Shown here: positions 1 through 64,000 of the stretch, piece after piece
Layout: every line of letters begins with the position of its first letter
Position numbering within the stretch: position 1 is the stretch's first letter
Assembly: GCA_963706445.1 (NCBI GenBank)
Contig: OY970160.1
Coordinates: 160,001-224,000 of the forward strand
From: an uncultured Nitrososphaerales archaeon
GTDB lineage: Archaea; Thermoproteota; Nitrososphaeria; Nitrososphaerales; Gagatemarchaeaceae
Length of the DNA stretch: 64,000 bases
Direction of reading: 5' to 3'
The notes under the pieces: model-generated
The model's input: only the letters and a program-made list of their open reading frames with translations
Told to the model about the DNA's origin: nothing
Database searches by the model: none
Translations under genes and position numbers: made by a program

Positions 1-1094
1 AGTCACTCCCCATCGACTCGAACACACTCATCAGCCTTCTCTGGGTAGCCTCGTTCGTCGCATTCTTCTTCTACGGCACAAGGCTGCAGACGTACAACGC
101 AATCCGGGACGTCGGACATGGCTTGAACAAGCTGCAGGTGATGAAGGAAAAGTCGAGGAAGGAGGCCATCGACTACCTGGTCAACGTTGGGAAGGCTCCC
201 GCGGACCCGACACAGAGGATAGACCAGTTCCTTGACTACGTGACAATAATGCCCGTCGACATAGACCCGGCGGGGCTGGTGGGGAAGATCGACCACGTCG
301 TCACCACCAACAACGACAGGGTAAGGGCGGAGGTGGGGGCGCTGGTGGGGCAGAACAACCCCGTCACCGTTTCGATATCAGAGAACCTGCTGGAGGTCGC
401 GACTTCCCTCAACCTGATCCACAAGATAGTCCGGCACTTCTACCTCCTGGGAAAGAAGACCAACTCGTACATCACTCTGCTGCAGCTGCAGATGCTGATG
501 CCCATGATCATTCAGGAGGCGGACGCCCTCCTCAACGCCGTCGACTCGTTCAAGCTCGGTCAGCCCGTTGGGGACGGGATCGGTCCGGTGATCGTTTCGA
601 AGTACATGACGGGGAAGGAGAAGCGCGTCATCGCAAAGGACACTGTCATGGCAGTGACGGAGTACAAGGGGAGGAAGCTCTACGTCCTGAAGGCTGACGG
701 GCCAATGGCCTATGTGGGCCAGCCAGGCGTGGGCATCAAGAAGATAATCGAGGAGATGGGCGTCAAGCCGAGCGCCATCGTCATGATAGACGCGGCCCTC
801 AAGCTCGAAGGAGAGAAGACGGGCGAGATTGCGGAAGGGGTTGGAGCGGCCATAGGCGGCATCGGCGTCGAGAAGTTCCAGATAGAGGAGGCTGCGACAA
901 AGGCCAAGGTCCCACTCTACGCCATCCTGGTCAAGCAGAGCCTCCTTGAGGCGATCACTGTGATGAGGAAGGAGATTGCGGAGGCGGCCGACAAGGCGTC
1001 CCAGGTCCTCAACCGGGTCATCGAGGAGAAGACCAAGGAAGGGGACGAAGTCGTGGTCGCGGGCATCGGCAACACACTCGGTGTCGCACAATGA
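1..1094 (+). CDS. DUF1512-family conserved archaeal membrane-anchored protein (5'-partial)
   Basis: Frame open from position 3 (…LISLLWVASFVAFFFYG TM segment) into the 123..1094 ORF; motifs GDGIGP, IDAALKLEGE, GIGNT typical of DUF1512. Confidence 0.8.
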   Translation, partial: SLPIDSNTLISLLWVASFVAFFFYGTRLQTYNAIRDVGHGLNKLQVMKEKSRKEAIDYLVNVGKAPADPTQRIDQFLDYVTIMPVDIDPAGLVGKIDHVVTTNNDRVRAEVGALVGQNNPVTVSISENLLEVATSLNLIHKIVRHFYLLGKKTNSYITLLQLQMLMPMIIQEADALLNAVDSFKLGQPVGDGIGPVIVSKYMTGKEKRVIAKDTVMAVTEYKGRKLYVLKADGPMAYVGQPGVGIKKIIEEMGVKPSAIVMIDAALKLEGEKTGEIAEGVGAAIGGIGVEKFQIEEAATKAKVPLYAILVKQSLLEAITVMRKEIAEAADKASQVLNRVIEEKTKEGDEVVVAGIGNTLGVAQ

Positions 1095-1294
1095 TGAGCT
1101 CCGTCCCCGCAGCCGACAAGAAGAGCAAGCTCCTAGTATACACCATCGAGGAATGCCCGGTCTGCGGCCAGAAGACGAAGCGCGCCTTCACGGTCGGGGA
1201 TTACATCACGAAGGACGGGGGCAAGTGCACGAAGTGCTCGAACCAGACCAGGGTCAGCCTGGTGTACGCAGAATCCACGAAGCCCTCAAGTTAA
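1091..1294 (+). CDS. Small zinc-ribbon protein
   Basis: CPVC…CTKC; overlaps the DUF1512 stop (ATGA coupling). Confidence 0.75.
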   Translation: MMSSVPAADKKSKLLVYTIEECPVCGQKTKRAFTVGDYITKDGGKCTKCSNQTRVSLVYAESTKPSS

Positions 1295-2179
1295 GACGAC
1301 AAGCCCTCCGTCTTCGAGGGCCATGGTATGCTCAAACTGCGCCACTGGGCTCGCTGAAGCTTCCACCAGCGTCGGGTAGGCACGCAACACCCTCTTGGCG
1401 ACGAGCTTGCTGATCAGCCCCGCAAGCTTGTCTTCTCCATACTCGCCGGCGTACCAGCGCGGAGTGAACGGGAGCGACTTCCTGTCCGCCCAGACCCTGT
1501 CGGCGAACTTGTCGGCCTCGGGGGCCCCAGTCTTCTTCCGCCCCACCAGTGAGAATATCGTCTGGCTGGGGGCGTCCACGACGTATCCCGCTCCCGAGCC
1601 GAGGGTCAGGAAGGGCTCGATGGCGAACACGTCCCCTCTCTTGAGCTCCGGCATCATCGGCATGTAGAGGTTCGGGATGCTCTTCCCTGCGTGTACGATG
1701 TACCTGTCCAGCGTGTGTCCGGTGAGGTTCTCGATGGTCTTGAACCCGAACCGGGCCGCCTCCCTGTGGATGACTCTCCCAATCTCCCCCGGGCGGGTTT
1801 CGTGTCTGGCCGCCGCGATGGCCGCTTCCAGGGCCTTCTGGGTCGCCTCCAGCAGGAGGTTGTAGTCTGGGTTGAACGTCACCGTCACAGACGTGTCCGT
1901 GATGTAGCCGTCGATGTGGACGCCGAAGTCCACCTTCACCAGGTCGTCTTCCCCGATGACCGACTCGTCCCCGTCCTGGGGCGCGTAGTGCGCCGTCACC
2001 TCGTTGACCCCTATCCCAGTGGGGAACGCCAACTCCCCCCCGCGGGATTCGACCTCCCGCCTTACGAAATCTGCGATTTCGAGGAACGGAACGCCCGGCT
2101 TCACATCGGACTTGACCAGGGGGATTACCTCGGCGGTTATCCGTCCGGACTTCTTGTACTGTTCAGGGATCTCGACCAA
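1286..2179 (-). CDS. map: Methionine aminopeptidase type II
   Basis: AFPTG…AHY, KVDFGVHIDGYITD, NLTGH, FAIEPF, AQFEHT motifs. Confidence 0.95.
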   Translation of the reverse strand: MVEIPEQYKKSGRITAEVIPLVKSDVKPGVPFLEIADFVRREVESRGGELAFPTGIGVNEVTAHYAPQDGDESVIGEDDLVKVDFGVHIDGYITDTSVTVTFNPDYNLLLEATQKALEAAIAAARHETRPGEIGRVIHREAARFGFKTIENLTGHTLDRYIVHAGKSIPNLYMPMMPELKRGDVFAIEPFLTLGSGAGYVVDAPSQTIFSLVGRKKTGAPEADKFADRVWADRKSLPFTPRWYAGEYGEDKLAGLISKLVAKRVLRAYPTLVEASASPVAQFEHTMALEDGGLVVLT

Positions 2180-2265
2180 TCTCGCTTCACAAATCCTTTA
2201 TTGCGTTCTGAGGCAAGCGGCGCCTTAGTGGTATTTCAACTGATTTGCCCGACGGAGGCGTGTCG

Positions 2266-2745
2266 ATGAAATACAAGGTTGTTGCGACCGGGGGGACATT
2301 CGACCACCTCCATGATGGCCACATCGCGCTCCTGACGAAGAGCTTCGAGGTAGGCGAAGTCGTGGTGATCGGGGTGACGTCGGATGAGTTCGCCCGCAAG
2401 GAAGGGAAGACCCCCGACCAGAGTTACCAGGAGAGGGTCGGCGCTCTCGAAGCGTTCCTGAAGAAGGCCTTCCCGGGTAGGAAGTACATCATCGCCAGGC
2501 TGGACGACTACTTCGGGCCCGGAATCGCATCTCCAGAAGTGCAGGCGATAGCGGTCAGCAAAGAGACGGCGAAGAGGGTGCCCATAGCCAACGCCCTCAG
2601 GAAAGCGAAGGGGTACCCGCCCCTCGAGGTTGAGATAGTCGACTACGTCCTCGCCTACGACTCGGAACCCATCTCTTCCACGAGGATACGGGGCGGCCAA
2701 ATCGACGCCGAGGGGAGGCCAATGAAAGCCCCTCGAAAGAAATGA
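2266..2745 (+). CDS. coaD: Phosphopantetheine adenylyltransferase (archaeal type)
   Basis: GGTFDHLHDGH, GVTSD, ISSTRIR; ATG at 2266. Confidence 0.9.
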   Translation: MKYKVVATGGTFDHLHDGHIALLTKSFEVGEVVVIGVTSDEFARKEGKTPDQSYQERVGALEAFLKKAFPGRKYIIARLDDYFGPGIASPEVQAIAVSKETAKRVPIANALRKAKGYPPLEVEIVDYVLAYDSEPISSTRIRGGQIDAEGRPMKAPRKK

Positions 2746-2801
2746 AAAGCAAGTAGAGACTAAAGAGTGGTTAAATCGGAACCCCTGCAGGAGAAAGTAA
2801 C

Positions 2802-3932
2802 GTGGACAAGGACACCCTGGACCCGTGGGGGACTACCGCCGTCAAGGACTACGACAGGCTTCTGTCCGAGTTCGGCATCGCGCCCACGGCGCCTCTGCTT
2901 CCACGCTTCAAGAAGCCGAGCCCTCACCTTAGCAGGGGCATAGACTTCGGCCAGCGGGACCTCGGGAGGATCCTCGACGCCGTAGACAACAACAAGCCCT
3001 ATGCGGTGATGAGCGGGATCAAGCCCACCGGGGACTTCCATCTCGGCACGAAGATGACAGCCGACGACATGGTGTACTTCCAGTCCCTTTCGAAGAAAGC
3101 CACGGTCTACTACGCGGTGGCGGACGTCGAGGCGTACGCGGACAACGGGCTTTCATTCGGGCAGACATCAAAGATAGCCACCCGCAACGTGGCCGACATC
3201 CTCGCCCTGGGCCTCGACCCGGACAGGGCGGTGGTCTACCTACAGAGCGAAGAGCTGAAGGTGATGAGGCTGGGGACCGTCTTCTCGAAGGGAGTCACCA
3301 ACAACATGCTCAAGGCGATTTACGGGGAGAGGCAGATCGGGCTCTACATGGCCGCTCTATACCAGGCGGGGGACATACTGATGCCCCAGCTCCCGGAGCT
3401 GGGTGGACCCAAGCCCGTCCTCGTGCCGGTGGGAGCCGACCAGGACCCGCATATCCGCCTCGCCAGAGACCTGGCCGCCAGGTACGACGCTGAGTACGGC
3501 TTCATCCCTCCTTCTGCGATATACCACAGGCTGATGCTGGGCCTCGGAGGCTCGGACAAGATGTCAAAGAGGTCAGAGTCGTCGCTGCTCACCCTGGAGG
3601 ACGCTCCAAAGGACGCGGCCCGCAAGATCTCCACCGCGTTCACCGGAGGCAGGGACACGGTAGAGGAGCAGCGGAGGCTTGGAGGAAGGGCGAACATCTG
3701 CCCCGTCTACGACCTCTATCGCTTCCACTTCGCCCGGGACGACGAGCACGTTGGCCTAGTCTACCACGAATGCACGAAAGGGATCAGACTCTGTGGGGAG
3801 TGCAAGCAAGAGGCAACAGGGCTTGCGAAGGCGTTCCTGGAGGACCATCACAGGAAGCGTGATTCATTGATGGGGGAGGCGAAGGAGTTGCTTGTGAAGA
3901 GCAGGAAGCACCTTTCGTCCTCAGGCAAGTAG
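2802..3932 (+). CDS. trpS: Tryptophan--tRNA ligase
   Basis: SGIKPTGDFHLG (HIGH), GADQDPH, KMSK, FTGGR, LCGECK. Confidence 0.95.
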   Translation: MDKDTLDPWGTTAVKDYDRLLSEFGIAPTAPLLPRFKKPSPHLSRGIDFGQRDLGRILDAVDNNKPYAVMSGIKPTGDFHLGTKMTADDMVYFQSLSKKATVYYAVADVEAYADNGLSFGQTSKIATRNVADILALGLDPDRAVVYLQSEELKVMRLGTVFSKGVTNNMLKAIYGERQIGLYMAALYQAGDILMPQLPELGGPKPVLVPVGADQDPHIRLARDLAARYDAEYGFIPPSAIYHRLMLGLGGSDKMSKRSESSLLTLEDAPKDAARKISTAFTGGRDTVEEQRRLGGRANICPVYDLYRFHFARDDEHVGLVYHECTKGIRLCGECKQEATGLAKAFLEDHHRKRDSLMGEAKELLVKSRKHLSSSGK

Positions 3933-4005
3933 GTGGAGGAATACGTCCGGCTCGCTGCATCCGTTAGAACAGAAGATTCTCGCCGCCCTTAGGAAGACGA
4001 ACTCC

Positions 4006-5430
4006 ATGCGGCTCGAAGAGATTGTGGGCAGGACAGGGTTGCAGGTCGACCAGGTCAGGAGGGCGCTTGAGTGGCTGTCGACCAAAGGATTCGTCACACT
4101 GACGAAATCCAGCAGGTCAAGATTCGAATCCTGTGGCCTGCCTCCAGAGGTCAAAATCGTCCAATTGGTACAGAGCGTGCCGCAACCGACCTCGTTAGCT
4201 GACTTGCGTGCAAACTTTGGCTCAGACCAAGAATTCTCTGCCGCATTGGGCAGAGCCAGGGGCAGAGGATGGGTGACAACAGAAACAGGATCAAGCGGAT
4301 TTACGTTTGTCAAGAGAGGCTCCGAAGATGCTCTGTCTTCAGTGGAAGAAATCCAAGCGCTTTTCACCCATATCACAGGGAACTTCGAACTGTCTGAGAA
4401 GGATAGGGAATTGCTCCCTGAGCTCATCAAGCGAGGATTCATCAAAGAAGCCGAGCAAGCAGAGGTTTCAGTGACTGTCACCCCCAAGGGACTCTCAGAG
4501 GCACTCGGCCTAGACTCCACTGGAACCTTGGACCGGCTGACCCCGGAGGTCTTGGCTTCTGGGGCGTGGAGGGGGAAGTCGCTCAGGCCCATCGACGTCG
4601 AATCGAAGGCCCCTGTCTTCTATCCCGGGCGTAGGCACCCCGTGCGGGATTTCATCAAGGAAGTAAGGGAGGCGTACATCTCGATGGGGTTCACGGAACT
4701 GCAGGGAGACAGCATCCACCCGGGGTTCTGGAACTTCGACGCCCTGTTCATCCCCCAGGACCACCCGAGCAGGGAGATGCAGGACACCTTCTACCTTGAT
4801 GGTCTGACGGACAGGAAGCTGGCCCGGACCGGACCGGTAGCCAACGTTGCGGCGACCCACGAGAACGGCTGGAAGACGGGGAGCATAGGGTGGGGGTACA
4901 CCTGGCGCATCGAGGAGGCACGGAGGCTGGTCCTCAGGACCCACAACACAGTGCTGAGCGTGAAGGCGCTCTCTGAATCAAAGGAGAAGGAGACCAGGGT
5001 CTTCGCGGTGTCGAAGGTTTACAGGAATGAAAACCTCGATTACAAGCATCTTGCGGAATTCTACCAGATGGACGGAATCATCGTCGGGAAGGGCCTCAAT
5101 ATCAGGCACCTGATGGGGTTCCTCACGGAGTTCTACAAGAAGCTGGGGATGACGCAGGTGAAGCTATGGCCCACCTACTTCCCCTACACCGAACCTTCAC
5201 TGCAAGTAATCGGATACTCTAAAGCTGTCAATGCATGGATCGAGCTGTCCGGCTCCGGGGTGTTCCGGCCTGAGGTGACTGTCCCACTTGGGGTCAAGGT
5301 GCCCGTCCTTGCCTGGGGGCCTGGGATCGAGAGGCTCATGCTCATACGATATGGAATGGACGACATCAGGGCCCTCTACGGCAGCGACCTTTCTTGGCTC
5401 AGGAAGAGGAGAGAAATTGCCAGTAGTTAG
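4006..5430 (+). CDS. pheS: Phenylalanine--tRNA ligase alpha subunit (true start probably upstream, ~3943-3955)
   Basis: FWNFDALFIPQDHPSREMQDTFY, LRTHNT, HLAEFYQ, YFPYTEPS, WGPGIERL. Confidence 0.95.
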   Translation: MRLEEIVGRTGLQVDQVRRALEWLSTKGFVTLTKSSRSRFESCGLPPEVKIVQLVQSVPQPTSLADLRANFGSDQEFSAALGRARGRGWVTTETGSSGFTFVKRGSEDALSSVEEIQALFTHITGNFELSEKDRELLPELIKRGFIKEAEQAEVSVTVTPKGLSEALGLDSTGTLDRLTPEVLASGAWRGKSLRPIDVESKAPVFYPGRRHPVRDFIKEVREAYISMGFTELQGDSIHPGFWNFDALFIPQDHPSREMQDTFYLDGLTDRKLARTGPVANVAATHENGWKTGSIGWGYTWRIEEARRLVLRTHNTVLSVKALSESKEKETRVFAVSKVYRNENLDYKHLAEFYQMDGIIVGKGLNIRHLMGFLTEFYKKLGMTQVKLWPTYFPYTEPSLQVIGYSKAVNAWIELSGSGVFRPEVTVPLGVKVPVLAWGPGIERLMLIRYGMDDIRALYGSDLSWLRKRREIASS

Positions 5431-7051
5431 CATAAACATCCCCCGATTCAGCAAGATGGTCGGGGCTGAAAGGAAGAAAATCCTAGACAGGCTCCCCTAT
5501 CTTGGGCTCGACATTGAAAGCTTGGAGAAGAGCACCGTCCGCGTAGAATACAGCCCCAACAGGCCCGACTTCGGCACCGACTTCGGCATCGCTAGGGCGA
5601 TGAGGGGGTTGCTCGGCAGAGAAATAGGGCTGCCAAAGTTCGCGACCCGGCCCTCGGGGATAGCCGTCTCCGTCGACAGGCGACTCTCGACGGTGAGACC
5701 ATTCATCGCATGTGCGACCGCGACGGGGCTGCACCTGGAAGACGAGGACGTCCGCCAGTTGATCTCCCTTCAGGAAGACCTGCACAACGGGCTCGGGAGG
5801 AGGAGAAGGACAGTCGCCATCGGCCTCCACGACATGGACGCAGTCGCGCCTCCCCTGTCCTACAGAGCAGTGGATTCATCCTTCAAGTTCACCCCGCTAG
5901 ACGGGAAGAAGGAGATGACCGTGGCGTCGATCCTCGAGGACACTTCGGAGGGAAGTGCATACGGTTCCGCCCTTTCGGGGGCAAAGGCTTACCCGATGAT
6001 AACGGACTCCAAGGGCACGGTCCTCTCGTTCCCGCCGATCATCAACGGGAACGCCACCAAGGTGACGACGAGGACTCAGAACATGTTCGTCGACGTCACG
6101 AGCACCAACAGGCGGGCAGGGGACGACGTCCTGGCAATCATGTCGTCGACCCTGGTCGAAGCAGGCGGAAAGCTGGGAACGGTATCAATCAAGTACCCCG
6201 ACGGGCCAAGGATCACCCCCGACCTCGAACCCACCGCGACACGTCTGGACTTCGGCCTCGTGAGGTCCACCCTGGGGATGGAACTGACTGCAAGGGAGAT
6301 CACCGATTCGCTCCGAAGGAGCCGCCTTGACGTCAAGAACGGAAAGGCGCTGGCCCCAAGATACAGGGTAGACATCCTGCACCCAGTCGACATCGCCGAA
6401 GAAGTGGCTCTCGGCTACGGGGTCGACAGGATCGAGCCCGACTACCCCGCGAGCAAGCGCCCAGGGTCCTTCAACGACTTCGAGAATTTCTTGGATTCTG
6501 CGTCGACAATCATGGCCGAGTCGGGGATGATAGAGATGATGACCTTCGAGCTCACCAACGAGCGCTCCCTCTACTCAAAGTTCCAGAGAAGCTCTTCCGA
6601 GAAAGTGACGGTGATGGACCCGAAGAGCATCGACCACTCGGTCCTGCGGGACGACCTCCTGCCGACTCTCATAGAATCGCTGTCGGCGAATGTCAAAGAG
6701 GAATACCCCCAGAGGGTGTACGAAATCGGAAGGGTGTACACCCGAATCAGGGGAGGAGTCTCGGAGTCTTGGCAGTTGGGCTGCCTCATCGCCCACTCCC
6801 AATCATCCTTCAGCGAGGCGAAGATGTACGCCGAGTCGGTCTGCCGGCTGCTTTCCGGATTGGAGGCGAAGGCCAAGGAGTCCTCGCACTGGGCCTTTTC
6901 GGCTGGCAGGTGCGCGGCCATCTCCGTCGGCGGGAGCCGGCTCGGTATCGTCGGCGAAGTGAGGCCCGAAGCCATCGAAGCCTTCGGCCTCGGCGTCCCT
7001 GTCTCAGGTTTCGAGCTAACCCTTTCGAAGCTGTTCGAACTGCTAAAATAG
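5417..7051 (+). CDS. pheT: Phenylalanine--tRNA ligase beta subunit
   Basis: TTG start overlapping pheS; PNRPD, LQEDLH, SFPPIIN, RVDILHPVDIAEEVALGYG. Confidence 0.93.
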   Translation: MPVVSINIPRFSKMVGAERKKILDRLPYLGLDIESLEKSTVRVEYSPNRPDFGTDFGIARAMRGLLGREIGLPKFATRPSGIAVSVDRRLSTVRPFIACATATGLHLEDEDVRQLISLQEDLHNGLGRRRRTVAIGLHDMDAVAPPLSYRAVDSSFKFTPLDGKKEMTVASILEDTSEGSAYGSALSGAKAYPMITDSKGTVLSFPPIINGNATKVTTRTQNMFVDVTSTNRRAGDDVLAIMSSTLVEAGGKLGTVSIKYPDGPRITPDLEPTATRLDFGLVRSTLGMELTAREITDSLRRSRLDVKNGKALAPRYRVDILHPVDIAEEVALGYGVDRIEPDYPASKRPGSFNDFENFLDSASTIMAESGMIEMMTFELTNERSLYSKFQRSSSEKVTVMDPKSIDHSVLRDDLLPTLIESLSANVKEEYPQRVYEIGRVYTRIRGGVSESWQLGCLIAHSQSSFSEAKMYAESVCRLLSGLEAKAKESSHWAFSAGRCAAISVGGSRLGIVGEVRPEAIEAFGLGVPVSGFELTLSKLFELLK

Positions 7052-7056
7052 TTCAG

Positions 7057-7190
7057 GGCCTCCCGATGGGCAGACGGCTTTCGTTCTAAAGCGCGCTAAA
7101 CGGCCACCTGCGAAGGCGGAAACGCTTTGATGAGCGGATGGTTTACCCAGTCGCGCGACAGACGGAAGCCGTTTGCCCGTTGAAGAGGCT
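7057..7190 (+). ncRNA. Putative structured RNA of unknown class
   Basis: 7065-7084 pairs fully with 7162-7181 (20 bp, four G·U, no A·C, so plus strand); closed by GGCCTC/GAGGCT; inner GCGCG/CGCGC stem and two terminal hairpins. Confidence 0.55.
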
Positions 7191-7274
7191 AGGTGATGCT
7201 CCCCGCTGAAAGCTGGGACATGATCCGGGCTGTCAGAGACGGGCAACAATCTTCCAAGAGGCGAAAGCGACACG

Positions 7275-7763
7275 ATTGACAAGCGCGAGAGGGTCTACCA
7301 GGCGTTCGGGACCTTCCTCGCCGACTTCATCCGCGATCTGAACCACAGTTCCCAGGACGGGTGGTCGCTGCTCGTCGAAGGCCTCCGGGACCAGAGGGCC
7401 TTAAGGAAACTGGGATACGATGGGCCTCTTGTGACCGTCTCCCTGATGGGAAGGAGCGGGCCAGGGGCGTTGAACGGAGCGAAGAAGGTGGTCATCCTCA
7501 CAGACCTGGACAGGGAGGGGACCATCCTTGCCTCGAAGTTCGTCAGGAGCCTTGGCCATGAAGGGGTCCGAACAACGCTCAGCGAGCGCAGGAGACTGAA
7601 GGCTGCCTCACGGGGGATCTTCCTTCACGTCGAGAACCTCTCGAGGTTCGCTCGGCCGGATGGAATCCGCTGGGAGCCGGTCGTCGGCGACACGCCGCCC
7701 AAGCCTGGCAAGCCCTACGTGGAAGGGCTGAGACGATTCAGGAGAAGGAAGACCTCTGAATAG
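7275..7763 (+). CDS. Small TOPRIM-domain (primase/RNase M5-like) protein
   Basis: Frame extends upstream of the track ORF to include LLVEGLRD; VILTDLDREG DxD motif; start codon uncertain (ATT/ACG/CTG). Confidence 0.8.
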   Translation: MDKRERVYQAFGTFLADFIRDLNHSSQDGWSLLVEGLRDQRALRKLGYDGPLVTVSLMGRSGPGALNGAKKVVILTDLDREGTILASKFVRSLGHEGVRTTLSERRRLKAASRGIFLHVENLSRFARPDGIRWEPVVGDTPPKPGKPYVEGLRRFRRRKTSE

Positions 7764-7788
7764 CGACGTCTTCGGCTGAACGGGCATC

Positions 7789-7796
7789 GGAAAACA
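7789..7796 (+). repeat. 8-bp target-site duplication GGAAAACA, copy 1 of 3
   Basis: Identical octamer at 7789, 10752 and 14298, each abutting a GGTTCTGT terminus. Confidence 0.92.
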
Positions 7797-7929
7797 GGTT
7801 CTGTCAAGTCCTCGTCGGAAATGGCCTGACCGAAAGGCCGTAAACTCTCGTCGGGTTCTATCTCCCTCTCTTCGCACGAAAGGCTGGGTATCGCTATATA
7901 CAATCCCCCTCGCCTTCCTGATACTGTAT

Positions 7930-8412
7930 TTGGTCGGGCTTATCAGCGAAATTGACTTGGGGATGATGGCGCTTTTCCTAACCCTGACCTTCACATATAC
8001 AAAGCCCTTCGAAGGACAAGCTCAAGAAATAGAGAAGTATCTCGAAAACGTAGACCGTCCGAAAGCAGAGATTCCCTACAACATTCAGGCTCGGATAACG
8101 CTTGCATGCGCCATTGCTTCGGGGCTTTTCGTCCTCCACCTTATTCTCACCAACGCGTTCTCCAATGCCTTTGACATTGTCTATTACTATGAAGGAATCC
8201 CACTTCCGATAAGCGTCCTCGCAGAGGCTCCCGTGAGTCTTGTGGTCGCCTTTGCTCTCTATTGGCACTTGGACTTCACATTCTTGCTGGGAAAAGCCCG
8301 AAAGTGGACTCGATTATCCAGCAAGAACCCTGATGATAATGACGATAACAATAATGATGAAGATAACGAGAATAGCCCCGAAAAGGGTAGCATAACCGCC
8401 AAGTCCTCCTAA
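7930..8412 (+). CDS. Hypothetical membrane protein (element 1 cargo)
   Basis: Several hydrophobic segments; frame open back to the left TIR, so start uncertain; 3' end overlaps the convergent gene. Confidence 0.5.
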   Translation: MVGLISEIDLGMMALFLTLTFTYTKPFEGQAQEIEKYLENVDRPKAEIPYNIQARITLACAIASGLFVLHLILTNAFSNAFDIVYYYEGIPLPISVLAEAPVSLVVAFALYWHLDFTFLLGKARKWTRLSSKNPDDNDDNNNDEDNENSPEKGSITAKSS

Positions 8413-8526
8413 TCCGGGGATTTGGCTGGCCGCGCTGAATATGACGACCGCAATCACAAGTATGAAGACTACAGCAATTATCGCAATGGCGACACCGGCC
8501 TGCCCTCTGCGGGGCTCTACCTTCAT
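8314..8526 (-). CDS. Small two-helix hydrophobic protein with class III (pilin-like) signal peptide (element 1 cargo)
   Basis: MKVEPRRG|QAGVAIAIIAVVFILVIAVVIF…ATLFGAILVIFIIIVIVIIIRVLAG; co-oriented downstream of the transposase. Confidence 0.6.
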   Translation of the reverse strand: MKVEPRRGQAGVAIAIIAVVFILVIAVVIFSAASQIPGLGGLGGYATLFGAILVIFIIIVIVIIIRVLAG

Positions 8527-8555
8527 TAGAGTGGAAGTCCTCTCTGCTTTGCCAT

Positions 8556-9689
8556 TTAAGACCGTTCTGTGTCTCTCTTGCTTGCGTTCTGAATAAGCGT
8601 TAACCACTTGTTCTCTCCGCCAACCTTGATTCCTGCCAAGTCTGCGGGAGTCTTCCCCTTCAAGGCCAGATGAGGCCTCACGAAGTTGTGGTAGATTTGA
8701 CAGCCCTTTAGAATCGGGGAATCGTCCGTCTTGAGGCCTCGAAAGGTCTTCTCCCTGTCCCGTATCTCCCCATTCAATCGCTCCATCTTGTTATTGTGAA
8801 TCTTCCCTCTTAGCGTAATCTCGCGGATGTGGGTTGGCGGGTTGCGGAAGGTGTAGTATTCCTTGTTGAACGCCTTGACATAGGAGTTCAGCCCGTCCGT
8901 GATGAGGGTCTTCGGAGTCTTCCCCGCCCTCTCCTTTCCCATCCTGAAGATACTCCGAGCGTCATGGGTGAATTTGGAATCGGCGACCTCTTGTGCTATC
9001 CAGAAGCGGGTCTCGTCGTCCATGATGGCGAAGACATACTTCATCTTCCCCTTGATGTTGACCCATAGCTCGTCGGCTCTCCAAGTGTCAGAGACTTGAG
9101 GGGTTATCTTGTCGAGATGTTTCTCCATTAGTCCCACATACTTCGTTATCCAGTTGTAGACAGTCTGATGCGAGACCTCAGCACCCACGAGCCTAAGCGA
9201 TCTCTGCGTGGCTCTGAGGCTCTCCCCTGAGAAGTATAGCTGGAGAGCCATCGTTATCGCCTTGGGATTGTGCTTCATTCGTTCGAACCCTATGTTAATC
9301 GTGAAGTATCTTCGGCAGTCGAGGCAGTTGAACTTCTGGATGGAACCGCCCTTGTTGTGCCTCTTCCCGTCTTTCACTATGTGCTTTGAACCGCAGAATA
9401 TGCAGGAGTCGGTCGTTGTGAAGTCAGCGAGGACTCCAAGCTCTACCGCCGTCCGAATCTTCCGTGAAAGCTCGACCGCGACTATGTGCTTGCACTTGGC
9501 TTGTCGGTAAGCGTAGTCGGGGCAGGAGCAAGCCCATCCTGACTCCAAGGCTCGGACTGAATACTCCACCTTCCCCGACTGAGACCTGACCGCGTATTCG
9601 TTGTCGTCTAACCTTCGAACTTGGTCTCCAAGGTCGCAGATTAGCCTGCCACGCTCAGCGCGAAAATCATAAGCGGGAGCTTGGCTCAT
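8556..9689 (-). CDS. IS6-like DDE transposase with N-terminal SWIM zinc finger and IS1-like Zn ribbon
   Basis: CSCPD…CKH (SWIM), CIFC…CLDC, HTH, WRADE / ITDG / NNKMERLNG catalytic DDE. Confidence 0.9.
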   Translation of the reverse strand: MSQAPAYDFRAERGRLICDLGDQVRRLDDNEYAVRSQSGKVEYSVRALESGWACSCPDYAYRQAKCKHIVAVELSRKIRTAVELGVLADFTTTDSCIFCGSKHIVKDGKRHNKGGSIQKFNCLDCRRYFTINIGFERMKHNPKAITMALQLYFSGESLRATQRSLRLVGAEVSHQTVYNWITKYVGLMEKHLDKITPQVSDTWRADELWVNIKGKMKYVFAIMDDETRFWIAQEVADSKFTHDARSIFRMGKERAGKTPKTLITDGLNSYVKAFNKEYYTFRNPPTHIREITLRGKIHNNKMERLNGEIRDREKTFRGLKTDDSPILKGCQIYHNFVRPHLALKGKTPADLAGIKVGGENKWLTLIQNASKRDTERS

Positions 9690-9781
9690 CTGTCAGCCAA
9701 CTCCCTCTCATTCTGTCGGGCTTCGAGCCTCTCGAAATATTCCTCGTCGCCCATTTCGAAGCGGAGTTCTTCTGTGCTCAT
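9686..9781 (-). CDS. 31-aa leader ORF coupled to the transposase
   Basis: MSTEELRFEMGDEEYFERLEARQNERELADR*; its TGA overlaps the transposase ATG; homolog in element 2. Confidence 0.7.
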   Translation of the reverse strand: MSTEELRFEMGDEEYFERLEARQNERELADR

Positions 9782-9790
9782 CTTGCTCAC

Positions 9791-9855
9791 GTATGCACCT
9801 ATGCACGGGGGTTATATAAGATGCGTGGTTAGTGGAGAGAACTTATATGCACGTA
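9791..9855. promoter_or_regulatory. Divergent promoter region with TATGCAC repeats (putative RHH operator)
   Basis: TATA-like TTATATAA and TTATAT; TATGCAC three times. Confidence 0.55.
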
Positions 9856-9872
9856 TCTACCGACTACCGCGC

Positions 9873-10040
9873 ATGGGAAAGACCACACGGTTGAACCTCG
9901 TCGTTGACGAGGACTTGGAGCAGAAGTTCCGTCGTGCCGTTTTCGACAAATATGGTATGAAGAAGGGGAACATACAGAAGGCTGTAGAAGAGGCGTTGCA
10001 GGATTGGATGAAACAGCAGAAGAGAGAGAACAGAAGTTAG
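9873..10040 (+). CDS. Ribbon-helix-helix (CopG-like) regulator
   Basis: MGKTTRLNLVVDEDLEQKFR…KGNIQKAVEEALQDW; divergent from the transposase. Confidence 0.75.
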   Translation: MGKTTRLNLVVDEDLEQKFRRAVFDKYGMKKGNIQKAVEEALQDWMKQQKRENRS

Positions 10041-10462
10041 ACACGGCCTACAAACACTTGGCTGAAAATCTTGCCAAGGAAAAGGCTGAATACGCGAAGA
10101 AGGCAGAAGAGCTTGAAACCCACTATGAACATATCAACCTCAAAACGATGGAATATGAAGTGGCGAAGGACGAAAAGAACGCCACCTATGCTTTCTTCGC
10201 GACGTTTCAATTCTTCTCACTTGCTCAAACCTTCCGACTTGCAGAGAGAATGACGGCTGAGTTTGAAACACTTTACAAGTCGGATTACATCTCCATGAAG
10301 AACTCGATAAGGATCGAAAAACAGCTACCTAAGAGAGTCGCGTTGGATTTGGATGGAGCAATAGCCCGATATGAAAAGTCGTTAGAAGGTCGGTTGATGG
10401 CGAAAGAAGACAAGGCCATGTTGACTTTCTTCTGGAATTACTTCATGGGAGACCAGACATGA
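10004..10462 (+). CDS. Hypothetical helical protein (element 1)
   Basis: 152-aa ORF in operon between the RHH gene and the terminal ORF; start uncertain. Confidence 0.6.
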   Translation: MDETAEEREQKLDTAYKHLAENLAKEKAEYAKKAEELETHYEHINLKTMEYEVAKDEKNATYAFFATFQFFSLAQTFRLAERMTAEFETLYKSDYISMKNSIRIEKQLPKRVALDLDGAIARYEKSLEGRLMAKEDKAMLTFFWNYFMGDQT

Positions 10463-10785
10463 TACCTGAAAACCAGATGAAGCTCGCCCTTCTGGAAGAG
10501 TTCAAGAAGGCCTACAGGTATCAGAGCTTCTATTTCGAGGAATGCGAAGCCCTTTCGAGCCTCATACAGAGAGCTATACAATACTATCAAAAGCAAGGGT
10601 TAGAGGTTCCCAACAGGCAGGAGCTTTACAGGCTCGCTGAGGCCTTGCAGGGAGTCGTGGACAAGCACGAGGAGTTCAAGCGGTCCGTCTTACCCGACGA
10701 TTCTTTACACCACCCACAAAAACCCTGTTCCGACGAGGACTTGACAGAACCGGAAAACAGGTTCTGTTACCTCTTAGACGGATGA
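10459..10785 (+). CDS. Conserved terminal ORF of element 1 (reads through right TIR and DR)
   Basis: ATGA-coupled; QKQGLEVPNRQELY resembles CERNNIEIPDRERLY in 14025..14384. Confidence 0.65.
   Translation: MIPENQMKLALLEEFKKAYRYQSFYFEECEALSSLIQRAIQYYQKQGLEVPNRQELYRLAEALQGVVDKHEEFKRSVLPDDSLHHPQKPCSDEDLTEPENRFCYLLDG
10752..10759 (+). repeat. 8-bp target-site duplication GGAAAACA, copy 2 (shared between elements)
   Basis: …ACAGAACC-GGAAAACA-GGTTCTGT…. Confidence 0.92.
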
Positions 10786-10818
10786 CCCCTGCGAGTTCTC
10801 GCTGTTACTTTTCGGGGG

Positions 10819-11433
10819 TTATTTCTTAGGCTTCCTAAAGACGATTTCTTCCTTCTTCTCTCGGTAGGTGACATCAAACTTGCGAAAGATGCTGTCCCTG
10901 CCCAAGACAGCGTGAGGAATCGAGCCTTCCTTGTCTGGGACAAGCACCCTCAAGTTTTCGAATGAACAGAACGGATGACGCCCCTTGAGAACCTCGACCA
11001 AGTCTATAGTGACTTCGTAAGTCCCAAACATTCCTCCAGCACCAACTGCTTCGTGTTTTTTCACTTTCTTCTCGGGTTGTGGCGTCTGCACTTCCATCCG
11101 CTCCACTTGAATCTCTTCCTTTGTAACCAGCCCCCCATGTTGCATCAACTGCATCTCCTGTTGGACTACCTGCGTCTCCTGTGTAGCCTGCTCGTGCTGT
11201 GGGCGCGGCTCCTGAGTCACAGGTTCCAATTCGAAGCCCAGAATGTTCATCAGGTCTATTGGCATGAATGTGGCAGTAGCTCCTGAATCAACGAGTGCGT
11301 CGGTTCGGAAAGATTTTCCCTTGTGACTTAACCGAATGTGAACCAACGGTAGTCTAAAAGGGCGCTTCAGTCTCGGGTCGGTAAAAGTTAGGTAGCTACA
11401 GACGATGGCGGCTTGACCATGAGGCCGGAACAC
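10819..11433 (-). CDS. Retropepsin-like (clan AA) aspartyl protease with Q/E-rich insertion
   Basis: ALVDSGAT catalytic motif, VGAGG flap, VLGRDSIF motif. Confidence 0.8.
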   Translation of the reverse strand: MFRPHGQAAIVCSYLTFTDPRLKRPFRLPLVHIRLSHKGKSFRTDALVDSGATATFMPIDLMNILGFELEPVTQEPRPQHEQATQETQVVQQEMQLMQHGGLVTKEEIQVERMEVQTPQPEKKVKKHEAVGAGGMFGTYEVTIDLVEVLKGRHPFCSFENLRVLVPDKEGSIPHAVLGRDSIFRKFDVTYREKKEEIVFRKPKK

Positions 11434-11440
11434 TACGTCC

Positions 11441-11647
11441 TCACATCAGCATTATTGCGTCGGCAGGAACCTTCATTATGAAAGGCTCTTTGTCTGGGAA
11501 TTTCCTCTTTGCTTCGTTATACACTTCTTTCGCGTTCAATCCCTTGGCTACAACATCCTTTCCAACAACGGCAATCCACTTACCTGCTTCGAGGTCTTTG
11601 CTCACTGACATTACATACTCAAACTCACTCATGACTTGGGCTACCAT
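11441..11647 (-). CDS. DUF5678-like small protein
   Basis: GKWIAVVGKDVVAKG…EVYNEAKRKFP…PFIMKVP pattern; directly upstream of the protease. Confidence 0.75.
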   Translation of the reverse strand: MVAQVMSEFEYVMSVSKDLEAGKWIAVVGKDVVAKGLNAKEVYNEAKRKFPDKEPFIMKVPADAIMLM

Positions 11648-11733
11648 AATCTCGACCTCTGCACGCGCTATTAATCGATTGCGGTATTTATGTTAACATG
11701 GAGGTCAAATCCATACGTATCTAAACCAAAGAG

Positions 11734-12864
11734 TCACGAAATGAGCCCCTTTTCCCTGCTCGCGTTCTGAATCAGGGTCAACCACTTGTTCTTCCCCATC
11801 ACCTTGATTCCTGCCAAGTCCGCAGGGGTCTTTCCGTCCAAGGCCTGATGAGGCCTTACGAAGTTGTGGTAGATTTGTAGGCCCTTCAGGATGGGCGTAT
11901 CCACGACCTTCAGCCCCCGCATCACCCTCTCGCGGTCTCTAAGCTCTCCGTTCAACCGTTCCATCTTGTTGTTATGGATTTTGCCCCTGAGAGTAATCTC
12001 CCTGATGTGCGTCGGCGGGTCTCGGAAGGTGTAGTATTCCTTGTTGAACGCCTTGACATAGGCGTTCAGCCCGTCCGTGATGAGAGTCTTCGGAGTCTTC
12101 CCTGCCCTCTCCTTCCCCATCCTGAATACGCTCCGTGCGTCGTGGGTGAACTTCGTGTCTGCGACTTCCTGAGCCAGCCAGAAGCGGGTCTCGTCGTCCA
12201 TCATGGCAAAGACATACTTCATGTCCCCTCGGAACTTGACATAGACCTCATCGGCTCTCCAAGTGTCAGACACTTGAGGGGTAATCTTGTCGAGGTATGT
12301 CTCCATCAGGCCGACATACTTCTGAATCCACTTCCAAACCGTCTTGTGTGAGACTTCCACGCCCAACAGTTTCAGGGATTTCTGTGTATTCCGAAGGCTC
12401 TCGCCTGAGAAGTATAGCTGAAGGGCGGTCGTGATAGCCTTGGGGTCGTGCTTCATCCTCTCGAAACCCACGTTCACGGAGAAGTCGCATCCGCACTCTC
12501 GGCAGGTGAACCTCTGAAGGTCTCCTGCCTTGTTATGGCGAACTCCGTCCTTGATGACATGCTTCGAACCGCAGAACAGGCACGCGTCGGTCGTGGTGAA
12601 CTCCGCGAGTGTCCCAAGCTCAACAGCCGTCCGAATCTTTCGCGAAAGCTCTACCGCGACTATATGTTTGCACTTGGTTTGTCGGTAGGCATAGTCGGGG
12701 CAGGAGCAAGACCAGCCCGACTCCAAGGCTCGGACTGAATACTCCCCCTTCCCCGACTGAGACCTGACCGCATACTCGTTGTCGTCTAACCTTCGAACTT
12801 GGTCTCCAAGGTCGCAGATTAGCCTGCCACGCTCAGCGCGAACATCGTAGGCAGGGAGGCTCAT
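11734..12864 (-). CDS. IS6-like DDE transposase with SWIM and Zn-ribbon domains (second copy)
   Basis: Same motifs as 8556..9689; clearly homologous but diverged. Confidence 0.9.
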   Translation of the reverse strand: MSLPAYDVRAERGRLICDLGDQVRRLDDNEYAVRSQSGKGEYSVRALESGWSCSCPDYAYRQTKCKHIVAVELSRKIRTAVELGTLAEFTTTDACLFCGSKHVIKDGVRHNKAGDLQRFTCRECGCDFSVNVGFERMKHDPKAITTALQLYFSGESLRNTQKSLKLLGVEVSHKTVWKWIQKYVGLMETYLDKITPQVSDTWRADEVYVKFRGDMKYVFAMMDDETRFWLAQEVADTKFTHDARSVFRMGKERAGKTPKTLITDGLNAYVKAFNKEYYTFRDPPTHIREITLRGKIHNNKMERLNGELRDRERVMRGLKVVDTPILKGLQIYHNFVRPHQALDGKTPADLAGIKVMGKNKWLTLIQNASREKGLIS

Positions 12865-12956
12865 TGAAAGTCGAGCCCCCTGAACTTTCGGTATTCTGCC
12901 TGTCTTTCTTCATACTCTTCGTCTCCCATTTCGAAGCGGAGTTGTTCTGTGCTCAT
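12861..12956 (-). CDS. 31-aa leader ORF coupled to the transposase
   Basis: MSTEQLRFEMGDEEYEERQAEYRKFRGLDFQ*; ATGA overlap with the transposase start. Confidence 0.7.
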   Translation of the reverse strand: MSTEQLRFEMGDEEYEERQAEYRKFRGLDFQ

Positions 12957-13075
12957 ACTATATCCCTATACTCCTATACCATATAAACCTATACTTCTTT
13001 ACTCAGAAAAGAGAACATGAGACGATTGATTCGTTGTTTTCAGGGCAACAGTATAAATATAGGAAACTATACGGC
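12957..13075. promoter_or_regulatory. Divergent promoter region with CTATAC repeats (putative RHH operator)
   Basis: CCTATAC three times around ATATAAA plus CTATAC after TATAAATA. Confidence 0.55.
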
Positions 13076-13083
13076 ATTAAGAC

Positions 13084-13245
13084 ATGGCAAAGATGGAAGT
13101 CGTCGAACTCGATGACGAATTGGACGCGAGATTCAGGCAGGCGATAATGAAATCAAAGGGACTCCGCAAGGGAGTCATCAAGGAAGCCTTCGAAGAAGCA
13201 ATCGAGGACTGGATAGCGAAGTCTCTGAAGGCGAAAGGAAAGTGA
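13084..13245 (+). CDS. Ribbon-helix-helix (CopG-like) regulator (absent from ORF track)
   Basis: MAKMEVVELDDELDARFRQAIMKSKGLRKGVIKEAFEEAIEDWIAK…; homologous to 9873..10040. Confidence 0.75.
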   Translation: MAKMEVVELDDELDARFRQAIMKSKGLRKGVIKEAFEEAIEDWIAKSLKAKGK

Positions 13246-13628
13246 GCGACAAGGAAGAATTAGAGACAATCGCCTACAGCCAGCGAATGCTACACACAAT
13301 CGAGAATGACGCGCTGAGAGCGGCAGATGTCCTCGTCGGGGAGGCAGAGAAGGCCCGACGTTATCCCAACCTGCAACTCAACCCATTCAAGAGCTTGATG
13401 CTCACAGCAAATCTCCTGCACGATTTGTCTTTCATGGCAACCGTCCAAGAGTATCTTCTCTCCAAAGAGAGCTTGAGGCTGTCGGCAGGAACCGACCCCG
13501 AATTGCTTCAGCAGACATTAGCGAAGGTGCGGGAAGTCGAGGTCGAGTTGAAGAAAAGAGAGAAGGGGCTGAACTGGGTCGATAATCTCCTGAATCACAC
13601 GCCCGAAACTGGAGAAAGGGAACCATGA
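13242..13628 (+). CDS. Hypothetical helical protein (paralog A)
   Basis: GTGA-coupled to the RHH gene; C-terminal KGLNWVDNLLNHTPET. Confidence 0.7.
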   Translation: MSDKEELETIAYSQRMLHTIENDALRAADVLVGEAEKARRYPNLQLNPFKSLMLTANLLHDLSFMATVQEYLLSKESLRLSAGTDPELLQQTLAKVREVEVELKKREKGLNWVDNLLNHTPETGEREP

Positions 13629-14020
13629 AGTCAAAGAAAGCCAGATGGACTACAATCACCACCAAGCAGGCTGAGGACGTTCTCGACCTCCGATTGAAGG
13701 ACATCAGGAAGTCGCTTCAGACGCTCAAGGAAAGGGGGTTCGACGCGACCAAGAGGCCAGACCCGAAGGACATCAACCTGATGCTCACATGGAGCATACT
13801 CGGATTGGCGCAGAGGACGCTCAAAGACCTTGAAATCCTCTATGTCTACCACAAGATGTGGATTGAGAACATTGAGGGTTCTCCGAATAGCTACACCAAA
13901 CAGAATCCCAAGCTGGCTAAGAAAGTGTCGAAGCTTGCGAGAGAGATTCAAAGTAGAAAGAAGGGGCTTGATTGGGTGGACAACTTAATCGAGCACACGC
14001 CCGACACGACACCCATCTGA
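13625..14020 (+). CDS. Hypothetical helical protein (paralog B)
   Basis: ATGA-coupled; C-terminal KGLDWVDNLIEHTPDT. Confidence 0.7.
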   Translation: MKSKKARWTTITTKQAEDVLDLRLKDIRKSLQTLKERGFDATKRPDPKDINLMLTWSILGLAQRTLKDLEILYVYHKMWIENIEGSPNSYTKQNPKLAKKVSKLAREIQSRKKGLDWVDNLIEHTPDTTPI

Positions 14021-14024
14021 GGCG

Positions 14025-14384
14025 ATGGAATTGGATTCAGACAGAATGAGGATGGCGATGGTCGCGGAGACCCAAGAACTGATTCGAAGGGAGAAATTGG
14101 CCTTGGAGCTGATAGATGTCCTCGACTTCAACTTCCAATGGCTTCTGCGCTTCTGCGAGAGGAACAATATCGAGATACCCGACCGAGAAAGGCTCTATCT
14201 CTCGCTGAACAAGGTTAGGCGACTCATGGGGCAGTTATCCCCCGAAAATTCCCACCGAGACGACTTTGACCCCAACTTCCGAGAAGGTAACAGAACCGGA
14301 AAACAAGAAGTTTATAACCCCGAAAAAATTGGTGGGGTTCAATTAACGATTAACACCGTTAAGCAACGAGTGAAACAGAAATGA
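14025..14384 (+). CDS. Conserved terminal ORF of element 2 (reads through right TIR into host DNA)
   Basis: Similar to 10459..10785; no stop inside the element. Confidence 0.65.
   Translation: MELDSDRMRMAMVAETQELIRREKLALELIDVLDFNFQWLLRFCERNNIEIPDRERLYLSLNKVRRLMGQLSPENSHRDDFDPNFREGNRTGKQEVYNPEKIGGVQLTINTVKQRVKQK
14298..14305 (+). repeat. 8-bp target-site duplication GGAAAACA, copy 3
   Basis: Follows the right TIR of element 2; 5 bp upstream of TTTATAA. Confidence 0.92.
14311..14317 (+). promoter_or_regulatory. Probable TATA box of dnaG
   Basis: TTTATAA preceded by purine-rich BRE-like sequence, upstream of dnaG. Confidence 0.5.
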
Positions 14385-14399
14385 AAGGAGATAAAGGAA

Positions 14400-15569
14400 T
14401 TGCCAGATTCAGGTATAGTAAAGTATCTAGTAAAACTCAAGTTTGAAGTAGACGGGGTCGTTGAAAGAGCCGACGTAATCGGGGCGATCTTCGGTCAAAC
14501 CGAGGGTCTCTTCGGCCCTGAGATGAACCTCAACGAGCTTCAGAAGAGTTGGAAGGTAGGCAGGATAGAGATTAACCTAGAGTCGAAGAACGACAAGACC
14601 AGGGGTGAGGTCATCGTCCCCATGTCCACCGACATCGGCACCGCGGCTCTTATCGCCGCAGCCGTGGAGAGCGTCGACAAGGTCGGGCCGTGCAGCGCCA
14701 GATTCACAGTAGGTGTCATAGAGGACGTCCGCGCAGTCAAGCGGAAGCAGATAGTAGACAGGGCAAAGCTCATAGTCAGAGACTGGAGCTCAAAGACTTC
14801 CAGCGAGGGGGAGAACCTCCTCAAAGACGTCACCGAGTCCACCAAGAGGGCGAAGGTCGTCAACTACGGGATGGAGAACCTTCCCGCAGGCCCCGGAGTC
14901 TTCTCATCAGAGTTGGTTTATCTCGTCGAAGGAAGGGCGGACGTCGTCCTCTTCCTCAGGGCAGGCATCGAGAACGTCGTGGCCCTTGAGGGGACCAGCG
15001 TTCCAGAGTCGATAATCGAGCTCGGGAAGAAGAAGCGGCTCATCGCAGTCTTGGACGGCGACAGAGGAGGGGACCTGATTCAGAAGGAACTGGCCCAGGT
15101 GGTCAGGGTTGAAAAGGTCCTCAGAGCGCCCACAGGCAAGGAAGTCGAGGATCTAACCCCCATTGATGTAATCAACCTCCTGAGGGAGGGAGGGGCCGAG
15201 CCGGCCGCGGTTTCTCGCAAGGAGAGGAGGGAAGAGAGGGCTGCACCCGCGGTCCCCGCAGAGCCCGACGAGCCGGTGGTCGTCAAGACAAGAGAGCTAT
15301 TCCCGAACCTTAACGGGACGCTGGAAGCTGTCCTCCTCGACCAGGGACTCCAGGAGATAGGCAGATTCCCAATCAGCGAGCTGGTCCAAAAGATGGAGGG
15401 GACCAATGGTGCTCAGTATCTGATCTTCGACGGCATTGTGACCCAGAGGCTGGTAGAATCAGCCGCCAGGCTGGGCGTGAAGGGGATAATCGGCCACCGC
15501 ACTGGCGAGCTGGGCGAAGTCCCAGGCGACGTAAGGATTGGGACCTTCCGCGACCTCGGCCTAGAGTAG
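14400..15569 (+). CDS. dnaG: Archaeal DnaG (primase-like, exosome-associated)
   Basis: DVIGAIFGQTEGL, GRIE, VEGRADV, DGDRGG motifs. Confidence 0.95.
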   Translation: MPDSGIVKYLVKLKFEVDGVVERADVIGAIFGQTEGLFGPEMNLNELQKSWKVGRIEINLESKNDKTRGEVIVPMSTDIGTAALIAAAVESVDKVGPCSARFTVGVIEDVRAVKRKQIVDRAKLIVRDWSSKTSSEGENLLKDVTESTKRAKVVNYGMENLPAGPGVFSSELVYLVEGRADVVLFLRAGIENVVALEGTSVPESIIELGKKKRLIAVLDGDRGGDLIQKELAQVVRVEKVLRAPTGKEVEDLTPIDVINLLREGGAEPAAVSRKERREERAAPAVPAEPDEPVVVKTRELFPNLNGTLEAVLLDQGLQEIGRFPISELVQKMEGTNGAQYLIFDGIVTQRLVESAARLGVKGIIGHRTGELGEVPGDVRIGTFRDLGLE

Positions 15570-15577
15570 CCGGGCCG

Positions 15578-16633
15578 TTGATAGTCAACGAGTTCAACCC
15601 GAAGCACGGCTTCTGTTCGCTTACCATCGAGTCCGCCGAGGACCTCTGGACCCTGAGGCGTCTGATAGCGAAGGGAGACGTCCTTGTCACCCGCAGCTCG
15701 AGGGTGGTCAAGAAGGAAGACGAGTACTCGCGCCCCGACAAAGGGGAGCGGGTGAAGGTGACCATCGCGCTTTCAGTGGACGACGTCCACCTAGACAACA
15801 GCATCGAAAGAATCCGCGCGAGAGGCACCATCATCGAGGCGAGCGACGAGACCGTCCCCAAGGTGGGGTCGCACTCGGTCACCCTCAGTCCGGGCCACTC
15901 CATCACGATACGGAAACGCGTATGGACACCCCTCGACATCAACCTCGTCCGTCCGCCGAGGCGCTCCGAGTCCAGGTTCGTCCTCGTCGCAGCCGACCGG
16001 AGGGAGGCGGGCCTGGGGACCCTCGGTGGTTCCCACCTCTCATATTCGACAACAATCGAGTCGGGGCTGGGGGGGAAGATGGGAGACGAACAGAGCCCCA
16101 AGCCGTACATCTCCAAGGTGGTCGACACAGTCGCCCAGATTCACCATGAAGGGGAGATCGTCGTGGTAGCCGGCCCCGGGAACTTCAAGAATGCGATTGC
16201 CAACCAGATTAAGGAGAAGCTGAAGCCGGCGCAAGTGAGCGTCCTCGAGGGCCTCGATCTGACTGGTGCGGACGGGGTCAGAGCCCTCGTCAAGGTCCCG
16301 GCCTTCGAGAACCTGGCCAAGGACTCGCTGGTAGTGGAACTCCAGAAGCTGGTCGGAGAGGTCGTCATGAGGATCTCCACCGCTGACCCGAAGGTCGCCT
16401 ACACCCTCTCCAGAGTTAGGGCCGCCGCAAGTGCCGGGGCGGTAGAAGCGTGCGCTGTATCCGACGACGTGTTTTCGTCCGGGATAGACGAGGCTGAATT
16501 GGTGGATACTTTGAACCTAGTCGAGAGCAAGAGAGGATTGGTCTACTTGGCTGACTCGTCCATGGAGTATGGGAAGCAAGTCTCCTCTTTCGGGGGCATC
16601 GTCGCCCTCCTGAGGTACGCGCTTAGAGCTTAG
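15578..16633 (+). CDS. pelA: mRNA surveillance protein pelota (Dom34)
   Basis: ESAEDLWTL, AGPGNFK, FGGIVALLRY. Confidence 0.88.
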   Translation: MIVNEFNPKHGFCSLTIESAEDLWTLRRLIAKGDVLVTRSSRVVKKEDEYSRPDKGERVKVTIALSVDDVHLDNSIERIRARGTIIEASDETVPKVGSHSVTLSPGHSITIRKRVWTPLDINLVRPPRRSESRFVLVAADRREAGLGTLGGSHLSYSTTIESGLGGKMGDEQSPKPYISKVVDTVAQIHHEGEIVVVAGPGNFKNAIANQIKEKLKPAQVSVLEGLDLTGADGVRALVKVPAFENLAKDSLVVELQKLVGEVVMRISTADPKVAYTLSRVRAAASAGAVEACAVSDDVFSSGIDEAELVDTLNLVESKRGLVYLADSSMEYGKQVSSFGGIVALLRYALRA

Positions 16634-16889
16634 CTAGGTAGGGGAAGATGAACTCGGCGATCACAGCGAGCGCGACCCCGCCCTTGATTAGGTCTTTGCC
16701 TAGGCGTCTTTCGAGGTGGGTAAAGTAGAGGAGCACCCCGAGCATCAGGAGGGTGACGTAGGCGAGGCGAGACAGGTCTATCACCGTCGAATCTATCGTC
16801 CCTAGGAGCACCGCCATCGCCGAAGTGAACTCCTGGGTGAACTGCTGAATCAGGCCCTCCACCCCCGGAGGAGGCTGGTCGCTCGACAT
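16623..16889 (-). CDS. Small hypothetical membrane protein
   Basis: Two hydrophobic helices; co-oriented downstream of the site-2 protease. Confidence 0.6.
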   Translation of the reverse strand: MSSDQPPPGVEGLIQQFTQEFTSAMAVLLGTIDSTVIDLSRLAYVTLLMLGVLLYFTHLERRLGKDLIKGGVALAVIAEFIFPYLAKL

Positions 16890-16926
16890 CGAGATACTAA
16901 CTGGTTTTTCCATTTAACGGGCAACG

Positions 16927-18186
16927 TCACAGAAGCCAGGGTACGGCGATGACTCCCAGAATCAGTCCGATGACTGCCAATGTTGCAGCCGCCGTAATCC
17001 TCATCACCGTCTTCTCACTCAACTTCCCTTTACCGAGGGCTTTCACTCCTACCATGAAGGCTTGCCCGCCATCCAGAGGATAGATTGGGAGGGCGTTGAA
17101 GATGGCCAGGTTGAAGTTGAGGAAGAAGATCCAGTAGATTAGATTGACTGCGGGTATCACGCCTGGCCCCAGCGAGGAAGTATAGAACGGCGACATCGTG
17201 TCAGAGAACGGCACATGTGTCTGGCAGGTGGGGAGGGTCGGGATGCACACGTACAGGAATGGCTGGGTAAACGCCGCTCCTGCATAGGTACTCACCAGAC
17301 CCTGAAGGCTCGAAACGCTCTGAGTCCCCGGAGTCCCCAGGCTCAGGCCGATGAAGGGACTCTTGAAGGTCTGGCCGCTGGATACGTTCTCAAGGAGCTG
17401 ATATGATATCGTGACGTTCTTCTCGAACGTGTTCCCGTCCCTCCAGAGGGTGACCAACACCGTGTTGTTGATCTTGTACCACGGGCTGCTGCTTATGGCC
17501 GAGGGATCGTTCAGAGGCGTGCCGTCTATCGCCAAAATGTAATCGTAGGTCTGGACCCCGGCCTTGCTCAACGGAGAATTGGCGACCACGACCACTCCAA
17601 TTCCCTGTTGGCTGGCCGGCCTCATTGTCGACACCATACCGACGAGGAGCACGAGGCAAAGGAGACCGACAACCAGGTTGATCCCTGCCCCCGCTGCCAA
17701 GACCCTCCCAGAGTGGGACGCAGGCGCTGACTTGATCGCGTTCTCGTCGACATCCACGAAGGCGCCGATCGGCACGAACAGGAAGAAGAGGAGCCCCGAC
17801 GCCTTGACGGGGAGCCCCAGGCTCCTCGCCACGATTCCGTGGGCCCCCTCGTGTATTATCATCGCTATCACGAGTGCTATCCAACCATCGAAGATCGGGA
17901 GGTAGGGGTTGATCCCCGGGATGCCGAGGTTGGCCAACGGGCTGAGAGTGTGGATGTAGGAGATGACTGCGGACCCTCGAGGAGAAAGAAGGATGCCCAC
18001 CTCGCTGACGAAAATGTAGAACCCTATGGCCGCCGCCACGGGCATGACGTAGAGGAGAAACCACCCGGCGGGTTTTGATATCCTGTTCCCACCGAGCCTG
18101 TCCATGATTGCCTGGAATCTTCTGGTCCTCACAAGGGTGATGAGCCCGTAATAGGACTCGAACCTCTTGTACTCCTTCTCTTCCAA
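16927..18186 (-). CDS. Site-2 protease (M50) with PDZ domain
   Basis: HEGAH, GAFVD, NALPIYPLDGG. Confidence 0.92.
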   Translation of the reverse strand: MEEKEYKRFESYYGLITLVRTRRFQAIMDRLGGNRISKPAGWFLLYVMPVAAAIGFYIFVSEVGILLSPRGSAVISYIHTLSPLANLGIPGINPYLPIFDGWIALVIAMIIHEGAHGIVARSLGLPVKASGLLFFLFVPIGAFVDVDENAIKSAPASHSGRVLAAGAGINLVVGLLCLVLLVGMVSTMRPASQQGIGVVVVANSPLSKAGVQTYDYILAIDGTPLNDPSAISSSPWYKINNTVLVTLWRDGNTFEKNVTISYQLLENVSSGQTFKSPFIGLSLGTPGTQSVSSLQGLVSTYAGAAFTQPFLYVCIPTLPTCQTHVPFSDTMSPFYTSSLGPGVIPAVNLIYWIFFLNFNLAIFNALPIYPLDGGQAFMVGVKALGKGKLSEKTVMRITAAATLAVIGLILGVIAVPWLL

Positions 18187-18257
18187 TCTCAGAGTCGGCG
18201 CCGCTGTTCTCGCTTTAAGGATTCAGACTTTATACCGACCGGACGCTGGTCAGCTAC

Positions 18258-19190
18258 ATGGCCGAGTGTCAGCGCTGCGGAGGGCAGGCATTCTACACAC
18301 GGCGCTACTCCGGCGAAACGCTCTGCGCCGCATGCTTCAAGGGTTCCATAGCTGAGAAGACTCGGCGGACGATCTCGAAGTACAGGATGATCGCCCCTGG
18401 GGAGAAGATCGCCGTGGCCGTTTCGGGGGGCAAAGACAGTCTTTCTCTTCTGAAGATACTGACCGACCTCTACCGGCCCCGCCGGAATCAAATCGTCGCC
18501 ATCTCCGTCGACGAGGGGGTCGCAGGGTATCGAGACGAAGCCCTGGCCCACGCGCGGTCTGTGGCCGTAGATCTAGGGGTCGAGCAGGTCCTGGTGTCCT
18601 ACAAGGAACTCTTCGGTTTCTCCCTTGACGAGGCACTCAAATGGGAGGAGGAGAGAGACGTCTCCTCCTGCAGCTTCTGCGGGGTCTTCAGGCGAAGGGC
18701 CATCGACGAGGCCGTGACAAGGGCCGGGGCGTCGGTCGTAGCCACAGCCCACAACCTCGACGACTACGTGCAGACCTTCATGATGAACCTGATGCACGGC
18801 GACGTCGCGCGCTTAGCATGGCTCGACCCGGCGTATTCCGATGATTCTTTCCCCGTGAGGCGAGTCAAGCCCTTCATGGAGATATACGAAGAGGAAGTGG
18901 CCCTCTTCGCTTTCCAGTCGGGGGTCCCCTTCCAGAGCGTAAGCTGTCCCTACATGCACGAGGGGCTGCGCGGCGAGGTCAGGGACTACCTCAACGTCAT
19001 GGAGGCAAACCACCCCGGGATCAAGAACGTCCTCCTGCGGTCCAGCCTCGATGTGATCTCTCACTACGCCCGTTCGCCTGAGAAAGGGACCGTCCCGTGC
19101 ACCAGCTGCGGCAAGCCCTCCACCAGCGGCCTCTGCAACGTCTGCAGGATGAAGGCCGCCATAGAGGAGCACGTTAAATTAGGAGCCTAG
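18258..19190 (+). CDS. tRNA 2-thiolation protein, TtuA/Ctu1/NcsA family (TIGR00269-like)
   Basis: N- and C-terminal Zn fingers, SGGKDS PP-loop, CSFCGVFRRR, TAHNLDD, CPY. Confidence 0.9.
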   Translation: MAECQRCGGQAFYTRRYSGETLCAACFKGSIAEKTRRTISKYRMIAPGEKIAVAVSGGKDSLSLLKILTDLYRPRRNQIVAISVDEGVAGYRDEALAHARSVAVDLGVEQVLVSYKELFGFSLDEALKWEEERDVSSCSFCGVFRRRAIDEAVTRAGASVVATAHNLDDYVQTFMMNLMHGDVARLAWLDPAYSDDSFPVRRVKPFMEIYEEEVALFAFQSGVPFQSVSCPYMHEGLRGEVRDYLNVMEANHPGIKNVLLRSSLDVISHYARSPEKGTVPCTSCGKPSTSGLCNVCRMKAAIEEHVKLGA

Positions 19191-19203
19191 CCGGCGAACC
19201 GCT

Positions 19204-19522
19204 GGCGGTGGGTAGGGTCGGAAGGTTAGCCGTCTTCCAGAATGCTGAAACCGGCTTCATGCAGCGGCCAGTAACCTCCGGGTAAAGCCATCCTCCTCGT
19301 CACCCGCACCGGGCAGGGAAGACGAACTCACGCCGAGGCGGGCGGTCATGAAGGGCAGCCCTTCCGAAGGGGAGGGCCTGACTCTTAATTGCCGAATTGG
19401 GCGAGGTCCGGGAGGGAGCAGCCCTATGGCGACGTGGCCACGCTGCCTCGTCTACGTGGGGGATTCCCCGTCCGGCGAGATGGGAGCGGAGAGTGATGGT
19501 GAACTCCGGGGGAGCTACCGCC
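19204..19522 (+). ncRNA. ffs: Archaeal SRP (7S) RNA
   Basis: Terminal helix GGCGGTGG/CTACCGCC; helix 8 GGGCGAGGTCCGGGAGGGAGCAGCCC; helix 6 CCTTCC-GAAG-GGGAGG; ~320 nt. Confidence 0.88.
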
Positions 19523-19562
19523 ACTCACGTTTTTATCGGCCACAAATCGGCTGGGAACTCGC

Positions 19563-19678
19563 GCAGGGGTAGCCTAGAGTCTCAGACGGGGAGCCTGGTA
19601 AGGCGCAGCCAAGTTGGCGCAAGCTTGCTAAGCCTGTGTCTCTAACGGGACTCGTGGGTTCGAATCCCACCCCCTGCG
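19563..19678 (+). tRNA. tRNA-Ser(GCT) with two non-canonical introns (~19577-19592 in D-loop; ~19609-19622 in anticodon stem)
   Basis: Acceptor GCAGGGG/CCCCTGC, T-arm GTGGG-TTCGAAT-CCCAC, long variable arm; removing inserts restores GCCTAGCCTGGTAAGGC and CAGGC-TTGCTAA-GCCTG. Confidence 0.85.
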
Positions 19679-20979
19679 CTCGATTCACCTGGCGGAGGAG
19701 AGGTTGTCCCGCTAAATCTCAGGTTCCTTAGATAGGGTGAGAAGGCGAAAAGGCCCATTGAGAGGATTATGCCGATGCCTGCAATGGTGTAATCAGTCCC
19801 GATCCCGCTCGCCGTGATGATAATTCCTCCTAGCAGCTGGCCCAGTGGAATTACCGCAGTACTCCCTAGTTGGTCAACTCCAAAGTACCTCCCCTGCATT
19901 TCTGTTGGGACGATGAGCTGGACAGTAGTGAGCCAGGTGGTGTTGAGGAGCCCCAACAGCACTCCCAGCGCGAAGATAAGCATCGAGGAGGTGACCAGCG
20001 AGGGTATGGCGACCAGTCCGAGGGAGGCGAACCCCATCGACACCCCTGAAAGGAGGTACACCTTGCCTGCAAACCGAACTGTCTTGTACCGTGATGATGC
20101 GTACGCGCCGGGCGCCACGCCAAGCAAGAACAGTCCGTTCAGCACGCCGAACAGCGTACCTCCTCCCTTCAGAGTAGTCTCGGTGTAGATCACGAAGAAC
20201 TGCAGGACCATGACGATGAAGAAGTTGGCCACTCCAGATGAAACGGTGAGCTCCAGCAGCCCTCTGTTGCTCCTGATGTAGCCGAGACCCTCGCGAGCAT
20301 CTTGCCAGATAGAGGGTTTCTTGCTCCCGGCTGCCTTGGGTTTGGCGGTGACAGCAACTCCTGAAATCCCCACTATGAGCAATGCCGACAGGAAGAAGGT
20401 CCCTGCATTCAGAGACAGCGCGACCGTAAATCCGAGGAATTCAAAGATCAGTCCTCCGGCCGCGTTGGAAGCAAACTGGATGATTGAGTTCGTGCTCTGT
20501 ACCAGCGCATTGGCGGTGGGCAGCTGGTCATTTCCGACGACCGCGGGTGTCAGGGCACGCTCTGCGGGCTGGAAAAGGGTAGTGAAGGTGCCGAGGATGA
20601 AAGCGACTGCGAGTATCAACGGCAGGTTGAATCCGATCAGTAATAGGTAGAAGACCAGGACCACCAACGCCGCTGCCCGGGCCAGGTCTGAGAGGACCAT
20701 GAGCTTCCTTCTCTCGTACCTGTCCACGAGGACGCCTGCGACGAGGCTGAACAGCACCGTCGCCACGATGAAAGAGACTCCGATGAAGGCGACGTCCAGT
20801 GCTGATTTCGTATTCCCGTATACGATCAGCGTCAGTGCAATCTGGCCTATGGCGAATCCCGCGGCCGAGCCCAACCCCGCTGAGAACAGGCGTGCGAAAT
20901 TCTTGTTTTTCAGGACGGGTGGCAGGCGGCCTCCCTTGCGCCCTCCATCAGTTCCGCCGCTCAGTTCATTCGACACCAC
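19642..20979 (-). CDS. MFS transporter (MefA/EntS-like)
   Basis: GVLVDRYERRK motif A, FQPA, VPTEMQGR; ~12 TM segments. Confidence 0.88.
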   Translation of the reverse strand: MVSNELSGGTDGGRKGGRLPPVLKNKNFARLFSAGLGSAAGFAIGQIALTLIVYGNTKSALDVAFIGVSFIVATVLFSLVAGVLVDRYERRKLMVLSDLARAAALVVLVFYLLLIGFNLPLILAVAFILGTFTTLFQPAERALTPAVVGNDQLPTANALVQSTNSIIQFASNAAGGLIFEFLGFTVALSLNAGTFFLSALLIVGISGVAVTAKPKAAGSKKPSIWQDAREGLGYIRSNRGLLELTVSSGVANFFIVMVLQFFVIYTETTLKGGGTLFGVLNGLFLLGVAPGAYASSRYKTVRFAGKVYLLSGVSMGFASLGLVAIPSLVTSSMLIFALGVLLGLLNTTWLTTVQLIVPTEMQGRYFGVDQLGSTAVIPLGQLLGGIIITASGIGTDYTIAGIGIILSMGLFAFSPYLRNLRFSGTTSPPPGESSAGGGIRTHESR

Positions 20980-21019
20980 CGAAGGGACCTGAGCAGTATG
21001 TGCTCCGATCTAAATTCCG

Positions 21020-22330
21020 TCAACGGAAACGCCGGCCAGCGAATCTGGCCCTAGTTCCTAGCTCCTCGTCTATCCTCAGCAACTCATTGTACTTGGCGAC
21101 CCTCTCGCCCCTAGCCGGTGCGCCGGTCTTGATGAAAGAAACCCCGTACGCTGTGGCAAGGTGCGCGATGAAGGGGTCTCCTGTCTCGCCCGAGCGGTGT
21201 GATACGACGGCCTCCCAACCTGCGCCCGAGCACAATTCGATTGCCGCTATGGTCTCCGTCACTGTTCCTATCTGGTTAAGCTTGACCAGGACAGCATTTG
21301 TCGCCTTCCTCCTTATCCCCTTCTTGATCAAGGACACGTTGGTGACGTAGATGTCATCCCCTATGATCGTCGTCGTCTTTCCGATCCTCTTGGTTATGGA
21401 CGCGAAGGAATCGAACGAGCCTTCCTCGAACGGGTCTTCCAGAGAAAGGAGGCCATACTCGTCTTTGAGCGAGGCGTAGATTCCTTCGAGCTCATTCGAG
21501 TTTAATTTCACTCCGTCTAGAGTGTAGAGGCCCTTTCTTGCATCATAGAACGTCGACGAGGCGGCGTCCATCCCCATCCGCACATCGCTCTCGGCGTATC
21601 CCGCCTTCCTAATCGACTGGCGTATCGCCGCGAGGGCTTCCCTGGTCTTCTTCAGCGGCGGGGCGAATCCTCCCTCGTCCCCCACGTTTATCGCGCTCCT
21701 TCCGTACTTCGCGATTAGAACCTCCTTCAAAGATTGGTAGACCTCAACACCCATCCGGATCGCCTCCGTGCAGGTGTCTGCCCCTACCGGCTCGATCAGA
21801 AACTCCTGTACCGCGAGATCGTTGCCGGCGTGCTCTCCCCCGTTGATCACGTTCATCATGGGAACCGGTAGGGTGTAGCTCAGCGAATCCTTCAGATGTC
21901 TGAACAGGCTCACCAGCTTGACGTTTGCCCCAGCCCAGGCCACTGCCATGGAAGCACCGAGTATGGCGTTTGCCCCGAGCCTGCTTTTGTTACTGGTCCC
22001 GTCGAGCCTGATCATTGTCCTGTCGACTCCTTCTTGGTCGTCGCAATCAAGCCCGCGCAGTCTGGGTCCGATGATTTCGTTCACGTTTCGTACAACCTTC
22101 GTCACCCCTTTTCCATGGAACCTCCTCTTGTCGCCGTCCCTCAGCTCAAGGGCCTCGAGCTTCCCCTTCGACGCGCCCGACGGGACGCTGGCTCTTCCGA
22201 CGGAAGTGTCGGTCAGGACCTCTGCCTCCACCGTAGGGTTTCCTCGCGAGTCCAGCACCTCCCTCGCCCGGACCGCGATTATCTTGCCAGCCTGCTTCAT
22301 GCCCTTCAAGGCATTCGACCTCTGGAGCAC
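21020..22330 (-). CDS. eno: Enolase
   Basis: DSRGNPTVE, VPSGAS, GDEGGFAP, SHRSGET, KTGAPARGER; start may be ATG ~22300. Confidence 0.96.
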   Translation of the reverse strand: MLQRSNALKGMKQAGKIIAVRAREVLDSRGNPTVEAEVLTDTSVGRASVPSGASKGKLEALELRDGDKRRFHGKGVTKVVRNVNEIIGPRLRGLDCDDQEGVDRTMIRLDGTSNKSRLGANAILGASMAVAWAGANVKLVSLFRHLKDSLSYTLPVPMMNVINGGEHAGNDLAVQEFLIEPVGADTCTEAIRMGVEVYQSLKEVLIAKYGRSAINVGDEGGFAPPLKKTREALAAIRQSIRKAGYAESDVRMGMDAASSTFYDARKGLYTLDGVKLNSNELEGIYASLKDEYGLLSLEDPFEEGSFDSFASITKRIGKTTTIIGDDIYVTNVSLIKKGIRRKATNAVLVKLNQIGTVTETIAAIELCSGAGWEAVVSHRSGETGDPFIAHLATAYGVSFIKTGAPARGERVAKYNELLRIDEELGTRARFAGRRFR

Positions 22331-22397
22331 GTTAAATCTGATTCGGCTCGATGCATCCTCTCCAACGCTTATTACCGGTTCCCCTCGCGCGGCTTTT

Positions 22398-22489
22398 GGG
22401 CCGGTCGTCTAGCTCGGTTAGGACGTCGCCCTTACACGGCGAAACGCTGCGGCGCGCCAGAGTCGGCGGTTCGAATCCGTCCCGGCCCA
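22398..22489 (+). tRNA. tRNA-Val(TAC) with an intron in the variable region (~22444-22460)
   Basis: GGGCCGG/CCGGCCC-A, TCGCC-CTTACAC-GGCGA, GGCGG-TTCGAAT-CCGTC; ~17 extra nt after the anticodon arm. Confidence 0.85.
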
Positions 22490-22557
22490 CCTTTCACATC
22501 TTCCCGTCAAATCCCCTTCGAAGAGTTATCTACGGTTTGCCAAAATGGCTGACCCAG

Positions 22558-23064
22558 ATGCCCAACTTCAGGTACATCAGCTGGTCTGAGTATGGGAACC
22601 TGGCCGAGGCGCTGGCGGAGAAGATTCGAGCCAACGGCAAGAAATACGACCTCGTCGTGGGCATAGCAAGAGGGGGGATCCCCGTTGCCATGGTGGTGTC
22701 TGACCACCTGACCGTCAAGATTGACTTTGTCAACGTGAAGTCATACGACGCCATCGGACAGAGGACTTCGCCTCGGATACTTTCCACCCTGACGGAAGGA
22801 GTCGCGGGCAAGGACGTCCTGCTCGTCGACGACCTAGTGGATCAGGGGGACACCATGGTCTTCATCAAGCGGTACCTTAAGGAACAGAAGCCTAGCTCTA
22901 TGGAGACGGCGGTCATGTTCAAGAAACCATGGAGCAAGGAGGAGCCAGACTACTTCTTGGAGAGCGTCTCCGAGTGGATAGTCTTCCCATTCGAGCTAGG
23001 GGAAGTGGGGCGACATAGGGCAGCCATGGAAGCCAGCCCAGAACCCCCCAGTCCAGCTGCCTAG
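22558..23064 (+). CDS. Type I (purine) phosphoribosyltransferase
   Basis: GIARGG, LLVDDLVDQGDT PRPP site, WIVFPFE. Confidence 0.88.
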   Translation: MPNFRYISWSEYGNLAEALAEKIRANGKKYDLVVGIARGGIPVAMVVSDHLTVKIDFVNVKSYDAIGQRTSPRILSTLTEGVAGKDVLLVDDLVDQGDTMVFIKRYLKEQKPSSMETAVMFKKPWSKEEPDYFLESVSEWIVFPFELGEVGRHRAAMEASPEPPSPAA

Positions 23065-24476
23065 ACCAGCGACGCAAGCAACAGCGTGTTGAACCCTATG
23101 ATCAGCGCCACCGTTATCAGGGCCAAGACAATCGTGCGCCTTCTGTTGACCAGCTCTCCCATGAACTTCTTCTTGGAGGTGTAGTAGACGAGCGGGATCA
23201 TGGGCAGAGGAATCATTAGGCTCAGAATGACCTGACTGTAGATCAGCAGGACGAGCGGACTGAGTCCCAGGAGGATGGCTATCGCAGTAGGGAAGACGTT
23301 GACGACCCTTGTTATGATTCTCCTTGCCCATATGTTCCAACGCTTTCCAATCAGACCTTCCATTATGACCTGCCCGGTTATGGTCCCTAGCGCCGAGGCC
23401 GACAGCCCCGAAGCTAGCAGGGTTAGAGCGAAAAGGATGCCTATCGCCGGCCCGTAGATGTGACTCATTCCGACTACAAACTGTTGGACGCTCAGGTTCA
23501 CATTCACTCCTGTACCCTGAAAGAGAGGTATGGCGACGAGGAGTATCCCCGCATTGACCACGCCGGCTATCGTCAGGGCGATAATTGTCTCATTGCGATG
23601 AAGCTTGTTCGTCCTGTGCTTCTGTTCAGGGGTGTAGGTGTGACTGTTGACGTCTGCCCTCTTGGCGGTCATATCGCTGATCGAAGGAGCCTTGACCTTC
23701 CCGCCGATGACCGGAGTCCCGAGGAGGTCCATCTTGTTTTTCGAGAGCCATGAGTGAACGAAGAGTGCATGAGGCATGACCGTCGCTCCGATCATTCCTA
23801 CGGCTATGAAGAGAGCAGTGGCGTCTGGTGCGTTCGGGATAACCGAGCCCACTCCGATCTGCGCCAGGTTGAAATTGCCAATCACAAGCAGGTCGTAGAA
23901 TATACCTATCACCAAAATGCTGATCAGGATGGCGAAGTACTGTTCTATCAGGCGGAATTTCCTGGTCATCATCGTCAACAGGACTATGACATCGAGGGCG
24001 CCGAAAATGGCGCAGTAGATCAGGGGGATGCCGAACAGTATGCTGAGCCCGAGCACTGTCCCCAGATACTCGGCCAGGTCGGTTGCAGCCGCCGCGGCTT
24101 CTGCCGCGAGCCAGTAGGGAATCACATACCTTCTCTTCCCGCCAAATGACTGCCTGACCAGTTCTGCGAGGTGGTGACCCGAGGCTATTCCGAGCTTCCC
24201 TGACAGGTACTGGAGCAGCATCGCCATTCCAGAAGCGAGCCATCCGGCCCAGAGCAGAGCATACTTGTAGCCTGCCCCCGCTGCAAGATCGGTACCATAG
24301 TTGCCGGGGTCCATGTAGGCTATCGAGACCATGAGGGCGGGTCCGACCCACAGAAGGAACTGCTTGAGCGAGAGCGACATAGAACCAGAAGCCTCCGCCT
24401 TCAACAGCTGATCCCCTTGCTCCTCTCGACGGGTATCCTCGGGTGGGACCAAGGTCCTTCTGAAAGGCAGCTTCAT
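23061..24476 (-). CDS. mntH: NRAMP divalent metal transporter
   Basis: AYMDPGN, GATVMPHA, LIYSQVILS; start uncertain (24476 or 24380). Confidence 0.92.
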   Translation of the reverse strand: MKLPFRRTLVPPEDTRREEQGDQLLKAEASGSMSLSLKQFLLWVGPALMVSIAYMDPGNYGTDLAAGAGYKYALLWAGWLASGMAMLLQYLSGKLGIASGHHLAELVRQSFGGKRRYVIPYWLAAEAAAAATDLAEYLGTVLGLSILFGIPLIYCAIFGALDVIVLLTMMTRKFRLIEQYFAILISILVIGIFYDLLVIGNFNLAQIGVGSVIPNAPDATALFIAVGMIGATVMPHALFVHSWLSKNKMDLLGTPVIGGKVKAPSISDMTAKRADVNSHTYTPEQKHRTNKLHRNETIIALTIAGVVNAGILLVAIPLFQGTGVNVNLSVQQFVVGMSHIYGPAIGILFALTLLASGLSASALGTITGQVIMEGLIGKRWNIWARRIITRVVNVFPTAIAILLGLSPLVLLIYSQVILSLMIPLPMIPLVYYTSKKKFMGELVNRRRTIVLALITVALIIGFNTLLLASLV

Positions 24477-24509
24477 GCGACCATCTGGGGCGCCGAATTC
24501 TATATTGAA

Positions 24510-24525
24510 GTTAGACACGTCTAAC
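24510..24525. promoter_or_regulatory. Palindromic DtxR/MntR-type operator
   Basis: GTTAGAC-AC-GTCTAAC between divergent mntH and the DtxR-family gene, next to a TATA-like element. Confidence 0.7.
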
Positions 24526-24618
24526 ATGTTTCTTGATGCCTAGGAATTCTCTGTCCATCTAATATCCGAGCTGCCGCTCTCGCAAACGTTTTTGAACTCA
24601 AGTGAGGGCGCAGCATGC

Positions 24619-25065
24619 ATGAGCGGCCAGTTGCGGGTGGTGCAGTCGAAGAGGGACATCTCGCGCCTCGAAGACTACCTCGAGGCCATCTACAGCCTCA
24701 ACGAGGAGAAGGGGTACGTGAGCGCCGCCGACATCTCCGACAGGCTCGGCGTGAAGCCCGGGACTGTTTCAGGGATGGTCGTCAAACTCGCTTCGAAGGG
24801 TTACCTTGAGCACGAACGGTACAGGGGGATGAGGCTTACCCCCTCAGGGGAGAAGCTCGCGAAGTCCGTGATCAAGAGGCACCATGTCATCGAGGAGCTC
24901 ATCTCGATGCTCGGCGTGGACGGCCAGACCGCCTATGTCGACACCGAAGGCATCGAGCACCACGTGCACCCCAGCACGCTCCGCCGCTTCGAGCGCCTGG
25001 CAGACTACCTCCGTGAGAACCCCCAGACCCTGAAGGCGATCCGGGAGTTCGTCGAAGAGAAGTGA
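24619..25065 (+). CDS. mntR: DtxR/MntR-family metal-dependent regulator
   Basis: EDYLEAIY, HTH, KRHH, EGIEH. Confidence 0.88.
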   Translation: MSGQLRVVQSKRDISRLEDYLEAIYSLNEEKGYVSAADISDRLGVKPGTVSGMVVKLASKGYLEHERYRGMRLTPSGEKLAKSVIKRHHVIEELISMLGVDGQTAYVDTEGIEHHVHPSTLRRFERLADYLRENPQTLKAIREFVEEK

Positions 25066-25074
25066 ACAGCCCGC

Positions 25075-25632
25075 TCAATCGGGCTCGGCGAGCATCGTGC
25101 TAAGTATCCTGTAGGTCAGTCCCCAGACCATGTAGTCTCCCACCAGGTAGGCAGGCATCTGGACGGTCTTGCCGTCGTAGTCGAGTTCGTAGGTCGACTC
25201 TGAGAAAGGTGAAAGGAAGTCTTCGAGGTCCACCCAGCGGAAAGAAGCGACCTCCTGGTTGGGCCTGACTTCGACCCCCCGCCTGAGAACGAAGACGGAG
25301 GGGACGACGTCCATGGTGCCTGTGTGGGTCGTCGTGACACCCCCGTATCCGAGGAAGTCCCCCGCCTTCGCAAGGTCGATCCCCACTTCCTCGAACGTCT
25401 CCCTGACAGCAGTCTCCCTCACCGTCCTGTCTTCCGCTTTCGTCTTTCCCCCAGGGAAGGCTATCTGCCCCGACCAGGGGTCCCCCGAGTGCTCCGCCCT
25501 CTTGATCAGCAGGACGCTCGGATTCTGCCTGTCGCGAACAATGATGGACACCGCTGCGAACCGTAGCCCCTTCTGGGGAGGCTCGCTTGCTACGAGGTTC
25601 TTCGTCAGTTTCGCCAGCAGTTCCCCCGGCAT
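25075..25632 (-). CDS. Nudix hydrolase, CoA pyrophosphatase-like
   Basis: WSGQIAFPGG…AVRETFEEVG, VWGLT. Confidence 0.88.
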   Translation of the reverse strand: MPGELLAKLTKNLVASEPPQKGLRFAAVSIIVRDRQNPSVLLIKRAEHSGDPWSGQIAFPGGKTKAEDRTVRETAVRETFEEVGIDLAKAGDFLGYGGVTTTHTGTMDVVPSVFVLRRGVEVRPNQEVASFRWVDLEDFLSPFSESTYELDYDGKTVQMPAYLVGDYMVWGLTYRILSTMLAEPD

Positions 25633-25698
25633 GTCAAACTATCGCGACGAGGCTCCAATTTTAAATATGCATCGCAGGCCGTCGTTTCAGATTCCGAT

Positions 25699-26040
25699 AT
25701 GGAGACAAGCCATGCCGATTCGACTGTGAGGCTGACCGAAGCAAACTTCGACTCGCTCGTGAAGTCCGAGAGGCCCATACTCGTCGACTTCTGGGCGGTC
25801 TGGTGCGGCCCATGTAGGATCATGGACCCGGTGGTCGAGAGGCTCGCCGCGAAATACAACGACAGGATGCTCTTCGGGAAGGTCAACGTGGACGAAGAGA
25901 TGAACATCTCCTCGCGCTTCGAGGTCTTCTCCATCCCGACTTTCATGGTGTTCAAGAACGGGCGGCCCATGGACGCTGTGATAGGCGCGGTGGGAGAGGC
26001 AGCCCTTGAGCGCCTTGTGCAGAGCGCCATCCAAGGCTAG
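25699..26040 (+). CDS. trxA: Thioredoxin
   Basis: DFWAVWCGPC, SIPT. Confidence 0.95.
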   Translation: METSHADSTVRLTEANFDSLVKSERPILVDFWAVWCGPCRIMDPVVERLAAKYNDRMLFGKVNVDEEMNISSRFEVFSIPTFMVFKNGRPMDAVIGAVGEAALERLVQSAIQG

Positions 26041-26050
26041 CTCGTTCCGC

Positions 26051-26809
26051 CTAGGTTACCCGCGTGCCGTCGGTCAGGAAAATGTCCGCGTCGTCAAGGC
26101 TCACCGACCTCGAGGAGAGCACCGGGCCGAACTGGAACGACCTGCTCCTGTTTATGGGCTGACCTCCGACGAGTCTGTTGAACGGGGGCATCACCGTAAG
26201 CTTCCCCTTCCCTTTGGCCTTCGAATCGCGCCCCGCACCCTCCATCAGCTCGGCCACGTCGTATTCGGCTGTGACCCACACCGCCTCCCTGGTCCTCGCG
26301 CCCAGAGGGTCCCGCATCTCGTAGGTGAAGTGCGAGTGACCTATCACCAGGTTCTTGGTGGCTATCGCCTCCTCGGAGGGCCAGGCATGCCCGTGGGCGA
26401 CCCCAATCCGCCCGCGCCCTTTTCCGATTACAGCTCCCTGCGAGGGGTGAAGGAGGACCCGCGGAGGGAGTACTGTCTTGATGCTCCCGTCGTGGTTCCC
26501 AGGGACCACCTCCACGGCCTCGAAGAGGTCCAACATGGTGTCGAAGAACCAGGGCACAACCCCCCAGTCTATGTCTTCCACCTTCCCGACTGTGTGCTTG
26601 ACGTCCCCTAGGACGGCCAGCCGCCTCGTCCCGTACCTGTCGGCCAGGTTCCTGACCCTGTCGACCATCCTGACCGAGTAGGCAGGGAGCCTGAACCCCT
26701 TCTTCGCCATCTCCTTCTCCAGCCCGAGGTGGAGGTCAGAGATCAGAAGGGTGCCTTCCTCTCCCTCGCTGAAGACCAGGGCCGCCTCGCCGGGGACTAT
26801 CTTCAGCAA
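26051..26809 (-). CDS. Calcineurin-like metallophosphoesterase (Lhr-associated type)
   Basis: SDLHLG, GDVKH, GNHD, HGH, GHSH. Confidence 0.88.
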   Translation of the reverse strand: MLKIVPGEAALVFSEGEEGTLLISDLHLGLEKEMAKKGFRLPAYSVRMVDRVRNLADRYGTRRLAVLGDVKHTVGKVEDIDWGVVPWFFDTMLDLFEAVEVVPGNHDGSIKTVLPPRVLLHPSQGAVIGKGRGRIGVAHGHAWPSEEAIATKNLVIGHSHFTYEMRDPLGARTREAVWVTAEYDVAELMEGAGRDSKAKGKGKLTVMPPFNRLVGGQPINRSRSFQFGPVLSSRSVSLDDADIFLTDGTRVT

Positions 26810-26810
26810 G

Positions 26811-27494
26811 CTAAGCTATCAGCGGCAGGACCTGGCTGTAGACGAAGTTCTTGAATTCTGAGAGCTCCATCCTGCTGAACCCAGTGAGGATGCTGTTCCT
26901 GGTGAGCCCGAATACATAGCCGTAGGCCTTGCTCTTGAACACGATGTACCAAAGCTTCCCATGGGTCAGATAGTCGCTGTAGAGGCTGGTGTTCCCCAGC
27001 TCCGCTCCATAGAGGGAAAGCTTCGTGATGTTGGGGAGGTCCACGTCGGAGAAGAAGATCACCTTGGTGTCTTCGAAGTTCGCCTCGTGGAACTTCCTCA
27101 GCGTCTCCGGGTCGATCCTCGCCTCGACCACCTGACCCAGGCTCATGAACACCGCCTTGCTCATCTCGTTAGCTATGTTGTTGGCGCGGCTCTTCTTGTC
27201 GTAGACGGTTAGGAACATCCTGTCCTTGTATATGTTGAACGTGAAAGGGGCATCGTAGGTCCTCGGCACAGCCACCGGCTCCCCCCGGTGCGGAACAACG
27301 AACACCGAGTCGAAGGAGAACTTCCCCTCGAGTGTCCCCTTGCCGATTGTCAGGTCTGTGATCTCCGAGACCAGCTTGAACTCCTTGTCCTCTACGCTTG
27401 TCTCCGTCTCTATCTTGAACGACTTCAGCTTCTCCGCCAGGGTGTCCATTTCGGTGTTCTCCCTTACGAGGAAGACCTTGCCTGCGAGTACCAA
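26811..27494 (-). CDS. Conserved hypothetical protein in the Lhr-phosphoesterase operon
   Basis: 227-aa ORF with host codon usage, tightly packed between Lhr and the phosphoesterase. Confidence 0.75.
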   Translation of the reverse strand: MVLAGKVFLVRENTEMDTLAEKLKSFKIETETSVEDKEFKLVSEITDLTIGKGTLEGKFSFDSVFVVPHRGEPVAVPRTYDAPFTFNIYKDRMFLTVYDKKSRANNIANEMSKAVFMSLGQVVEARIDPETLRKFHEANFEDTKVIFFSDVDLPNITKLSLYGAELGNTSLYSDYLTHGKLWYIVFKSKAYGYVFGLTRNSILTGFSRMELSEFKNFVYSQVLPLIA

Positions 27495-27529
27495 CCCGAT
27501 TCGCCCCGAGGTCTCCTGTTTATGGCCTT

Positions 27530-30370
27530 TCAGTTTCCCCAGAACTGCCGCGTAGTAACGAAGCGGATCTTCGCCTCGAGCAGGTCCCTGTAGAACGCCT
27601 CTTCATCGTCGTGCATCTCAGCAAGGATCCGCGAGGCGGTCTGCGGGCCGATCCCGTACACCGTCAGGGCAACCACAGCCTTCTTGCCATACGAAAGCAC
27701 TAGGTCGGCCCCTCTCCTCGCCTTCGAAAGTTCCCCCCTCTCCTCCTCGTTCAACGGCGCCCGATCCTCCCTCCTCCTCACCAGGTCCGCAAGCTTGGCC
27801 GTCCCCCAGTAGCACTGCGCCAGCAACCCGGACCCGCACGACAGGCACTTCGGTTCTTCGGCCAGGTCTCCCACCGTCGTCTGCCCCTGGTCGACCCCAC
27901 ACTTCACGCAGAGCATGCTGACCTCCGTGCCGAAGATGCTGGCCTTCATCCTCTGGTAGGAAGACTTCCCCAGCGAATCTGGAGCCACCGCCTCTGGCAC
28001 TTCGAGGTACCTGTAGAGCAGGCCGTAGGCGATGGGGGTGGGCCTGTCCCCTGCCAGGAATGTCTCCACAGTTATGTCCCCTTTTGCTACCGCGACCAGC
28101 ACCTGCTTCCCCCTTTCCATGTCGATGAGGTCCCTCCCCGTCTCCTGCAGCGCCTCCTCGAATATCGGTGTCTTCTCGAACCTCGTAGGGAGGGAGCAGA
28201 GGTTAGGGTGCGCGATGAGCTTGCCCCGCTTCAGGGCTCCGAACCTCTCAGCGACCTGCTTCACCCTCGCGGGGAAAGGGAAGTTCCTCTGCGCCGCCAC
28301 GGCATACGTCCTCTCTAACTCCTCGGGGGTCAGGCCGGTGAGCTCCTTCGCGATTGCCCCCAGGTCCAGATCCTCCGTGTCGGTGGTCAGCTCCATCAGG
28401 AGCCTGTATCCGTCCAGCCACCAGATCCTCACCAGCCCCCTCCTTGACAGGATCTCTTCGAAGGTGTAGGCGAACGTCCTGTTCACCGACTCCCCGAAGC
28501 ATAGATGTACGATCAGATATTTTCCGAACCCTTCGAAAAGAATCAGCCTGTCCGACGGGACCGGCGCCCCCATCTTCTTGTGCTCGGCGATCTCGTCTAA
28601 CACCAGCGCCCTCGCGGCGTCGTCCCCGGGCATCCTCTTCGAGACTTCTGCAACTGCTTCCTCTCCTTTGTCCAGGGCCTCCGATATCTCCCTCCTGAGC
28701 TTCCCCGTCTCCATGGCCAGCTCGTAGGGGATTGGGAGCATCTCCCCGTCCCACCCAGGCACAGCTGCGAGCGGGTCTTCCACAGGGGTGACGTAGATCT
28801 TCCTGTCCTGGGCAATCTGTTCGACCTGCCATATCTTCCCCTTGCACACGAAGTGCAGCCCGACCTTCACGCTCAGCAGCACGAACTCCTCCCCCAGTAT
28901 GCCGACTGTCTGGTTGGTCGACACGTCGACGACCAGGTACCTAGTCTCATCGGGTATCATCGACAGATTCTCGTAGTAATACTCCCTGGTCAGCCTTGTC
29001 CTCGACAGCGTCTTCCCGTCGAACCTGATCTTCCGAATCTCAGACAGGTAGTTCGCTGTACGCATGAACGCGTCTTCGGACAGCCCTCGGAATGGTGCTG
29101 CCTTCCTCACCTCCTCGAGGACCCTGTCCGCATCCATCGTCTCGAAGTCCATGAGGTACCCCGCTATCTGGTGGGCCAGCACGTCCAGTGAGTTGGCGAA
29201 GGGCCTCGTGGGCTCAATCCTCCCCTTTCTCGCCGAATTGATGCTCGCCGACGACTCGAGTATGTCGTCCGCCGACACAGTGACCAGGACGCCCTTGGAG
29301 GTCTTTCCCAGGCGGTGCCCGCTCCTCCCGACCCGCTGCACGAGGCTGGTGACCTGCCGCGGGGACATGTACTGGACCACCAGGTCCACTGAGCCGACGT
29401 CGATCCCGAGTTCCAGGGTGCTGGTGCAGACGAGGGCTTTGAGCGCTCCCGACTTGAACGCCTGCTCGACCCTCTCCCTCTCCTCCCGGGGGAGAGACCC
29501 ATGGTGGACCCCCACGTCCTTCCTGAGCCTCGCAAGCTTCTCCCCGAGCATCTCAGCTAACGTCCTGCTGTTGACGAAGATCAACGTCGAAGTGTGGCTT
29601 TCGATGAGCGAGTTCATCCTCGAGAGCCTTGCCGCGAGGTCAGGGGCGGAGTAGGTCTCCCTCGCCGCCGACTGGCTCGAAGGGTCGGGGACAGGGTATT
29701 CTATGGCATAGGTGAACTCCTTCGGGGCGTCCGCCTTCACGATGGTCCGCGGCCCATCGCCGAACAGGAACCTAGCGGCGACCTCCGGGGTCCCGACTGT
29801 AGCTGACAGAGCCACCAACTGATACTTCGGCGCGACCTTCCTCAGCCTCTGGAGCCCCACGCTCAGCTGCACCCCGCGTTTGCTCTCGACGAGGTTGTGG
29901 AGCTCGTCGACCACGACGGCCTTCAGGTGCGAAAGGTTCTCCCTCATCCGCCTCCCTGGGAGCACCGCCTGCAGGGTCTCCGGGGTTGTGACCAGGACGT
30001 CGGGCGGATGTGTGGACTGCCTCGTCCTCTGCGACTGGGGGGTGTCGCCATGCCGGATGTCGACGGTCAGCCCGAGCTTCGCGCACCACACCTGCAGCCG
30101 CTTCAGCATGTCCCTGTTGAGCGCACGCATGGGGGTGATGTAGAGCATGGAGATCCCCTCCCCGTGCCCCTCGGAAACCAGCCTGCTTAGCAGAGGAAGG
30201 AGCGCCGCCTCCGTCTTGCCAGAGCCCGTGGGGGCCACGACGAGGACGTCCTCCCCCTTCGAAATAAGTGGCCATGCCTGCACCTGCGGCGGGGTCGGCT
30301 CCGTTATCCCCGTCTCGAACAGAAACTCTCTCACAGCCGGAGCCAGGGACTCGAAGGAGTTCTCAGACAA
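27530..30370 (-). CDS. lhr: Lhr-family SF2 helicase with C-terminal Zn finger
   Basis: APTGSGKT, DELH, LSAT, STLELGID, QRVGRSGH, ENLSMIPD; CVKC…CLSC. Confidence 0.92.
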   Translation of the reverse strand: MSENSFESLAPAVREFLFETGITEPTPPQVQAWPLISKGEDVLVVAPTGSGKTEAALLPLLSRLVSEGHGEGISMLYITPMRALNRDMLKRLQVWCAKLGLTVDIRHGDTPQSQRTRQSTHPPDVLVTTPETLQAVLPGRRMRENLSHLKAVVVDELHNLVESKRGVQLSVGLQRLRKVAPKYQLVALSATVGTPEVAARFLFGDGPRTIVKADAPKEFTYAIEYPVPDPSSQSAARETYSAPDLAARLSRMNSLIESHTSTLIFVNSRTLAEMLGEKLARLRKDVGVHHGSLPREERERVEQAFKSGALKALVCTSTLELGIDVGSVDLVVQYMSPRQVTSLVQRVGRSGHRLGKTSKGVLVTVSADDILESSASINSARKGRIEPTRPFANSLDVLAHQIAGYLMDFETMDADRVLEEVRKAAPFRGLSEDAFMRTANYLSEIRKIRFDGKTLSRTRLTREYYYENLSMIPDETRYLVVDVSTNQTVGILGEEFVLLSVKVGLHFVCKGKIWQVEQIAQDRKIYVTPVEDPLAAVPGWDGEMLPIPYELAMETGKLRREISEALDKGEEAVAEVSKRMPGDDAARALVLDEIAEHKKMGAPVPSDRLILFEGFGKYLIVHLCFGESVNRTFAYTFEEILSRRGLVRIWWLDGYRLLMELTTDTEDLDLGAIAKELTGLTPEELERTYAVAAQRNFPFPARVKQVAERFGALKRGKLIAHPNLCSLPTRFEKTPIFEEALQETGRDLIDMERGKQVLVAVAKGDITVETFLAGDRPTPIAYGLLYRYLEVPEAVAPDSLGKSSYQRMKASIFGTEVSMLCVKCGVDQGQTTVGDLAEEPKCLSCGSGLLAQCYWGTAKLADLVRRREDRAPLNEEERGELSKARRGADLVLSYGKKAVVALTVYGIGPQTASRILAEMHDDEEAFYRDLLEAKIRFVTTRQFWGN

Positions 30371-30461
30371 TCCTGCCCGTGACCCCCTTCCACCGATTTA
30401 AGGACTAGGCAGAGGGGGGGCCTCGAAACTGTTTTCGACCCTCAGAGTCAGCAAGGTCTAA

Positions 30462-32498
30462 ATGCGCCTAGGGTCTGCGCATTCAGGAAGCTTGTCACGG
30501 AGCACAGAAGAGGTCTCTCAGGAGAGGCCCTTCCACGTTACCACAGTCAAAGAGATCATCCTAGAGAACTTCATGAGCTACGAATACGCCAGGATTCCCC
30601 TCCGCGAGGGGTTGAACCTGATCATAGGCCCCAACGGGGCGGGCAAGTCATCGGTGCTTCTCGCCATCTCCGTGGCCTTCGGCCAGGCCTACACCGAGAG
30701 GTCGCGCAAGCTCTCCGACCTGATCCGGCGCGGAAAGGACATCGCCCGCGTCTCCCTTATCTTCGACAACTCCCCCAAGGGAGGCAGGCGCCCCATCCCG
30801 TATTCAAAGTCGGACACCTTCATGCTCAGCAGGTACCTCAAGCGCGACGGTTCCTACTGGTTCGAGGCCGACTACAAGGAGATAGACAAGAGCGAAGTCG
30901 TCAGATTGCTCAGGGAGTTCGGGATCAACCCCGACAATCTGCTCATCATCATGCACCAGGGGATGATCGAGGAGCTCGGGGCCGTGACCCCCCAGGAGAG
31001 GCTGAGGATGGTGGAGGAAGCGGTAGGGTTCTCCGAATACAGGCAGAGGATACTTCTCGCGGAGCAGGAGCTGAACGGACTCGTCGGGGAAGAGAGCTCC
31101 CTCCTTCAGCTCATCGACAACGCCAACCAGGCCCTCGAGTACTGGAAGCAGATCTACGACAGGTACCAGGAGAAGAGGAGGCTCATTGACCATCGGGACC
31201 TGCTGTCGAAGGAGCTGCTCTGGAGCACGGAGGCGAAGCTGACAAAGTCGCTGCAGGCGGCCGAGGAGAAGATCATGTCGAAGACGAGGGCCCTCGAAGA
31301 CCTGAAGTCTCAGCAAGCCGAGGTCTCGGCCGACGCGGAGCAGACCCACCAGACACTGCTCGACAAGCAGGTCGAGCTCAGGAAGCTCTACTACGCGCTC
31401 GTACGCGCGGAATCGGAGAAGGCCAAGGACGAGTCGGCTAAACAAGCCTACCGCTCGATAAAGGAGGACCTAGCCGGTCTCTCGTCGACGGTCGACGAGC
31501 TCCTGGCCAAGGGGTCCGACAAGAACGTGAAGAGGCTGAAGGAGCTGGCGACCTACATCGAAGGGAAGGGGGCCGCGGCCGAGGAGGACGCCCAGCGCCG
31601 CATGGGAGAGCTCGACAGAGAAGTGTCCTCGCTCCAGCCCGAGATCACCAGGACCGAGGACCTGATCAAGCGGACCATGGACGGCTACATATCCTTCAAG
31701 GTGAAGGCGGAGGTGCTCTCCTACAGGATTCGGGTCACCGAATCCGACCTCAGGGAACTCGAGCGGGGCGCTAAGGAGTACAGGTCAGAGCTGGACAAGA
31801 TAGCCCCAGACCTCGAGCGGGCGGGCCCGAAGATAGAGACGTCCAGGCAGCCCTACGAGGTGTCCGAGGAGCTCAAGCTGGTGTCCGCACACATACAGAA
31901 GATGCAGGACGTCCCCGACGACGCTGAGAAGATCTACAACGACTACTCGGGAAACATCGAGGAGCTGAAGGTGAAGCTCACCAAGCTCCAGGAGAACAAG
32001 AAGTCGATGCTGGTGGAGTTGGGCGCCCGGAAGGAGGTCTGGAAGAAGGCGATGGAGGACCTGGTGGAGACGGTGGACCCGCCATACCAGGCGGTGCTTT
32101 CGGCTGCCGACGCGAGCGGTTTCATAAAGCTCCAGCAGGCTGACACCATCGAGGACGCCGGGCTTGACCTCTACGTCGGCTTCAGGGGAGGCGCCCCTCA
32201 GACACTGGACCCCTTCACTCAGAGCGGAGGGGAGAGGTCCGTGGCGTTGATGGCGTTCATCCTCTCCTTGCAGGCGAGGATAGTCTCCCCCCTGAGGGCC
32301 ATGGACGAGTTCGACATCCACATGGACCCGAAGAACAGGGAGGCGATGTTCAAGATGATACTCGCCCAGATGAAACAGAGGGAAGCTTCACAGTACATCG
32401 TCATCACCCCGTCCATCCTTACCGTGTTCGACAAGACGGCCCACGTAATCGCGGTCCAGGCTGTGCACGGGCCAACGGAAGTAAAGGAGCTGAAGTAG
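30462..32498 (+). CDS. Short SMC-family ATPase (coalescin/Smc5-6-like)
   Basis: ENFMS, GPNGAGKS, HQG Q-loop, coiled coil, QSGGERS signature, MDEFDIHMD Walker B. Confidence 0.88.
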   Translation: MRLGSAHSGSLSRSTEEVSQERPFHVTTVKEIILENFMSYEYARIPLREGLNLIIGPNGAGKSSVLLAISVAFGQAYTERSRKLSDLIRRGKDIARVSLIFDNSPKGGRRPIPYSKSDTFMLSRYLKRDGSYWFEADYKEIDKSEVVRLLREFGINPDNLLIIMHQGMIEELGAVTPQERLRMVEEAVGFSEYRQRILLAEQELNGLVGEESSLLQLIDNANQALEYWKQIYDRYQEKRRLIDHRDLLSKELLWSTEAKLTKSLQAAEEKIMSKTRALEDLKSQQAEVSADAEQTHQTLLDKQVELRKLYYALVRAESEKAKDESAKQAYRSIKEDLAGLSSTVDELLAKGSDKNVKRLKELATYIEGKGAAAEEDAQRRMGELDREVSSLQPEITRTEDLIKRTMDGYISFKVKAEVLSYRIRVTESDLRELERGAKEYRSELDKIAPDLERAGPKIETSRQPYEVSEELKLVSAHIQKMQDVPDDAEKIYNDYSGNIEELKVKLTKLQENKKSMLVELGARKEVWKKAMEDLVETVDPPYQAVLSAADASGFIKLQQADTIEDAGLDLYVGFRGGAPQTLDPFTQSGGERSVALMAFILSLQARIVSPLRAMDEFDIHMDPKNREAMFKMILAQMKQREASQYIVITPSILTVFDKTAHVIAVQAVHGPTEVKELK

Positions 32499-32499
32499 G

Positions 32500-33258
32500 C
32501 TGGGGCAGACGAGGCTGGACGACTACCTCAGGGTCATTGAGCTCTGCCGCGACGTGGAGTCGAGTAGCGCCAACCCCTTCGACGTGGACATAAGAGAGAA
32601 GATACTCATACTCAAGCAAAGGCTCCCTGAGCTGAAGATCCTCGACGAGCTCCTCGTAGACGCCGAGGCCATGCTCGAGCTCGCCCAGATCGTCAAGCTC
32701 CAGGACCAGTGGCTAAAGTCCAGGGCCTCCTCGCTCTACATCGACCCCCTGCTGATCCAGCTGAAGCTCAAACTCCTCCCCAAAGAAGCGCTCTACGGGG
32801 CCTTCATCAAGAGCTGGCACCCCATCGCCCAGGTCGACCAGCTTTCGCCGAGAGGGCTGGAGAAGGCGTTCGTATACTGGCGGGACCTCGTCCCCATTTC
32901 AGAGAGGTTCAAGGACCAGTTCGGGACCTACGGCACCAGGCCGGGGATCGTGGATTATGCCGAACTCGTCAGCCTCGGGGTATTCACCAAGGAGGAGTTC
33001 GAGACGAACCTCACCAAGCTCTACGACGAGCTTCTGAGCAAGTCGAACGGCGAGTGGGTCGACTATCGCGAGTTCGTCGGCGACGAGTCATTTGAAATCA
33101 AGGTGAGGCGCGCGTATCTCCTCTCCTTCCTCATAAGCGAAGGGAGGGCCCTGCTCAAGACAGAGCCGCTGACCGGGAAGATCTGGACCATGGCGCTAGC
33201 GGAGAGGGTGAAGGGCGTCCCGAAGTCGGTCGCCATCTCGATAACGGGGGAGAACTGA
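32500..33258 (+). CDS. Putative kleisin (ScpA-like) partner of the SMC ATPase
   Basis: NPFDVDI resembles the ScpA N-terminal DPWDIDI motif; C-terminal winged-helix-like YLLSFLISEG; in-frame CTG at 32500. Confidence 0.55.
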   Translation: MGQTRLDDYLRVIELCRDVESSSANPFDVDIREKILILKQRLPELKILDELLVDAEAMLELAQIVKLQDQWLKSRASSLYIDPLLIQLKLKLLPKEALYGAFIKSWHPIAQVDQLSPRGLEKAFVYWRDLVPISERFKDQFGTYGTRPGIVDYAELVSLGVFTKEEFETNLTKLYDELLSKSNGEWVDYREFVGDESFEIKVRRAYLLSFLISEGRALLKTEPLTGKIWTMALAERVKGVPKSVAISITGEN

Positions 33259-33818
33259 TGGAAGCAGAAGCCGGCGACAGGGCCCTGCTCGAGCGAAAGG
33301 TGAGGAGGGCGTTCCAGGTCCTCGTACTGCAGCGCGGACGCAACCCCGGGGTCAAGGGGTGGGAGATGAAACGCCATCTGGGAAGGGAGTATCGGAAGAT
33401 AATCGAAGTCCTGTCCGAGGACGTGGCGCCCATGGGCCTCGAGGTGTTCGAGGTCAAGGGAGCCGACGGCACCGACGACTCGTCCCGTTTCCTGCTCAGA
33501 TTCAAGGAACCTCCATCCATCACCGAGGCAGAGACCTCTGGCATCAGGATCGACGACCTCGCGGTCCTCGCCGCGACGATAGCTTTCATCAACTCGAAGC
33601 AGAGCCGAGTGGCCCGGCGGGAGGTCGAGCAGTTCCTCAGAGAGAAGTTCCCGCGATGGAGGATCGACTACTCGCTGGACAGGTACTTGAAGCGGGGGTA
33701 CCTCGAGCAGGACGACAGGACCATGCTGCACATCGGGTGGAGGACCCACGCCGAAGTTGACGAGAAGACCCTGATGACCCTGATCCTTTCCCGGGCTCAG
33801 GAAGCTGCGAAGAAGTAG
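33258..33818 (+). CDS. Putative tandem winged-helix (kite: ScpB/Nse1-Nse3-like) subunit
   Basis: 186 aa, coupled to the previous gene; LDRYLKRGYL…HIGWRTHAE resembles the kite WH-B end. Confidence 0.55.
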   Translation: MEAEAGDRALLERKVRRAFQVLVLQRGRNPGVKGWEMKRHLGREYRKIIEVLSEDVAPMGLEVFEVKGADGTDDSSRFLLRFKEPPSITEAETSGIRIDDLAVLAATIAFINSKQSRVARREVEQFLREKFPRWRIDYSLDRYLKRGYLEQDDRTMLHIGWRTHAEVDEKTLMTLILSRAQEAAKK

Positions 33819-36664
33819 CGCCTGCGCAGCGCTTCCCTCTCCCCTTCGATTATCAGCTCGACGACATCGGTCCCCTCCTTCCTCATCTTCGCACCCAGCG
33901 CCGAAGCCTCGGCGAGTCTGACCCCTCTCCCAGCGAGTAGCATGTCGGCGCCATGACCGTATTCCTTTCTCAGCTCGGCGGTCTTCCTCAGGGCCTCCAC
34001 CTGCTTGAGCTTGGCCCCCCTGAGGTCTGCCCTGCTCCTAGCCTTCATCGCAAGAGAGAAGATGTTCTCGTACGAGTCCGTCGAGAGTCCCAGGGCCGGT
34101 TTTTCGCATATTGGGCACTTCTCGAGCCCTTCAAGGTCCCCGACCTTCCTCAGCTCCAGGAAGTTCCAACAGTTGGTGCACACTGCCACGAGAAAAGTGT
34201 CGTTAATCCTCGCCCTCGTCGACTGTTTTAGCAGGGCCCTCAGCCTCTCAGGCGAGACGATTTCCCCTCTCCTGCTGATTTCCTCAACCCCGATCCTCGC
34301 GATGGGGGTGAGCCCGTCGTACTCCACCAGCTTCACTTCGATCGCACCGGCGTTCATCTTCTCAACAACATCCGCGGCCGCCGCCAGGTCGAAGTCGTCA
34401 TGGAAGAGCATGCTCATGGCCTCCTCGTAGACCGGCGTGTCCCTCAGGGCCTCGATTATCCCCGCGATGGACACGCTCGCGTAGTCCGCGTCCTTTGCGA
34501 TTGCCCCGCACTTCTTCCCCGCATGGATCAGCCTGCGCTTGAATATCCCGCTCCTCTCGACTGCCTTCTCGGTCGCCACCTTCAGGTCAAGCTTGTGGAG
34601 TTCTTCGATTACCGAGAGGACCTGAGGGGGCGTCACGTCTGCCTCGATCACGATACGGTAGGGGTCCTGATGGACCGCCACCGACTGGCCGATCCTCTCC
34701 GAAATCATGTGGCCGACTACTCTCGCCAGGAGCCTGTTCACTCTGTGCCCGAACGCCGCCTGGATGACCACGTACCTGTCCCACTTCTCTATGGTGACAG
34801 TCCTCTCTGATGGTATCGGGAGTTTCGCTGCATGCTGCTCGGCCACCTCCTTCAGCGCATCCAGCATCGCGTCACGGGGGACGGGATAGGTCCTCACCAG
34901 TTCGTCCAGGTACTTCGCGTCGTTCCCCTTCTCCAGCTCCTCGGCGTACCTCCTCCTGATCATCCCGACCTCCGCCGCCACCTCCCGAGGGACCGGTATC
35001 TCGTCACCGACCCAGTTCGGGACCGCCCCGGTTGGGTCCTCCTCCGCCTTCACGTACACCTTGTTGCCGTAGATCTGCTCGACCTTCCAGCACCTGCCCG
35101 CTTCCACGAACTTCACCCCGACCTCTCCGTACTCTGACACAAACGCCTCGTCCAGGGTCCCGACGAAGTTGTCTCCTTCGATAACGAGATACTGCTTCTC
35201 GTCCGGGATCATCGAGAGATTCTCAAAGTAGTACGAGAATAGGGGCTTCACGTCCCTGGCCCTGAACACCTTCCCGTCCGACTCGCTGTAGTATGCGAGC
35301 CTCGGGTACCTCTCCCTCATGTAGGTGAGGGCCTTCTTCAGCCTCTCCGCCTCAAGGTCGGCGAAGGCGTAACTCCGCCTGAAGAGCGCCAGGATGTCCT
35401 CGAAATTCCAGCTGCTCTGCTCGATCAGCAGCCCGGAGATCTGGTGTATCGCCACGTCGTACGGGTTGAAGACCGGCTCCAGAGGCTCCAGCTCCCCCAT
35501 CACCGACTTCCTGCAGAGGACCGCTGCCTCGAGGATGTCGTCAGAATCCTGGGTGATTACCAGGCCCCTGGAGACCTCTCCGACCTTGTGGCCGCTGCGC
35601 CCGACCCTCTGGATCAGCCTCGTCACCTGGCGTGGGGAGTTGTACTGCACCACATACTCGAGGAACCCGATGTCTATGCCCAGCTCCAGGCTGCTGGTGC
35701 ATATCACACCCAGCAGCTTCCCTTCCTTCAGATTCCGCTCTACCGCTTCCCTCGTCGCCTTTGACAGGGAGCTGTGGTGGACCCCTATGGGGAAGTCGGG
35801 GTCCCAGACCCTGAACCTGCTTGAGAGGGCCTCTGCCTCCGTCCTGGTGTTGGTGAAAATTAGCACCGACCTGTACTTCTCGACGAGCTCCCTGATCGTC
35901 CTTAGACGAGCGGCCACCTCGGGGTAAGAGTAAATCGCGTCCGCGAGCACCTTGTCGTCCGCCGTGGGCCTGGGCGCCACCACCTTCAGGGACAGGCTCT
36001 TCTCCACGGGTACCCTGACCACCTCGCACTTCCTCCCGCTTCCCACGAGGAACTGGGCCACTCGCTCGGGGGAGCCAACAGTGGCGGAGAGCCCGATTAT
36101 CTGGAACTCCTTCTCGGCGACGTCCCTCAGCCTCTCAAGGCCGATGCTGAGCTGGGACCCCCTCTTGTCCTCGGAGAGCTCGTGGACTTCGTCGACTACC
36201 ACCCAGCGGAGCTTCTGCAGGTTCTGCCTGATCCGCCTCCCGACTAGGAGTATCTGAAGGGTCTCCGGGGTCGTAATCAGTATGTCCGGGGGCGCGAATG
36301 ACAGGTTCGTCCGCTCCGCCTGCGAGCTGTCGCCATGCCTGACCCCAAGCCTGATGTCGAAGCGCTTGCACCACCACTGCATCCTGTCCAGCATGTCTCT
36401 GTTGAGCGCCCTGAGCGGCGTGATGTAGAGGAGCTTCGTCCCCTTCTCCCTGGTCTCCCCTTCTCTGACCAGGGCGTCGAGTATGGGGAGGAGGGCTGCC
36501 TCCGTCTTCCCCGTCCCCGTCGGCGCCATCAGTAGGGCGTTCTTCCCCTCTCGCACGATTGGGACCAGTTTCTCCTGGGGGTCCGTGGGCGTGTCGAACC
36601 CTCTCTCTTTGAGGGCGGCCACCAGTGGCGGAGAGAGCAGCTGGAAGACATTCTGGCCTGACAA
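33797..36664 (-). CDS. lhr: Second Lhr-family SF2 helicase with C-terminal Zn finger
   Basis: APTGTGKT, DEVH, LSAT, SSLELGID, QRVGRSGH; CTNC…CPIC. Confidence 0.92.
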   Translation of the reverse strand: MSGQNVFQLLSPPLVAALKERGFDTPTDPQEKLVPIVREGKNALLMAPTGTGKTEAALLPILDALVREGETREKGTKLLYITPLRALNRDMLDRMQWWCKRFDIRLGVRHGDSSQAERTNLSFAPPDILITTPETLQILLVGRRIRQNLQKLRWVVVDEVHELSEDKRGSQLSIGLERLRDVAEKEFQIIGLSATVGSPERVAQFLVGSGRKCEVVRVPVEKSLSLKVVAPRPTADDKVLADAIYSYPEVAARLRTIRELVEKYRSVLIFTNTRTEAEALSSRFRVWDPDFPIGVHHSSLSKATREAVERNLKEGKLLGVICTSSLELGIDIGFLEYVVQYNSPRQVTRLIQRVGRSGHKVGEVSRGLVITQDSDDILEAAVLCRKSVMGELEPLEPVFNPYDVAIHQISGLLIEQSSWNFEDILALFRRSYAFADLEAERLKKALTYMRERYPRLAYYSESDGKVFRARDVKPLFSYYFENLSMIPDEKQYLVIEGDNFVGTLDEAFVSEYGEVGVKFVEAGRCWKVEQIYGNKVYVKAEEDPTGAVPNWVGDEIPVPREVAAEVGMIRRRYAEELEKGNDAKYLDELVRTYPVPRDAMLDALKEVAEQHAAKLPIPSERTVTIEKWDRYVVIQAAFGHRVNRLLARVVGHMISERIGQSVAVHQDPYRIVIEADVTPPQVLSVIEELHKLDLKVATEKAVERSGIFKRRLIHAGKKCGAIAKDADYASVSIAGIIEALRDTPVYEEAMSMLFHDDFDLAAAADVVEKMNAGAIEVKLVEYDGLTPIARIGVEEISRRGEIVSPERLRALLKQSTRARINDTFLVAVCTNCWNFLELRKVGDLEGLEKCPICEKPALGLSTDSYENIFSLAMKARSRADLRGAKLKQVEALRKTAELRKEYGHGADMLLAGRGVRLAEASALGAKMRKEGTDVVELIIEGEREALRRRYFFAAS

Positions 36665-36821
36665 TCTTACTCAGTTCCCTCTCCCAAATGGCACCATGGA
36701 CCGCAAGAAGAATCGAAACCCCCTTCGCACCTCCAATAAGTTTGCGGTGTTTCACAGGGGGCCCGGGACTGCCCTCTTGAAACTGTTTCAGTTCAGTGGC
36801 CATCGGCTTAAATATCGGAGT

Positions 36822-36835
36822 ATAACATACGTTAT
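36822..36835. promoter_or_regulatory. Palindrome downstream of TATA (candidate operator)
   Basis: ATAAC-ATAC-GTTAT after TTAAATA, just before the HTH regulator start. Confidence 0.4.
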
Positions 36836-36844
36836 TGTCGACAG

Positions 36845-37279
36845 ATGTCACGCCTGATAAGCCCCTATGAGATAGTCGCCAATTCGGCCCTCCCGGCCCT
36901 CCGCGCCATGGTAGCCCGCAGGCTGAAGGATGACTTCCACATGACGCAGTCCCAGGTTGCACGAAGGCTCGGAGTGACCCAGGCGACGGTTAGCAACTAT
37001 GCCCGCAAGACAAGGGGGATGATGGTCAACCTAGAGGCGGACAACACAGTTGCCAAGGCTGCCGACAGGATCGCGCAGGAACTTTCGTCCAAGGACCCTG
37101 ACAACAGGGAAGCGCTGAAGTCCATGACCGAGGTCCTCGACTACATCCGCTTCAACAAGTTGATGTGCGCCCTCCACGGTGACCTGGAACCTGGTTTCCA
37201 GACAGAGGGGTGCTACGCCTGCGAGGGCACCTTCTCCACAAAGGATTTTGATAAGCTGAAAGTGATAGTCGGCAGCTGA
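36845..37279 (+). CDS. Archaeal HTH transcriptional regulator (COG2522-like)
   Basis: LPALRAMVA, TQSQVARRLGVTQATVSNY, C-terminal CALH…CYAC. Confidence 0.82.
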   Translation: MSRLISPYEIVANSALPALRAMVARRLKDDFHMTQSQVARRLGVTQATVSNYARKTRGMMVNLEADNTVAKAADRIAQELSSKDPDNREALKSMTEVLDYIRFNKLMCALHGDLEPGFQTEGCYACEGTFSTKDFDKLKVIVGS

Positions 37280-37281
37280 TC

Positions 37282-38208
37282 TTGCTAGCCGAGCCCAAGC
37301 CCACGTGGCTCACCGTGAAGCCTCCACACGGGGAGAACTACCAGGACCTCAAGGCCCTTTTCGCCAACTTGAACCTCCACACCGTCTGCGAAGAGGCCCA
37401 CTGTCCCAACGTCCACGAGTGCTGGGGGGGTGGGACGGCCACCCTCATGCTCATGGGGGACGTCTGCTCCCGCGCCTGCCGCTTCTGCATGGTGACCCCG
37501 GGGAAGCCCCAGGGGGTCCTGGACGAGCTCGAGCCGGAGAACGTCTCCTTCGCCCTTTCCCAGATGGGGCTCACCTACGTGGTCCTGACGTCTGTGGACC
37601 GGGACGACCTCCCCGACGGGGGCGCATCTCACTTCGCGAGGACGATCAAGCTCGTCAAAGAGAAGAACCCCGGGATCCTAGTCGAGGTCCTCATCCCTGA
37701 CTTCCAGGGGGACCTTGAGGACCTGAGGAAAGTCGTCGAAGCCAGGCCCGACGTCATAGCGCACAACATCGAGACGACCATGTCCCTCACCCGCGGGGTC
37801 AGGGACCCCAGGGCTGACTACTGGCAGTCCCTCTCGGTGCTGAGGAACGTGAAGAAACTGAGCAGCCACATCTACACGAAGTCCTCGATGATGGTCGGAC
37901 TCGGCGAAACAGAGGAAGAGGTCTCGCAGGCGATGGCACACCTGCGACGGGCCGACGTCGACTTCCTGACCGTAGGCCAGTACCTGAGGCCCTCCCAGAG
38001 GCACCTGAAGGTAGTGGAGTATGTGAAGCCTGAGCAGTTCGAACGCTACAAATCCATAGGCGAAGCGATGGGGTTCAGATATGTCGCATCGGGTCCCCTC
38101 GTCAGGAGCAGCTACCGGGCCGGGGAATTCTTCATCAGGACGGCCATCGAAAATGACACAACGCGGCACCAATCTTATATGACCGCGAAAGCGGAAACCG
38201 ACGCTTGA
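37282..38208 (+). CDS. lipA: Lipoyl synthase
   Basis: CEEAHCPNVHEC, CSRACRFC, RSSY. Confidence 0.96.
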   Translation: MLAEPKPTWLTVKPPHGENYQDLKALFANLNLHTVCEEAHCPNVHECWGGGTATLMLMGDVCSRACRFCMVTPGKPQGVLDELEPENVSFALSQMGLTYVVLTSVDRDDLPDGGASHFARTIKLVKEKNPGILVEVLIPDFQGDLEDLRKVVEARPDVIAHNIETTMSLTRGVRDPRADYWQSLSVLRNVKKLSSHIYTKSSMMVGLGETEEEVSQAMAHLRRADVDFLTVGQYLRPSQRHLKVVEYVKPEQFERYKSIGEAMGFRYVASGPLVRSSYRAGEFFIRTAIENDTTRHQSYMTAKAETDA

Positions 38209-40355
38209 CCGAAGAGGACTTCATGAAGGGGTCCGGGTCAGACGCGGTCCCACGGATCTTCAGCGAGAACGACTTCAAGTTCACTAAACCCGACGAGTTC
38301 CTGTTTCAGCGTCTGACTCCAGACGGGACCCTGAAGGGGAAGGACCCCAACCTTTCCCCAGAGACCCTCAGACGGCTCTATGAGGAGTTGATATTCGGGA
38401 GGCTGTTCGACGAGAAGTCAACCAATCTCTCGACCCTCAGGGAGATCGGGACCTATGCCCCTGGCAAGGGACAGGAAGCGTGCCAGATTGGCCCCGTCAA
38501 TGCCCTGGAGAAGGGGGACTGGTACGTCCCCATGTACAGAGACTCCGCCGGGATGCTCGCCTTCGGACTCCCCGCCCTGAAGCTCCTGCTTTACTGGGGA
38601 GGGGACGAAAGAGGGATGCAGATACCAGAAGACATCAACATGCTTCCTCTGGCGGTGCCGGTTGCGACACAACTCCCTCACGCGGCCGGGCTCGCCATGG
38701 CCAAGCGGATACGTGGAGAGAAGGCCGTGACGTATGTCGTCACCGGAGACGGTGGTACTTCTAAGGCCGACTTCCACGAAGCGCTGAATTTTGCCGGGGT
38801 TTACGACCTTCCTGTGGTCTTCGGGGTCGAGAACAACCAGTGGGCGCTTTCTGTGAAGAGGAAGGCCCAGACCGCCTCCAAGACGATAGCTCAGAAGGCA
38901 GTCGCCTACGGGTTCGAAGGGATCCTCGTCGACGGGAACGACGTCATCGCTTCCTATGAGGCCACCAAGTACGCCGTAGACAAGGCGAGGAGAGGCGGGG
39001 GCCCCACTCTGATCGAATACTCGACATACAGGCTGGGCCCGCACACCACCGCCGAGCTCGTCTCCAACAAGCTGAAGGCCCCCGACGAAATAGCCGAATG
39101 GGAGAAGAAGAGCCCCATAGTCAGGTTAGAGAAGTACCTCCGCTCTCGCGGTCTGCTAGACGACAGGTCGAAGGAGGCCGTGGCAGAAGCAGCCCAGGCT
39201 CGGATGACCGACGCGATCGCAGCCTACCGTTCAACGCCTCCTCCTGCTCCTACGTCCATCTTCGACTACACGTATTCCTCCCTCACTCCGAACCTTATCG
39301 CCGAGCGCGCCGAATACTACGGGGTGCCGGCCCCGCCTCGGGCCGAAGCTCCCGAGCCGATGGTAGCTGGGGGGAAGCCCGGTGTGAACATCAGGAACGC
39401 AGTCAACATGGGCCTCCGAGAGGGCATGAAGCGGGACAGCAACGTCGTCATCTACGGGGAGGACGTCGGCGCGAACGGAGGGGTATTCCAGGTAACCAGG
39501 GGGCTCCTCGACGAGTTCGGGCCGGAGCGGGTCTTCGACACCCCGCTCGCAGAGCTGAGCATCGCGGGCATCTTCGTGGGTCTCTCTATCGGCGGGCTCG
39601 TCCCAGTCGCGGAGTTCCAATTCGACAACTTCTCCCTCCCTGCCTTCGACCAGATCTTCAGCCATATCGCACGCATGAGGAACAGGACGCGAGGCAGGTT
39701 CGCCCCCAGGGGGGTCATCCGCTTCCCCTACGGGGCGGGCATAAGGCCCCCCGAGCTGCACTCCGAGTCTCCGGAGGCGTATTTCGCGCACACGCCGGGC
39801 CTCAAGGTCGTCATCCCTTCGACCCCCTATGACGCAAAGGGGCTCCTGGCGTCGGCCCTGACGGAGCCCGACCCCATCGTGTTCATGGAGCCGAAGAAGC
39901 TCTACGACTCCCCCAAGATGGAGGTCCCCGAGGTGGAGTACCGCATCCCCATCGGCAAGGCGAAGGTCGTCAGGGAGGGGACCGACGTGACCCTCGTCTC
40001 CTACGGTTCTATGATGGTCCCGACGACCCTGGCGGCCGAAGCCCTCCAGGCCGAACGGTCCGTCTCTGCGGAGGTGGTCGACCTGCGCACCGTGTCTCCC
40101 ATCGACTTCGACACGGTGCTCGGCTCGGTCCAGAAGACCGGAAGGCTCGTAGTGATTCATGAAGCTCCAAGGAACGTCGGAATCGGAGCCGAAGTGGCTG
40201 CGACCGTCGCCGAGAGGGGACTTGACTACCTGAAGGCGCCTATCAAGAGGGTGACAGGCTTCGACATCCCCATCCCGCTGGCGAGGCTGGAAGACAACTA
40301 CATCCCAAGCAAGGAGAGGGTCATGAAGGCCGCACTTGAGACCGTAAGCTACTGA
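38205..40355 (+). CDS. 2-oxoacid (pyruvate/branched-chain) dehydrogenase E1, alpha-beta fusion
   Basis: GDGGTS…ENN TPP motif, then GEDVG…GGVF, DTPLAE, HSESPE beta motifs in one frame. Confidence 0.92.
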   Translation: MTEEDFMKGSGSDAVPRIFSENDFKFTKPDEFLFQRLTPDGTLKGKDPNLSPETLRRLYEELIFGRLFDEKSTNLSTLREIGTYAPGKGQEACQIGPVNALEKGDWYVPMYRDSAGMLAFGLPALKLLLYWGGDERGMQIPEDINMLPLAVPVATQLPHAAGLAMAKRIRGEKAVTYVVTGDGGTSKADFHEALNFAGVYDLPVVFGVENNQWALSVKRKAQTASKTIAQKAVAYGFEGILVDGNDVIASYEATKYAVDKARRGGGPTLIEYSTYRLGPHTTAELVSNKLKAPDEIAEWEKKSPIVRLEKYLRSRGLLDDRSKEAVAEAAQARMTDAIAAYRSTPPPAPTSIFDYTYSSLTPNLIAERAEYYGVPAPPRAEAPEPMVAGGKPGVNIRNAVNMGLREGMKRDSNVVIYGEDVGANGGVFQVTRGLLDEFGPERVFDTPLAELSIAGIFVGLSIGGLVPVAEFQFDNFSLPAFDQIFSHIARMRNRTRGRFAPRGVIRFPYGAGIRPPELHSESPEAYFAHTPGLKVVIPSTPYDAKGLLASALTEPDPIVFMEPKKLYDSPKMEVPEVEYRIPIGKAKVVREGTDVTLVSYGSMMVPTTLAAEALQAERSVSAEVVDLRTVSPIDFDTVLGSVQKTGRLVVIHEAPRNVGIGAEVAATVAERGLDYLKAPIKRVTGFDIPIPLARLEDNYIPSKERVMKAALETVSY

Positions 40356-40408
40356 CAGAGTAGCTTCGCCTCATGCAGAGTTTTTAACCTCCCGTCAGAT
40401 CGCTCAAA

Positions 40409-41635
40409 TTGACAATGGAGTTCAAGCTGCCGGATCTCGGAGAGGGAATCACCGAGGGGGAGATCCTGAAGTGGATGACGAAGGAGGGGGACCAGGTCAA
40501 GGAAGATCAGCCGATAGTCGAAGTGATGACCGACAAGGTCAACGTCCAAATCCCATCTCCGAGGAGCGGCAGGGTCACCAAGATTCTCGTGAAAGAGGGA
40601 GACGTTGCCAAGGTCGGACAGACGATTCTTGTAATTGACGACGGAAGCGGCGCTGGTTCATCTCAGTCTCCCGCACCCGCCGCGCCTGGACCTGCCCCAT
40701 CGGTAGCCATGGCACCGGCCCCCCAGGTGCAGTCATCTGGCCCATCTTCGGGGGTCCTTGCCACACCTGCCACCCGGAGGATGGCAAGAGAGCTCGGCGT
40801 TGACATCGGAAAGGTCACTGGCTCTGGACCCCAGGGGAGGGTCACCGACGACGACGTCAGGCGTTCGGTCTCCAGTCGGGGCACGACCACTGTGACAGTT
40901 CAGCCCGCTCAGCCTTCACAGAAGGCGGGGCCAAGAGAGGAAGTTGTCCCTCTGAGGGGACTCAGGAGGACCATAGCGGAGAGGATGACGAAGTCGCTTA
41001 GGACGACCGCCCAGGTCACCCACGTGGACGAAGCAGACATGACGGAGCTCGTCCTCCTCCGCGAGGCGTTCAAGGGGAGCGCTGAGAAGAGAGGTGTCCA
41101 CCTGACATACCTCCCGTTCATAATCAAAGCCCTCGTCCCCGCTCTGAAGGAGTTCCCCTACGTCAATGCGTCCCTCGACGAGCAGGCGTCCAACATTATC
41201 CTGAAGAAATACTACAACATAGGGATTGCGACGGACACCGAGCAGGGCCTCGTAGTCCCCGTAGTGAAAGACGTCGACAGGAAGGACATGTTCGAGCTTG
41301 CCGGAGAAATCGAGAACCTCTCACAGAAGGCGAGGAGCGGCCAGCTGACCCTCGAGGATGTCCACGGGTCGACATTCACCATCACTAACGTCGGGGCCCT
41401 CGGCGGGCTCTTTGCCACACCGATAATCAACATCCCAGAAGCGGCGATACTCGGGCTCCACAAGATCGCCAAGCGCCCAGTCGTCCGCGACGGGAAGGTC
41501 GAAATCAGAGACACCACATATCTTTCGCTCTCGTTCGACCACCGTGTCTTCGACGGAGCCTATGCCGCCAGGTTCACATCGAGGGTGATAGAGACGATTC
41601 AGGACACGAAGAAGCTCCTGGCCGAAGTCCTCTAG
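40409..41635 (+). CDS. pdhC: Dihydrolipoamide acyltransferase E2
   Basis: Lipoyl domain TDKV, E3-binding GSGPQGRV, DHRVFDG. Confidence 0.93.
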   Translation: MTMEFKLPDLGEGITEGEILKWMTKEGDQVKEDQPIVEVMTDKVNVQIPSPRSGRVTKILVKEGDVAKVGQTILVIDDGSGAGSSQSPAPAAPGPAPSVAMAPAPQVQSSGPSSGVLATPATRRMARELGVDIGKVTGSGPQGRVTDDDVRRSVSSRGTTTVTVQPAQPSQKAGPREEVVPLRGLRRTIAERMTKSLRTTAQVTHVDEADMTELVLLREAFKGSAEKRGVHLTYLPFIIKALVPALKEFPYVNASLDEQASNIILKKYYNIGIATDTEQGLVVPVVKDVDRKDMFELAGEIENLSQKARSGQLTLEDVHGSTFTITNVGALGGLFATPIINIPEAAILGLHKIAKRPVVRDGKVEIRDTTYLSLSFDHRVFDGAYAARFTSRVIETIQDTKKLLAEVL

Positions 41636-41695
41636 TCCTCGTTTATTCTCAGCAAGGTTTAAGCCGATAAGACCTCGCGAAACCCAAGGAATCAG

Positions 41696-43093
41696 TTGAT
41701 CGAAGCAGACGTCGCGATAATCGGGGGCGGCCCCGGCGGATATGTCTGCGGAATCAGGGCGGCCCAGCTCGGCCTGAAGACGGTGGTCATCGAATCCGAC
41801 CGGCTCGGTGGGGAGTGCGTGAACTACGGCTGCATCCCGTCGAAGTCCCTCATCACTGTCGCCAAGCTCGTCGACAAGGTGAAGGAGGCTGAGAAGTACG
41901 GGGTGAGGACATCGGGGGTCTCTGTCGATTTCGTCCAGCTGCAGAAGTGGAAGTCCGAAGTTGTGTCCAGGCTGGTAGGCGGCATCGAACTCCTCCTGCG
42001 CGGATACCACGCGACCGTCCTCCACGGTGAAGCGGAGGTCGTCGACAAGAACAGGGTGGTCGTCACAACCTCGCAGGGGAAAGAGGAGGTGTCCTGCAAG
42101 AACCTCGTCCTCGCCACAGGAACCAGGACCTCCAGCCTTCCTGGACTCGAATTCGACGGGGACATGGTCATCGGCTCAAAAGAGGGGCTTGAGCTGAAGG
42201 CGGCCCCCAACCGCGTCCTGATCGTCGGCGGAGGCGCCATCGGGCTTGAATTCGCTTCCATGCTCCAGAAGCTGGGGAGCAGCGTCACCGTCGTGGAGAT
42301 AATGGACCAGCTGCTTCCGGGGAGCGACCCAGAGGTTGTCCGGGTGGTCCACAGGAAGCTTGAGGGAAAGGGAGCAAAGGTCTTCGTTAAGTCGAAGGTA
42401 GCAAGGATCGACAAGAAGAGCTCCGAAGTTGAGGTGGAGATCGAAACCCCTGACGGAAAGCAGACGATGGCTTTCGACAAGGTCCTCGTCAGCGTCGGGC
42501 GCAAGCCCCGGACAGAGAAGCTGAACCTGGCAAAGATCGGGGTCCAGATCGACACGAGGGGGTATATCACCACCGACAACCGCATGCAGACCAACGTCCA
42601 GGGGGTCTACGCCATAGGCGACGTCAAGGGCCCGCCCCTCCTGGCGCACAAAGCCTCGAAAGAAGGGATCGTGGCCGCCGAGTGCATCGCCGGGCTCCCT
42701 TCGGCCGCAGACTGGAAGGTGGTCCCAGACGCCGTCTTCTGCGACCCCGAGGTCGCCAGCGTGGGGCTCACCGAGGCGAAGGCAATGGAGGCGGGGTATG
42801 CTGTCAAGCGGAGCAGGTTCCAATTCGCCGCCCTGGGGAGGGCCTTGACGGCTGGGGAACCTGAAGGGTTCGTGAAGATAGTCTCCGACGAAAAGGACGG
42901 CCTTGTCCTCGGGGTCCAGATAGTGGGGCCGGAGGCTTCAGATCTTATCAGTGAGGTCGCACTCGCAATAGAGATGGGAGCCACGGTCGAAGACATCGCC
43001 CTCACCGTCCACCCCCACCCGACGTTCCCGGAGGCGATAATGGAGGCGTCAGAATCCTCCTCCGGCAAGCCGATTCACCAGTTGAAGTCATGA
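41696..43093 (+). CDS. lpdA: Dihydrolipoamide dehydrogenase E3
   Basis: GGGPGGY, CVNYGCIPSK, HPHPTFPE. Confidence 0.96.
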   Translation: MIEADVAIIGGGPGGYVCGIRAAQLGLKTVVIESDRLGGECVNYGCIPSKSLITVAKLVDKVKEAEKYGVRTSGVSVDFVQLQKWKSEVVSRLVGGIELLLRGYHATVLHGEAEVVDKNRVVVTTSQGKEEVSCKNLVLATGTRTSSLPGLEFDGDMVIGSKEGLELKAAPNRVLIVGGGAIGLEFASMLQKLGSSVTVVEIMDQLLPGSDPEVVRVVHRKLEGKGAKVFVKSKVARIDKKSSEVEVEIETPDGKQTMAFDKVLVSVGRKPRTEKLNLAKIGVQIDTRGYITTDNRMQTNVQGVYAIGDVKGPPLLAHKASKEGIVAAECIAGLPSAADWKVVPDAVFCDPEVASVGLTEAKAMEAGYAVKRSRFQFAALGRALTAGEPEGFVKIVSDEKDGLVLGVQIVGPEASDLISEVALAIEMGATVEDIALTVHPHPTFPEAIMEASESSSGKPIHQLKS

Positions 43094-43728
43094 ACGGTTA
43101 CCTGGTGGACCTCGGGCGGATGGAGTACGGGGAAGCCCTCCAGCTCCAGAAGGAATTGGCATCGAAGAGAGCGAAAGGAGAGATCCCTGACACCCTGGTC
43201 CTCGTCGAACACCCCGACGTCATCACCCTTGGGAGGAAGACCTCCCCGGAGAACTTCAAACCCCAGGATATCCCTGTCTTCCAGGTCGAACGGGGCGGGG
43301 ACGCCACCTACCACGGTCCGGGGCAGCTCGTCGGTTACCCCATAATCCTGCTGACCGACCACGACGTCCGGCGCCATGTGAGGAACATAGAGGAGTCGCT
43401 CATCCGTACAGTAGGTCAATACGGGGTCGGGGGGGAGCGGGTGGAGGGCCACCCAGGTATCTGGGTCGGCGGCAGGAAGCTGGCGTCCATCGGGGTCGCG
43501 GTTACAGAATGGGTCACCTACCATGGATTCGCCCTCAACGTGAACACAGACCTTTCTCGCTTCGAGCTGATCCGCCCCTGCGGCCTAGACCCATCCACCA
43601 TGACCTCGATGCAGAGGATCAAGGGCAGACCCATGCCCTTCGACGACGTGAAGGCTACCTTCACCAGGGAGTACTCGGGGGTGACAGGCCTATCACTGAC
43701 CCACCAGAGGCTTGTCACCACCCCTTAG
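43090..43728 (+). CDS. lipB: Lipoyl(octanoyl) transferase
   Basis: RGGDATYHGPGQLVGYP, KLASIG, HGFALN, PCG. Confidence 0.94.
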   Translation: MNGYLVDLGRMEYGEALQLQKELASKRAKGEIPDTLVLVEHPDVITLGRKTSPENFKPQDIPVFQVERGGDATYHGPGQLVGYPIILLTDHDVRRHVRNIEESLIRTVGQYGVGGERVEGHPGIWVGGRKLASIGVAVTEWVTYHGFALNVNTDLSRFELIRPCGLDPSTMTSMQRIKGRPMPFDDVKATFTREYSGVTGLSLTHQRLVTTP

Positions 43729-43766
43729 GCGACAGACATTTAGCGCAGGTTCGGTCGGGACTGCTC

Positions 43767-45362
43767 ATGCCAAAGAAATCCGCTCCGAAGCACCCTGTCC
43801 GAAAGATCACTTACACGACCCTATTCGCAGATGAAAGCCTGAACCCGAAGTTCGAGAAAGCGCTGAAGAAGTTCCAGCCTAGTCTGGGGCGGAGCTACCC
43901 GATGTACATCGGAGGGAAGGAGGTCAGGTCCGTCGCCGGAGAGTTCGAGCACAGGAGCCCCATCGACACTTCGATCGTGGTAGCCAAGTTCCCTTCCGGG
44001 TCCCGCGAGCACGCCAAGCAGGCAATCGCTGCAGCCAAGGACGGCTTCGAGGTCTGGAGCGCGAAGACATGGCAGGAGAGGGTGAAGGTGCTGGACAGAT
44101 ACACGGAGCTCCTCGACGAAAGGAAGTTCGATATCGCTGTGGCGATCACATACGAGGTCGGAAAGAACAGGCTCGAGGCCATTGCCGAATGCTGGGAGGC
44201 CATCGACGCCGTCAGATACTACTCCGGGGTCATGCGGAAGGAGAAGGGGTACACCACGAAGATGGGCCCGGGGGGACCGGGGGAGCACAACGTAGACGTC
44301 TGCAAACCCTTCGGCGTCTGGCCCGTCATATCGCCGTTCAACTTCCCCTTCATGCTCGCCAACGGGATGGCGTCCGGCGCCCTTGTCACAGGCAACTCGG
44401 TCATCCTGAAGCCGACGAGCGAGGCCCCTCTGACAGGATCGATGCTCTACCACCTGTACGTGGACGCCGGGGTCCCACCAGGCGCAGTGAACTTCGTGAC
44501 AGGGCCCGGGGGGAACTTCGAGGACGAGTTCGTGACCAACCCGGACGTCGCAGGGATCGCGTTCACGGGGTCGAGGGACGTCGGCATGCGGTTGTTCCGG
44601 AGGTTCCATAGCGAGCAGCCCTACCCCAAGCCGATACTCCTGGAGATGGGGAGCAAGAACCCAACCATCGTCACGGCCAAGGCAGACATCCCGAAGGCGG
44701 TCGAAGGGACCGTCCGCGCGGCCTTCGGTTACGGGGGCCAGAAGTGCAGCGCCACCTCAAGGGTCTACGTGGAAAAGGCGATCAGAGACAAGTTCGTCGC
44801 CGCACTCAGGGAGCGGGTGGAGAAGCTCACGGTGGGGGACCCGAGGGACGCCGGGACCTTCATGGGGCCCATCATCAACGAGAAGGCTGTCCAGACATTC
44901 CAGTCGGCTGTCTCTGACGCGAAGCAGTCCGGAGCGGAGCTCTTCGCGGGAGGGACCGTGCTGAAGCAGGGGCCGATGAAGAACGGGTACTACGTGGCTC
45001 CGACTATCGTGGCGGGGCTCCCAGAGGACCACCGGCTGGTCAAGCAGGAGCTCTTCGTCCCTTTCGTCGTCGTGAACGAAGTCGACGATGTCGAGGACGC
45101 CCTGGCCAGGGCAAACGCAACGGACTATGGGCTCACGGCGGGGATCTTCTCGAAGGACAAGAAGGAGATCAAGGATTTCTTCGACGGCATCAAGTATGGC
45201 GTGACCTATGCCAACAGGAGCGGAGGCTCGACCACGGGCGCGTGGCCCGGGGCCCAATCCTTTACGGGGTGGAAGGCAAGCGGGGTGACAGGAAGAGGGG
45301 TCGGGAGCCCGTACTACCTGCTGAACTTCCTGAGAGACCAGTCACAGACGAACGTAACCTAG
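43767..45362 (+). CDS. Aldehyde dehydrogenase, P5C dehydrogenase (RocA)-like
   Basis: SPFNFP, FTGS, LEMGSKN, GQKCSA, ELFVP. Confidence 0.88.
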   Translation: MPKKSAPKHPVRKITYTTLFADESLNPKFEKALKKFQPSLGRSYPMYIGGKEVRSVAGEFEHRSPIDTSIVVAKFPSGSREHAKQAIAAAKDGFEVWSAKTWQERVKVLDRYTELLDERKFDIAVAITYEVGKNRLEAIAECWEAIDAVRYYSGVMRKEKGYTTKMGPGGPGEHNVDVCKPFGVWPVISPFNFPFMLANGMASGALVTGNSVILKPTSEAPLTGSMLYHLYVDAGVPPGAVNFVTGPGGNFEDEFVTNPDVAGIAFTGSRDVGMRLFRRFHSEQPYPKPILLEMGSKNPTIVTAKADIPKAVEGTVRAAFGYGGQKCSATSRVYVEKAIRDKFVAALRERVEKLTVGDPRDAGTFMGPIINEKAVQTFQSAVSDAKQSGAELFAGGTVLKQGPMKNGYYVAPTIVAGLPEDHRLVKQELFVPFVVVNEVDDVEDALARANATDYGLTAGIFSKDKKEIKDFFDGIKYGVTYANRSGGSTTGAWPGAQSFTGWKASGVTGRGVGSPYYLLNFLRDQSQTNVT

Positions 45363-45366
45363 GGGA

Positions 45367-45762
45367 CTACTTCAGAGGGACGTACAGGCTGGAACGGCTC
45401 GAGCCGATCCCCGGAGTCCCGTGGACCACCTTCTTGTTGGTGATCACATACTCACCGAGGTACCTACCTATCATCTCGGGCTTGACCTCGAGGGGGACGA
45501 ACTCCCTCCCGTTGTGGACGCCGATGGTCAGCCCAACCATGGTGGGCAGGATTATCATGTCCCTGGCGTGGGTCTTAATCTCCCCTTCCTTCTTCCCGTC
45601 CTTTATCGCCCTCGCGTCCTCGAGGAGTTTCCGCTTCTCCTCCGACACTCCCCGGTTGAGGGACCGCCTGGCCCTGGAAGGAAGCAGCTCGAGCAGGGCT
45701 TCAGTGGACATCGCGTTCAGCTCGTCCAGAGTCTTCCCTCGGTATCTGAACTCCTTCGGCAT
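45367..45762 (-). CDS. rps19p: 30S ribosomal protein S19 (uS19)
   Basis: [28 protein letters not shown]. Confidence 0.96.
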
Positions 45763-46503
45763 CTAAGAGACCTCCGCGCTCGTCCTGGCCAATCTCTTTC
45801 TTCCGGTCTTCCTCGGCGCTATTAATCCTACCTTCCTCCCTGGAGGCGCGTTCCTAGAAGTGCTGGTCGACTTGCCCGGGTGCTGATGCCTGCCTCCCCC
45901 GAATGGGTGGTACACGACAGCCATCGCTATTCCCCTCATCCTCGGGTAGACCCTCCCCGCCGCTCTCATTGCATGGTGCCTCGCCCCTGCGGTCAGGAAG
46001 GGCTTCTCCTTCCTTCCGCCTCCGGCGACCTCGCCGACCGTCGCCAAGCACCTATCCTTGATTAGTATGTTCTTGCCCGATGGGAGCCTGATTATGGCCC
46101 TCCCATTCGCCTTCGAGAAGAGCACCGCAGACGTCCCCGAGGCCCTTACCAGCCTCCCGCCGTCCCCGGGCCTGAGCTCTATGTTGCTCACCCTGGTCCC
46201 CTCCGGCATCGCCGACAAGGGAAGCACGTTTCCTGCCAACACCCTGGCGGTGGTCCCCATGGACACCTGCTGCCCCACAGACATCCCCGCTGTGGCTGGG
46301 ACGTAGGAATACCTGTCTCCTTCCATCCTGAGCTGAGCCAGCGGGGCGCTCCTCCCTCTCTCGTCGAGGATGGCCGTCACAGTCGCGGACCCTTCGGACC
46401 CAGTGAACCTCGGATACCTTACCGGGGCTACCTTTCCCCTTGTGCGCGCCCTGAACTGGATCCCTGCCTTTCCCCTTCTTCTCTGAAGAATTCTCTTGCC
46501 CAT
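45763..46503 (-). CDS. rpl2p: 50S ribosomal protein L2 (uL2)
   Basis: MGKRILQRRRG, HPFGGG, PPGRKVG. Confidence 0.96.
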   Translation of the reverse strand: MGKRILQRRRGKAGIQFRARTRGKVAPVRYPRFTGSEGSATVTAILDERGRSAPLAQLRMEGDRYSYVPATAGMSVGQQVSMGTTARVLAGNVLPLSAMPEGTRVSNIELRPGDGGRLVRASGTSAVLFSKANGRAIIRLPSGKNILIKDRCLATVGEVAGGGRKEKPFLTAGARHHAMRAAGRVYPRMRGIAMAVVYHPFGGGRHQHPGKSTSTSRNAPPGRKVGLIAPRKTGRKRLARTSAEVS

Positions 46504-46506
46504 CGC

Positions 46507-46773
46507 CTACACCAACCCCAACCTCGTCGCCAAATCCGCTGCCTTTCCTGCTTCCTCAAGCCTCACGAAAGCCTTCTTCCCTTTTATCGTCCTCGAGGTG
46601 TTCACGGTGTCGACCTTGACTTCGTAGAGCGCCTGAACGGCGCTGGCTATCTGGGTCTTAGAGACCTTGTCGTCCACAAGGAAGCAGAGCTTGTTCTCCC
46701 TCTCAATCTGGTCGAAGGTCCTCTCGGTGACATACGGGCGCTTCAGTATCTTCTGGGCGTCTTCGAGCCGCAT
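46507..46773 (-). CDS. rpl23: 50S ribosomal protein L23 (uL23)
   Basis: PYVTE, ENKL, KKAFVRL. Confidence 0.94.
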   Translation of the reverse strand: MRLEDAQKILKRPYVTERTFDQIERENKLCFLVDDKVSKTQIASAVQALYEVKVDTVNTSRTIKGKKAFVRLEEAGKAADLATRLGLV

Positions 46774-47568
46774 CTAGGACGCTACCTCCTTGGTCCTTCC
46801 ATCGAGCGCGCTCAGCGCAGATGCAGTCCAAAGGGTCAGCCTCCCAGGCACGCCTCCCGGCGCGAGGTCCAGCACGCTGACGTCTTCCACGCGGGTCACC
46901 TCGACCCCGGGGATGCCGCCTGCCGCCTTCCCCACCCCCCTGTCACTTGTCACAACAATCAACGGCCCCACTCCGCTCCTGTACACCCTCCCCCTGAGCC
47001 TCCTCTTCCCTGAATTCCTCTTGGTCCTCTCGTCCACCCTCTGCAGCTCGGCCTTCAGGTCGACCTTCTCCAGAAACGAGACGAGCTCCGACGTCTTCTC
47101 GACGGTCTCGATGTCGTCGGCCACCACCATTGGGAGCGCCGGCTTCCTCACCCTGTGCCCGCGGGCTTTCACGGCGTCGAGATTCGCGGTAAACGCTATG
47201 GCTGAATCGGTTGCGAGCCTCCTTTCCTTTTTGTTCACGCCCAGATAGATGACCTTCTCGGACCTTGGCGGGTGCGGCAGTCTCCCCTTCACGACGCTCG
47301 CGACCCCTCCCGCAAGGCCGCCTCTCGAGTACCTCTCCCCCTTGACCCTGGGTATCCTCGACTTTCCGGTTCCCGTCGGCGGGCTGTGCGTCTCTGCGGT
47401 CGTCCTCTCTCCTGCCATCGGGTCCCTCCCCTTCGGCTGGAACCCATGAGAGCCGACCAGCCAGAAGACACGTTTGACCAGATCCGGCCTGAGCTCGGTC
47501 TCAAAAACATCGGGGACGTCGACCTGTCCCGCGGGTTTCCCGTTCAGACCGACAACCTCTGCCTTCAT
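46774..47568 (-). CDS. rpl4p: 50S ribosomal protein L4 (uL4)
   Basis: RPDLVKR, SRIPRVKG, LAPGGVPGRL. Confidence 0.95.
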   Translation of the reverse strand: MKAEVVGLNGKPAGQVDVPDVFETELRPDLVKRVFWLVGSHGFQPKGRDPMAGERTTAETHSPPTGTGKSRIPRVKGERYSRGGLAGGVASVVKGRLPHPPRSEKVIYLGVNKKERRLATDSAIAFTANLDAVKARGHRVRKPALPMVVADDIETVEKTSELVSFLEKVDLKAELQRVDERTKRNSGKRRLRGRVYRSGVGPLIVVTSDRGVGKAAGGIPGVEVTRVEDVSVLDLAPGGVPGRLTLWTASALSALDGRTKEVAS

Positions 47569-48521
47569 GCCGCGCGCTTCCTCTCTATGGTGCTGACTTC
47601 GACAACCTGCGGCGGCGCCTGGCTCCTCGTGAACCCTCTCACCCTCATCCTTACCAGAACGAATCTCCTCGCCGGCCCGGGGACTGAGCCGCCGACGACG
47701 GCGTACTCCCCTCCCACATTGCCGAAGTGCCCGAACCCTCCTGGCGGGGTGACCGGGTTGGCCGAAGCATTGCCGACCAGAAGTATCCTCTTCCCTGTCT
47801 CAGTCCTCTGATGGAATCCCATCTGGCCTGCCCTGGCGACGGTGTACATGACTGCCGCCGGGTGCCACGGCCCTATGACCGCCACCTGCCTCACGGTCTT
47901 CCTAGACTTGTGCTGCTTCCTCTTCACTCCGAACCTTGTGATCGGTCCCTCGATTCCCTTCCCCTTCGTTATCCCAAGGACGTCCACGTACATCCCTGGC
48001 TTGAAAGTGTCAGTGAACTTGACCTTCTTGCCGATGAGCCCTAGGATGAATTCCGCCTGTGCCTTCACGTCCCCTCCAGATACCCCCACCTCTACTACGA
48101 TTGGTTTCTTCTGCGACAGCCCGACGTCTCGGGGGATCGACGAAACAACTGCCACCACCCTCGCCGTCTTGTCCAGAGGGAGCTTCTCCGTGGTCTGACC
48201 CGGCTGTTTGACGTCCGCCAGGGCCCTGTCTGCGCCGTTCTCGTGGCCATAGAGCCTGAGCCCTACGACTTGGGTGTCTGGAACCGTCAGGACGCTCGAC
48301 AGGTTGAACAGAGGCTTCCCGAAGTTCGGGGTCTTCGCCCTGTCGTCAACAGTGATGACGTGGGCCGTCCCAGCCTTGTAGCCGGGGAATCCGAGGAGAA
48401 TCGGCTTTTCAGCTTCTACCTTGGGCCAGGTCCTTATGCGTGGGACGAAGCTTTTGGCTCGTGCTCTGGGCCTATATGCAAGACTACCTCTACGGGGCGC
48501 AGAATACTTTCTATGACCCAA
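47565..48521 (-). CDS. rpl3: 50S ribosomal protein L3 (uL3)
   Basis: APRRGSL, GYKAG, TKGKG, AGQMGFHQRTE. Confidence 0.96.
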   Translation of the reverse strand: MGHRKYSAPRRGSLAYRPRARAKSFVPRIRTWPKVEAEKPILLGFPGYKAGTAHVITVDDRAKTPNFGKPLFNLSSVLTVPDTQVVGLRLYGHENGADRALADVKQPGQTTEKLPLDKTARVVAVVSSIPRDVGLSQKKPIVVEVGVSGGDVKAQAEFILGLIGKKVKFTDTFKPGMYVDVLGITKGKGIEGPITRFGVKRKQHKSRKTVRQVAVIGPWHPAAVMYTVARAGQMGFHQRTETGKRILLVGNASANPVTPPGGFGHFGNVGGEYAVVGGSVPGPARRFVLVRMRVRGFTRSQAPPQVVEVSTIERKRAA

Positions 48522-48563
48522 TTCACGCTAAACCTTTCCGATGGCCCGTTTTGCGGTTCGCAC

Positions 48564-49388
48564 TTAAGCTTTATCGGCTGAAAGGAGGCTCACAATTCCC
48601 AATCCGACGAGAATCGCCTCCTCGGACCTGACTGTCTCAACCTGCTGCCCAGGGAAAAGGTTCACCACGTAATCCACCCTGCTTGCGAGGTCTCTGCCGA
48701 CGATTTCGAAGAGCCCCCTCGAGGGTGAGCCAAACATCAGATTGACACTCTGCGCCCTCCGGAGGGTCGGTCCCAGTTCTTTGACCACGTCAATCACTGG
48801 GGTCCCTTTCTTCGAGGTGGCGACTCTGAGCTCGAACCTTACGTCGGTGATGACATCTTGCATTGATTTCGTCTCCACAGCATAGCCCCAGTAACCACCA
48901 GTCTCATCTTTCCGTATCCGCTTCGCAATTGGGGGCCTGATCGACGAGAGCCTCACGGTGACTCTTTCGCCAGACTTCGCCCTCTCCGTGAGCTTCGGTG
49001 CCACATCCAGCCCTATGTCCACTGTCCCATCCCCATTGGCAACACCGTCTCTTACCTCGCCGATCTGGAGACTAGGGAATGGGACCCTTGGCTTGTGCGA
49101 AGGGATCCTAAGCGGAGGTAGCATCCCGGCGTACTTCAACGTCTCATCCAGAGGGTAGAGACGCTTTCGCAGATACTGGGGCGTTTCCAGATATTCGAGG
49201 ACCCTTCGAATGGCCTGCCCCTCGCTTCGGCCCATCGGGTCCTTGAAGATCTCGATGAAATCCACGCCATAGATGGCGCATGCTCTCGCGATGAGCCCCA
49301 GCTTTGCCGTCTTGTCCCGGAGAGAATCCTTGTCTTCCAAGACTGTGTCGGGGAGGGACACGGCGAGCCTCTTGCCGAAGATCGTCAC
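48564..49388 (-). CDS. SPOUT-family RNA methyltransferase (DUF171/MTH1-like)
   Basis: YLETPQYLRK, YWGY, FGSPSRG, TVRSEEA; upstream of L3. Confidence 0.88.
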   Translation of the reverse strand: MTIFGKRLAVSLPDTVLEDKDSLRDKTAKLGLIARACAIYGVDFIEIFKDPMGRSEGQAIRRVLEYLETPQYLRKRLYPLDETLKYAGMLPPLRIPSHKPRVPFPSLQIGEVRDGVANGDGTVDIGLDVAPKLTERAKSGERVTVRLSSIRPPIAKRIRKDETGGYWGYAVETKSMQDVITDVRFELRVATSKKGTPVIDVVKELGPTLRRAQSVNLMFGSPSRGLFEIVGRDLASRVDYVVNLFPGQQVETVRSEEAILVGLGIVSLLSADKA

Positions 49389-49482
49389 GGGTACGCGGCT
49401 GGAAGCGCGTTAATTCAGCTTTGTCCCGGCCATGGTTGCAAAGTGGAAAATAGATGAACGTCCCCTTGTCGGGGTTGGACTA

Positions 49483-50790
49483 ATGGCAGACGGTGAGAAA
49501 AAGCCGAGAAGTACCAACTGGATCTTTTCCGTCTTCCCCGTCTCCATAGCCACCGGCCCCCTAGGGACCATGGTGCAGCTTTACCTGATCCAGATCAACG
49601 GCCAGGCACTGGGGACCATCTACGGGAGCCTCGCCGCGGCCATCTACAACGGTATCAGCATACCCGCAGCTCTGTTCTGGGGTTTCGCCACCGACAGGCT
49701 CCACAAGCGCAAGTCCCTGATAGGCCTCAGCTATGCTCTCATGGCCGTCGCGCTGGTCTCCTACTATTTCGATCAGACTACAGCCGGGACCATCGGGAGG
49801 TACGGAATAATCTCGTTCGTGTCGGTGGCCTCGGCGACCCCGCTCAACCTGCTAATCATGGAGACCGAGAAGAAAGGGCGGTGGGCGAATGCCTTCGCGA
49901 AGCTTTCAATGATGTCGAGCGTAGGCAACGTGGCCGGCCTCCTGATCGGCGTTGTCTGGACGAACTACCTTCCTGACGCCATCGTCCTGCTTTTCCTGCC
50001 CATGGGAGCCTTCTCCGTCGCCTCCTCGGCTCTCGCCCTATGGCTGATCAAGGAGCCAGAATTCGTCCTCGAGAGAGAGACCGTGGCCATGAGGAAGCCG
50101 AGCCTGATCAGCAGGCTCCGCGCGAATCCTGTATTCTTCATCGGCATTCCAACGGCAACCGACTTCAAGCGTACTTTCCGTGGCCTCCGTTCCGGTTTCA
50201 ACAGCTACGTCCCTCTGTTCTACATCTCGACCATCATTTTCTACGTCTCGAGCGGGCTCTTCAACACCTCATTCGTGCCGGCGATGCACTTCTTCTCGAT
50301 GCCCGACCAGGAGGTCTTCGCCGTGATCCTAGCAGGCGTGGTCGTGCAGACGGTCGCCTTCCAGAGGGCCGGGAACTTCGTCAGCAATCGCAGCCTTGTC
50401 ACCTCGTCCGTCCAGGGTCTTTTGCTCAGAGGCTGGTCATACCTGGGTATCGGGGCTGCTGCCCTGTTAGTCTCCGGGCCCCTCTTCGCAATCTCAGCCC
50501 TGCTGTTCTATCCACTGGCAGGAGGGATCGCCTACGCCATCTACTACACGTCGTCAAACACGATGATGTTCAACACCGTCAAGAGCAAGTCTGCGGGCTC
50601 TGCCCTCGGCGTCTATTCGGCGGTGGTTGGAATAGCAGCCATGGCTGGCTCCCTCGTGTCGGGCTTCATCTCAGTCTACCTCGGCTACTACACGACCTTT
50701 GTCCTCTCCGGCGTTCTGCTCTTCGCCGCCGTCGGTGTCGTCTCGCGCCTCCCCAGGGCCGCGACCAACGAGGAAGGGACCCATCAGTAA
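49483..50790 (+). CDS. MFS transporter
   Basis: WGFATDRLHKRK motif A; ~12 TM segments. Confidence 0.85.
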   Translation: MADGEKKPRSTNWIFSVFPVSIATGPLGTMVQLYLIQINGQALGTIYGSLAAAIYNGISIPAALFWGFATDRLHKRKSLIGLSYALMAVALVSYYFDQTTAGTIGRYGIISFVSVASATPLNLLIMETEKKGRWANAFAKLSMMSSVGNVAGLLIGVVWTNYLPDAIVLLFLPMGAFSVASSALALWLIKEPEFVLERETVAMRKPSLISRLRANPVFFIGIPTATDFKRTFRGLRSGFNSYVPLFYISTIIFYVSSGLFNTSFVPAMHFFSMPDQEVFAVILAGVVVQTVAFQRAGNFVSNRSLVTSSVQGLLLRGWSYLGIGAAALLVSGPLFAISALLFYPLAGGIAYAIYYTSSNTMMFNTVKSKSAGSALGVYSAVVGIAAMAGSLVSGFISVYLGYYTTFVLSGVLLFAAVGVVSRLPRAATNEEGTHQ

Positions 50791-50800
50791 ACGGACGGGA

Positions 50801-51685
50801 CTACCCGCTCCGGTCTTGGGGGGGCTTTAGGAGGCTCCCAGAGTTGATCTTCTCCCACCTGAAGCGAACGTAGACCAACCTGACGAAAAGGTAGAACCCA
50901 AACGCCTCGGCTGTAATGTAGAAGCTCACGGGGTAGGGCGTGTAGAAGGAGAGGAACAATCCTAACCAGGTCGCGATCAGCGCTATGATTACAGAGGCGA
51001 CAATCGCCCTCGAGGGTCTGCTCGCAAGATACTGCGCCGTGGCACCGGGGGTGACCATCAGGGAGAATACCAGGAGGACCCCCGTCACCTGGACGGCGAA
51101 AGACACCGCCACCGCTACTATGATCATGAACGCCATTCCCAACGCGAGCATGGGCATTCCCCTGGCCTCCGCTACGTCCTCGTCGAGTGACGAAAAGAGC
51201 AGGGGTCTGTAGATCAGGCCCATCCCTACAAGTATCGCGGCCGATGCAGCCAGCGTCTCCAGCACCTGGTCGTAGCTCACCCCGAGGATCTCCCCGAAGA
51301 GGATCGAATAGGTCTGGGTCGCGTAGCCGCTGTACAGGCTGATGAAGAGCAGGCCCAGGCCCAACGAGAACGCGAGCACTATTCCGATCTGTGTGTCCCG
51401 GTTAGTCGCCCGACGGCCCAAGAGAGCGATTCCCAGGCCTCCCAGGTTGGATCCCAGCAGCAGGCCAACCAAAGGAGGGATGCCTGTCAGGACGGCCCAG
51501 GCCGCCCCGGCGAACCCGATTTCAGAAAATGCGTGGGCGGTGAATGCCGAGCGCCGGAGCACCACGAAGTATCCTGTCACCCCAGCTACGATCGCCGTCA
51601 GGGTCCCTGCCTCGATTCCGTTCCGCATGAACTGGTACTGCCAGATCTGCTGCAGGTCGGCCAAGATGTTGAGAGAGATGCTCAA
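50801..51685 (-). CDS. Zn/Mn ABC transporter permease (ZnuB-like)
   Basis: VVLRRSAFTAHAFSE, ILFGEILG, SLDEDVAEARG. Confidence 0.9.
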   Translation of the reverse strand: MSISLNILADLQQIWQYQFMRNGIEAGTLTAIVAGVTGYFVVLRRSAFTAHAFSEIGFAGAAWAVLTGIPPLVGLLLGSNLGGLGIALLGRRATNRDTQIGIVLAFSLGLGLLFISLYSGYATQTYSILFGEILGVSYDQVLETLAASAAILVGMGLIYRPLLFSSLDEDVAEARGMPMLALGMAFMIIVAVAVSFAVQVTGVLLVFSLMVTPGATAQYLASRPSRAIVASVIIALIATWLGLFLSFYTPYPVSFYITAEAFGFYLFVRLVYVRFRWEKINSGSLLKPPQDRSG

Positions 51686-52506
51686 GTTATGTCACCATGG
51701 TGTTCCTCGACACCTATGATTGCCACGTTCCCATGCGGGTCCCTTAGCACCTCGACCTGGACACCGTACAGCCGGGTCAGGCTCTCCGAAGTAAGGACCT
51801 CGCTTGGCTTCCCTGTCGCCACCTTTCCGTTGGCAACGTACATCACCTTGTTCAGGTGGGGCAGAAGCGGATTGATGTTGTGGGCGATGAGCATAGCCGT
51901 CACCCCCCTCGACCGGACCACGCCGTTGACAAGATGCAGAAGCTCGGTCTCGCGTTTGATGTCCAGGTTCGAAAGAGGCTCGTCGAGCAGGAGCATCTCG
52001 GGGTTGCTCACAAGCGCCTCGGCGAGGAAGATCCTCTGCAGCTCCCCGCCAGAAAGTGCCCCCAGCCTGCGGTGGGCCAGCTCAGCCGCTCCAGACGCTT
52101 CGAGGGCCTTCCATGCCGACTCCCGGTCGGAGTGGGCGACAGGATTGAACCCCCACCGGGTCCCTGACAGCCCGAGCCTGACGAGCTCCAGACATTCGAC
52201 GTTTGTCTCAATGTCGATGGTGTGCCTTTGGGGGACGTACCCGATGTGGGGGTTTCCCCGACGGGGGGGCGCACCGAATATGCTCACAGACCCAGACATG
52301 GGGTGCTGGAGGCCGAGCAGGACCCTGAACAACGTCGTCTTCCCGGCGCCGTTGGGCCCCAACACGGCAACGAACTCCCCCTGTCCGAAGGAGAAGCTGG
52401 CTCCGCTCCAGATGGCCCTGCCTTCGTAACCGGCAGAAAGGTCCTCAGCGGTTATCAGCGTGGACTTCGCATCGACCGTGACCGAACCTGCGATTGGTTT
52501 GGCCAT
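51682..52506 (-). CDS. Zn/Mn ABC transporter ATPase (ZnuC-like)
   Basis: GPNGAGKT, GYVPQ, LSGGELQR, LLDEP. Confidence 0.92.
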   Translation of the reverse strand: MAKPIAGSVTVDAKSTLITAEDLSAGYEGRAIWSGASFSFGQGEFVAVLGPNGAGKTTLFRVLLGLQHPMSGSVSIFGAPPRRGNPHIGYVPQRHTIDIETNVECLELVRLGLSGTRWGFNPVAHSDRESAWKALEASGAAELAHRRLGALSGGELQRIFLAEALVSNPEMLLLDEPLSNLDIKRETELLHLVNGVVRSRGVTAMLIAHNINPLLPHLNKVMYVANGKVATGKPSEVLTSESLTRLYGVQVEVLRDPHGNVAIIGVEEHHGDIT

Positions 52507-52510
52507 TAGT

Positions 52511-53455
52511 TCACTGGCCCAAGGCTGCTGCACTGAGGGCGTCCTGAAGTTCCCCTATCTCTCCTTGCATCCAGGCTTGGAATGTGTAGTTAGAGGGCTG
52601 AATCGTCTCGGAGATTCTGATGTACGGTATCTCGTTCTTCGCGGCTAGGGCCAATAGGCTCTGTGTCAGCGGGGTCACGGTCTGCTCGTTGTACACAAGA
52701 ACCCTGACCGTCTGGTTCCCCTGGTTCAGCTGATTCTGGAAGGTGGCGACGTCCTGGGCAGACGGGTCGTTCCCTTCGGCCACGGCTTCCATGAAGCTCG
52801 GAGCGGTGATTATGTTGAGGCCCGTTGCGTTGGCCATGTAGACGAATATGCTCTCGGTGGAAGCCACGGGGGTGCCGGCGAACTGCTGCTTGATGATCAG
52901 CTCCTGCTTCATGTAGGAAGTCCACAAAGACGAGTTCAGGCTTGCGTACTGCTGGGTGTAGTATGAGGAGTCTGCGGGGTCTGCCGTGACCAGATCTTTG
53001 TACATCGCACGGACCGTGTCATTGACGAAGTAGGGGCTGTACCAGAAGTGCGGGTTGGCGTCGACCGGCTGCCCCAGGAGCAGCTGCACGTTCAGGACGA
53101 TCTGGTGAGGTGTGTTCGACGCCGCGATCTCGTTCAGGGCCCAGGTGTCGTAGCCGGCGCCGTTGACTATGACCAGGCACGCGTTCGCGATGGCCCTGGC
53201 GTCCGCGGCGTTGCTTTCGTATTCGTGCGGGTCGGTGTTGGGGTCTGTCACAATGCTCGTCACGTTGACATGGCTCCCCCCGATCTGGGAGACGAGGCTC
53301 CCCCAGAAGTTCTCTCCGGCCACCACTTGGAGCACACCACCGGTGGTGGAGCAGGAGGAGGTCGGGGAAGAGGTCAGGTCCACGGCCGCATAGACTCCCC
53401 CCACCGCTACGAGGGCTAGGATGACAACAGCAATGATCACTTTCAGAGTCCGCAT
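52511..53455 (-). CDS. Metal ABC substrate-binding protein (TroA/ZnuA cluster)
   Basis: N-terminal TM anchor, DPHEYE, NGAGYD, NPHFW. Confidence 0.92.
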   Translation of the reverse strand: MRTLKVIIAVVILALVAVGGVYAAVDLTSSPTSSCSTTGGVLQVVAGENFWGSLVSQIGGSHVNVTSIVTDPNTDPHEYESNAADARAIANACLVIVNGAGYDTWALNEIAASNTPHQIVLNVQLLLGQPVDANPHFWYSPYFVNDTVRAMYKDLVTADPADSSYYTQQYASLNSSLWTSYMKQELIIKQQFAGTPVASTESIFVYMANATGLNIITAPSFMEAVAEGNDPSAQDVATFQNQLNQGNQTVRVLVYNEQTVTPLTQSLLALAAKNEIPYIRISETIQPSNYTFQAWMQGEIGELQDALSAAALGQ

Positions 53456-53474
53456 GGGGCTCTCGCGTGTGGGT

Positions 53475-53512
53475 TGTTTATTAGGACTGCTATTAGAGTT
53501 TAATAATAAACA
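53475..53512. promoter_or_regulatory. Candidate NikR-type dyad operator
   Basis: TGTTTATTA-N20-TAATAAACA inverted repeat in the divergent intergenic region. Confidence 0.6.
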
Positions 53513-53551
53513 TGAAAACGTATTTATCAGGTTAATAACCCGCAGGAGGCC

Positions 53552-53935
53552 ATGCCAATAGTAAGCCTCTCGCTCCCTGAACAGATGGTGAAGTCCATGG
53601 ATGAGATCCAGGACTCCGTCGGATTTTCAGGCAGGTCGGAGTTGGTCAGGGCTGCCATTCGGCTCCTGGTGGAGGACACAAAGGAGAAGAACGAAATGAA
53701 CGGCAAGATGAACGCCGTGGTCGTGGTAGGCCACGCGAGCGCCGACGAGGACCCTGTCACGAAGCTCAAGCACAGCTACGGGGACATCGTGCGCACCCAT
53801 GTCCACTGCAAGGTCTCCCGGGAAGACTGCATAGAGGTCTTCGTCCTCGCAGGAGAGGGGAAGGAGATAGCTGCGATGGCGAAAGGGTTCGAGCGGGAGC
53901 GCAAGGTAAAGACTGTCAAGCTCCTCCGCGTCTAG
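53552..53935 (+). CDS. nikR: NikR-family RHH metal-responsive regulator
   Basis: IVSLSLP…GRSELVRAAIR RHH domain; KLKH…THVH…DC metal ligands. Confidence 0.82.
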   Translation: MPIVSLSLPEQMVKSMDEIQDSVGFSGRSELVRAAIRLLVEDTKEKNEMNGKMNAVVVVGHASADEDPVTKLKHSYGDIVRTHVHCKVSREDCIEVFVLAGEGKEIAAMAKGFERERKVKTVKLLRV

Positions 53936-53966
53936 GCCCAGAGCGTAAACTCCCCTTCGATGAAAG

Positions 53967-54071
53967 TGGACCGGGGGGGACTCGGACCCCCGACCTCCCC
54001 CAGTCTGGATTTCTTTGCCAAGGGGCTGGACGGTTTTTGACCCGTATCCTACCAGACTAGACTACCGGCCC
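53967..54071 (-). tRNA. tRNA-Ala(GGC) with two introns (~54026-54043 in anticodon stem; ~54003-54015 at 37/38)
   Basis: GGGCCGG/CCGGTCC with G3·U70; spliced CCCCC-TTGGCAT-GGGGG; T-loop TCCGAGT. Confidence 0.8.
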
Positions 54072-54137
54072 GCATTCGGCGGCTCGACGGTGAGCGCTCT
54101 TTAAGCTTAATTCCACTTCATTCTACAAGTGCCCTAA

Positions 54138-54467
54138 TTGTCAATCTCAATCTCCGATTTCGCCAAGGTCGAAATGAAGGTAGGAAGGATAGCCTCGGTT
54201 GACGACATTCCAACCGCACGGAAGCCGATCTACAAGTTGACGATCGACTTCGGGGAAGGACTCACCAAGCAGTGCGCAGCTGGAATCAAGGACAAGTACA
54301 CCAAGGAGGAGCTATTGGGTAAGGTAATCATAGCAGTGGTCAACCTCGAACCGAAGTCGGTAGCAGGGGTGGTGTCTGAATGCATGCTCCTGACCGCTTT
54401 CAACGAGAAGGAGCTCTCCTTGCTGGAACCAGACAAGGGCGTCACACTTGGGACGAAGGTTAGCTGA
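54138..54467 (+). CDS. tRNA-binding OB-fold protein (CsaA/Trbp111-like)
   Basis: DFAKVEMKVGRI, VNLEPK…GVVSECMLL. Confidence 0.88.
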   Translation: MSISISDFAKVEMKVGRIASVDDIPTARKPIYKLTIDFGEGLTKQCAAGIKDKYTKEELLGKVIIAVVNLEPKSVAGVVSECMLLTAFNEKELSLLEPDKGVTLGTKVS

Positions 54468-54518
54468 AGCGACTCCGGCGCAAGCTTTTATCCACCACGA
54501 AAGCGCGACTTGAAACGA

Positions 54519-54619
54519 GCGGTGGTCGTCTAGCCTGGTCCAGGACAGTAGCCTGCCACGCTACTAACTCGGGAAGTCATGCAAATGACTCGAGAATTCA
54601 AATCCCGGCCACCGCACCA
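54519..54619 (+). tRNA. tRNA-Gly(GCC) with a T-arm intron (~54574-54596) and encoded CCA
   Basis: GCGGTGG/CCACCGC-A-CCA; GTAGC-CTGCCAC-GCTAC; intron hairpin AGTCAT…ATGACT. Confidence 0.87.
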
Positions 54620-54640
54620 TTCCAAAAAGAACTCTCATTA

Positions 54641-55585
54641 TTATTTACGTGACACGAACCCCGCGAAAGTGTAGGTCAACGCAGTCGCCGCGACCCTCTC
54701 CGACCTTCCCGTCGGGTCCAGTGATGGGGCCAGTTCCACGATGTCAGCGCAAGCTACCTTGTCACCTTTCACGACCTCGTACACAATCCTGCAGACGTCG
54801 GCCGCGTGCAGTCCTCCCGCGCTTGGCGCGCTGACTCCAGAAACCTCGGAAAGGTCGATTGCATCGAGGTCGACGCTCAGGTAGACTGCGTCCGCACCCT
54901 TCGACGCGACTCTGTAAGCCTCTTGGGCGGCGGCCGTGGGCCCCTTTTCACGGACCTCGTCTGCCGACATCAGCTTGAGCCCTGTTCGCTTTGCTTTCTC
55001 GTAATACTTCTCTGAATTCAGGAATCCATGCGCTCCAAGCTCCACCACCCTGTGAGGGTCGAGGCTGTCGATGGTCGACAAGGCCAGGCCGTAAGACGAG
55101 CCGCTCGTGGGCTTTCCTCCAATCTCCCCCCTCATGTCCAGATGGGAATCGACCACGATCAGCCCAAGATTGCCAAATTTCTTCGCGCACGCCCTCAGTG
55201 ATGGCAACGAAATGCTGTTGTCTCCCCCAAGGATAACTAGGAGGGACCTTCGGTCGAGGCACCTGGTAACTTCCGCTTGCGTCTGGCTGTGGGCCCTGAT
55301 CACATCGTTTCGGTCGACAACGACGTCCCCCAGGTCGAGTATCCTCGCTTTCGAGAGTCGAACGCCCAGCTCGATGTTGTAGTTGGAGAACCCGGCCATC
55401 GCATGTCTAATCCCTGCCGGCCCCTCAGCGGCCCCCTTCCGTCCGAGGACCGCCCCGTCAAAGGGGACCCCGAGTACGTTGACCCCCCTGGGCATTGGGA
55501 GCCGAGCGGCTTTGATTATCTCGACCATCCGTAGATCGTTCCCGTCCCGATAACTCGGCGTTGGATAGTCCGCCGGATGTCTCAC
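54641..55585 (-). CDS. hutG: Formimidoylglutamase (ureohydrolase family)
   Basis: GGDNS, DSHLD, SVDLDA, ELAP; within the hut cluster. Confidence 0.82.
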   Translation of the reverse strand: MRHPADYPTPSYRDGNDLRMVEIIKAARLPMPRGVNVLGVPFDGAVLGRKGAAEGPAGIRHAMAGFSNYNIELGVRLSKARILDLGDVVVDRNDVIRAHSQTQAEVTRCLDRRSLLVILGGDNSISLPSLRACAKKFGNLGLIVVDSHLDMRGEIGGKPTSGSSYGLALSTIDSLDPHRVVELGAHGFLNSEKYYEKAKRTGLKLMSADEVREKGPTAAAQEAYRVASKGADAVYLSVDLDAIDLSEVSGVSAPSAGGLHAADVCRIVYEVVKGDKVACADIVELAPSLDPTGRSERVAATALTYTFAGFVSRK

Positions 55586-55657
55586 GCTGCTTCAGAGGAT
55601 GAGGATTCGAGTTAAGGTTATGCTACCTTTTATGAGTCGCATGGAAGGGTCCAAACG

Positions 55658-57133
55658 TTGGTCGTTTCTGTTGACGGCCGCTCACTTACCATCGAATCTG
55701 CGACCGACGTGGCCGAGCGGGGAGCCGCAGTCAAGGCTAGCCCCCAGAGTCTCAGGCAAATGGAGAAGTTTAGGGCGCTGCTCGAGCAGAAGCTGAGAAG
55801 CGGCGAAGTCGTCTACGGGGTCAACACAGGCTTCGGCTCCCTTTCCGACAAGGTCGTGCGCGCGGACAACCTCGACGAGCTGCAGCTCAATCTCATCCGG
55901 AGCCATTCGGCTGGGGTCGGGCCCCCCATGTCCACCGAAGTTGTGAGAGCTGCGATGCTGATCCGCCTGAACAGTCTCGTGAACGGGAACAGCGCGGCCA
56001 GGAGAGACGTCGCCGAGCTCTTGGTAGGACTGCTGAACAAAGGGGTGATCCCCTACGTCCCGGAGTTCGGGTCGCTGGGTGCAAGTGGAGACCTCATCCC
56101 ATCGGCCCACATGGCGCTGACCATGGTCGGCGAAGGGAAAGCCTATCGCCGGGGAAAGCTCGTCGAGTCGAGCAAGGCGCTCTCCTCTTCCAAACTCAGG
56201 CCGATAGTCCTTCACGCCAAGGAGGGCCTATCCCTCATCAATGGCACTGCCTTCACTACTGCCTTCGGGAGCATTTCCGTTCATAGAGGTAATACGCTCC
56301 TCAACGCCGCGAACTCCGCCCTGGCTGTCACGGCCGAGGTCCTCAGAGCTTGCTCACAGTCGTTCGACGAGAGGCTCATAGGTGTCAAGCTTGATTCAGG
56401 ACAGGAACATGTCGCGCGTCAGTTGCGCGCCCTTTTGAAGGGGAGCAGGAGGATCAGGTCCGAGCCTGTCCCCCAGGACCCTTATTCTGTCCGCTGCGCT
56501 CCTCAGGTGCACGGAGCTCTGAGGGACGCCGTAGTCTTCGCTGAGAAGCTTGTCGTCAACGAGATGAACTCGGTCTCAGACAACCCCGTAATGCTCGAGG
56601 ACGGTAAGGTGATGCACGGAGGCAACTTCCACGCCCAGCCGGTCGCCATGGCCCTTGACCTCCTCTCGATTTCTCTCTCCTACCTGGGAGTCATCTCGTT
56701 GGCCAGGATAAACTATCTCCTGAAGATTACCCCGCCCGAGTCAAAATACATGGCTACGAAGCCGGGGCTTGAGTCCGGGCTTATGCTTCTGGAGTACACC
56801 GCCACGGCCCTGACTTCTGACAACGCCACCAGAATCTATCCTTCTTCTTCGTATCCCGCCAACGTCTCCGGTGGAGTGGAAGACCACGCCAGCCACGGGG
56901 TGAATGCGGGGATCAAGACCTTGAAGGTCGCCAAGAACATATCACGCATACTCGCCATAGAAATCATCTGTGCGTCTAACATAATGGGCTCAAACGAAAG
57001 CGGGATTTCCGATCATGCGAAGAAGGTCTTGGGCTTCGTGCGGAACCACTCCCCGCTCCTCAGGGGAGACAGATCCCAGGGGCCCGAGATAGAATTCATC
57101 GCCGGAGAAATCTTGGCCGACAAGCTGCCTTAG
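55658..57133 (+). CDS. hutH: Histidine ammonia-lyase
   Basis: YGVNTGFG, GASGDL (MIO), QDPYSVRC, GGNFH. Confidence 0.93.
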   Translation: MVVSVDGRSLTIESATDVAERGAAVKASPQSLRQMEKFRALLEQKLRSGEVVYGVNTGFGSLSDKVVRADNLDELQLNLIRSHSAGVGPPMSTEVVRAAMLIRLNSLVNGNSAARRDVAELLVGLLNKGVIPYVPEFGSLGASGDLIPSAHMALTMVGEGKAYRRGKLVESSKALSSSKLRPIVLHAKEGLSLINGTAFTTAFGSISVHRGNTLLNAANSALAVTAEVLRACSQSFDERLIGVKLDSGQEHVARQLRALLKGSRRIRSEPVPQDPYSVRCAPQVHGALRDAVVFAEKLVVNEMNSVSDNPVMLEDGKVMHGGNFHAQPVAMALDLLSISLSYLGVISLARINYLLKITPPESKYMATKPGLESGLMLLEYTATALTSDNATRIYPSSSYPANVSGGVEDHASHGVNAGIKTLKVAKNISRILAIEIICASNIMGSNESGISDHAKKVLGFVRNHSPLLRGDRSQGPEIEFIAGEILADKLP

Positions 57134-58404
57134 CCGGCCACGCTGCCGAAGGCGAGCACTCCTTTCTTGTAGACTACTCTGACGTACTGGCCCCCTATCC
57201 GATAGGGGAGGTACCTGTATCCGGGAATTGAATGCACGACGAAGTCTGCCTGCGCGCCCACCGCGAGCGTACCCAGGTCGCTTCGGCCGATGGCTCGGGC
57301 AGACCCACGCGTGAAAGCCAGAAGCGCTTGGGCTGGGGAGATCCTCATCGCATTGCAGGCGAGGCTCATCACCAGCTGAGGCGATTCTATCCAGGAATTA
57401 GGGCTGAGGTCGGTGCCTAGGGCCATTTCGCACCCTGCTTCCAAGATAGCCCGTGCATCTGCGTAGGGGATGGAGGAGAAAAACGAGGTCCCAGGCAGGA
57501 GCACCGCGACCACTCCGGCCCGGGCCATGCTCTTGATTCCAGGGGCCGAGCTCGAACCCAGATGATCCGCGGAAATGCACCCCGCCTCGGCGGCCAATGA
57601 CGCTCCCCTCGAATCAGAGTATTCGTCCGCGTGTATCTTGGTCTCGAACCCCAGCTTGTGCGAAGCTTTCAGGTATCTTGAGCATTCTTCTCTGGAGAAA
57701 ACCCCTTCCTCGCAGAAGCAGTCAGAGAAGCGCGGTCTCTTCTTCGCAAGGGCAATCGCCGGCAGCATCTCCCCGATGGCGTAGTCCACATACTCCGAAC
57801 TATTCCTGAACTCGGGCGGGCAGGCATGCAGGCCGAGGAACGTGGGGACGAGTTCCACCACCGACCCGGCACTCATTCGGTCAATCGTATCGAGGAGTTT
57901 CATCTCTGTCACGAGGTTCTGCCCATAGCCCGTCTTCACTTCGGCTGTAGTGACTCCGCACCTCAAGAGCTGATTCACCCGCCCCATTGACTCGTCGACA
58001 ATCCGACTGATGTGGGCCTTGCGCGTCTCCTTCATCGTGCGGACGATCCCGCCCCCGGACGCAAGGATTGACGTGTAGGCCTCCCCTTCGATTTTCCTCT
58101 CTAGCTCGTCCTCCCTGCTCCCCGCGAACACCAGGTGGGTGTGCGGGTCTACGAAACCAGGAGTGACCAGCCCTCCATTCGCATCAACGGTCCTCCTTGG
58201 CTTTCCGATGGCCTTGCGCCGAAACTCCCGGGTGGTGCCGACCCAAGCAACTTTCCCCCCCGTGACCAGGAGCGCCCCATCTTCGATAATCCCGAGCTTC
58301 TCCTCGGGGGTCCTCCCACCGCCGGTGCACGCGACAAGCTCGCGGGCATTGATGACAGCAAGGTCGGCCACCGAATCCCCCACGGCCGAGGAACTGGCAT
58401 TCAT
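57130..58404 (-). CDS. hutI: Imidazolonepropionase
   Basis: [29 protein letters not shown]. Confidence 0.93.
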
Positions 58405-58470
58405 GATAAGGGTTATCGGATGGCCGAGGGCTCGCGAACTCTTAAATCGAAACAGGAGGCGTCAGCCAAT

Positions 58471-60123
58471 GTGCAGAAGCACATCGTAAGGGCGCCCAGG
58501 GGAAACGAGATCTCCTGCAAGAGCTGGCATCAGGAAGCGGCCCTCAGGATGCTGATGAATAACCTCGACCCCGAGGTCGCCAAGGACCCCGAGCATCTCA
58601 TCGTGTACGGAGGAACAGGCAGGGCTGCACGGTCCTGGGAGGCCTTCGACGCGATTGTGAAGTCGTTGAAAGCCCTCGATAACGACGAGACCCTCATTGT
58701 GCAGTCGGGGAAGCCTGTCGCGATTTTCAAGACAACCGTGTTCGCCCCGAGGGTTCTCATCTCCAACGCCATGCTGGTCCCCAAATGGGCGGACTGGAGC
58801 TACTTCCGAGAGCTCGAGGAGAGGGGCCTGACGATGTACGGGCAGATGACGGCCGGGAGCTGGATGTACATCGGGACCCAGGGGATACTTCAGGGGACCT
58901 ACGAGACCTTGGCCGCAGTCGGGACCAAGCACTTCGGAGGCTCCCTCAGGGGGAGAATAGTGCTCACGTCGGGGCTAGGAGAGATGGGAGGCGCGCAGCC
59001 CCTTGCGGTCACCATGAACGACGGCGTTGCCTTGGTGGTCGAAGTGGACAAGAGGGCGATTCAGAGGCGCCTCGACAAGAAATACTGCGACGTGATGGTC
59101 GAAGATGTCGCCGAGGCACTGGGGATAGCCAAGGACGCGGCCAAGGAAGGCAAACCTCTGTCTGTCGCACTGCTCGGCAACTCCGCCGAGGTCCTTCCCG
59201 AATTGCTGAAGATTGGCTTCAAGCCAGACGTGCTGACCGACCAGACGGCCGCCCACGACCCTCTGGCGGGGTACATCCCCGAAGGAATGAGCGTCCAGGA
59301 AGCCTCAGACCTGAGGGCCTCGGACTCGAAGAAATACCTCTCCCTGTCCATGGCGTCCATCGCAAAGCACGTGAGGGCGATGCTCCAGTTCCAAGACCAG
59401 GGGGCAATAACGTTCGAGTACGGCAACAACATCAGGAAGATGGCCAAAGATGCAGGGGTGGAGGACCCGTTCAGGATCCCCGGTTTCGTCCCAGAATACA
59501 TCAGGCCCCTGTTCTGCGAAGGGAGGGGGCCGTTCCGCTGGGCAGCCCTTTCAGGCAGGCCAGAAGACATCTACGCCACCGACGAGGCCGTCATGAAGGA
59601 ATTTGCTAACAACGAGTCGCTAGTGAGGTGGATCAAGAAGGCCCACGACAGGGTCCAGTTTCAGGGGCTCCCCTCCAGGGTCTGCTGGCTCGGATATGGG
59701 GAGCGCGCCAGGTTCGGCAAGATAATCAACGAGATGGTGAGGAACGGGACAATATCCGCCCCAGTGATTATAGGCAGGGACCACCTCGACTCCGGCTCGG
59801 TCGCCTCCCCCTACCGCGAAACCGAAGGGATGAAGGACGGCTCCGACGCCATCGCGGACTGGCCCGTACTGAACGCCCTCCTCAATGCCGTTTCTGGGGC
59901 CTCCTGGGTCTCCGTCCATCACGGTGGCGGAGTCGGCATTGGGTACTCTATCCACGCCGGGCTGGCCGTGCTCGCCGACGGCACTCCAGAGGCAGAAGCG
60001 AGGATAGCCCTCGCTCTTACAAACGACCCCGGCCTCGGAGTCGCGAGACACGCTGACGCAGGCTACGACGAAGCCATCAGGACCGCGAAGTCAAAGGGCG
60101 TCAAGATACCGATGATGAAGTAG
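58471..60123 (+). CDS. hutU: Urocanate hydratase
   Basis: [30 protein letters not shown]; GTG start after GGAGG. Confidence 0.96.
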
Positions 60124-60910
60124 TAACCACTCCGCGATTCCGGACTGACGAGTATACGTAGAACACGACGTAGGCCGCAGAGACCAGCGCGGCTAGCGCC
60201 GACAAACCGTCAACGACGGTTGGGGAAGACGCGAAGGTGCCGCTCGACGGCGAGCCGGCAAGGAACCCGGCATAAACCAAGACGACTGACCATGCGAAAC
60301 AACCTGCGACTGTCATCACTACGAAGCGATAGATGTTCATCTCGAAGAGCCCCGCCGGGAGCGATATCACAGTCCTCAGGCCGGGAACGAACCTAGCAAC
60401 AAAGACCGTCCACTGGGCGGACCTCCCGAACCAGGCTTCTGCCCTGTCGAGAACGTCCTTGTGGAGCCTGAAGAGCCTCAGGAGTCCGACGACGAACGGC
60501 CTGCCAAGCCAAACTGCTAGGTAGTAGTCAACCAACGCGCCGGCAAGACTTGCCACTGTGCTGACGGCGACCACCCCCCAGAAGTTCAGCGTGCCGAGCC
60601 AGACGAAGTACCCAGCCAACGGAAGTACCACTTCACTGGGTATCGGGATTGACGCGCTCTCCAGTGCCATCAGGGCAAAGATGCTGGCGTAGCCGTAGCT
60701 AGACATGAAGTTGTTCAAAGTTGAAGATGACAGGATCGAGCCTGACAACCAGGAGAAGACCGACCCGAAGGGGAGCTCGATCACGCTGGTGGCCTCGAGG
60801 AGGCCCACTGCGAAGACTAACAGCGCCGCAATTAGAAGGTAAATGTTCCTTGGCACGAGAGAGCCTAGGTTCCGAATGCTCCGCAACCTGGAGGAGCCCC
60901 GAAAATCCAC
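60101..60910 (-). CDS. DedA-family membrane protein
   Basis: [30 protein letters not shown]; true start probably ~60856. Confidence 0.9.
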
Positions 60911-60921
60911 TTAAAGGAATT

Positions 60922-62202
60922 TCAGTTCTTCTTGCCGGCTTTCGAGAACTCTTCCACTAGTTCTTTGGCCCGGTCGAACCTGATCTTTCTCTCCTCTATC
61001 ATCCTCTGGGCGACCAAGTCGACGAGCTGGCCAGTCGCTCCCGCGCTGATGGCCACATTGCGACTGTGGAGCTTCATGTGGCCCCTCTGGATTCCCTCGC
61101 TTGCCAGGGCCCTTAGGGCGGCAAAGTTCTGTGCTAGACCAACCGCTCCCATAACTTCCGCGAGTTCTATCGCCGTCTTGACTCCGAGTATCTTTATGTC
61201 TGCCCTAGCCGTCGGATGTGTCTTCGCAGCTCCTCCCACCAGTCCTACTGCCATCGGCATCTCAAGGGCCCCGACCAGATCTCCATCCTTGTTCTTCTCC
61301 CAGGTCGTCAGCGGCTTGTACTTGCCGCTCTTGGAAGCATAGCTGTGAGCCCCTGCTTCAAGAGCCCGGATGTCCTGTCCGCAGGCGATCCCGACCGCGA
61401 CGACCCCGTTCATTATCCCCTTGTTGTGGGTAGCACATCTGTAGGGGTCGGCGTCAGCAAAAGCGTAGGCGTACACGATCCCGTCGACGACCTCTTCGCC
61501 CCCAACCGCCTCCTTGTCGAATACTGCGGTGGCCCTGACCAGTCTTCTATCTGCGAGGTTGGATATTATCCTGAGGAAGACTCGCCCGCCGGTGATCTCC
61601 TCGACCATGGGCGCGACCGCCTCCGCCATTGTGTTCACGGCGTTCGCCCCCATGGCGTCCCCTGTGTTGACAATCAGTTCTGCTATCACCATCGGCCCCT
61701 TGATGCTGGATAGCACTTTCACGTTGAGGTCTTTCGCCCCGCCACCGAGCGAGACAAGCATCGGGTCCTGGTCATCCGCCTTCTTCAGGATGTCTGCCTT
61801 TCGGGCGAGCAGCTTGGCCTTCGCCTCATCGGGCTTTGGCACATTCACCACTTGGATCTGACCTATCATCACCGGGCCGGTATTCGTAACTTTGAAGCCT
61901 CCCTTCACCCTCGCCATCTTTGCCGCATTGCTTGCGGCAGCCACGACCGACGGCTCCTCGAGGGCCATCGGGACGAGGTAGTCCTTTCCGTTTATCCTGA
62001 AGTTGGTCGCTATCCCCAGAGGGTAGGTCAGCCCTCCGACGACGTTCTCGATCATGTGGTCTGCTAACTCAGCCGGGAGCCCTCCCGTGTTCGCGAGGGT
62101 TCCTATCTCCTCATCTGTAAGTGAAACGATTTTCTTGAGCAGGGCCCGCCTTTCAGGCATCGAAAGCTTGTAGAATCCCCGCAGCTCCGAACTCTCTATC
62201 AT
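60922..62202 (-). CDS. mvaA: HMG-CoA reductase, class II
   Basis: ENVVG, EEPSVVAAAS, DAMGAN, THNKGIMNG, GIQRGHMKLH. Confidence 0.95.
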   Translation of the reverse strand: MIESSELRGFYKLSMPERRALLKKIVSLTDEEIGTLANTGGLPAELADHMIENVVGGLTYPLGIATNFRINGKDYLVPMALEEPSVVAAASNAAKMARVKGGFKVTNTGPVMIGQIQVVNVPKPDEAKAKLLARKADILKKADDQDPMLVSLGGGAKDLNVKVLSSIKGPMVIAELIVNTGDAMGANAVNTMAEAVAPMVEEITGGRVFLRIISNLADRRLVRATAVFDKEAVGGEEVVDGIVYAYAFADADPYRCATHNKGIMNGVVAVGIACGQDIRALEAGAHSYASKSGKYKPLTTWEKNKDGDLVGALEMPMAVGLVGGAAKTHPTARADIKILGVKTAIELAEVMGAVGLAQNFAALRALASEGIQRGHMKLHSRNVAISAGATGQLVDLVAQRMIEERKIRFDRAKELVEEFSKAGKKN

Positions 62203-62343
62203 TCCTCGTAGGCGCGCTCAAAGGCTCGCTATTTAATCAGTAGACGACGCCTGTGTCGGTCTCGTCAATCGGCGAATTGAGAAGACAGATTCGCACATTC
62301 AACCCTGCTAAGGATAAAAGGCGGGTTCGGGGCGGGCGACACA

Positions 62344-62435
62344 GGGCCCGTCGTCTAGCCTGGTTTGGACGTCAAGGTCCGCCTCGTCAAGCTCTGACAC
62401 GGCGAAGGTCCCCGGTTCAAATCCGGGCGGGCCCA
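62344..62435 (+). tRNA. tRNA-Val(GAC) with an intron in the anticodon stem (~62374-62390)
   Basis: GGGCCCG/CGGGCCC-A; spliced TCGCT-CTGACAC-GGCGA; CCCGG-TTCAAAT-CCGGG. Confidence 0.83.
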
Positions 62436-62491
62436 TCTTTGCCATGCATAATTTGTTGCTCTAAGCCAGGCTTGGCAGGCGTTGTCGGATT

Positions 62492-62734
62492 TTACTTGAT
62501 GTGGGCCGGCTTGTGGACGAACCCATCGAGAATCAGGCGGATGTCCTTCCTCTCCTTTGCAGATTGCTTCCAGAGTTGCGCCCTCCTTCCGGCATCCATC
62601 TTGTTCCAGTACCTAGCCACATCGTCTTCCACCTCGAAGACGTAGAATTCGCCTTGCTTGAACGGCGCTTCTCGACCCTTCTCCACGATTGGCTCTAACC
62701 CGTCATTCACCACTCTGATTGATGCCATCACCAT
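62492..62734 (-). CDS. Hypothetical protein
   Basis: 80-aa ORF preceded by AGGAGG and TTTTAA. Confidence 0.6.
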   Translation of the reverse strand: MVMASIRVVNDGLEPIVEKGREAPFKQGEFYVFEVEDDVARYWNKMDAGRRAQLWKQSAKERKDIRLILDGFVHKPAHIK

Positions 62735-62851
62735 GCCCCTCCTTCTCTCCGGTTAAAAGAATCAGTCTTCGCCTTGTCCAAACTGCAGCAGGACCCGCCC
62801 TGAGCCACTTTCTTCAATCCTAAATATGACCGCAGGAGTTCAACCCCGTCC

Positions 62852-63322
62852 TTGAACAAGAGCGTCGTCTACCTCTCGATCTTCTTGATCATCGTGGGCC
62901 TCGCGTTCAACTTCTATCTCATCTCCCTCCTTGGCCTGTTGTTTCTTCTCCCAGGGCTGGCCGCGCCGTCCCGTCCGCCCGTCCGTCCTCCTCCGACAAC
63001 GTCCAAGCCCCCACCGAGGAGAGTCATCCCTCAACAGCCTTACCAGCAGCCTTCGCAACAGCCTGCGCAGCAAGCGACAAACGTGACTTCAAACCAGCCA
63101 GTTCAGGCCGCTCAGCCCATGCCCATGGTGGCCTCGCCACCTCCGCCGCAGACCCAGGGGTACTCCGCTGCCCTTTTTCCGACCCAGATGTTCCCGACCC
63201 TGAATCCGATGATCCAACCCGTCCAGTCGACGAAGGAAACGTCCGCCGCGAAGCAGGAAGGAAAGGACGAGCTGTTGGAAGTGGGGACTATGCTGGCACT
63301 GCTGAAGCTTATCCTCGGCTAG
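62852..63322 (+). CDS. Hypothetical membrane-anchored Pro/Gln-rich protein
   Basis: Two N-terminal TM helices, long P/Q-rich linker, C-terminal amphipathic helix. Confidence 0.65.
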   Translation: MNKSVVYLSIFLIIVGLAFNFYLISLLGLLFLLPGLAAPSRPPVRPPPTTSKPPPRRVIPQQPYQQPSQQPAQQATNVTSNQPVQAAQPMPMVASPPPPQTQGYSAALFPTQMFPTLNPMIQPVQSTKETSAAKQEGKDELLEVGTMLALLKLILG

Positions 63323-64000
63323 GGTACGTAGACGTTAATCTCGCGGCCAATCTTCCTGAGTCGCTCTATCCTGTGTGGCATGGAGGGGTGGGTTGAGAAC
63401 ATCTCCAGAAGGGAGCTTCCCCTGAAGGGGTTGACGATCCAGAGGGCCGATGTGGCCGGAGACGGGGCCTTGGCCTGGTTCGTCGCGATCGGTTTCGTCT
63501 GGACCTTGGTGCTGATCTTCTGCAGGGCGCTGATGAGCCCGGCTGGGTTCCTCGTCAGCTTTGCGCCGTACTCATCGGCGTTGTATTCGTCGTCCCTGCT
63601 GATTCCCATCTGGACGAATGTCGCACCGAGGGGCACCAGGACTACGGCAAGCAGAAGGATGGGTGAACCACCATTCCTGTTCCTGTTTCCTCCTCCGAAC
63701 ATTGTGGAGAATAGTGCGATATATCCTATGTACGAGATGGCCCCAGCTATTGTAGCTGCTATGCTCGACATCAGAACGTCCCTGTGCACGACATGCCCTA
63801 CCTCATGGCCTATCACTGCTTCGAGCTCGTCAGGAGTCAGTGTCTGGAGGATGCTCGAGGTAGCGCAGACCACAGCTTTGTTCGGCCCCCTTCCCGTCGC
63901 GAAGGCGTTGGGCTGAGGGGAGTCGACGATGCCGACCTTGGGCATCGGGATGTTCGCCTTCTGGGCGACGCTCCTCACCACTTTGAACAGGGTGGGGTTA
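63319..64000 (-). CDS. htpX: HtpX (M48) zinc metalloprotease, 5'-partial
   Basis: PNAFATGR, HEVGH, EYNAD, FSTHP. Confidence 0.93.
   Translation of the reverse strand, partial: NPTLFKVVRSVAQKANIPMPKVGIVDSPQPNAFATGRGPNKAVVCATSSILQTLTPDELEAVIGHEVGHVVHRDVLMSSIAATIAGAISYIGYIALFSTMFGGGNRNRNGGSPILLLAVVLVPLGATFVQMGISRDDEYNADEYGAKLTRNPAGLISALQKISTKVQTKPIATNQAKAPSPATSALWIVNPFRGSSLLEMFSTHPSMPHRIERLRKIGREINVYVP

What the first reader, a model, noticed from the sequence alone, without database searches (positions are those of the whole stretch)
7789..14305. Two different cargo-carrying IS6-like transposons stacked at one 8-bp target: a site-specific array in front of dnaG
Seen: GGAAAACA occurs at 7789, 10752 and 14298. 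Between the copies lie two complete elements, each bounded by its own TIR pair starting GGTTCTGT (24 bp perfect; 13 bp perfect). Both share one layout: [variable cargo]<-transposase<-31-aa leader | RHH->helical ORF(s)->terminal ORF. Removing both leaves one GGAAAACA between the TOPRIM gene and the dnaG promoter. Known: GG-starting TIRs and 8-bp DRs are IS6 hallmarks (IS257/IS1216 ends start GGTTCTGT), but classic IS6 members are ~0.8-kb single-gene elements without strict targets. Inference: these are multi-gene unit transposons that repeatedly hit the same safe-harbour site, building an integron-like cassette array. Similar transposases exist in other archaea, so novelty would lie in the architecture and targeting.
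Basis: partly seen in the sequence, partly recalled or inferred. Interest (0 to 1): 0.9.

Follow-up and report, generated by a model that had tools for sequence, protein, structure and literature searches.

The report
Promoter-anchored stack of archaeal transposons
Two different multi-gene jumping genes of an apparently undescribed archaeal IS6-like group sit side by side on the same 8 bases just upstream of the dnaG promoter, and their relatives show that this group regularly lands at the upstream edge of promoters and so piles up in arrays.

Summary
Observation confirmed. GGAAAACA at 7789, 10752 and 14298 brackets two intact, different transposons: E1 (2,955 bp, 24-bp perfect TIR) and E2 (3,538 bp, 13-bp perfect TIR). 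Metagenome contigs from two studies bridge all three junctions.

Both encode a SWIM + Zn-ribbon + IS6-type DDE transposase, a small divergent regulator, helical ORFs and cargo.

In 45 bounded family copies the duplication is always 8 bp, but the 8-mers are unrelated, so GGAAAACA is not the target.

What is conserved is position. In 36 of 37 sites an A/T-rich box starts within 13 bp of the duplication (TATA core at +7 to +13). The rate is 36% for random intergenic positions. Where tested, the box belongs to an outward-reading host promoter (S17e, S8e, Alba, TBP, NifU, DnaG).

The promoter-side copy of the duplication keeps that distance, so later arrivals re-use the same 8 bp. Seventeen of 45 elements abut another element, in arrays of two to three or more, in either orientation.

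The dnaG stack is therefore one instance of promoter-edge-directed integration, and E2 probably arrived after E1. The determinant is unknown.

This scan met the family before on other DNA. I found no published description.

The parts
7431..7763 (+). upstream host gene: small Toprim-like ORF (110 aa); its stop lies 25 bp before the target 8-mer
   Evidence: weak Pfam Toprim hit; orthologues found upstream of dnaG in 28 of 29 same-genus loci
7789..7796 (.). target-site duplication, copy 1 (GGAAAACA)
7797..10751 (-). element E1, 2,955 bp, GC 50% against 59% in the host flanks; promoter-distal member of the stack
7797..7820 (+). E1 left TIR (24 nt, perfect); its partner is 10728-10751
   Evidence: I1
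7930..8412 (+). E1 cargo: 160-aa hydrophobic ORF with no family hit. It overlaps a 97-aa minus-strand ORF (8314-8607), and which of the two is real is not settled
8556..9689 (-). E1 transposase, 377 aa: SWIM finger + 4-Cys Zn ribbon + IS6-type DDE core
9686..9781 (-). E1 31-aa upstream ORF that overlaps the transposase start (ATGA)
9873..10040 (+). E1 divergent small RHH-type gene (55 aa)
   Evidence: RHH_6, E 1e-4, below the Pfam cut-off
10004..10462 (+). E1 helical ORF (152 aa from the first start); no family hit
10459..10785 (+). E1 terminal ORF (108 aa). It reads through the right TIR and the 8-mer, and its stop lies in E2
   Evidence: BLAST cluster with the E2 and L035 terminal ORFs
10752..10759 (.). 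target-site duplication, copy 2, shared by E1 and E2
   Evidence: junction bridged by contigs of two studies
10760..14297 (-). element E2, 3,538 bp, GC 51%; promoter-proximal member, inferred to be the later arrival
10819..11433 (-). E2 cargo: retropepsin-like aspartyl protease (204 aa)
   Evidence: Asp_protease_2; the same cargo pair sits in a related element in L139
11441..11647 (-). E2 cargo: DUF5678 protein (68 aa)
   Evidence: E 5.5e-14
11734..12864 (-). E2 transposase, 376 aa: C53/C55/C65/H67 SWIM, C95/C98/C121/C124 ribbon, D205/D264/E302 (+R309)
12861..12956 (-). E2 31-aa upstream ORF that overlaps the transposase start
13084..13245 (+). E2 divergent small gene (53 aa); groups by BLAST with the E1 RHH gene
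13242..14020 (+). E2: two paralogous helical ORFs (128 and 131 aa) with no known family
   Evidence: (D4)
14025..14384 (+). E2 terminal ORF (119 aa). It reads through the right TIR, the 8-mer and the dnaG TATA box
14298..14305 (.). target-site duplication, copy 3
14306..14317 (+). dnaG core promoter: purine-rich AGAAG (BRE position) followed by the TATA box TTTATAA
   Evidence: conserved in 29 same-genus species whether or not an element is present
14400..15569 (+). dnaG (archaeal DnaG primase, Toprim domain)

Best explanation
E1 and E2 are two independently acquired, intact members of a large archaeal group of multi-gene transposons. Their transposase is an IS6-type DDE enzyme with two extra N-terminal zinc modules (SWIM and a 4-Cys ribbon). 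The group makes 8-bp duplications like IS6, but it does not land at random. It integrates at the upstream edge of host core promoters, so that the duplication ends about 5-6 bp before the TATA box, just outside the BRE position, and the promoter stays intact. After one insertion, the promoter-side copy of the duplicated 8 bp is still at the same distance from the TATA box. The next family member aimed at that promoter therefore cuts the same 8 bp again. The result is 8-mer, element, 8-mer, element, 8-mer, promoter, with the newest element next to the promoter. At this locus E1 came first and E2 second. Shown here: the element anatomy, the 8-bp duplications, the unrelated 8-mers, the promoter-edge position, the recurrence of stacks, and the independence of E1 and E2. 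Inferred: the order of arrival, and that targeting rather than selection sets the position. Unknown: whether the transposase reads the promoter DNA itself or contacts bound TFB/TBP.
For: (1) Transposase identity. Pfam gives DDE_Tnp_IS240 (51-59 bits, cut-off 27) and SWIM. The NCBIfam IS6 model matches end to end. The zinc ligands and D205/D264/E302 are invariant in 22 homologues, E1 and E2 included.
(2) Forty-five bounded copies from same-genus genomes, Bathyarchaeia MAGs and metagenome contigs have GG-starting TIRs and a perfect 8-bp duplication. They are 2.2-6.5 kb long and their 8-mers are all different.
(3) In 36 of 37 unique sites a 7-bp window with at least 6 A/T starts within 13 bp of the duplication on one side. 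The rate is 36% for random intergenic and 18% for random positions of this genome (binomial p about 2e-15). With nulls taken from each locus's own DNA, 26 of 29 collapsed sites qualify against 6.0-8.9 expected.
(4) The position profile after the duplication shows A at +3 and an alternating T/A block at +7 to +13.
(5) These are real outward-reading promoters. An ORF starts 31-60 bp from the duplication at most sites. The ORFs include S17e (several populations), S8e, Alba, TBP, NifU, an FeS-assembly protein and an HTH protein hit in three species, plus DnaG here.
(6) Stacking is general. Seventeen of 45 elements abut another element end across the shared 8-mer, four of them on both sides. Arrays of 2 to at least 3 occur in L110, L137, L139, L148, L204 and the window. 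Wherever an outer border is visible, one border is a TATA box.
(7) Array members lie in either orientation and their transposases are only 55-74% identical to the E2 transposase. The E1 transposase is closer to a copy at another locus of another genome (88.7%) than to E2 (83.1%). Only the transposase region aligns between E1 and E2. These are separate insertions, not duplications.
(8) Polarity. In the five stacks where one neighbour's end is decayed (L042b, L044, L061, L114, L189), the decayed end is on the side away from the TATA box.
(9) The dnaG site itself. The empty site with one 8-mer exists in related species, and about ten species carry element-end remnants exactly 8 + 5 bp before the TATA box.
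(10) An 88-bp non-autonomous derivative in this genome, with an 8-bp duplication, also sits just upstream of a TATA-like box and a gene start.
Against: TATA boxes were called by an A/T-richness proxy and no transcription start is mapped. The offset from duplication to box varies (0-13 by the proxy, mostly 3-7 by eye). One site shows no box (L051) and one only a weak one (L048). Some sites are orthologous or come from related populations, so they are not fully independent; collapsing them leaves 29-31. I could not run the same analysis on a second IS family in these genomes, because IS256-type elements are absent, so selection against harmful insertions is not formally separated from targeting. 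The exact re-use of 8 bp could partly reflect attraction to a resident element end. The polarity argument rests on five cases. No protein or DNA determinant of the targeting has been identified.
Confidence: 0.7

Rival explanations
1. End-directed insertion. The incoming transpososome is attracted by the terminal repeat of a resident element and integrates into the 8 bp flanking it, as IS30, IS21 and IS911 target inverted repeats and IS26 targets another IS26. Promoter proximity would then have a separate cause.
For: The precision of the re-use: 17 of 45 elements abut another end across the identical 8-mer. Near-misses cut into or next to a resident tip: L042b overlaps it by 5 bp, and L044 and L061 are offset by 1-2 bp. 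All family ends share the first 7-8 bases.
Against: Solitary elements with no neighbour sit at the same distance from a TATA box. The first member of every array must have arrived without a resident end. Decayed neighbours are always on the promoter-distal side, 5 of 5, whereas end attraction predicts both sides. The resident ends differ in sequence beyond base 8.
Confidence: 0.12
2. Random insertion plus purifying selection. In a compact genome only the narrow gap between the upstream gene and the BRE/TATA tolerates an insertion, so survivors pile up there.
For: About 89% of the genome is coding by a crude ORF map. The dnaG spacer offers only about 25 positions.
Against: Selection cannot make two or three different elements hit the same base pair, which is seen in 17 of 45 elements. 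Random intergenic positions reach the criterion in only 36%, against 97% observed. At several sites the other side has 180-700 bp without any frame of 90 codons or more, yet the element sits at the TATA edge (crude). Old element remnants, where insertion would be neutral, are not used.
Confidence: 0.05
3. Sequence-specific recognition of GGAAAACA as a safe-harbour attachment site.
For: The same 8-mer is used twice here, and it is conserved as R-rich AAAACA in front of dnaG in relatives.
Against: The 8-mers of the other bounded copies are unrelated to it. Thirty-four further copies of the 8-mer in this genome (37 in all) carry no element.
Confidence: 0.02
4. Tandem duplication of one element followed by divergence, or cointegrate-type recombination between two copies.
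For: Both elements have the same orientation and layout, and their transposase genes are 80% identical in DNA.
Against: The E1 transposase is nearer to a copy in another genome than to E2. Cargo, accessory genes and the TIRs beyond base 9 do not align. Other arrays hold members in opposite orientations.
Confidence: 0.02

Closest known systems
IS6/IS26 family insertion sequences (IS26, IS257, IS6100; the long zinc-finger clade from Clostridia; ISDsp3, the only listed member with a passenger gene)
   Same: DDE core matched by the IS6/IS240 models; TIRs that start GG with G at position 7, and whose first 8-9 bases equal the bacterial consensus GGTTCTGTT given in PMC6807381; 8-bp target duplication.
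   Different: ISfinder members are 0.7-1.76 kb with a single gene (PMC7986276, PMC6807381). The elements here are 2.2-6.5 kb, with a divergent regulator gene, further small ORFs and cargo. The transposase has SWIM plus Zn-ribbon modules that the short IS6 transposases lack (the long clostridial clades carry a different CxxC zinc finger), and scores just under the NCBIfam IS6 cut-off. Insertion is position-biased to promoters. Stacks repeat the duplication each time and mix orientations, unlike IS26 arrays.
Eukaryotic elements aimed at transcription complexes or 5' gene ends (Ty3 at TFIIIB-bound Pol III starts, Ty1, Tf1; Mutator-like elements, whose transposases also carry a SWIM finger). From my own knowledge, not tested here.
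   Same: Integration at a fixed place relative to a promoter, which spares the gene. Repeated use of the same site.
   Different: Those are retrotransposons or eukaryotic DNA transposons. Here there is no evidence yet of a protein tether, and the host is an archaeon with a TBP/TFB promoter.
Casposons and tyrosine-recombinase elements that re-use one integration site and form tandem arrays in Thaumarchaeota (PMC6563490)
   Same: Tandem arrays of different elements at one target, with the target repeat present between members.
   Different: Those use Cas1 or tyrosine integrases and a sequence-defined target (tRNA genes, ef-2). Here the enzyme is a DDE transposase and the target is defined by position at many different promoters.
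IR-targeting by IS30, IS21 and IS911, and targeted conservative insertion of IS26 (PMC7986276)
   Same: New copies end up directly beside a resident end.
   Different: Those reactions depend on a resident copy of the same IS and do not repeat the 8-bp duplication. Here solitary copies show the same site choice without any resident element.

Membership tests
IS6/IS26 family | DDE transposase homologous to the family (Pfam DDE_Tnp_IS240) | tested here: met
   51.2 and 59.4 bits against a cut-off of 27. D205, D264 and E302, with R309, are invariant.
IS6/IS26 family | Score above the curated NCBIfam equivalog cut-off for 'IS6 family transposase' (NF033587) | tested here: not met
   118.7 and 119.3 bits against a cut-off of 125. 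The match covers the whole model, 1-202. The relationship is distant.
IS6/IS26 family | TIRs starting GG with G at position 7 (consensus GGTTCTGTTGCAAA, PMC6807381) | tested here: met
   GGTTCTGT at all four ends here. Most of the 45 copies start GGTTCTG, with variants such as GGCTCTG, GGAACTG and GGTACTG; a few (GGTAACG, GGTAGTG) lack the G at position 7.
IS6/IS26 family | 8-bp target-site duplication | tested here: met
   Perfect 8-bp repeats at 45 bounded copies. The empty site with one copy is seen in relatives.
IS6/IS26 family | Simple organisation: about 0.7-0.9 kb (up to 1.76 kb) with a single transposase gene | tested here: not met
   Elements are 2,189-6,533 bp and each holds at least about 1.1 kb of further genes.
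IS6/IS26 family | Transposase made of H-HTH plus DDE only (extra zinc fingers known only in clostridial clades) | tested here: not met
   A SWIM finger (residues 49-75) and a 4-Cys ribbon (95-129) precede the core.
IS6/IS26 family | Replicative cointegrate formation | not testable with these tools
   Only the end products are visible. No circular contigs among 67 short contigs.
Integron (cassette array) | IntI tyrosine recombinase, attI and attC sites, promoterless cassettes driven by Pc | tested here: not met
   No integrase domain in 5288-16633. The units are bounded by TIRs and each has its own transposase. The host promoter reads away from the array.
IS26-type arrays / pseudo-compound transposons | Identical IS copies in direct orientation, joined without a new duplication | tested here: not met
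   Members differ (their transposases are 55-88% identical to that of E2), occur in both orientations and each repeats the 8-mer.

The most novel reading that the evidence does not exclude
The transposase, through its SWIM/Zn-ribbon N-terminus, is tethered to the TFB/TBP complex bound at archaeal promoters and integrates at the upstream edge of that complex. This would be a prokaryotic DNA-transposon counterpart of Ty3 at TFIIIB. Strong housekeeping promoters would then act as landing pads on which foreign cargo (methyltransferases, proteases, membrane proteins) accumulates in ordered stacks, newest next to the promoter.
Probability: 0.3. Interest if true: 0.9.

Novelty: new variant of a known kind. 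Interest (0 to 1): 0.78.

Why it matters
Target choice is the least understood step for most prokaryotic transposons, and I know of no archaeal or bacterial DDE element reported to aim at promoters by position. If this holds, it gives a simple rule that explains both where these elements sit and why they stack. It predicts the order of arrival within an array. It also points to a testable interaction between a transposase and the archaeal transcription initiation apparatus. It shows that archaea do have passenger-carrying DNA transposons, which a 2019 survey of Thaumarchaeota reported as not detected (PMC6563490). These elements move genes between Nitrososphaerales and Bathyarchaeia of peat and soil. 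For annotation, several kilobases of foreign DNA directly upstream of housekeeping promoters in these MAGs should not be read as assembly errors or host genes.

Tried and rejected
1. Complex prediction with host TBP, the TFB core and transposase residues 1-135 as partner gave no verdict, so it says nothing either way.
2. ESM Atlas look-ups of an E2 helical ORF and the E1 terminal ORF returned low-confidence models (pLDDT about 0.5) and no usable relatives. NCBIfam and Pfam gave nothing for the accessory ORFs apart from weak RHH hits.
3. The control with a second IS family failed because no IS256-type transposase occurs in 55 genomes of the genus.
4. The free space on the promoter-distal side was measured with a crude ORF caller. 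It is noisy in this G+C-rich DNA and is used only as a weak argument.
5. tRNA genes as targets: none in 24 loci.
6. Circular or episomal forms: no terminal overlaps in 67 short contigs.
7. Rfam over 5000-17000: no match.
8. The sigma-70 promoter and terminator scan is not applicable to an archaeon and showed nothing above shuffles.
9. Empty or one-element alleles in public runs: no joints seen in contigs. Contigs drop rare variants, so this is not evidence of absence.
10. The idea that the target mimics the inner part of the TIR (CAAGTT-like): CAA is frequent at +1 to +3 of the flank, but I saw no element-by-element correspondence (inspection output).
11. The two other transposase-like stretches in this genome are degenerate, without recognisable ends.

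Full report

GGAAAACA occurs three times in the window, at 7789, 10752 and 14298. Each copy touches an element end. GGTTCTGT reads inward at 7797 and 10760, and its complement ends at 10751 and 14297. The terminal inverted repeats are 24 nt perfect for E1 (7797-10751) and 13 nt perfect for E2 (10760-14297).

The count of the 8-mer alone would not be remarkable: 1.39 copies are expected, and there are 37 in the 1.82-Mb genome. Its placement is what matters. Taking both elements out leaves one 8-mer, then AGAAG, then the TATA box TTTATAA (14311-14317) in front of dnaG.

Contigs assembled from public peat (2017) and soil (2024) runs bridge the host-E1, E1-E2 and E2-dnaG junctions without a single difference. 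The stack is therefore not an assembly artefact, although one of these runs may be the source of the genome.

**What the elements are**

Both carry a 376-377-aa transposase on the minus strand with three parts:
- a SWIM zinc finger;
- a 4-Cys zinc ribbon;
- an IS6-type core (Pfam DDE_Tnp_IS240 above its cut-off; the NCBIfam IS6 model matched end to end at 119 bits, just under its cut-off of 125).

The zinc ligands and D205, D264 and E302 are invariant in 22 homologues, E1 and E2 included.

Each element also has a 31-aa ORF overlapping the transposase start and a divergent small RHH-type gene. One or two helical ORFs of no known family follow. A last ORF has no stop inside the element.

Cargo differs. 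E1 has hydrophobic ORFs; E2 has a DUF5678 gene and a retropepsin-like protease.

The elements have 50-51% G+C against 59% in the flanks. Only the transposase region aligns between them (80% DNA identity). The E1 transposase is nearer to a copy at a different locus of another genome (88.7%) than to E2 (83.1%). They are two separate acquisitions, not a duplication. This genome has no other intact copy.

**The family**

The transposase has about 4,460 relatives in the protein collection. Where named, they come from Nitrososphaerales and Nitrososphaeria MAGs. Twenty-seven of 61 related genomes have a match, and Bathyarchaeia MAGs from peat and soil carry copies at about 60% identity.

I fetched DNA around the copies and searched for GG-starting inverted repeats flanked by direct repeats. 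This gave 45 distinct bounded elements with a perfect 8-bp duplication, 2.2 to 6.5 kb long.

All of them are multi-gene. The gene next to the transposase is a small DNA-binding protein of varying type (RHH, AbrB-like, HTH), and the rest is variable. It includes DNA methyltransferases in three elements, and the E2 cargo pair appears in a related element. The 31-aa upstream ORF is confined to the closest subgroup, 4 of 43 elements.

**The target is a position, not a sequence**

The 8-mers of the 45 copies are unrelated to one another, so GGAAAACA is not recognised as such. When the empty sites are reconstructed, a different regularity appears.

| Test | Observed | Expected or null |
|---|---|---|
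| A/T-rich 7-mer (6 of 7) starts within 13 bp of the duplication, unique sites | 36 of 37 | 36% random intergenic, 18% random genome (p about 2e-15) |
| Same test, nulls from each locus's own host DNA, similar promoters collapsed | 26 of 29 | 6.0 to 8.9 |

The base profile after the duplication has A at +3 and an alternating T/A block at +7 to +13.

The boxes read away from the element. At most sites an ORF begins 31-60 bp from the duplication. These ORFs are ordinary, often highly expressed host genes:
- ribosomal protein S17e, in several populations;
- S8e, Alba, TBP, NifU and an FeS-assembly protein;
- an aminotransferase, a lyase and a ZIP transporter;
- an HTH protein whose promoter is hit in three species;
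- here, DnaG.

No tRNA gene is involved. Either end of the element can face the promoter, 22 against 15.

From my own knowledge of archaeal promoters, this places the junction near -40. That is at about the upstream limit of the TFB/TBP footprint, which fits the promoter staying functional.

**Stacking follows from the rule**

Seventeen of the 45 elements abut another element end across the shared 8-mer, four of them on both sides. Arrays sharing one 8-mer occur as follows:

| Locus | Members | Promoter at the array border |
|---|---|---|
| Window | 2 | dnaG |
| L148 | 2 | S8e |
| L137 | at least 3 | TBP gene |
| L139 | at least 3 | HTH gene |
| L204 | at least 3 | gene not identified |
| L110 | at least 3 | TATA-like box at the visible left border; gene not identified |

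Wherever an outer border is visible, one border is a TATA box at the usual distance.

Members are different elements, 55-74% identical to the query transposase, and lie in either orientation. This excludes duplication and IS26-type cointegrate products as the general cause.

The simplest account is that after an insertion the promoter-side copy of the 8-mer keeps its distance to the TATA box and is cut again by the next arrival. That predicts the newest member is promoter-proximal. In the five stacks where one neighbour's tip is decayed or cut into (L042b, L044, L061, L114, L189), the decayed one is always on the far side. By this reading E2 arrived after E1.

**The dnaG site across the genus**

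The promoter is conserved in 29 same-genus species. Three have a short, empty spacer, one of them with the identical GGAAAACA (L076, L082, L085).

About ten carry what look like element tips, such as ...ACAGAACC...ACAGAGCC or ...GAGAACC. These sit exactly 8 + 5 bp before the TATA box, with no intact element.

Some of these remnants are clearly inherited together. Others differ in type. I cannot count the independent events, but the place has been used repeatedly.

This genome also has an 88-bp non-autonomous derivative with an 8-bp duplication just upstream of a TATA-like box and an IscA-like gene. A lone tip sits next to another TATA-like box.

**Rivals**

- Attraction to resident ends would explain the precision of re-use. 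It does not explain the solitary copies or the polarity.
- Selection alone would enrich intergenic survivors. It cannot make different elements hit the same base pair, nor reach 97% against 36%.
- I could not run a second IS family as a control, because IS256-type elements are absent from the genus. This gap should be closed.
- What reads the promoter is unknown. A complex prediction of the transposase N-terminus with TBP and TFB gave no verdict, and the accessory ORFs stayed without relatives.

**Comparison with the literature**

The IS6 reviews describe 0.7-1.76-kb single-gene elements with 8-bp duplications, the TIR consensus GGTTCTGTTGCAAA, zinc-finger extensions only in clostridial clades, and one member with a passenger gene (PMC7986276, PMC6807381).

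A survey of Thaumarchaeota reported that passenger-carrying DNA transposons had not been detected in archaea. It described tandem re-use of one site only for casposons and proviruses (PMC6563490).

My searches found no description of this architecture or of promoter-edge targeting. Earlier notes of this scan had already met the family on other genomes. One noted insertion 8 bp from each other's tips, and another noted a stack at a thermosome promoter. These are unchecked notes that agree with the present reading.

**Verdict**

This is a real and unusual locus. It is best filed as a new variant of the IS6-like DDE transposons: multi-gene, with SWIM and ribbon zinc modules, and with position-directed integration at promoters that produces ordered stacks.

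Noticed in passing
own genome G000:C1:1458959-1459046 (outside the window): An 88-bp non-autonomous derivative of the family (TIR starting GGTTCTGTTAAC, 16 of 20 matched, perfect 8-bp duplication GGCGGCCC). It lies about 10 bp upstream of a TATA-like box, and an IscA-like ORF starts 41 bp from the duplication.
   Followed up: partly
own genome G000:C1:1587207-1587228 (outside the window): A lone element tip (...CTTGACAGAGCC), followed by 8 bp, then 6 bp and a TATA-like box, with no element body. It looks like a scar of an old insertion at another promoter.
   Followed up: no
window 14340-14399: The roughly 60-nt stretch between the dnaG TATA box and the dnaG start is conserved across 29 species. 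It holds a small inverted repeat (TTAACG ... CGTTAA, 14343-14362). It may be a leader or operator element. No Rfam match.
   Followed up: partly
L072-L100 (dnaG upstream regions of same-genus genomes): About ten species carry element-tip-like remnants exactly 13 bp before the dnaG TATA box with no intact element. Several have 250-600 bp of extra DNA there, some of it with a small Zn-ribbon-like ORF (L074, L079).
   Followed up: partly
L058, L142, L054 (elements of 4,984, 5,988 and 4,554 bp): Three family members carry a 428-585-aa ORF with a DPPF-type DNA methyltransferase motif as cargo, judged by BLAST cluster and motif by eye, not by Pfam.
   Followed up: no
L139 element of 3,613 bp; window 10819-11647: The DUF5678 plus retropepsin-like protease pair of E2 sits in the same position of a related element (transposase 68% identical) in another metagenome. 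The pair therefore travels with the element.
   Followed up: partly
window 10797-10821 and 14236-14260: E2 has a second, subterminal inverted repeat (25 nt, 80% complementary) about 37-60 bp inside each end. Its core resembles the sequence just downstream of the dnaG TATA box (TATAACCCCGAAAA).
   Followed up: no
window 7682-14150 against the flanks, runs X1 and X2: The summed contig depth over the elements (about 2-5) is roughly half that of the flanks (about 8-9) in run X1. This could mean that part of the population lacks the elements, or it could reflect fragmented assembly of repeats. No empty-site contig was seen.
   Followed up: no
own genome G000:C1:537173-538002 and 1144110-1144484: Two degenerate IS6-like transposase remnants (35-44% identical, split or with a stop) without recognisable ends.
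   Followed up: partly
own genome: The genome encodes two TBP genes and about five TFB paralogues. This matters if promoter targeting goes through a particular TFB.
   Followed up: no
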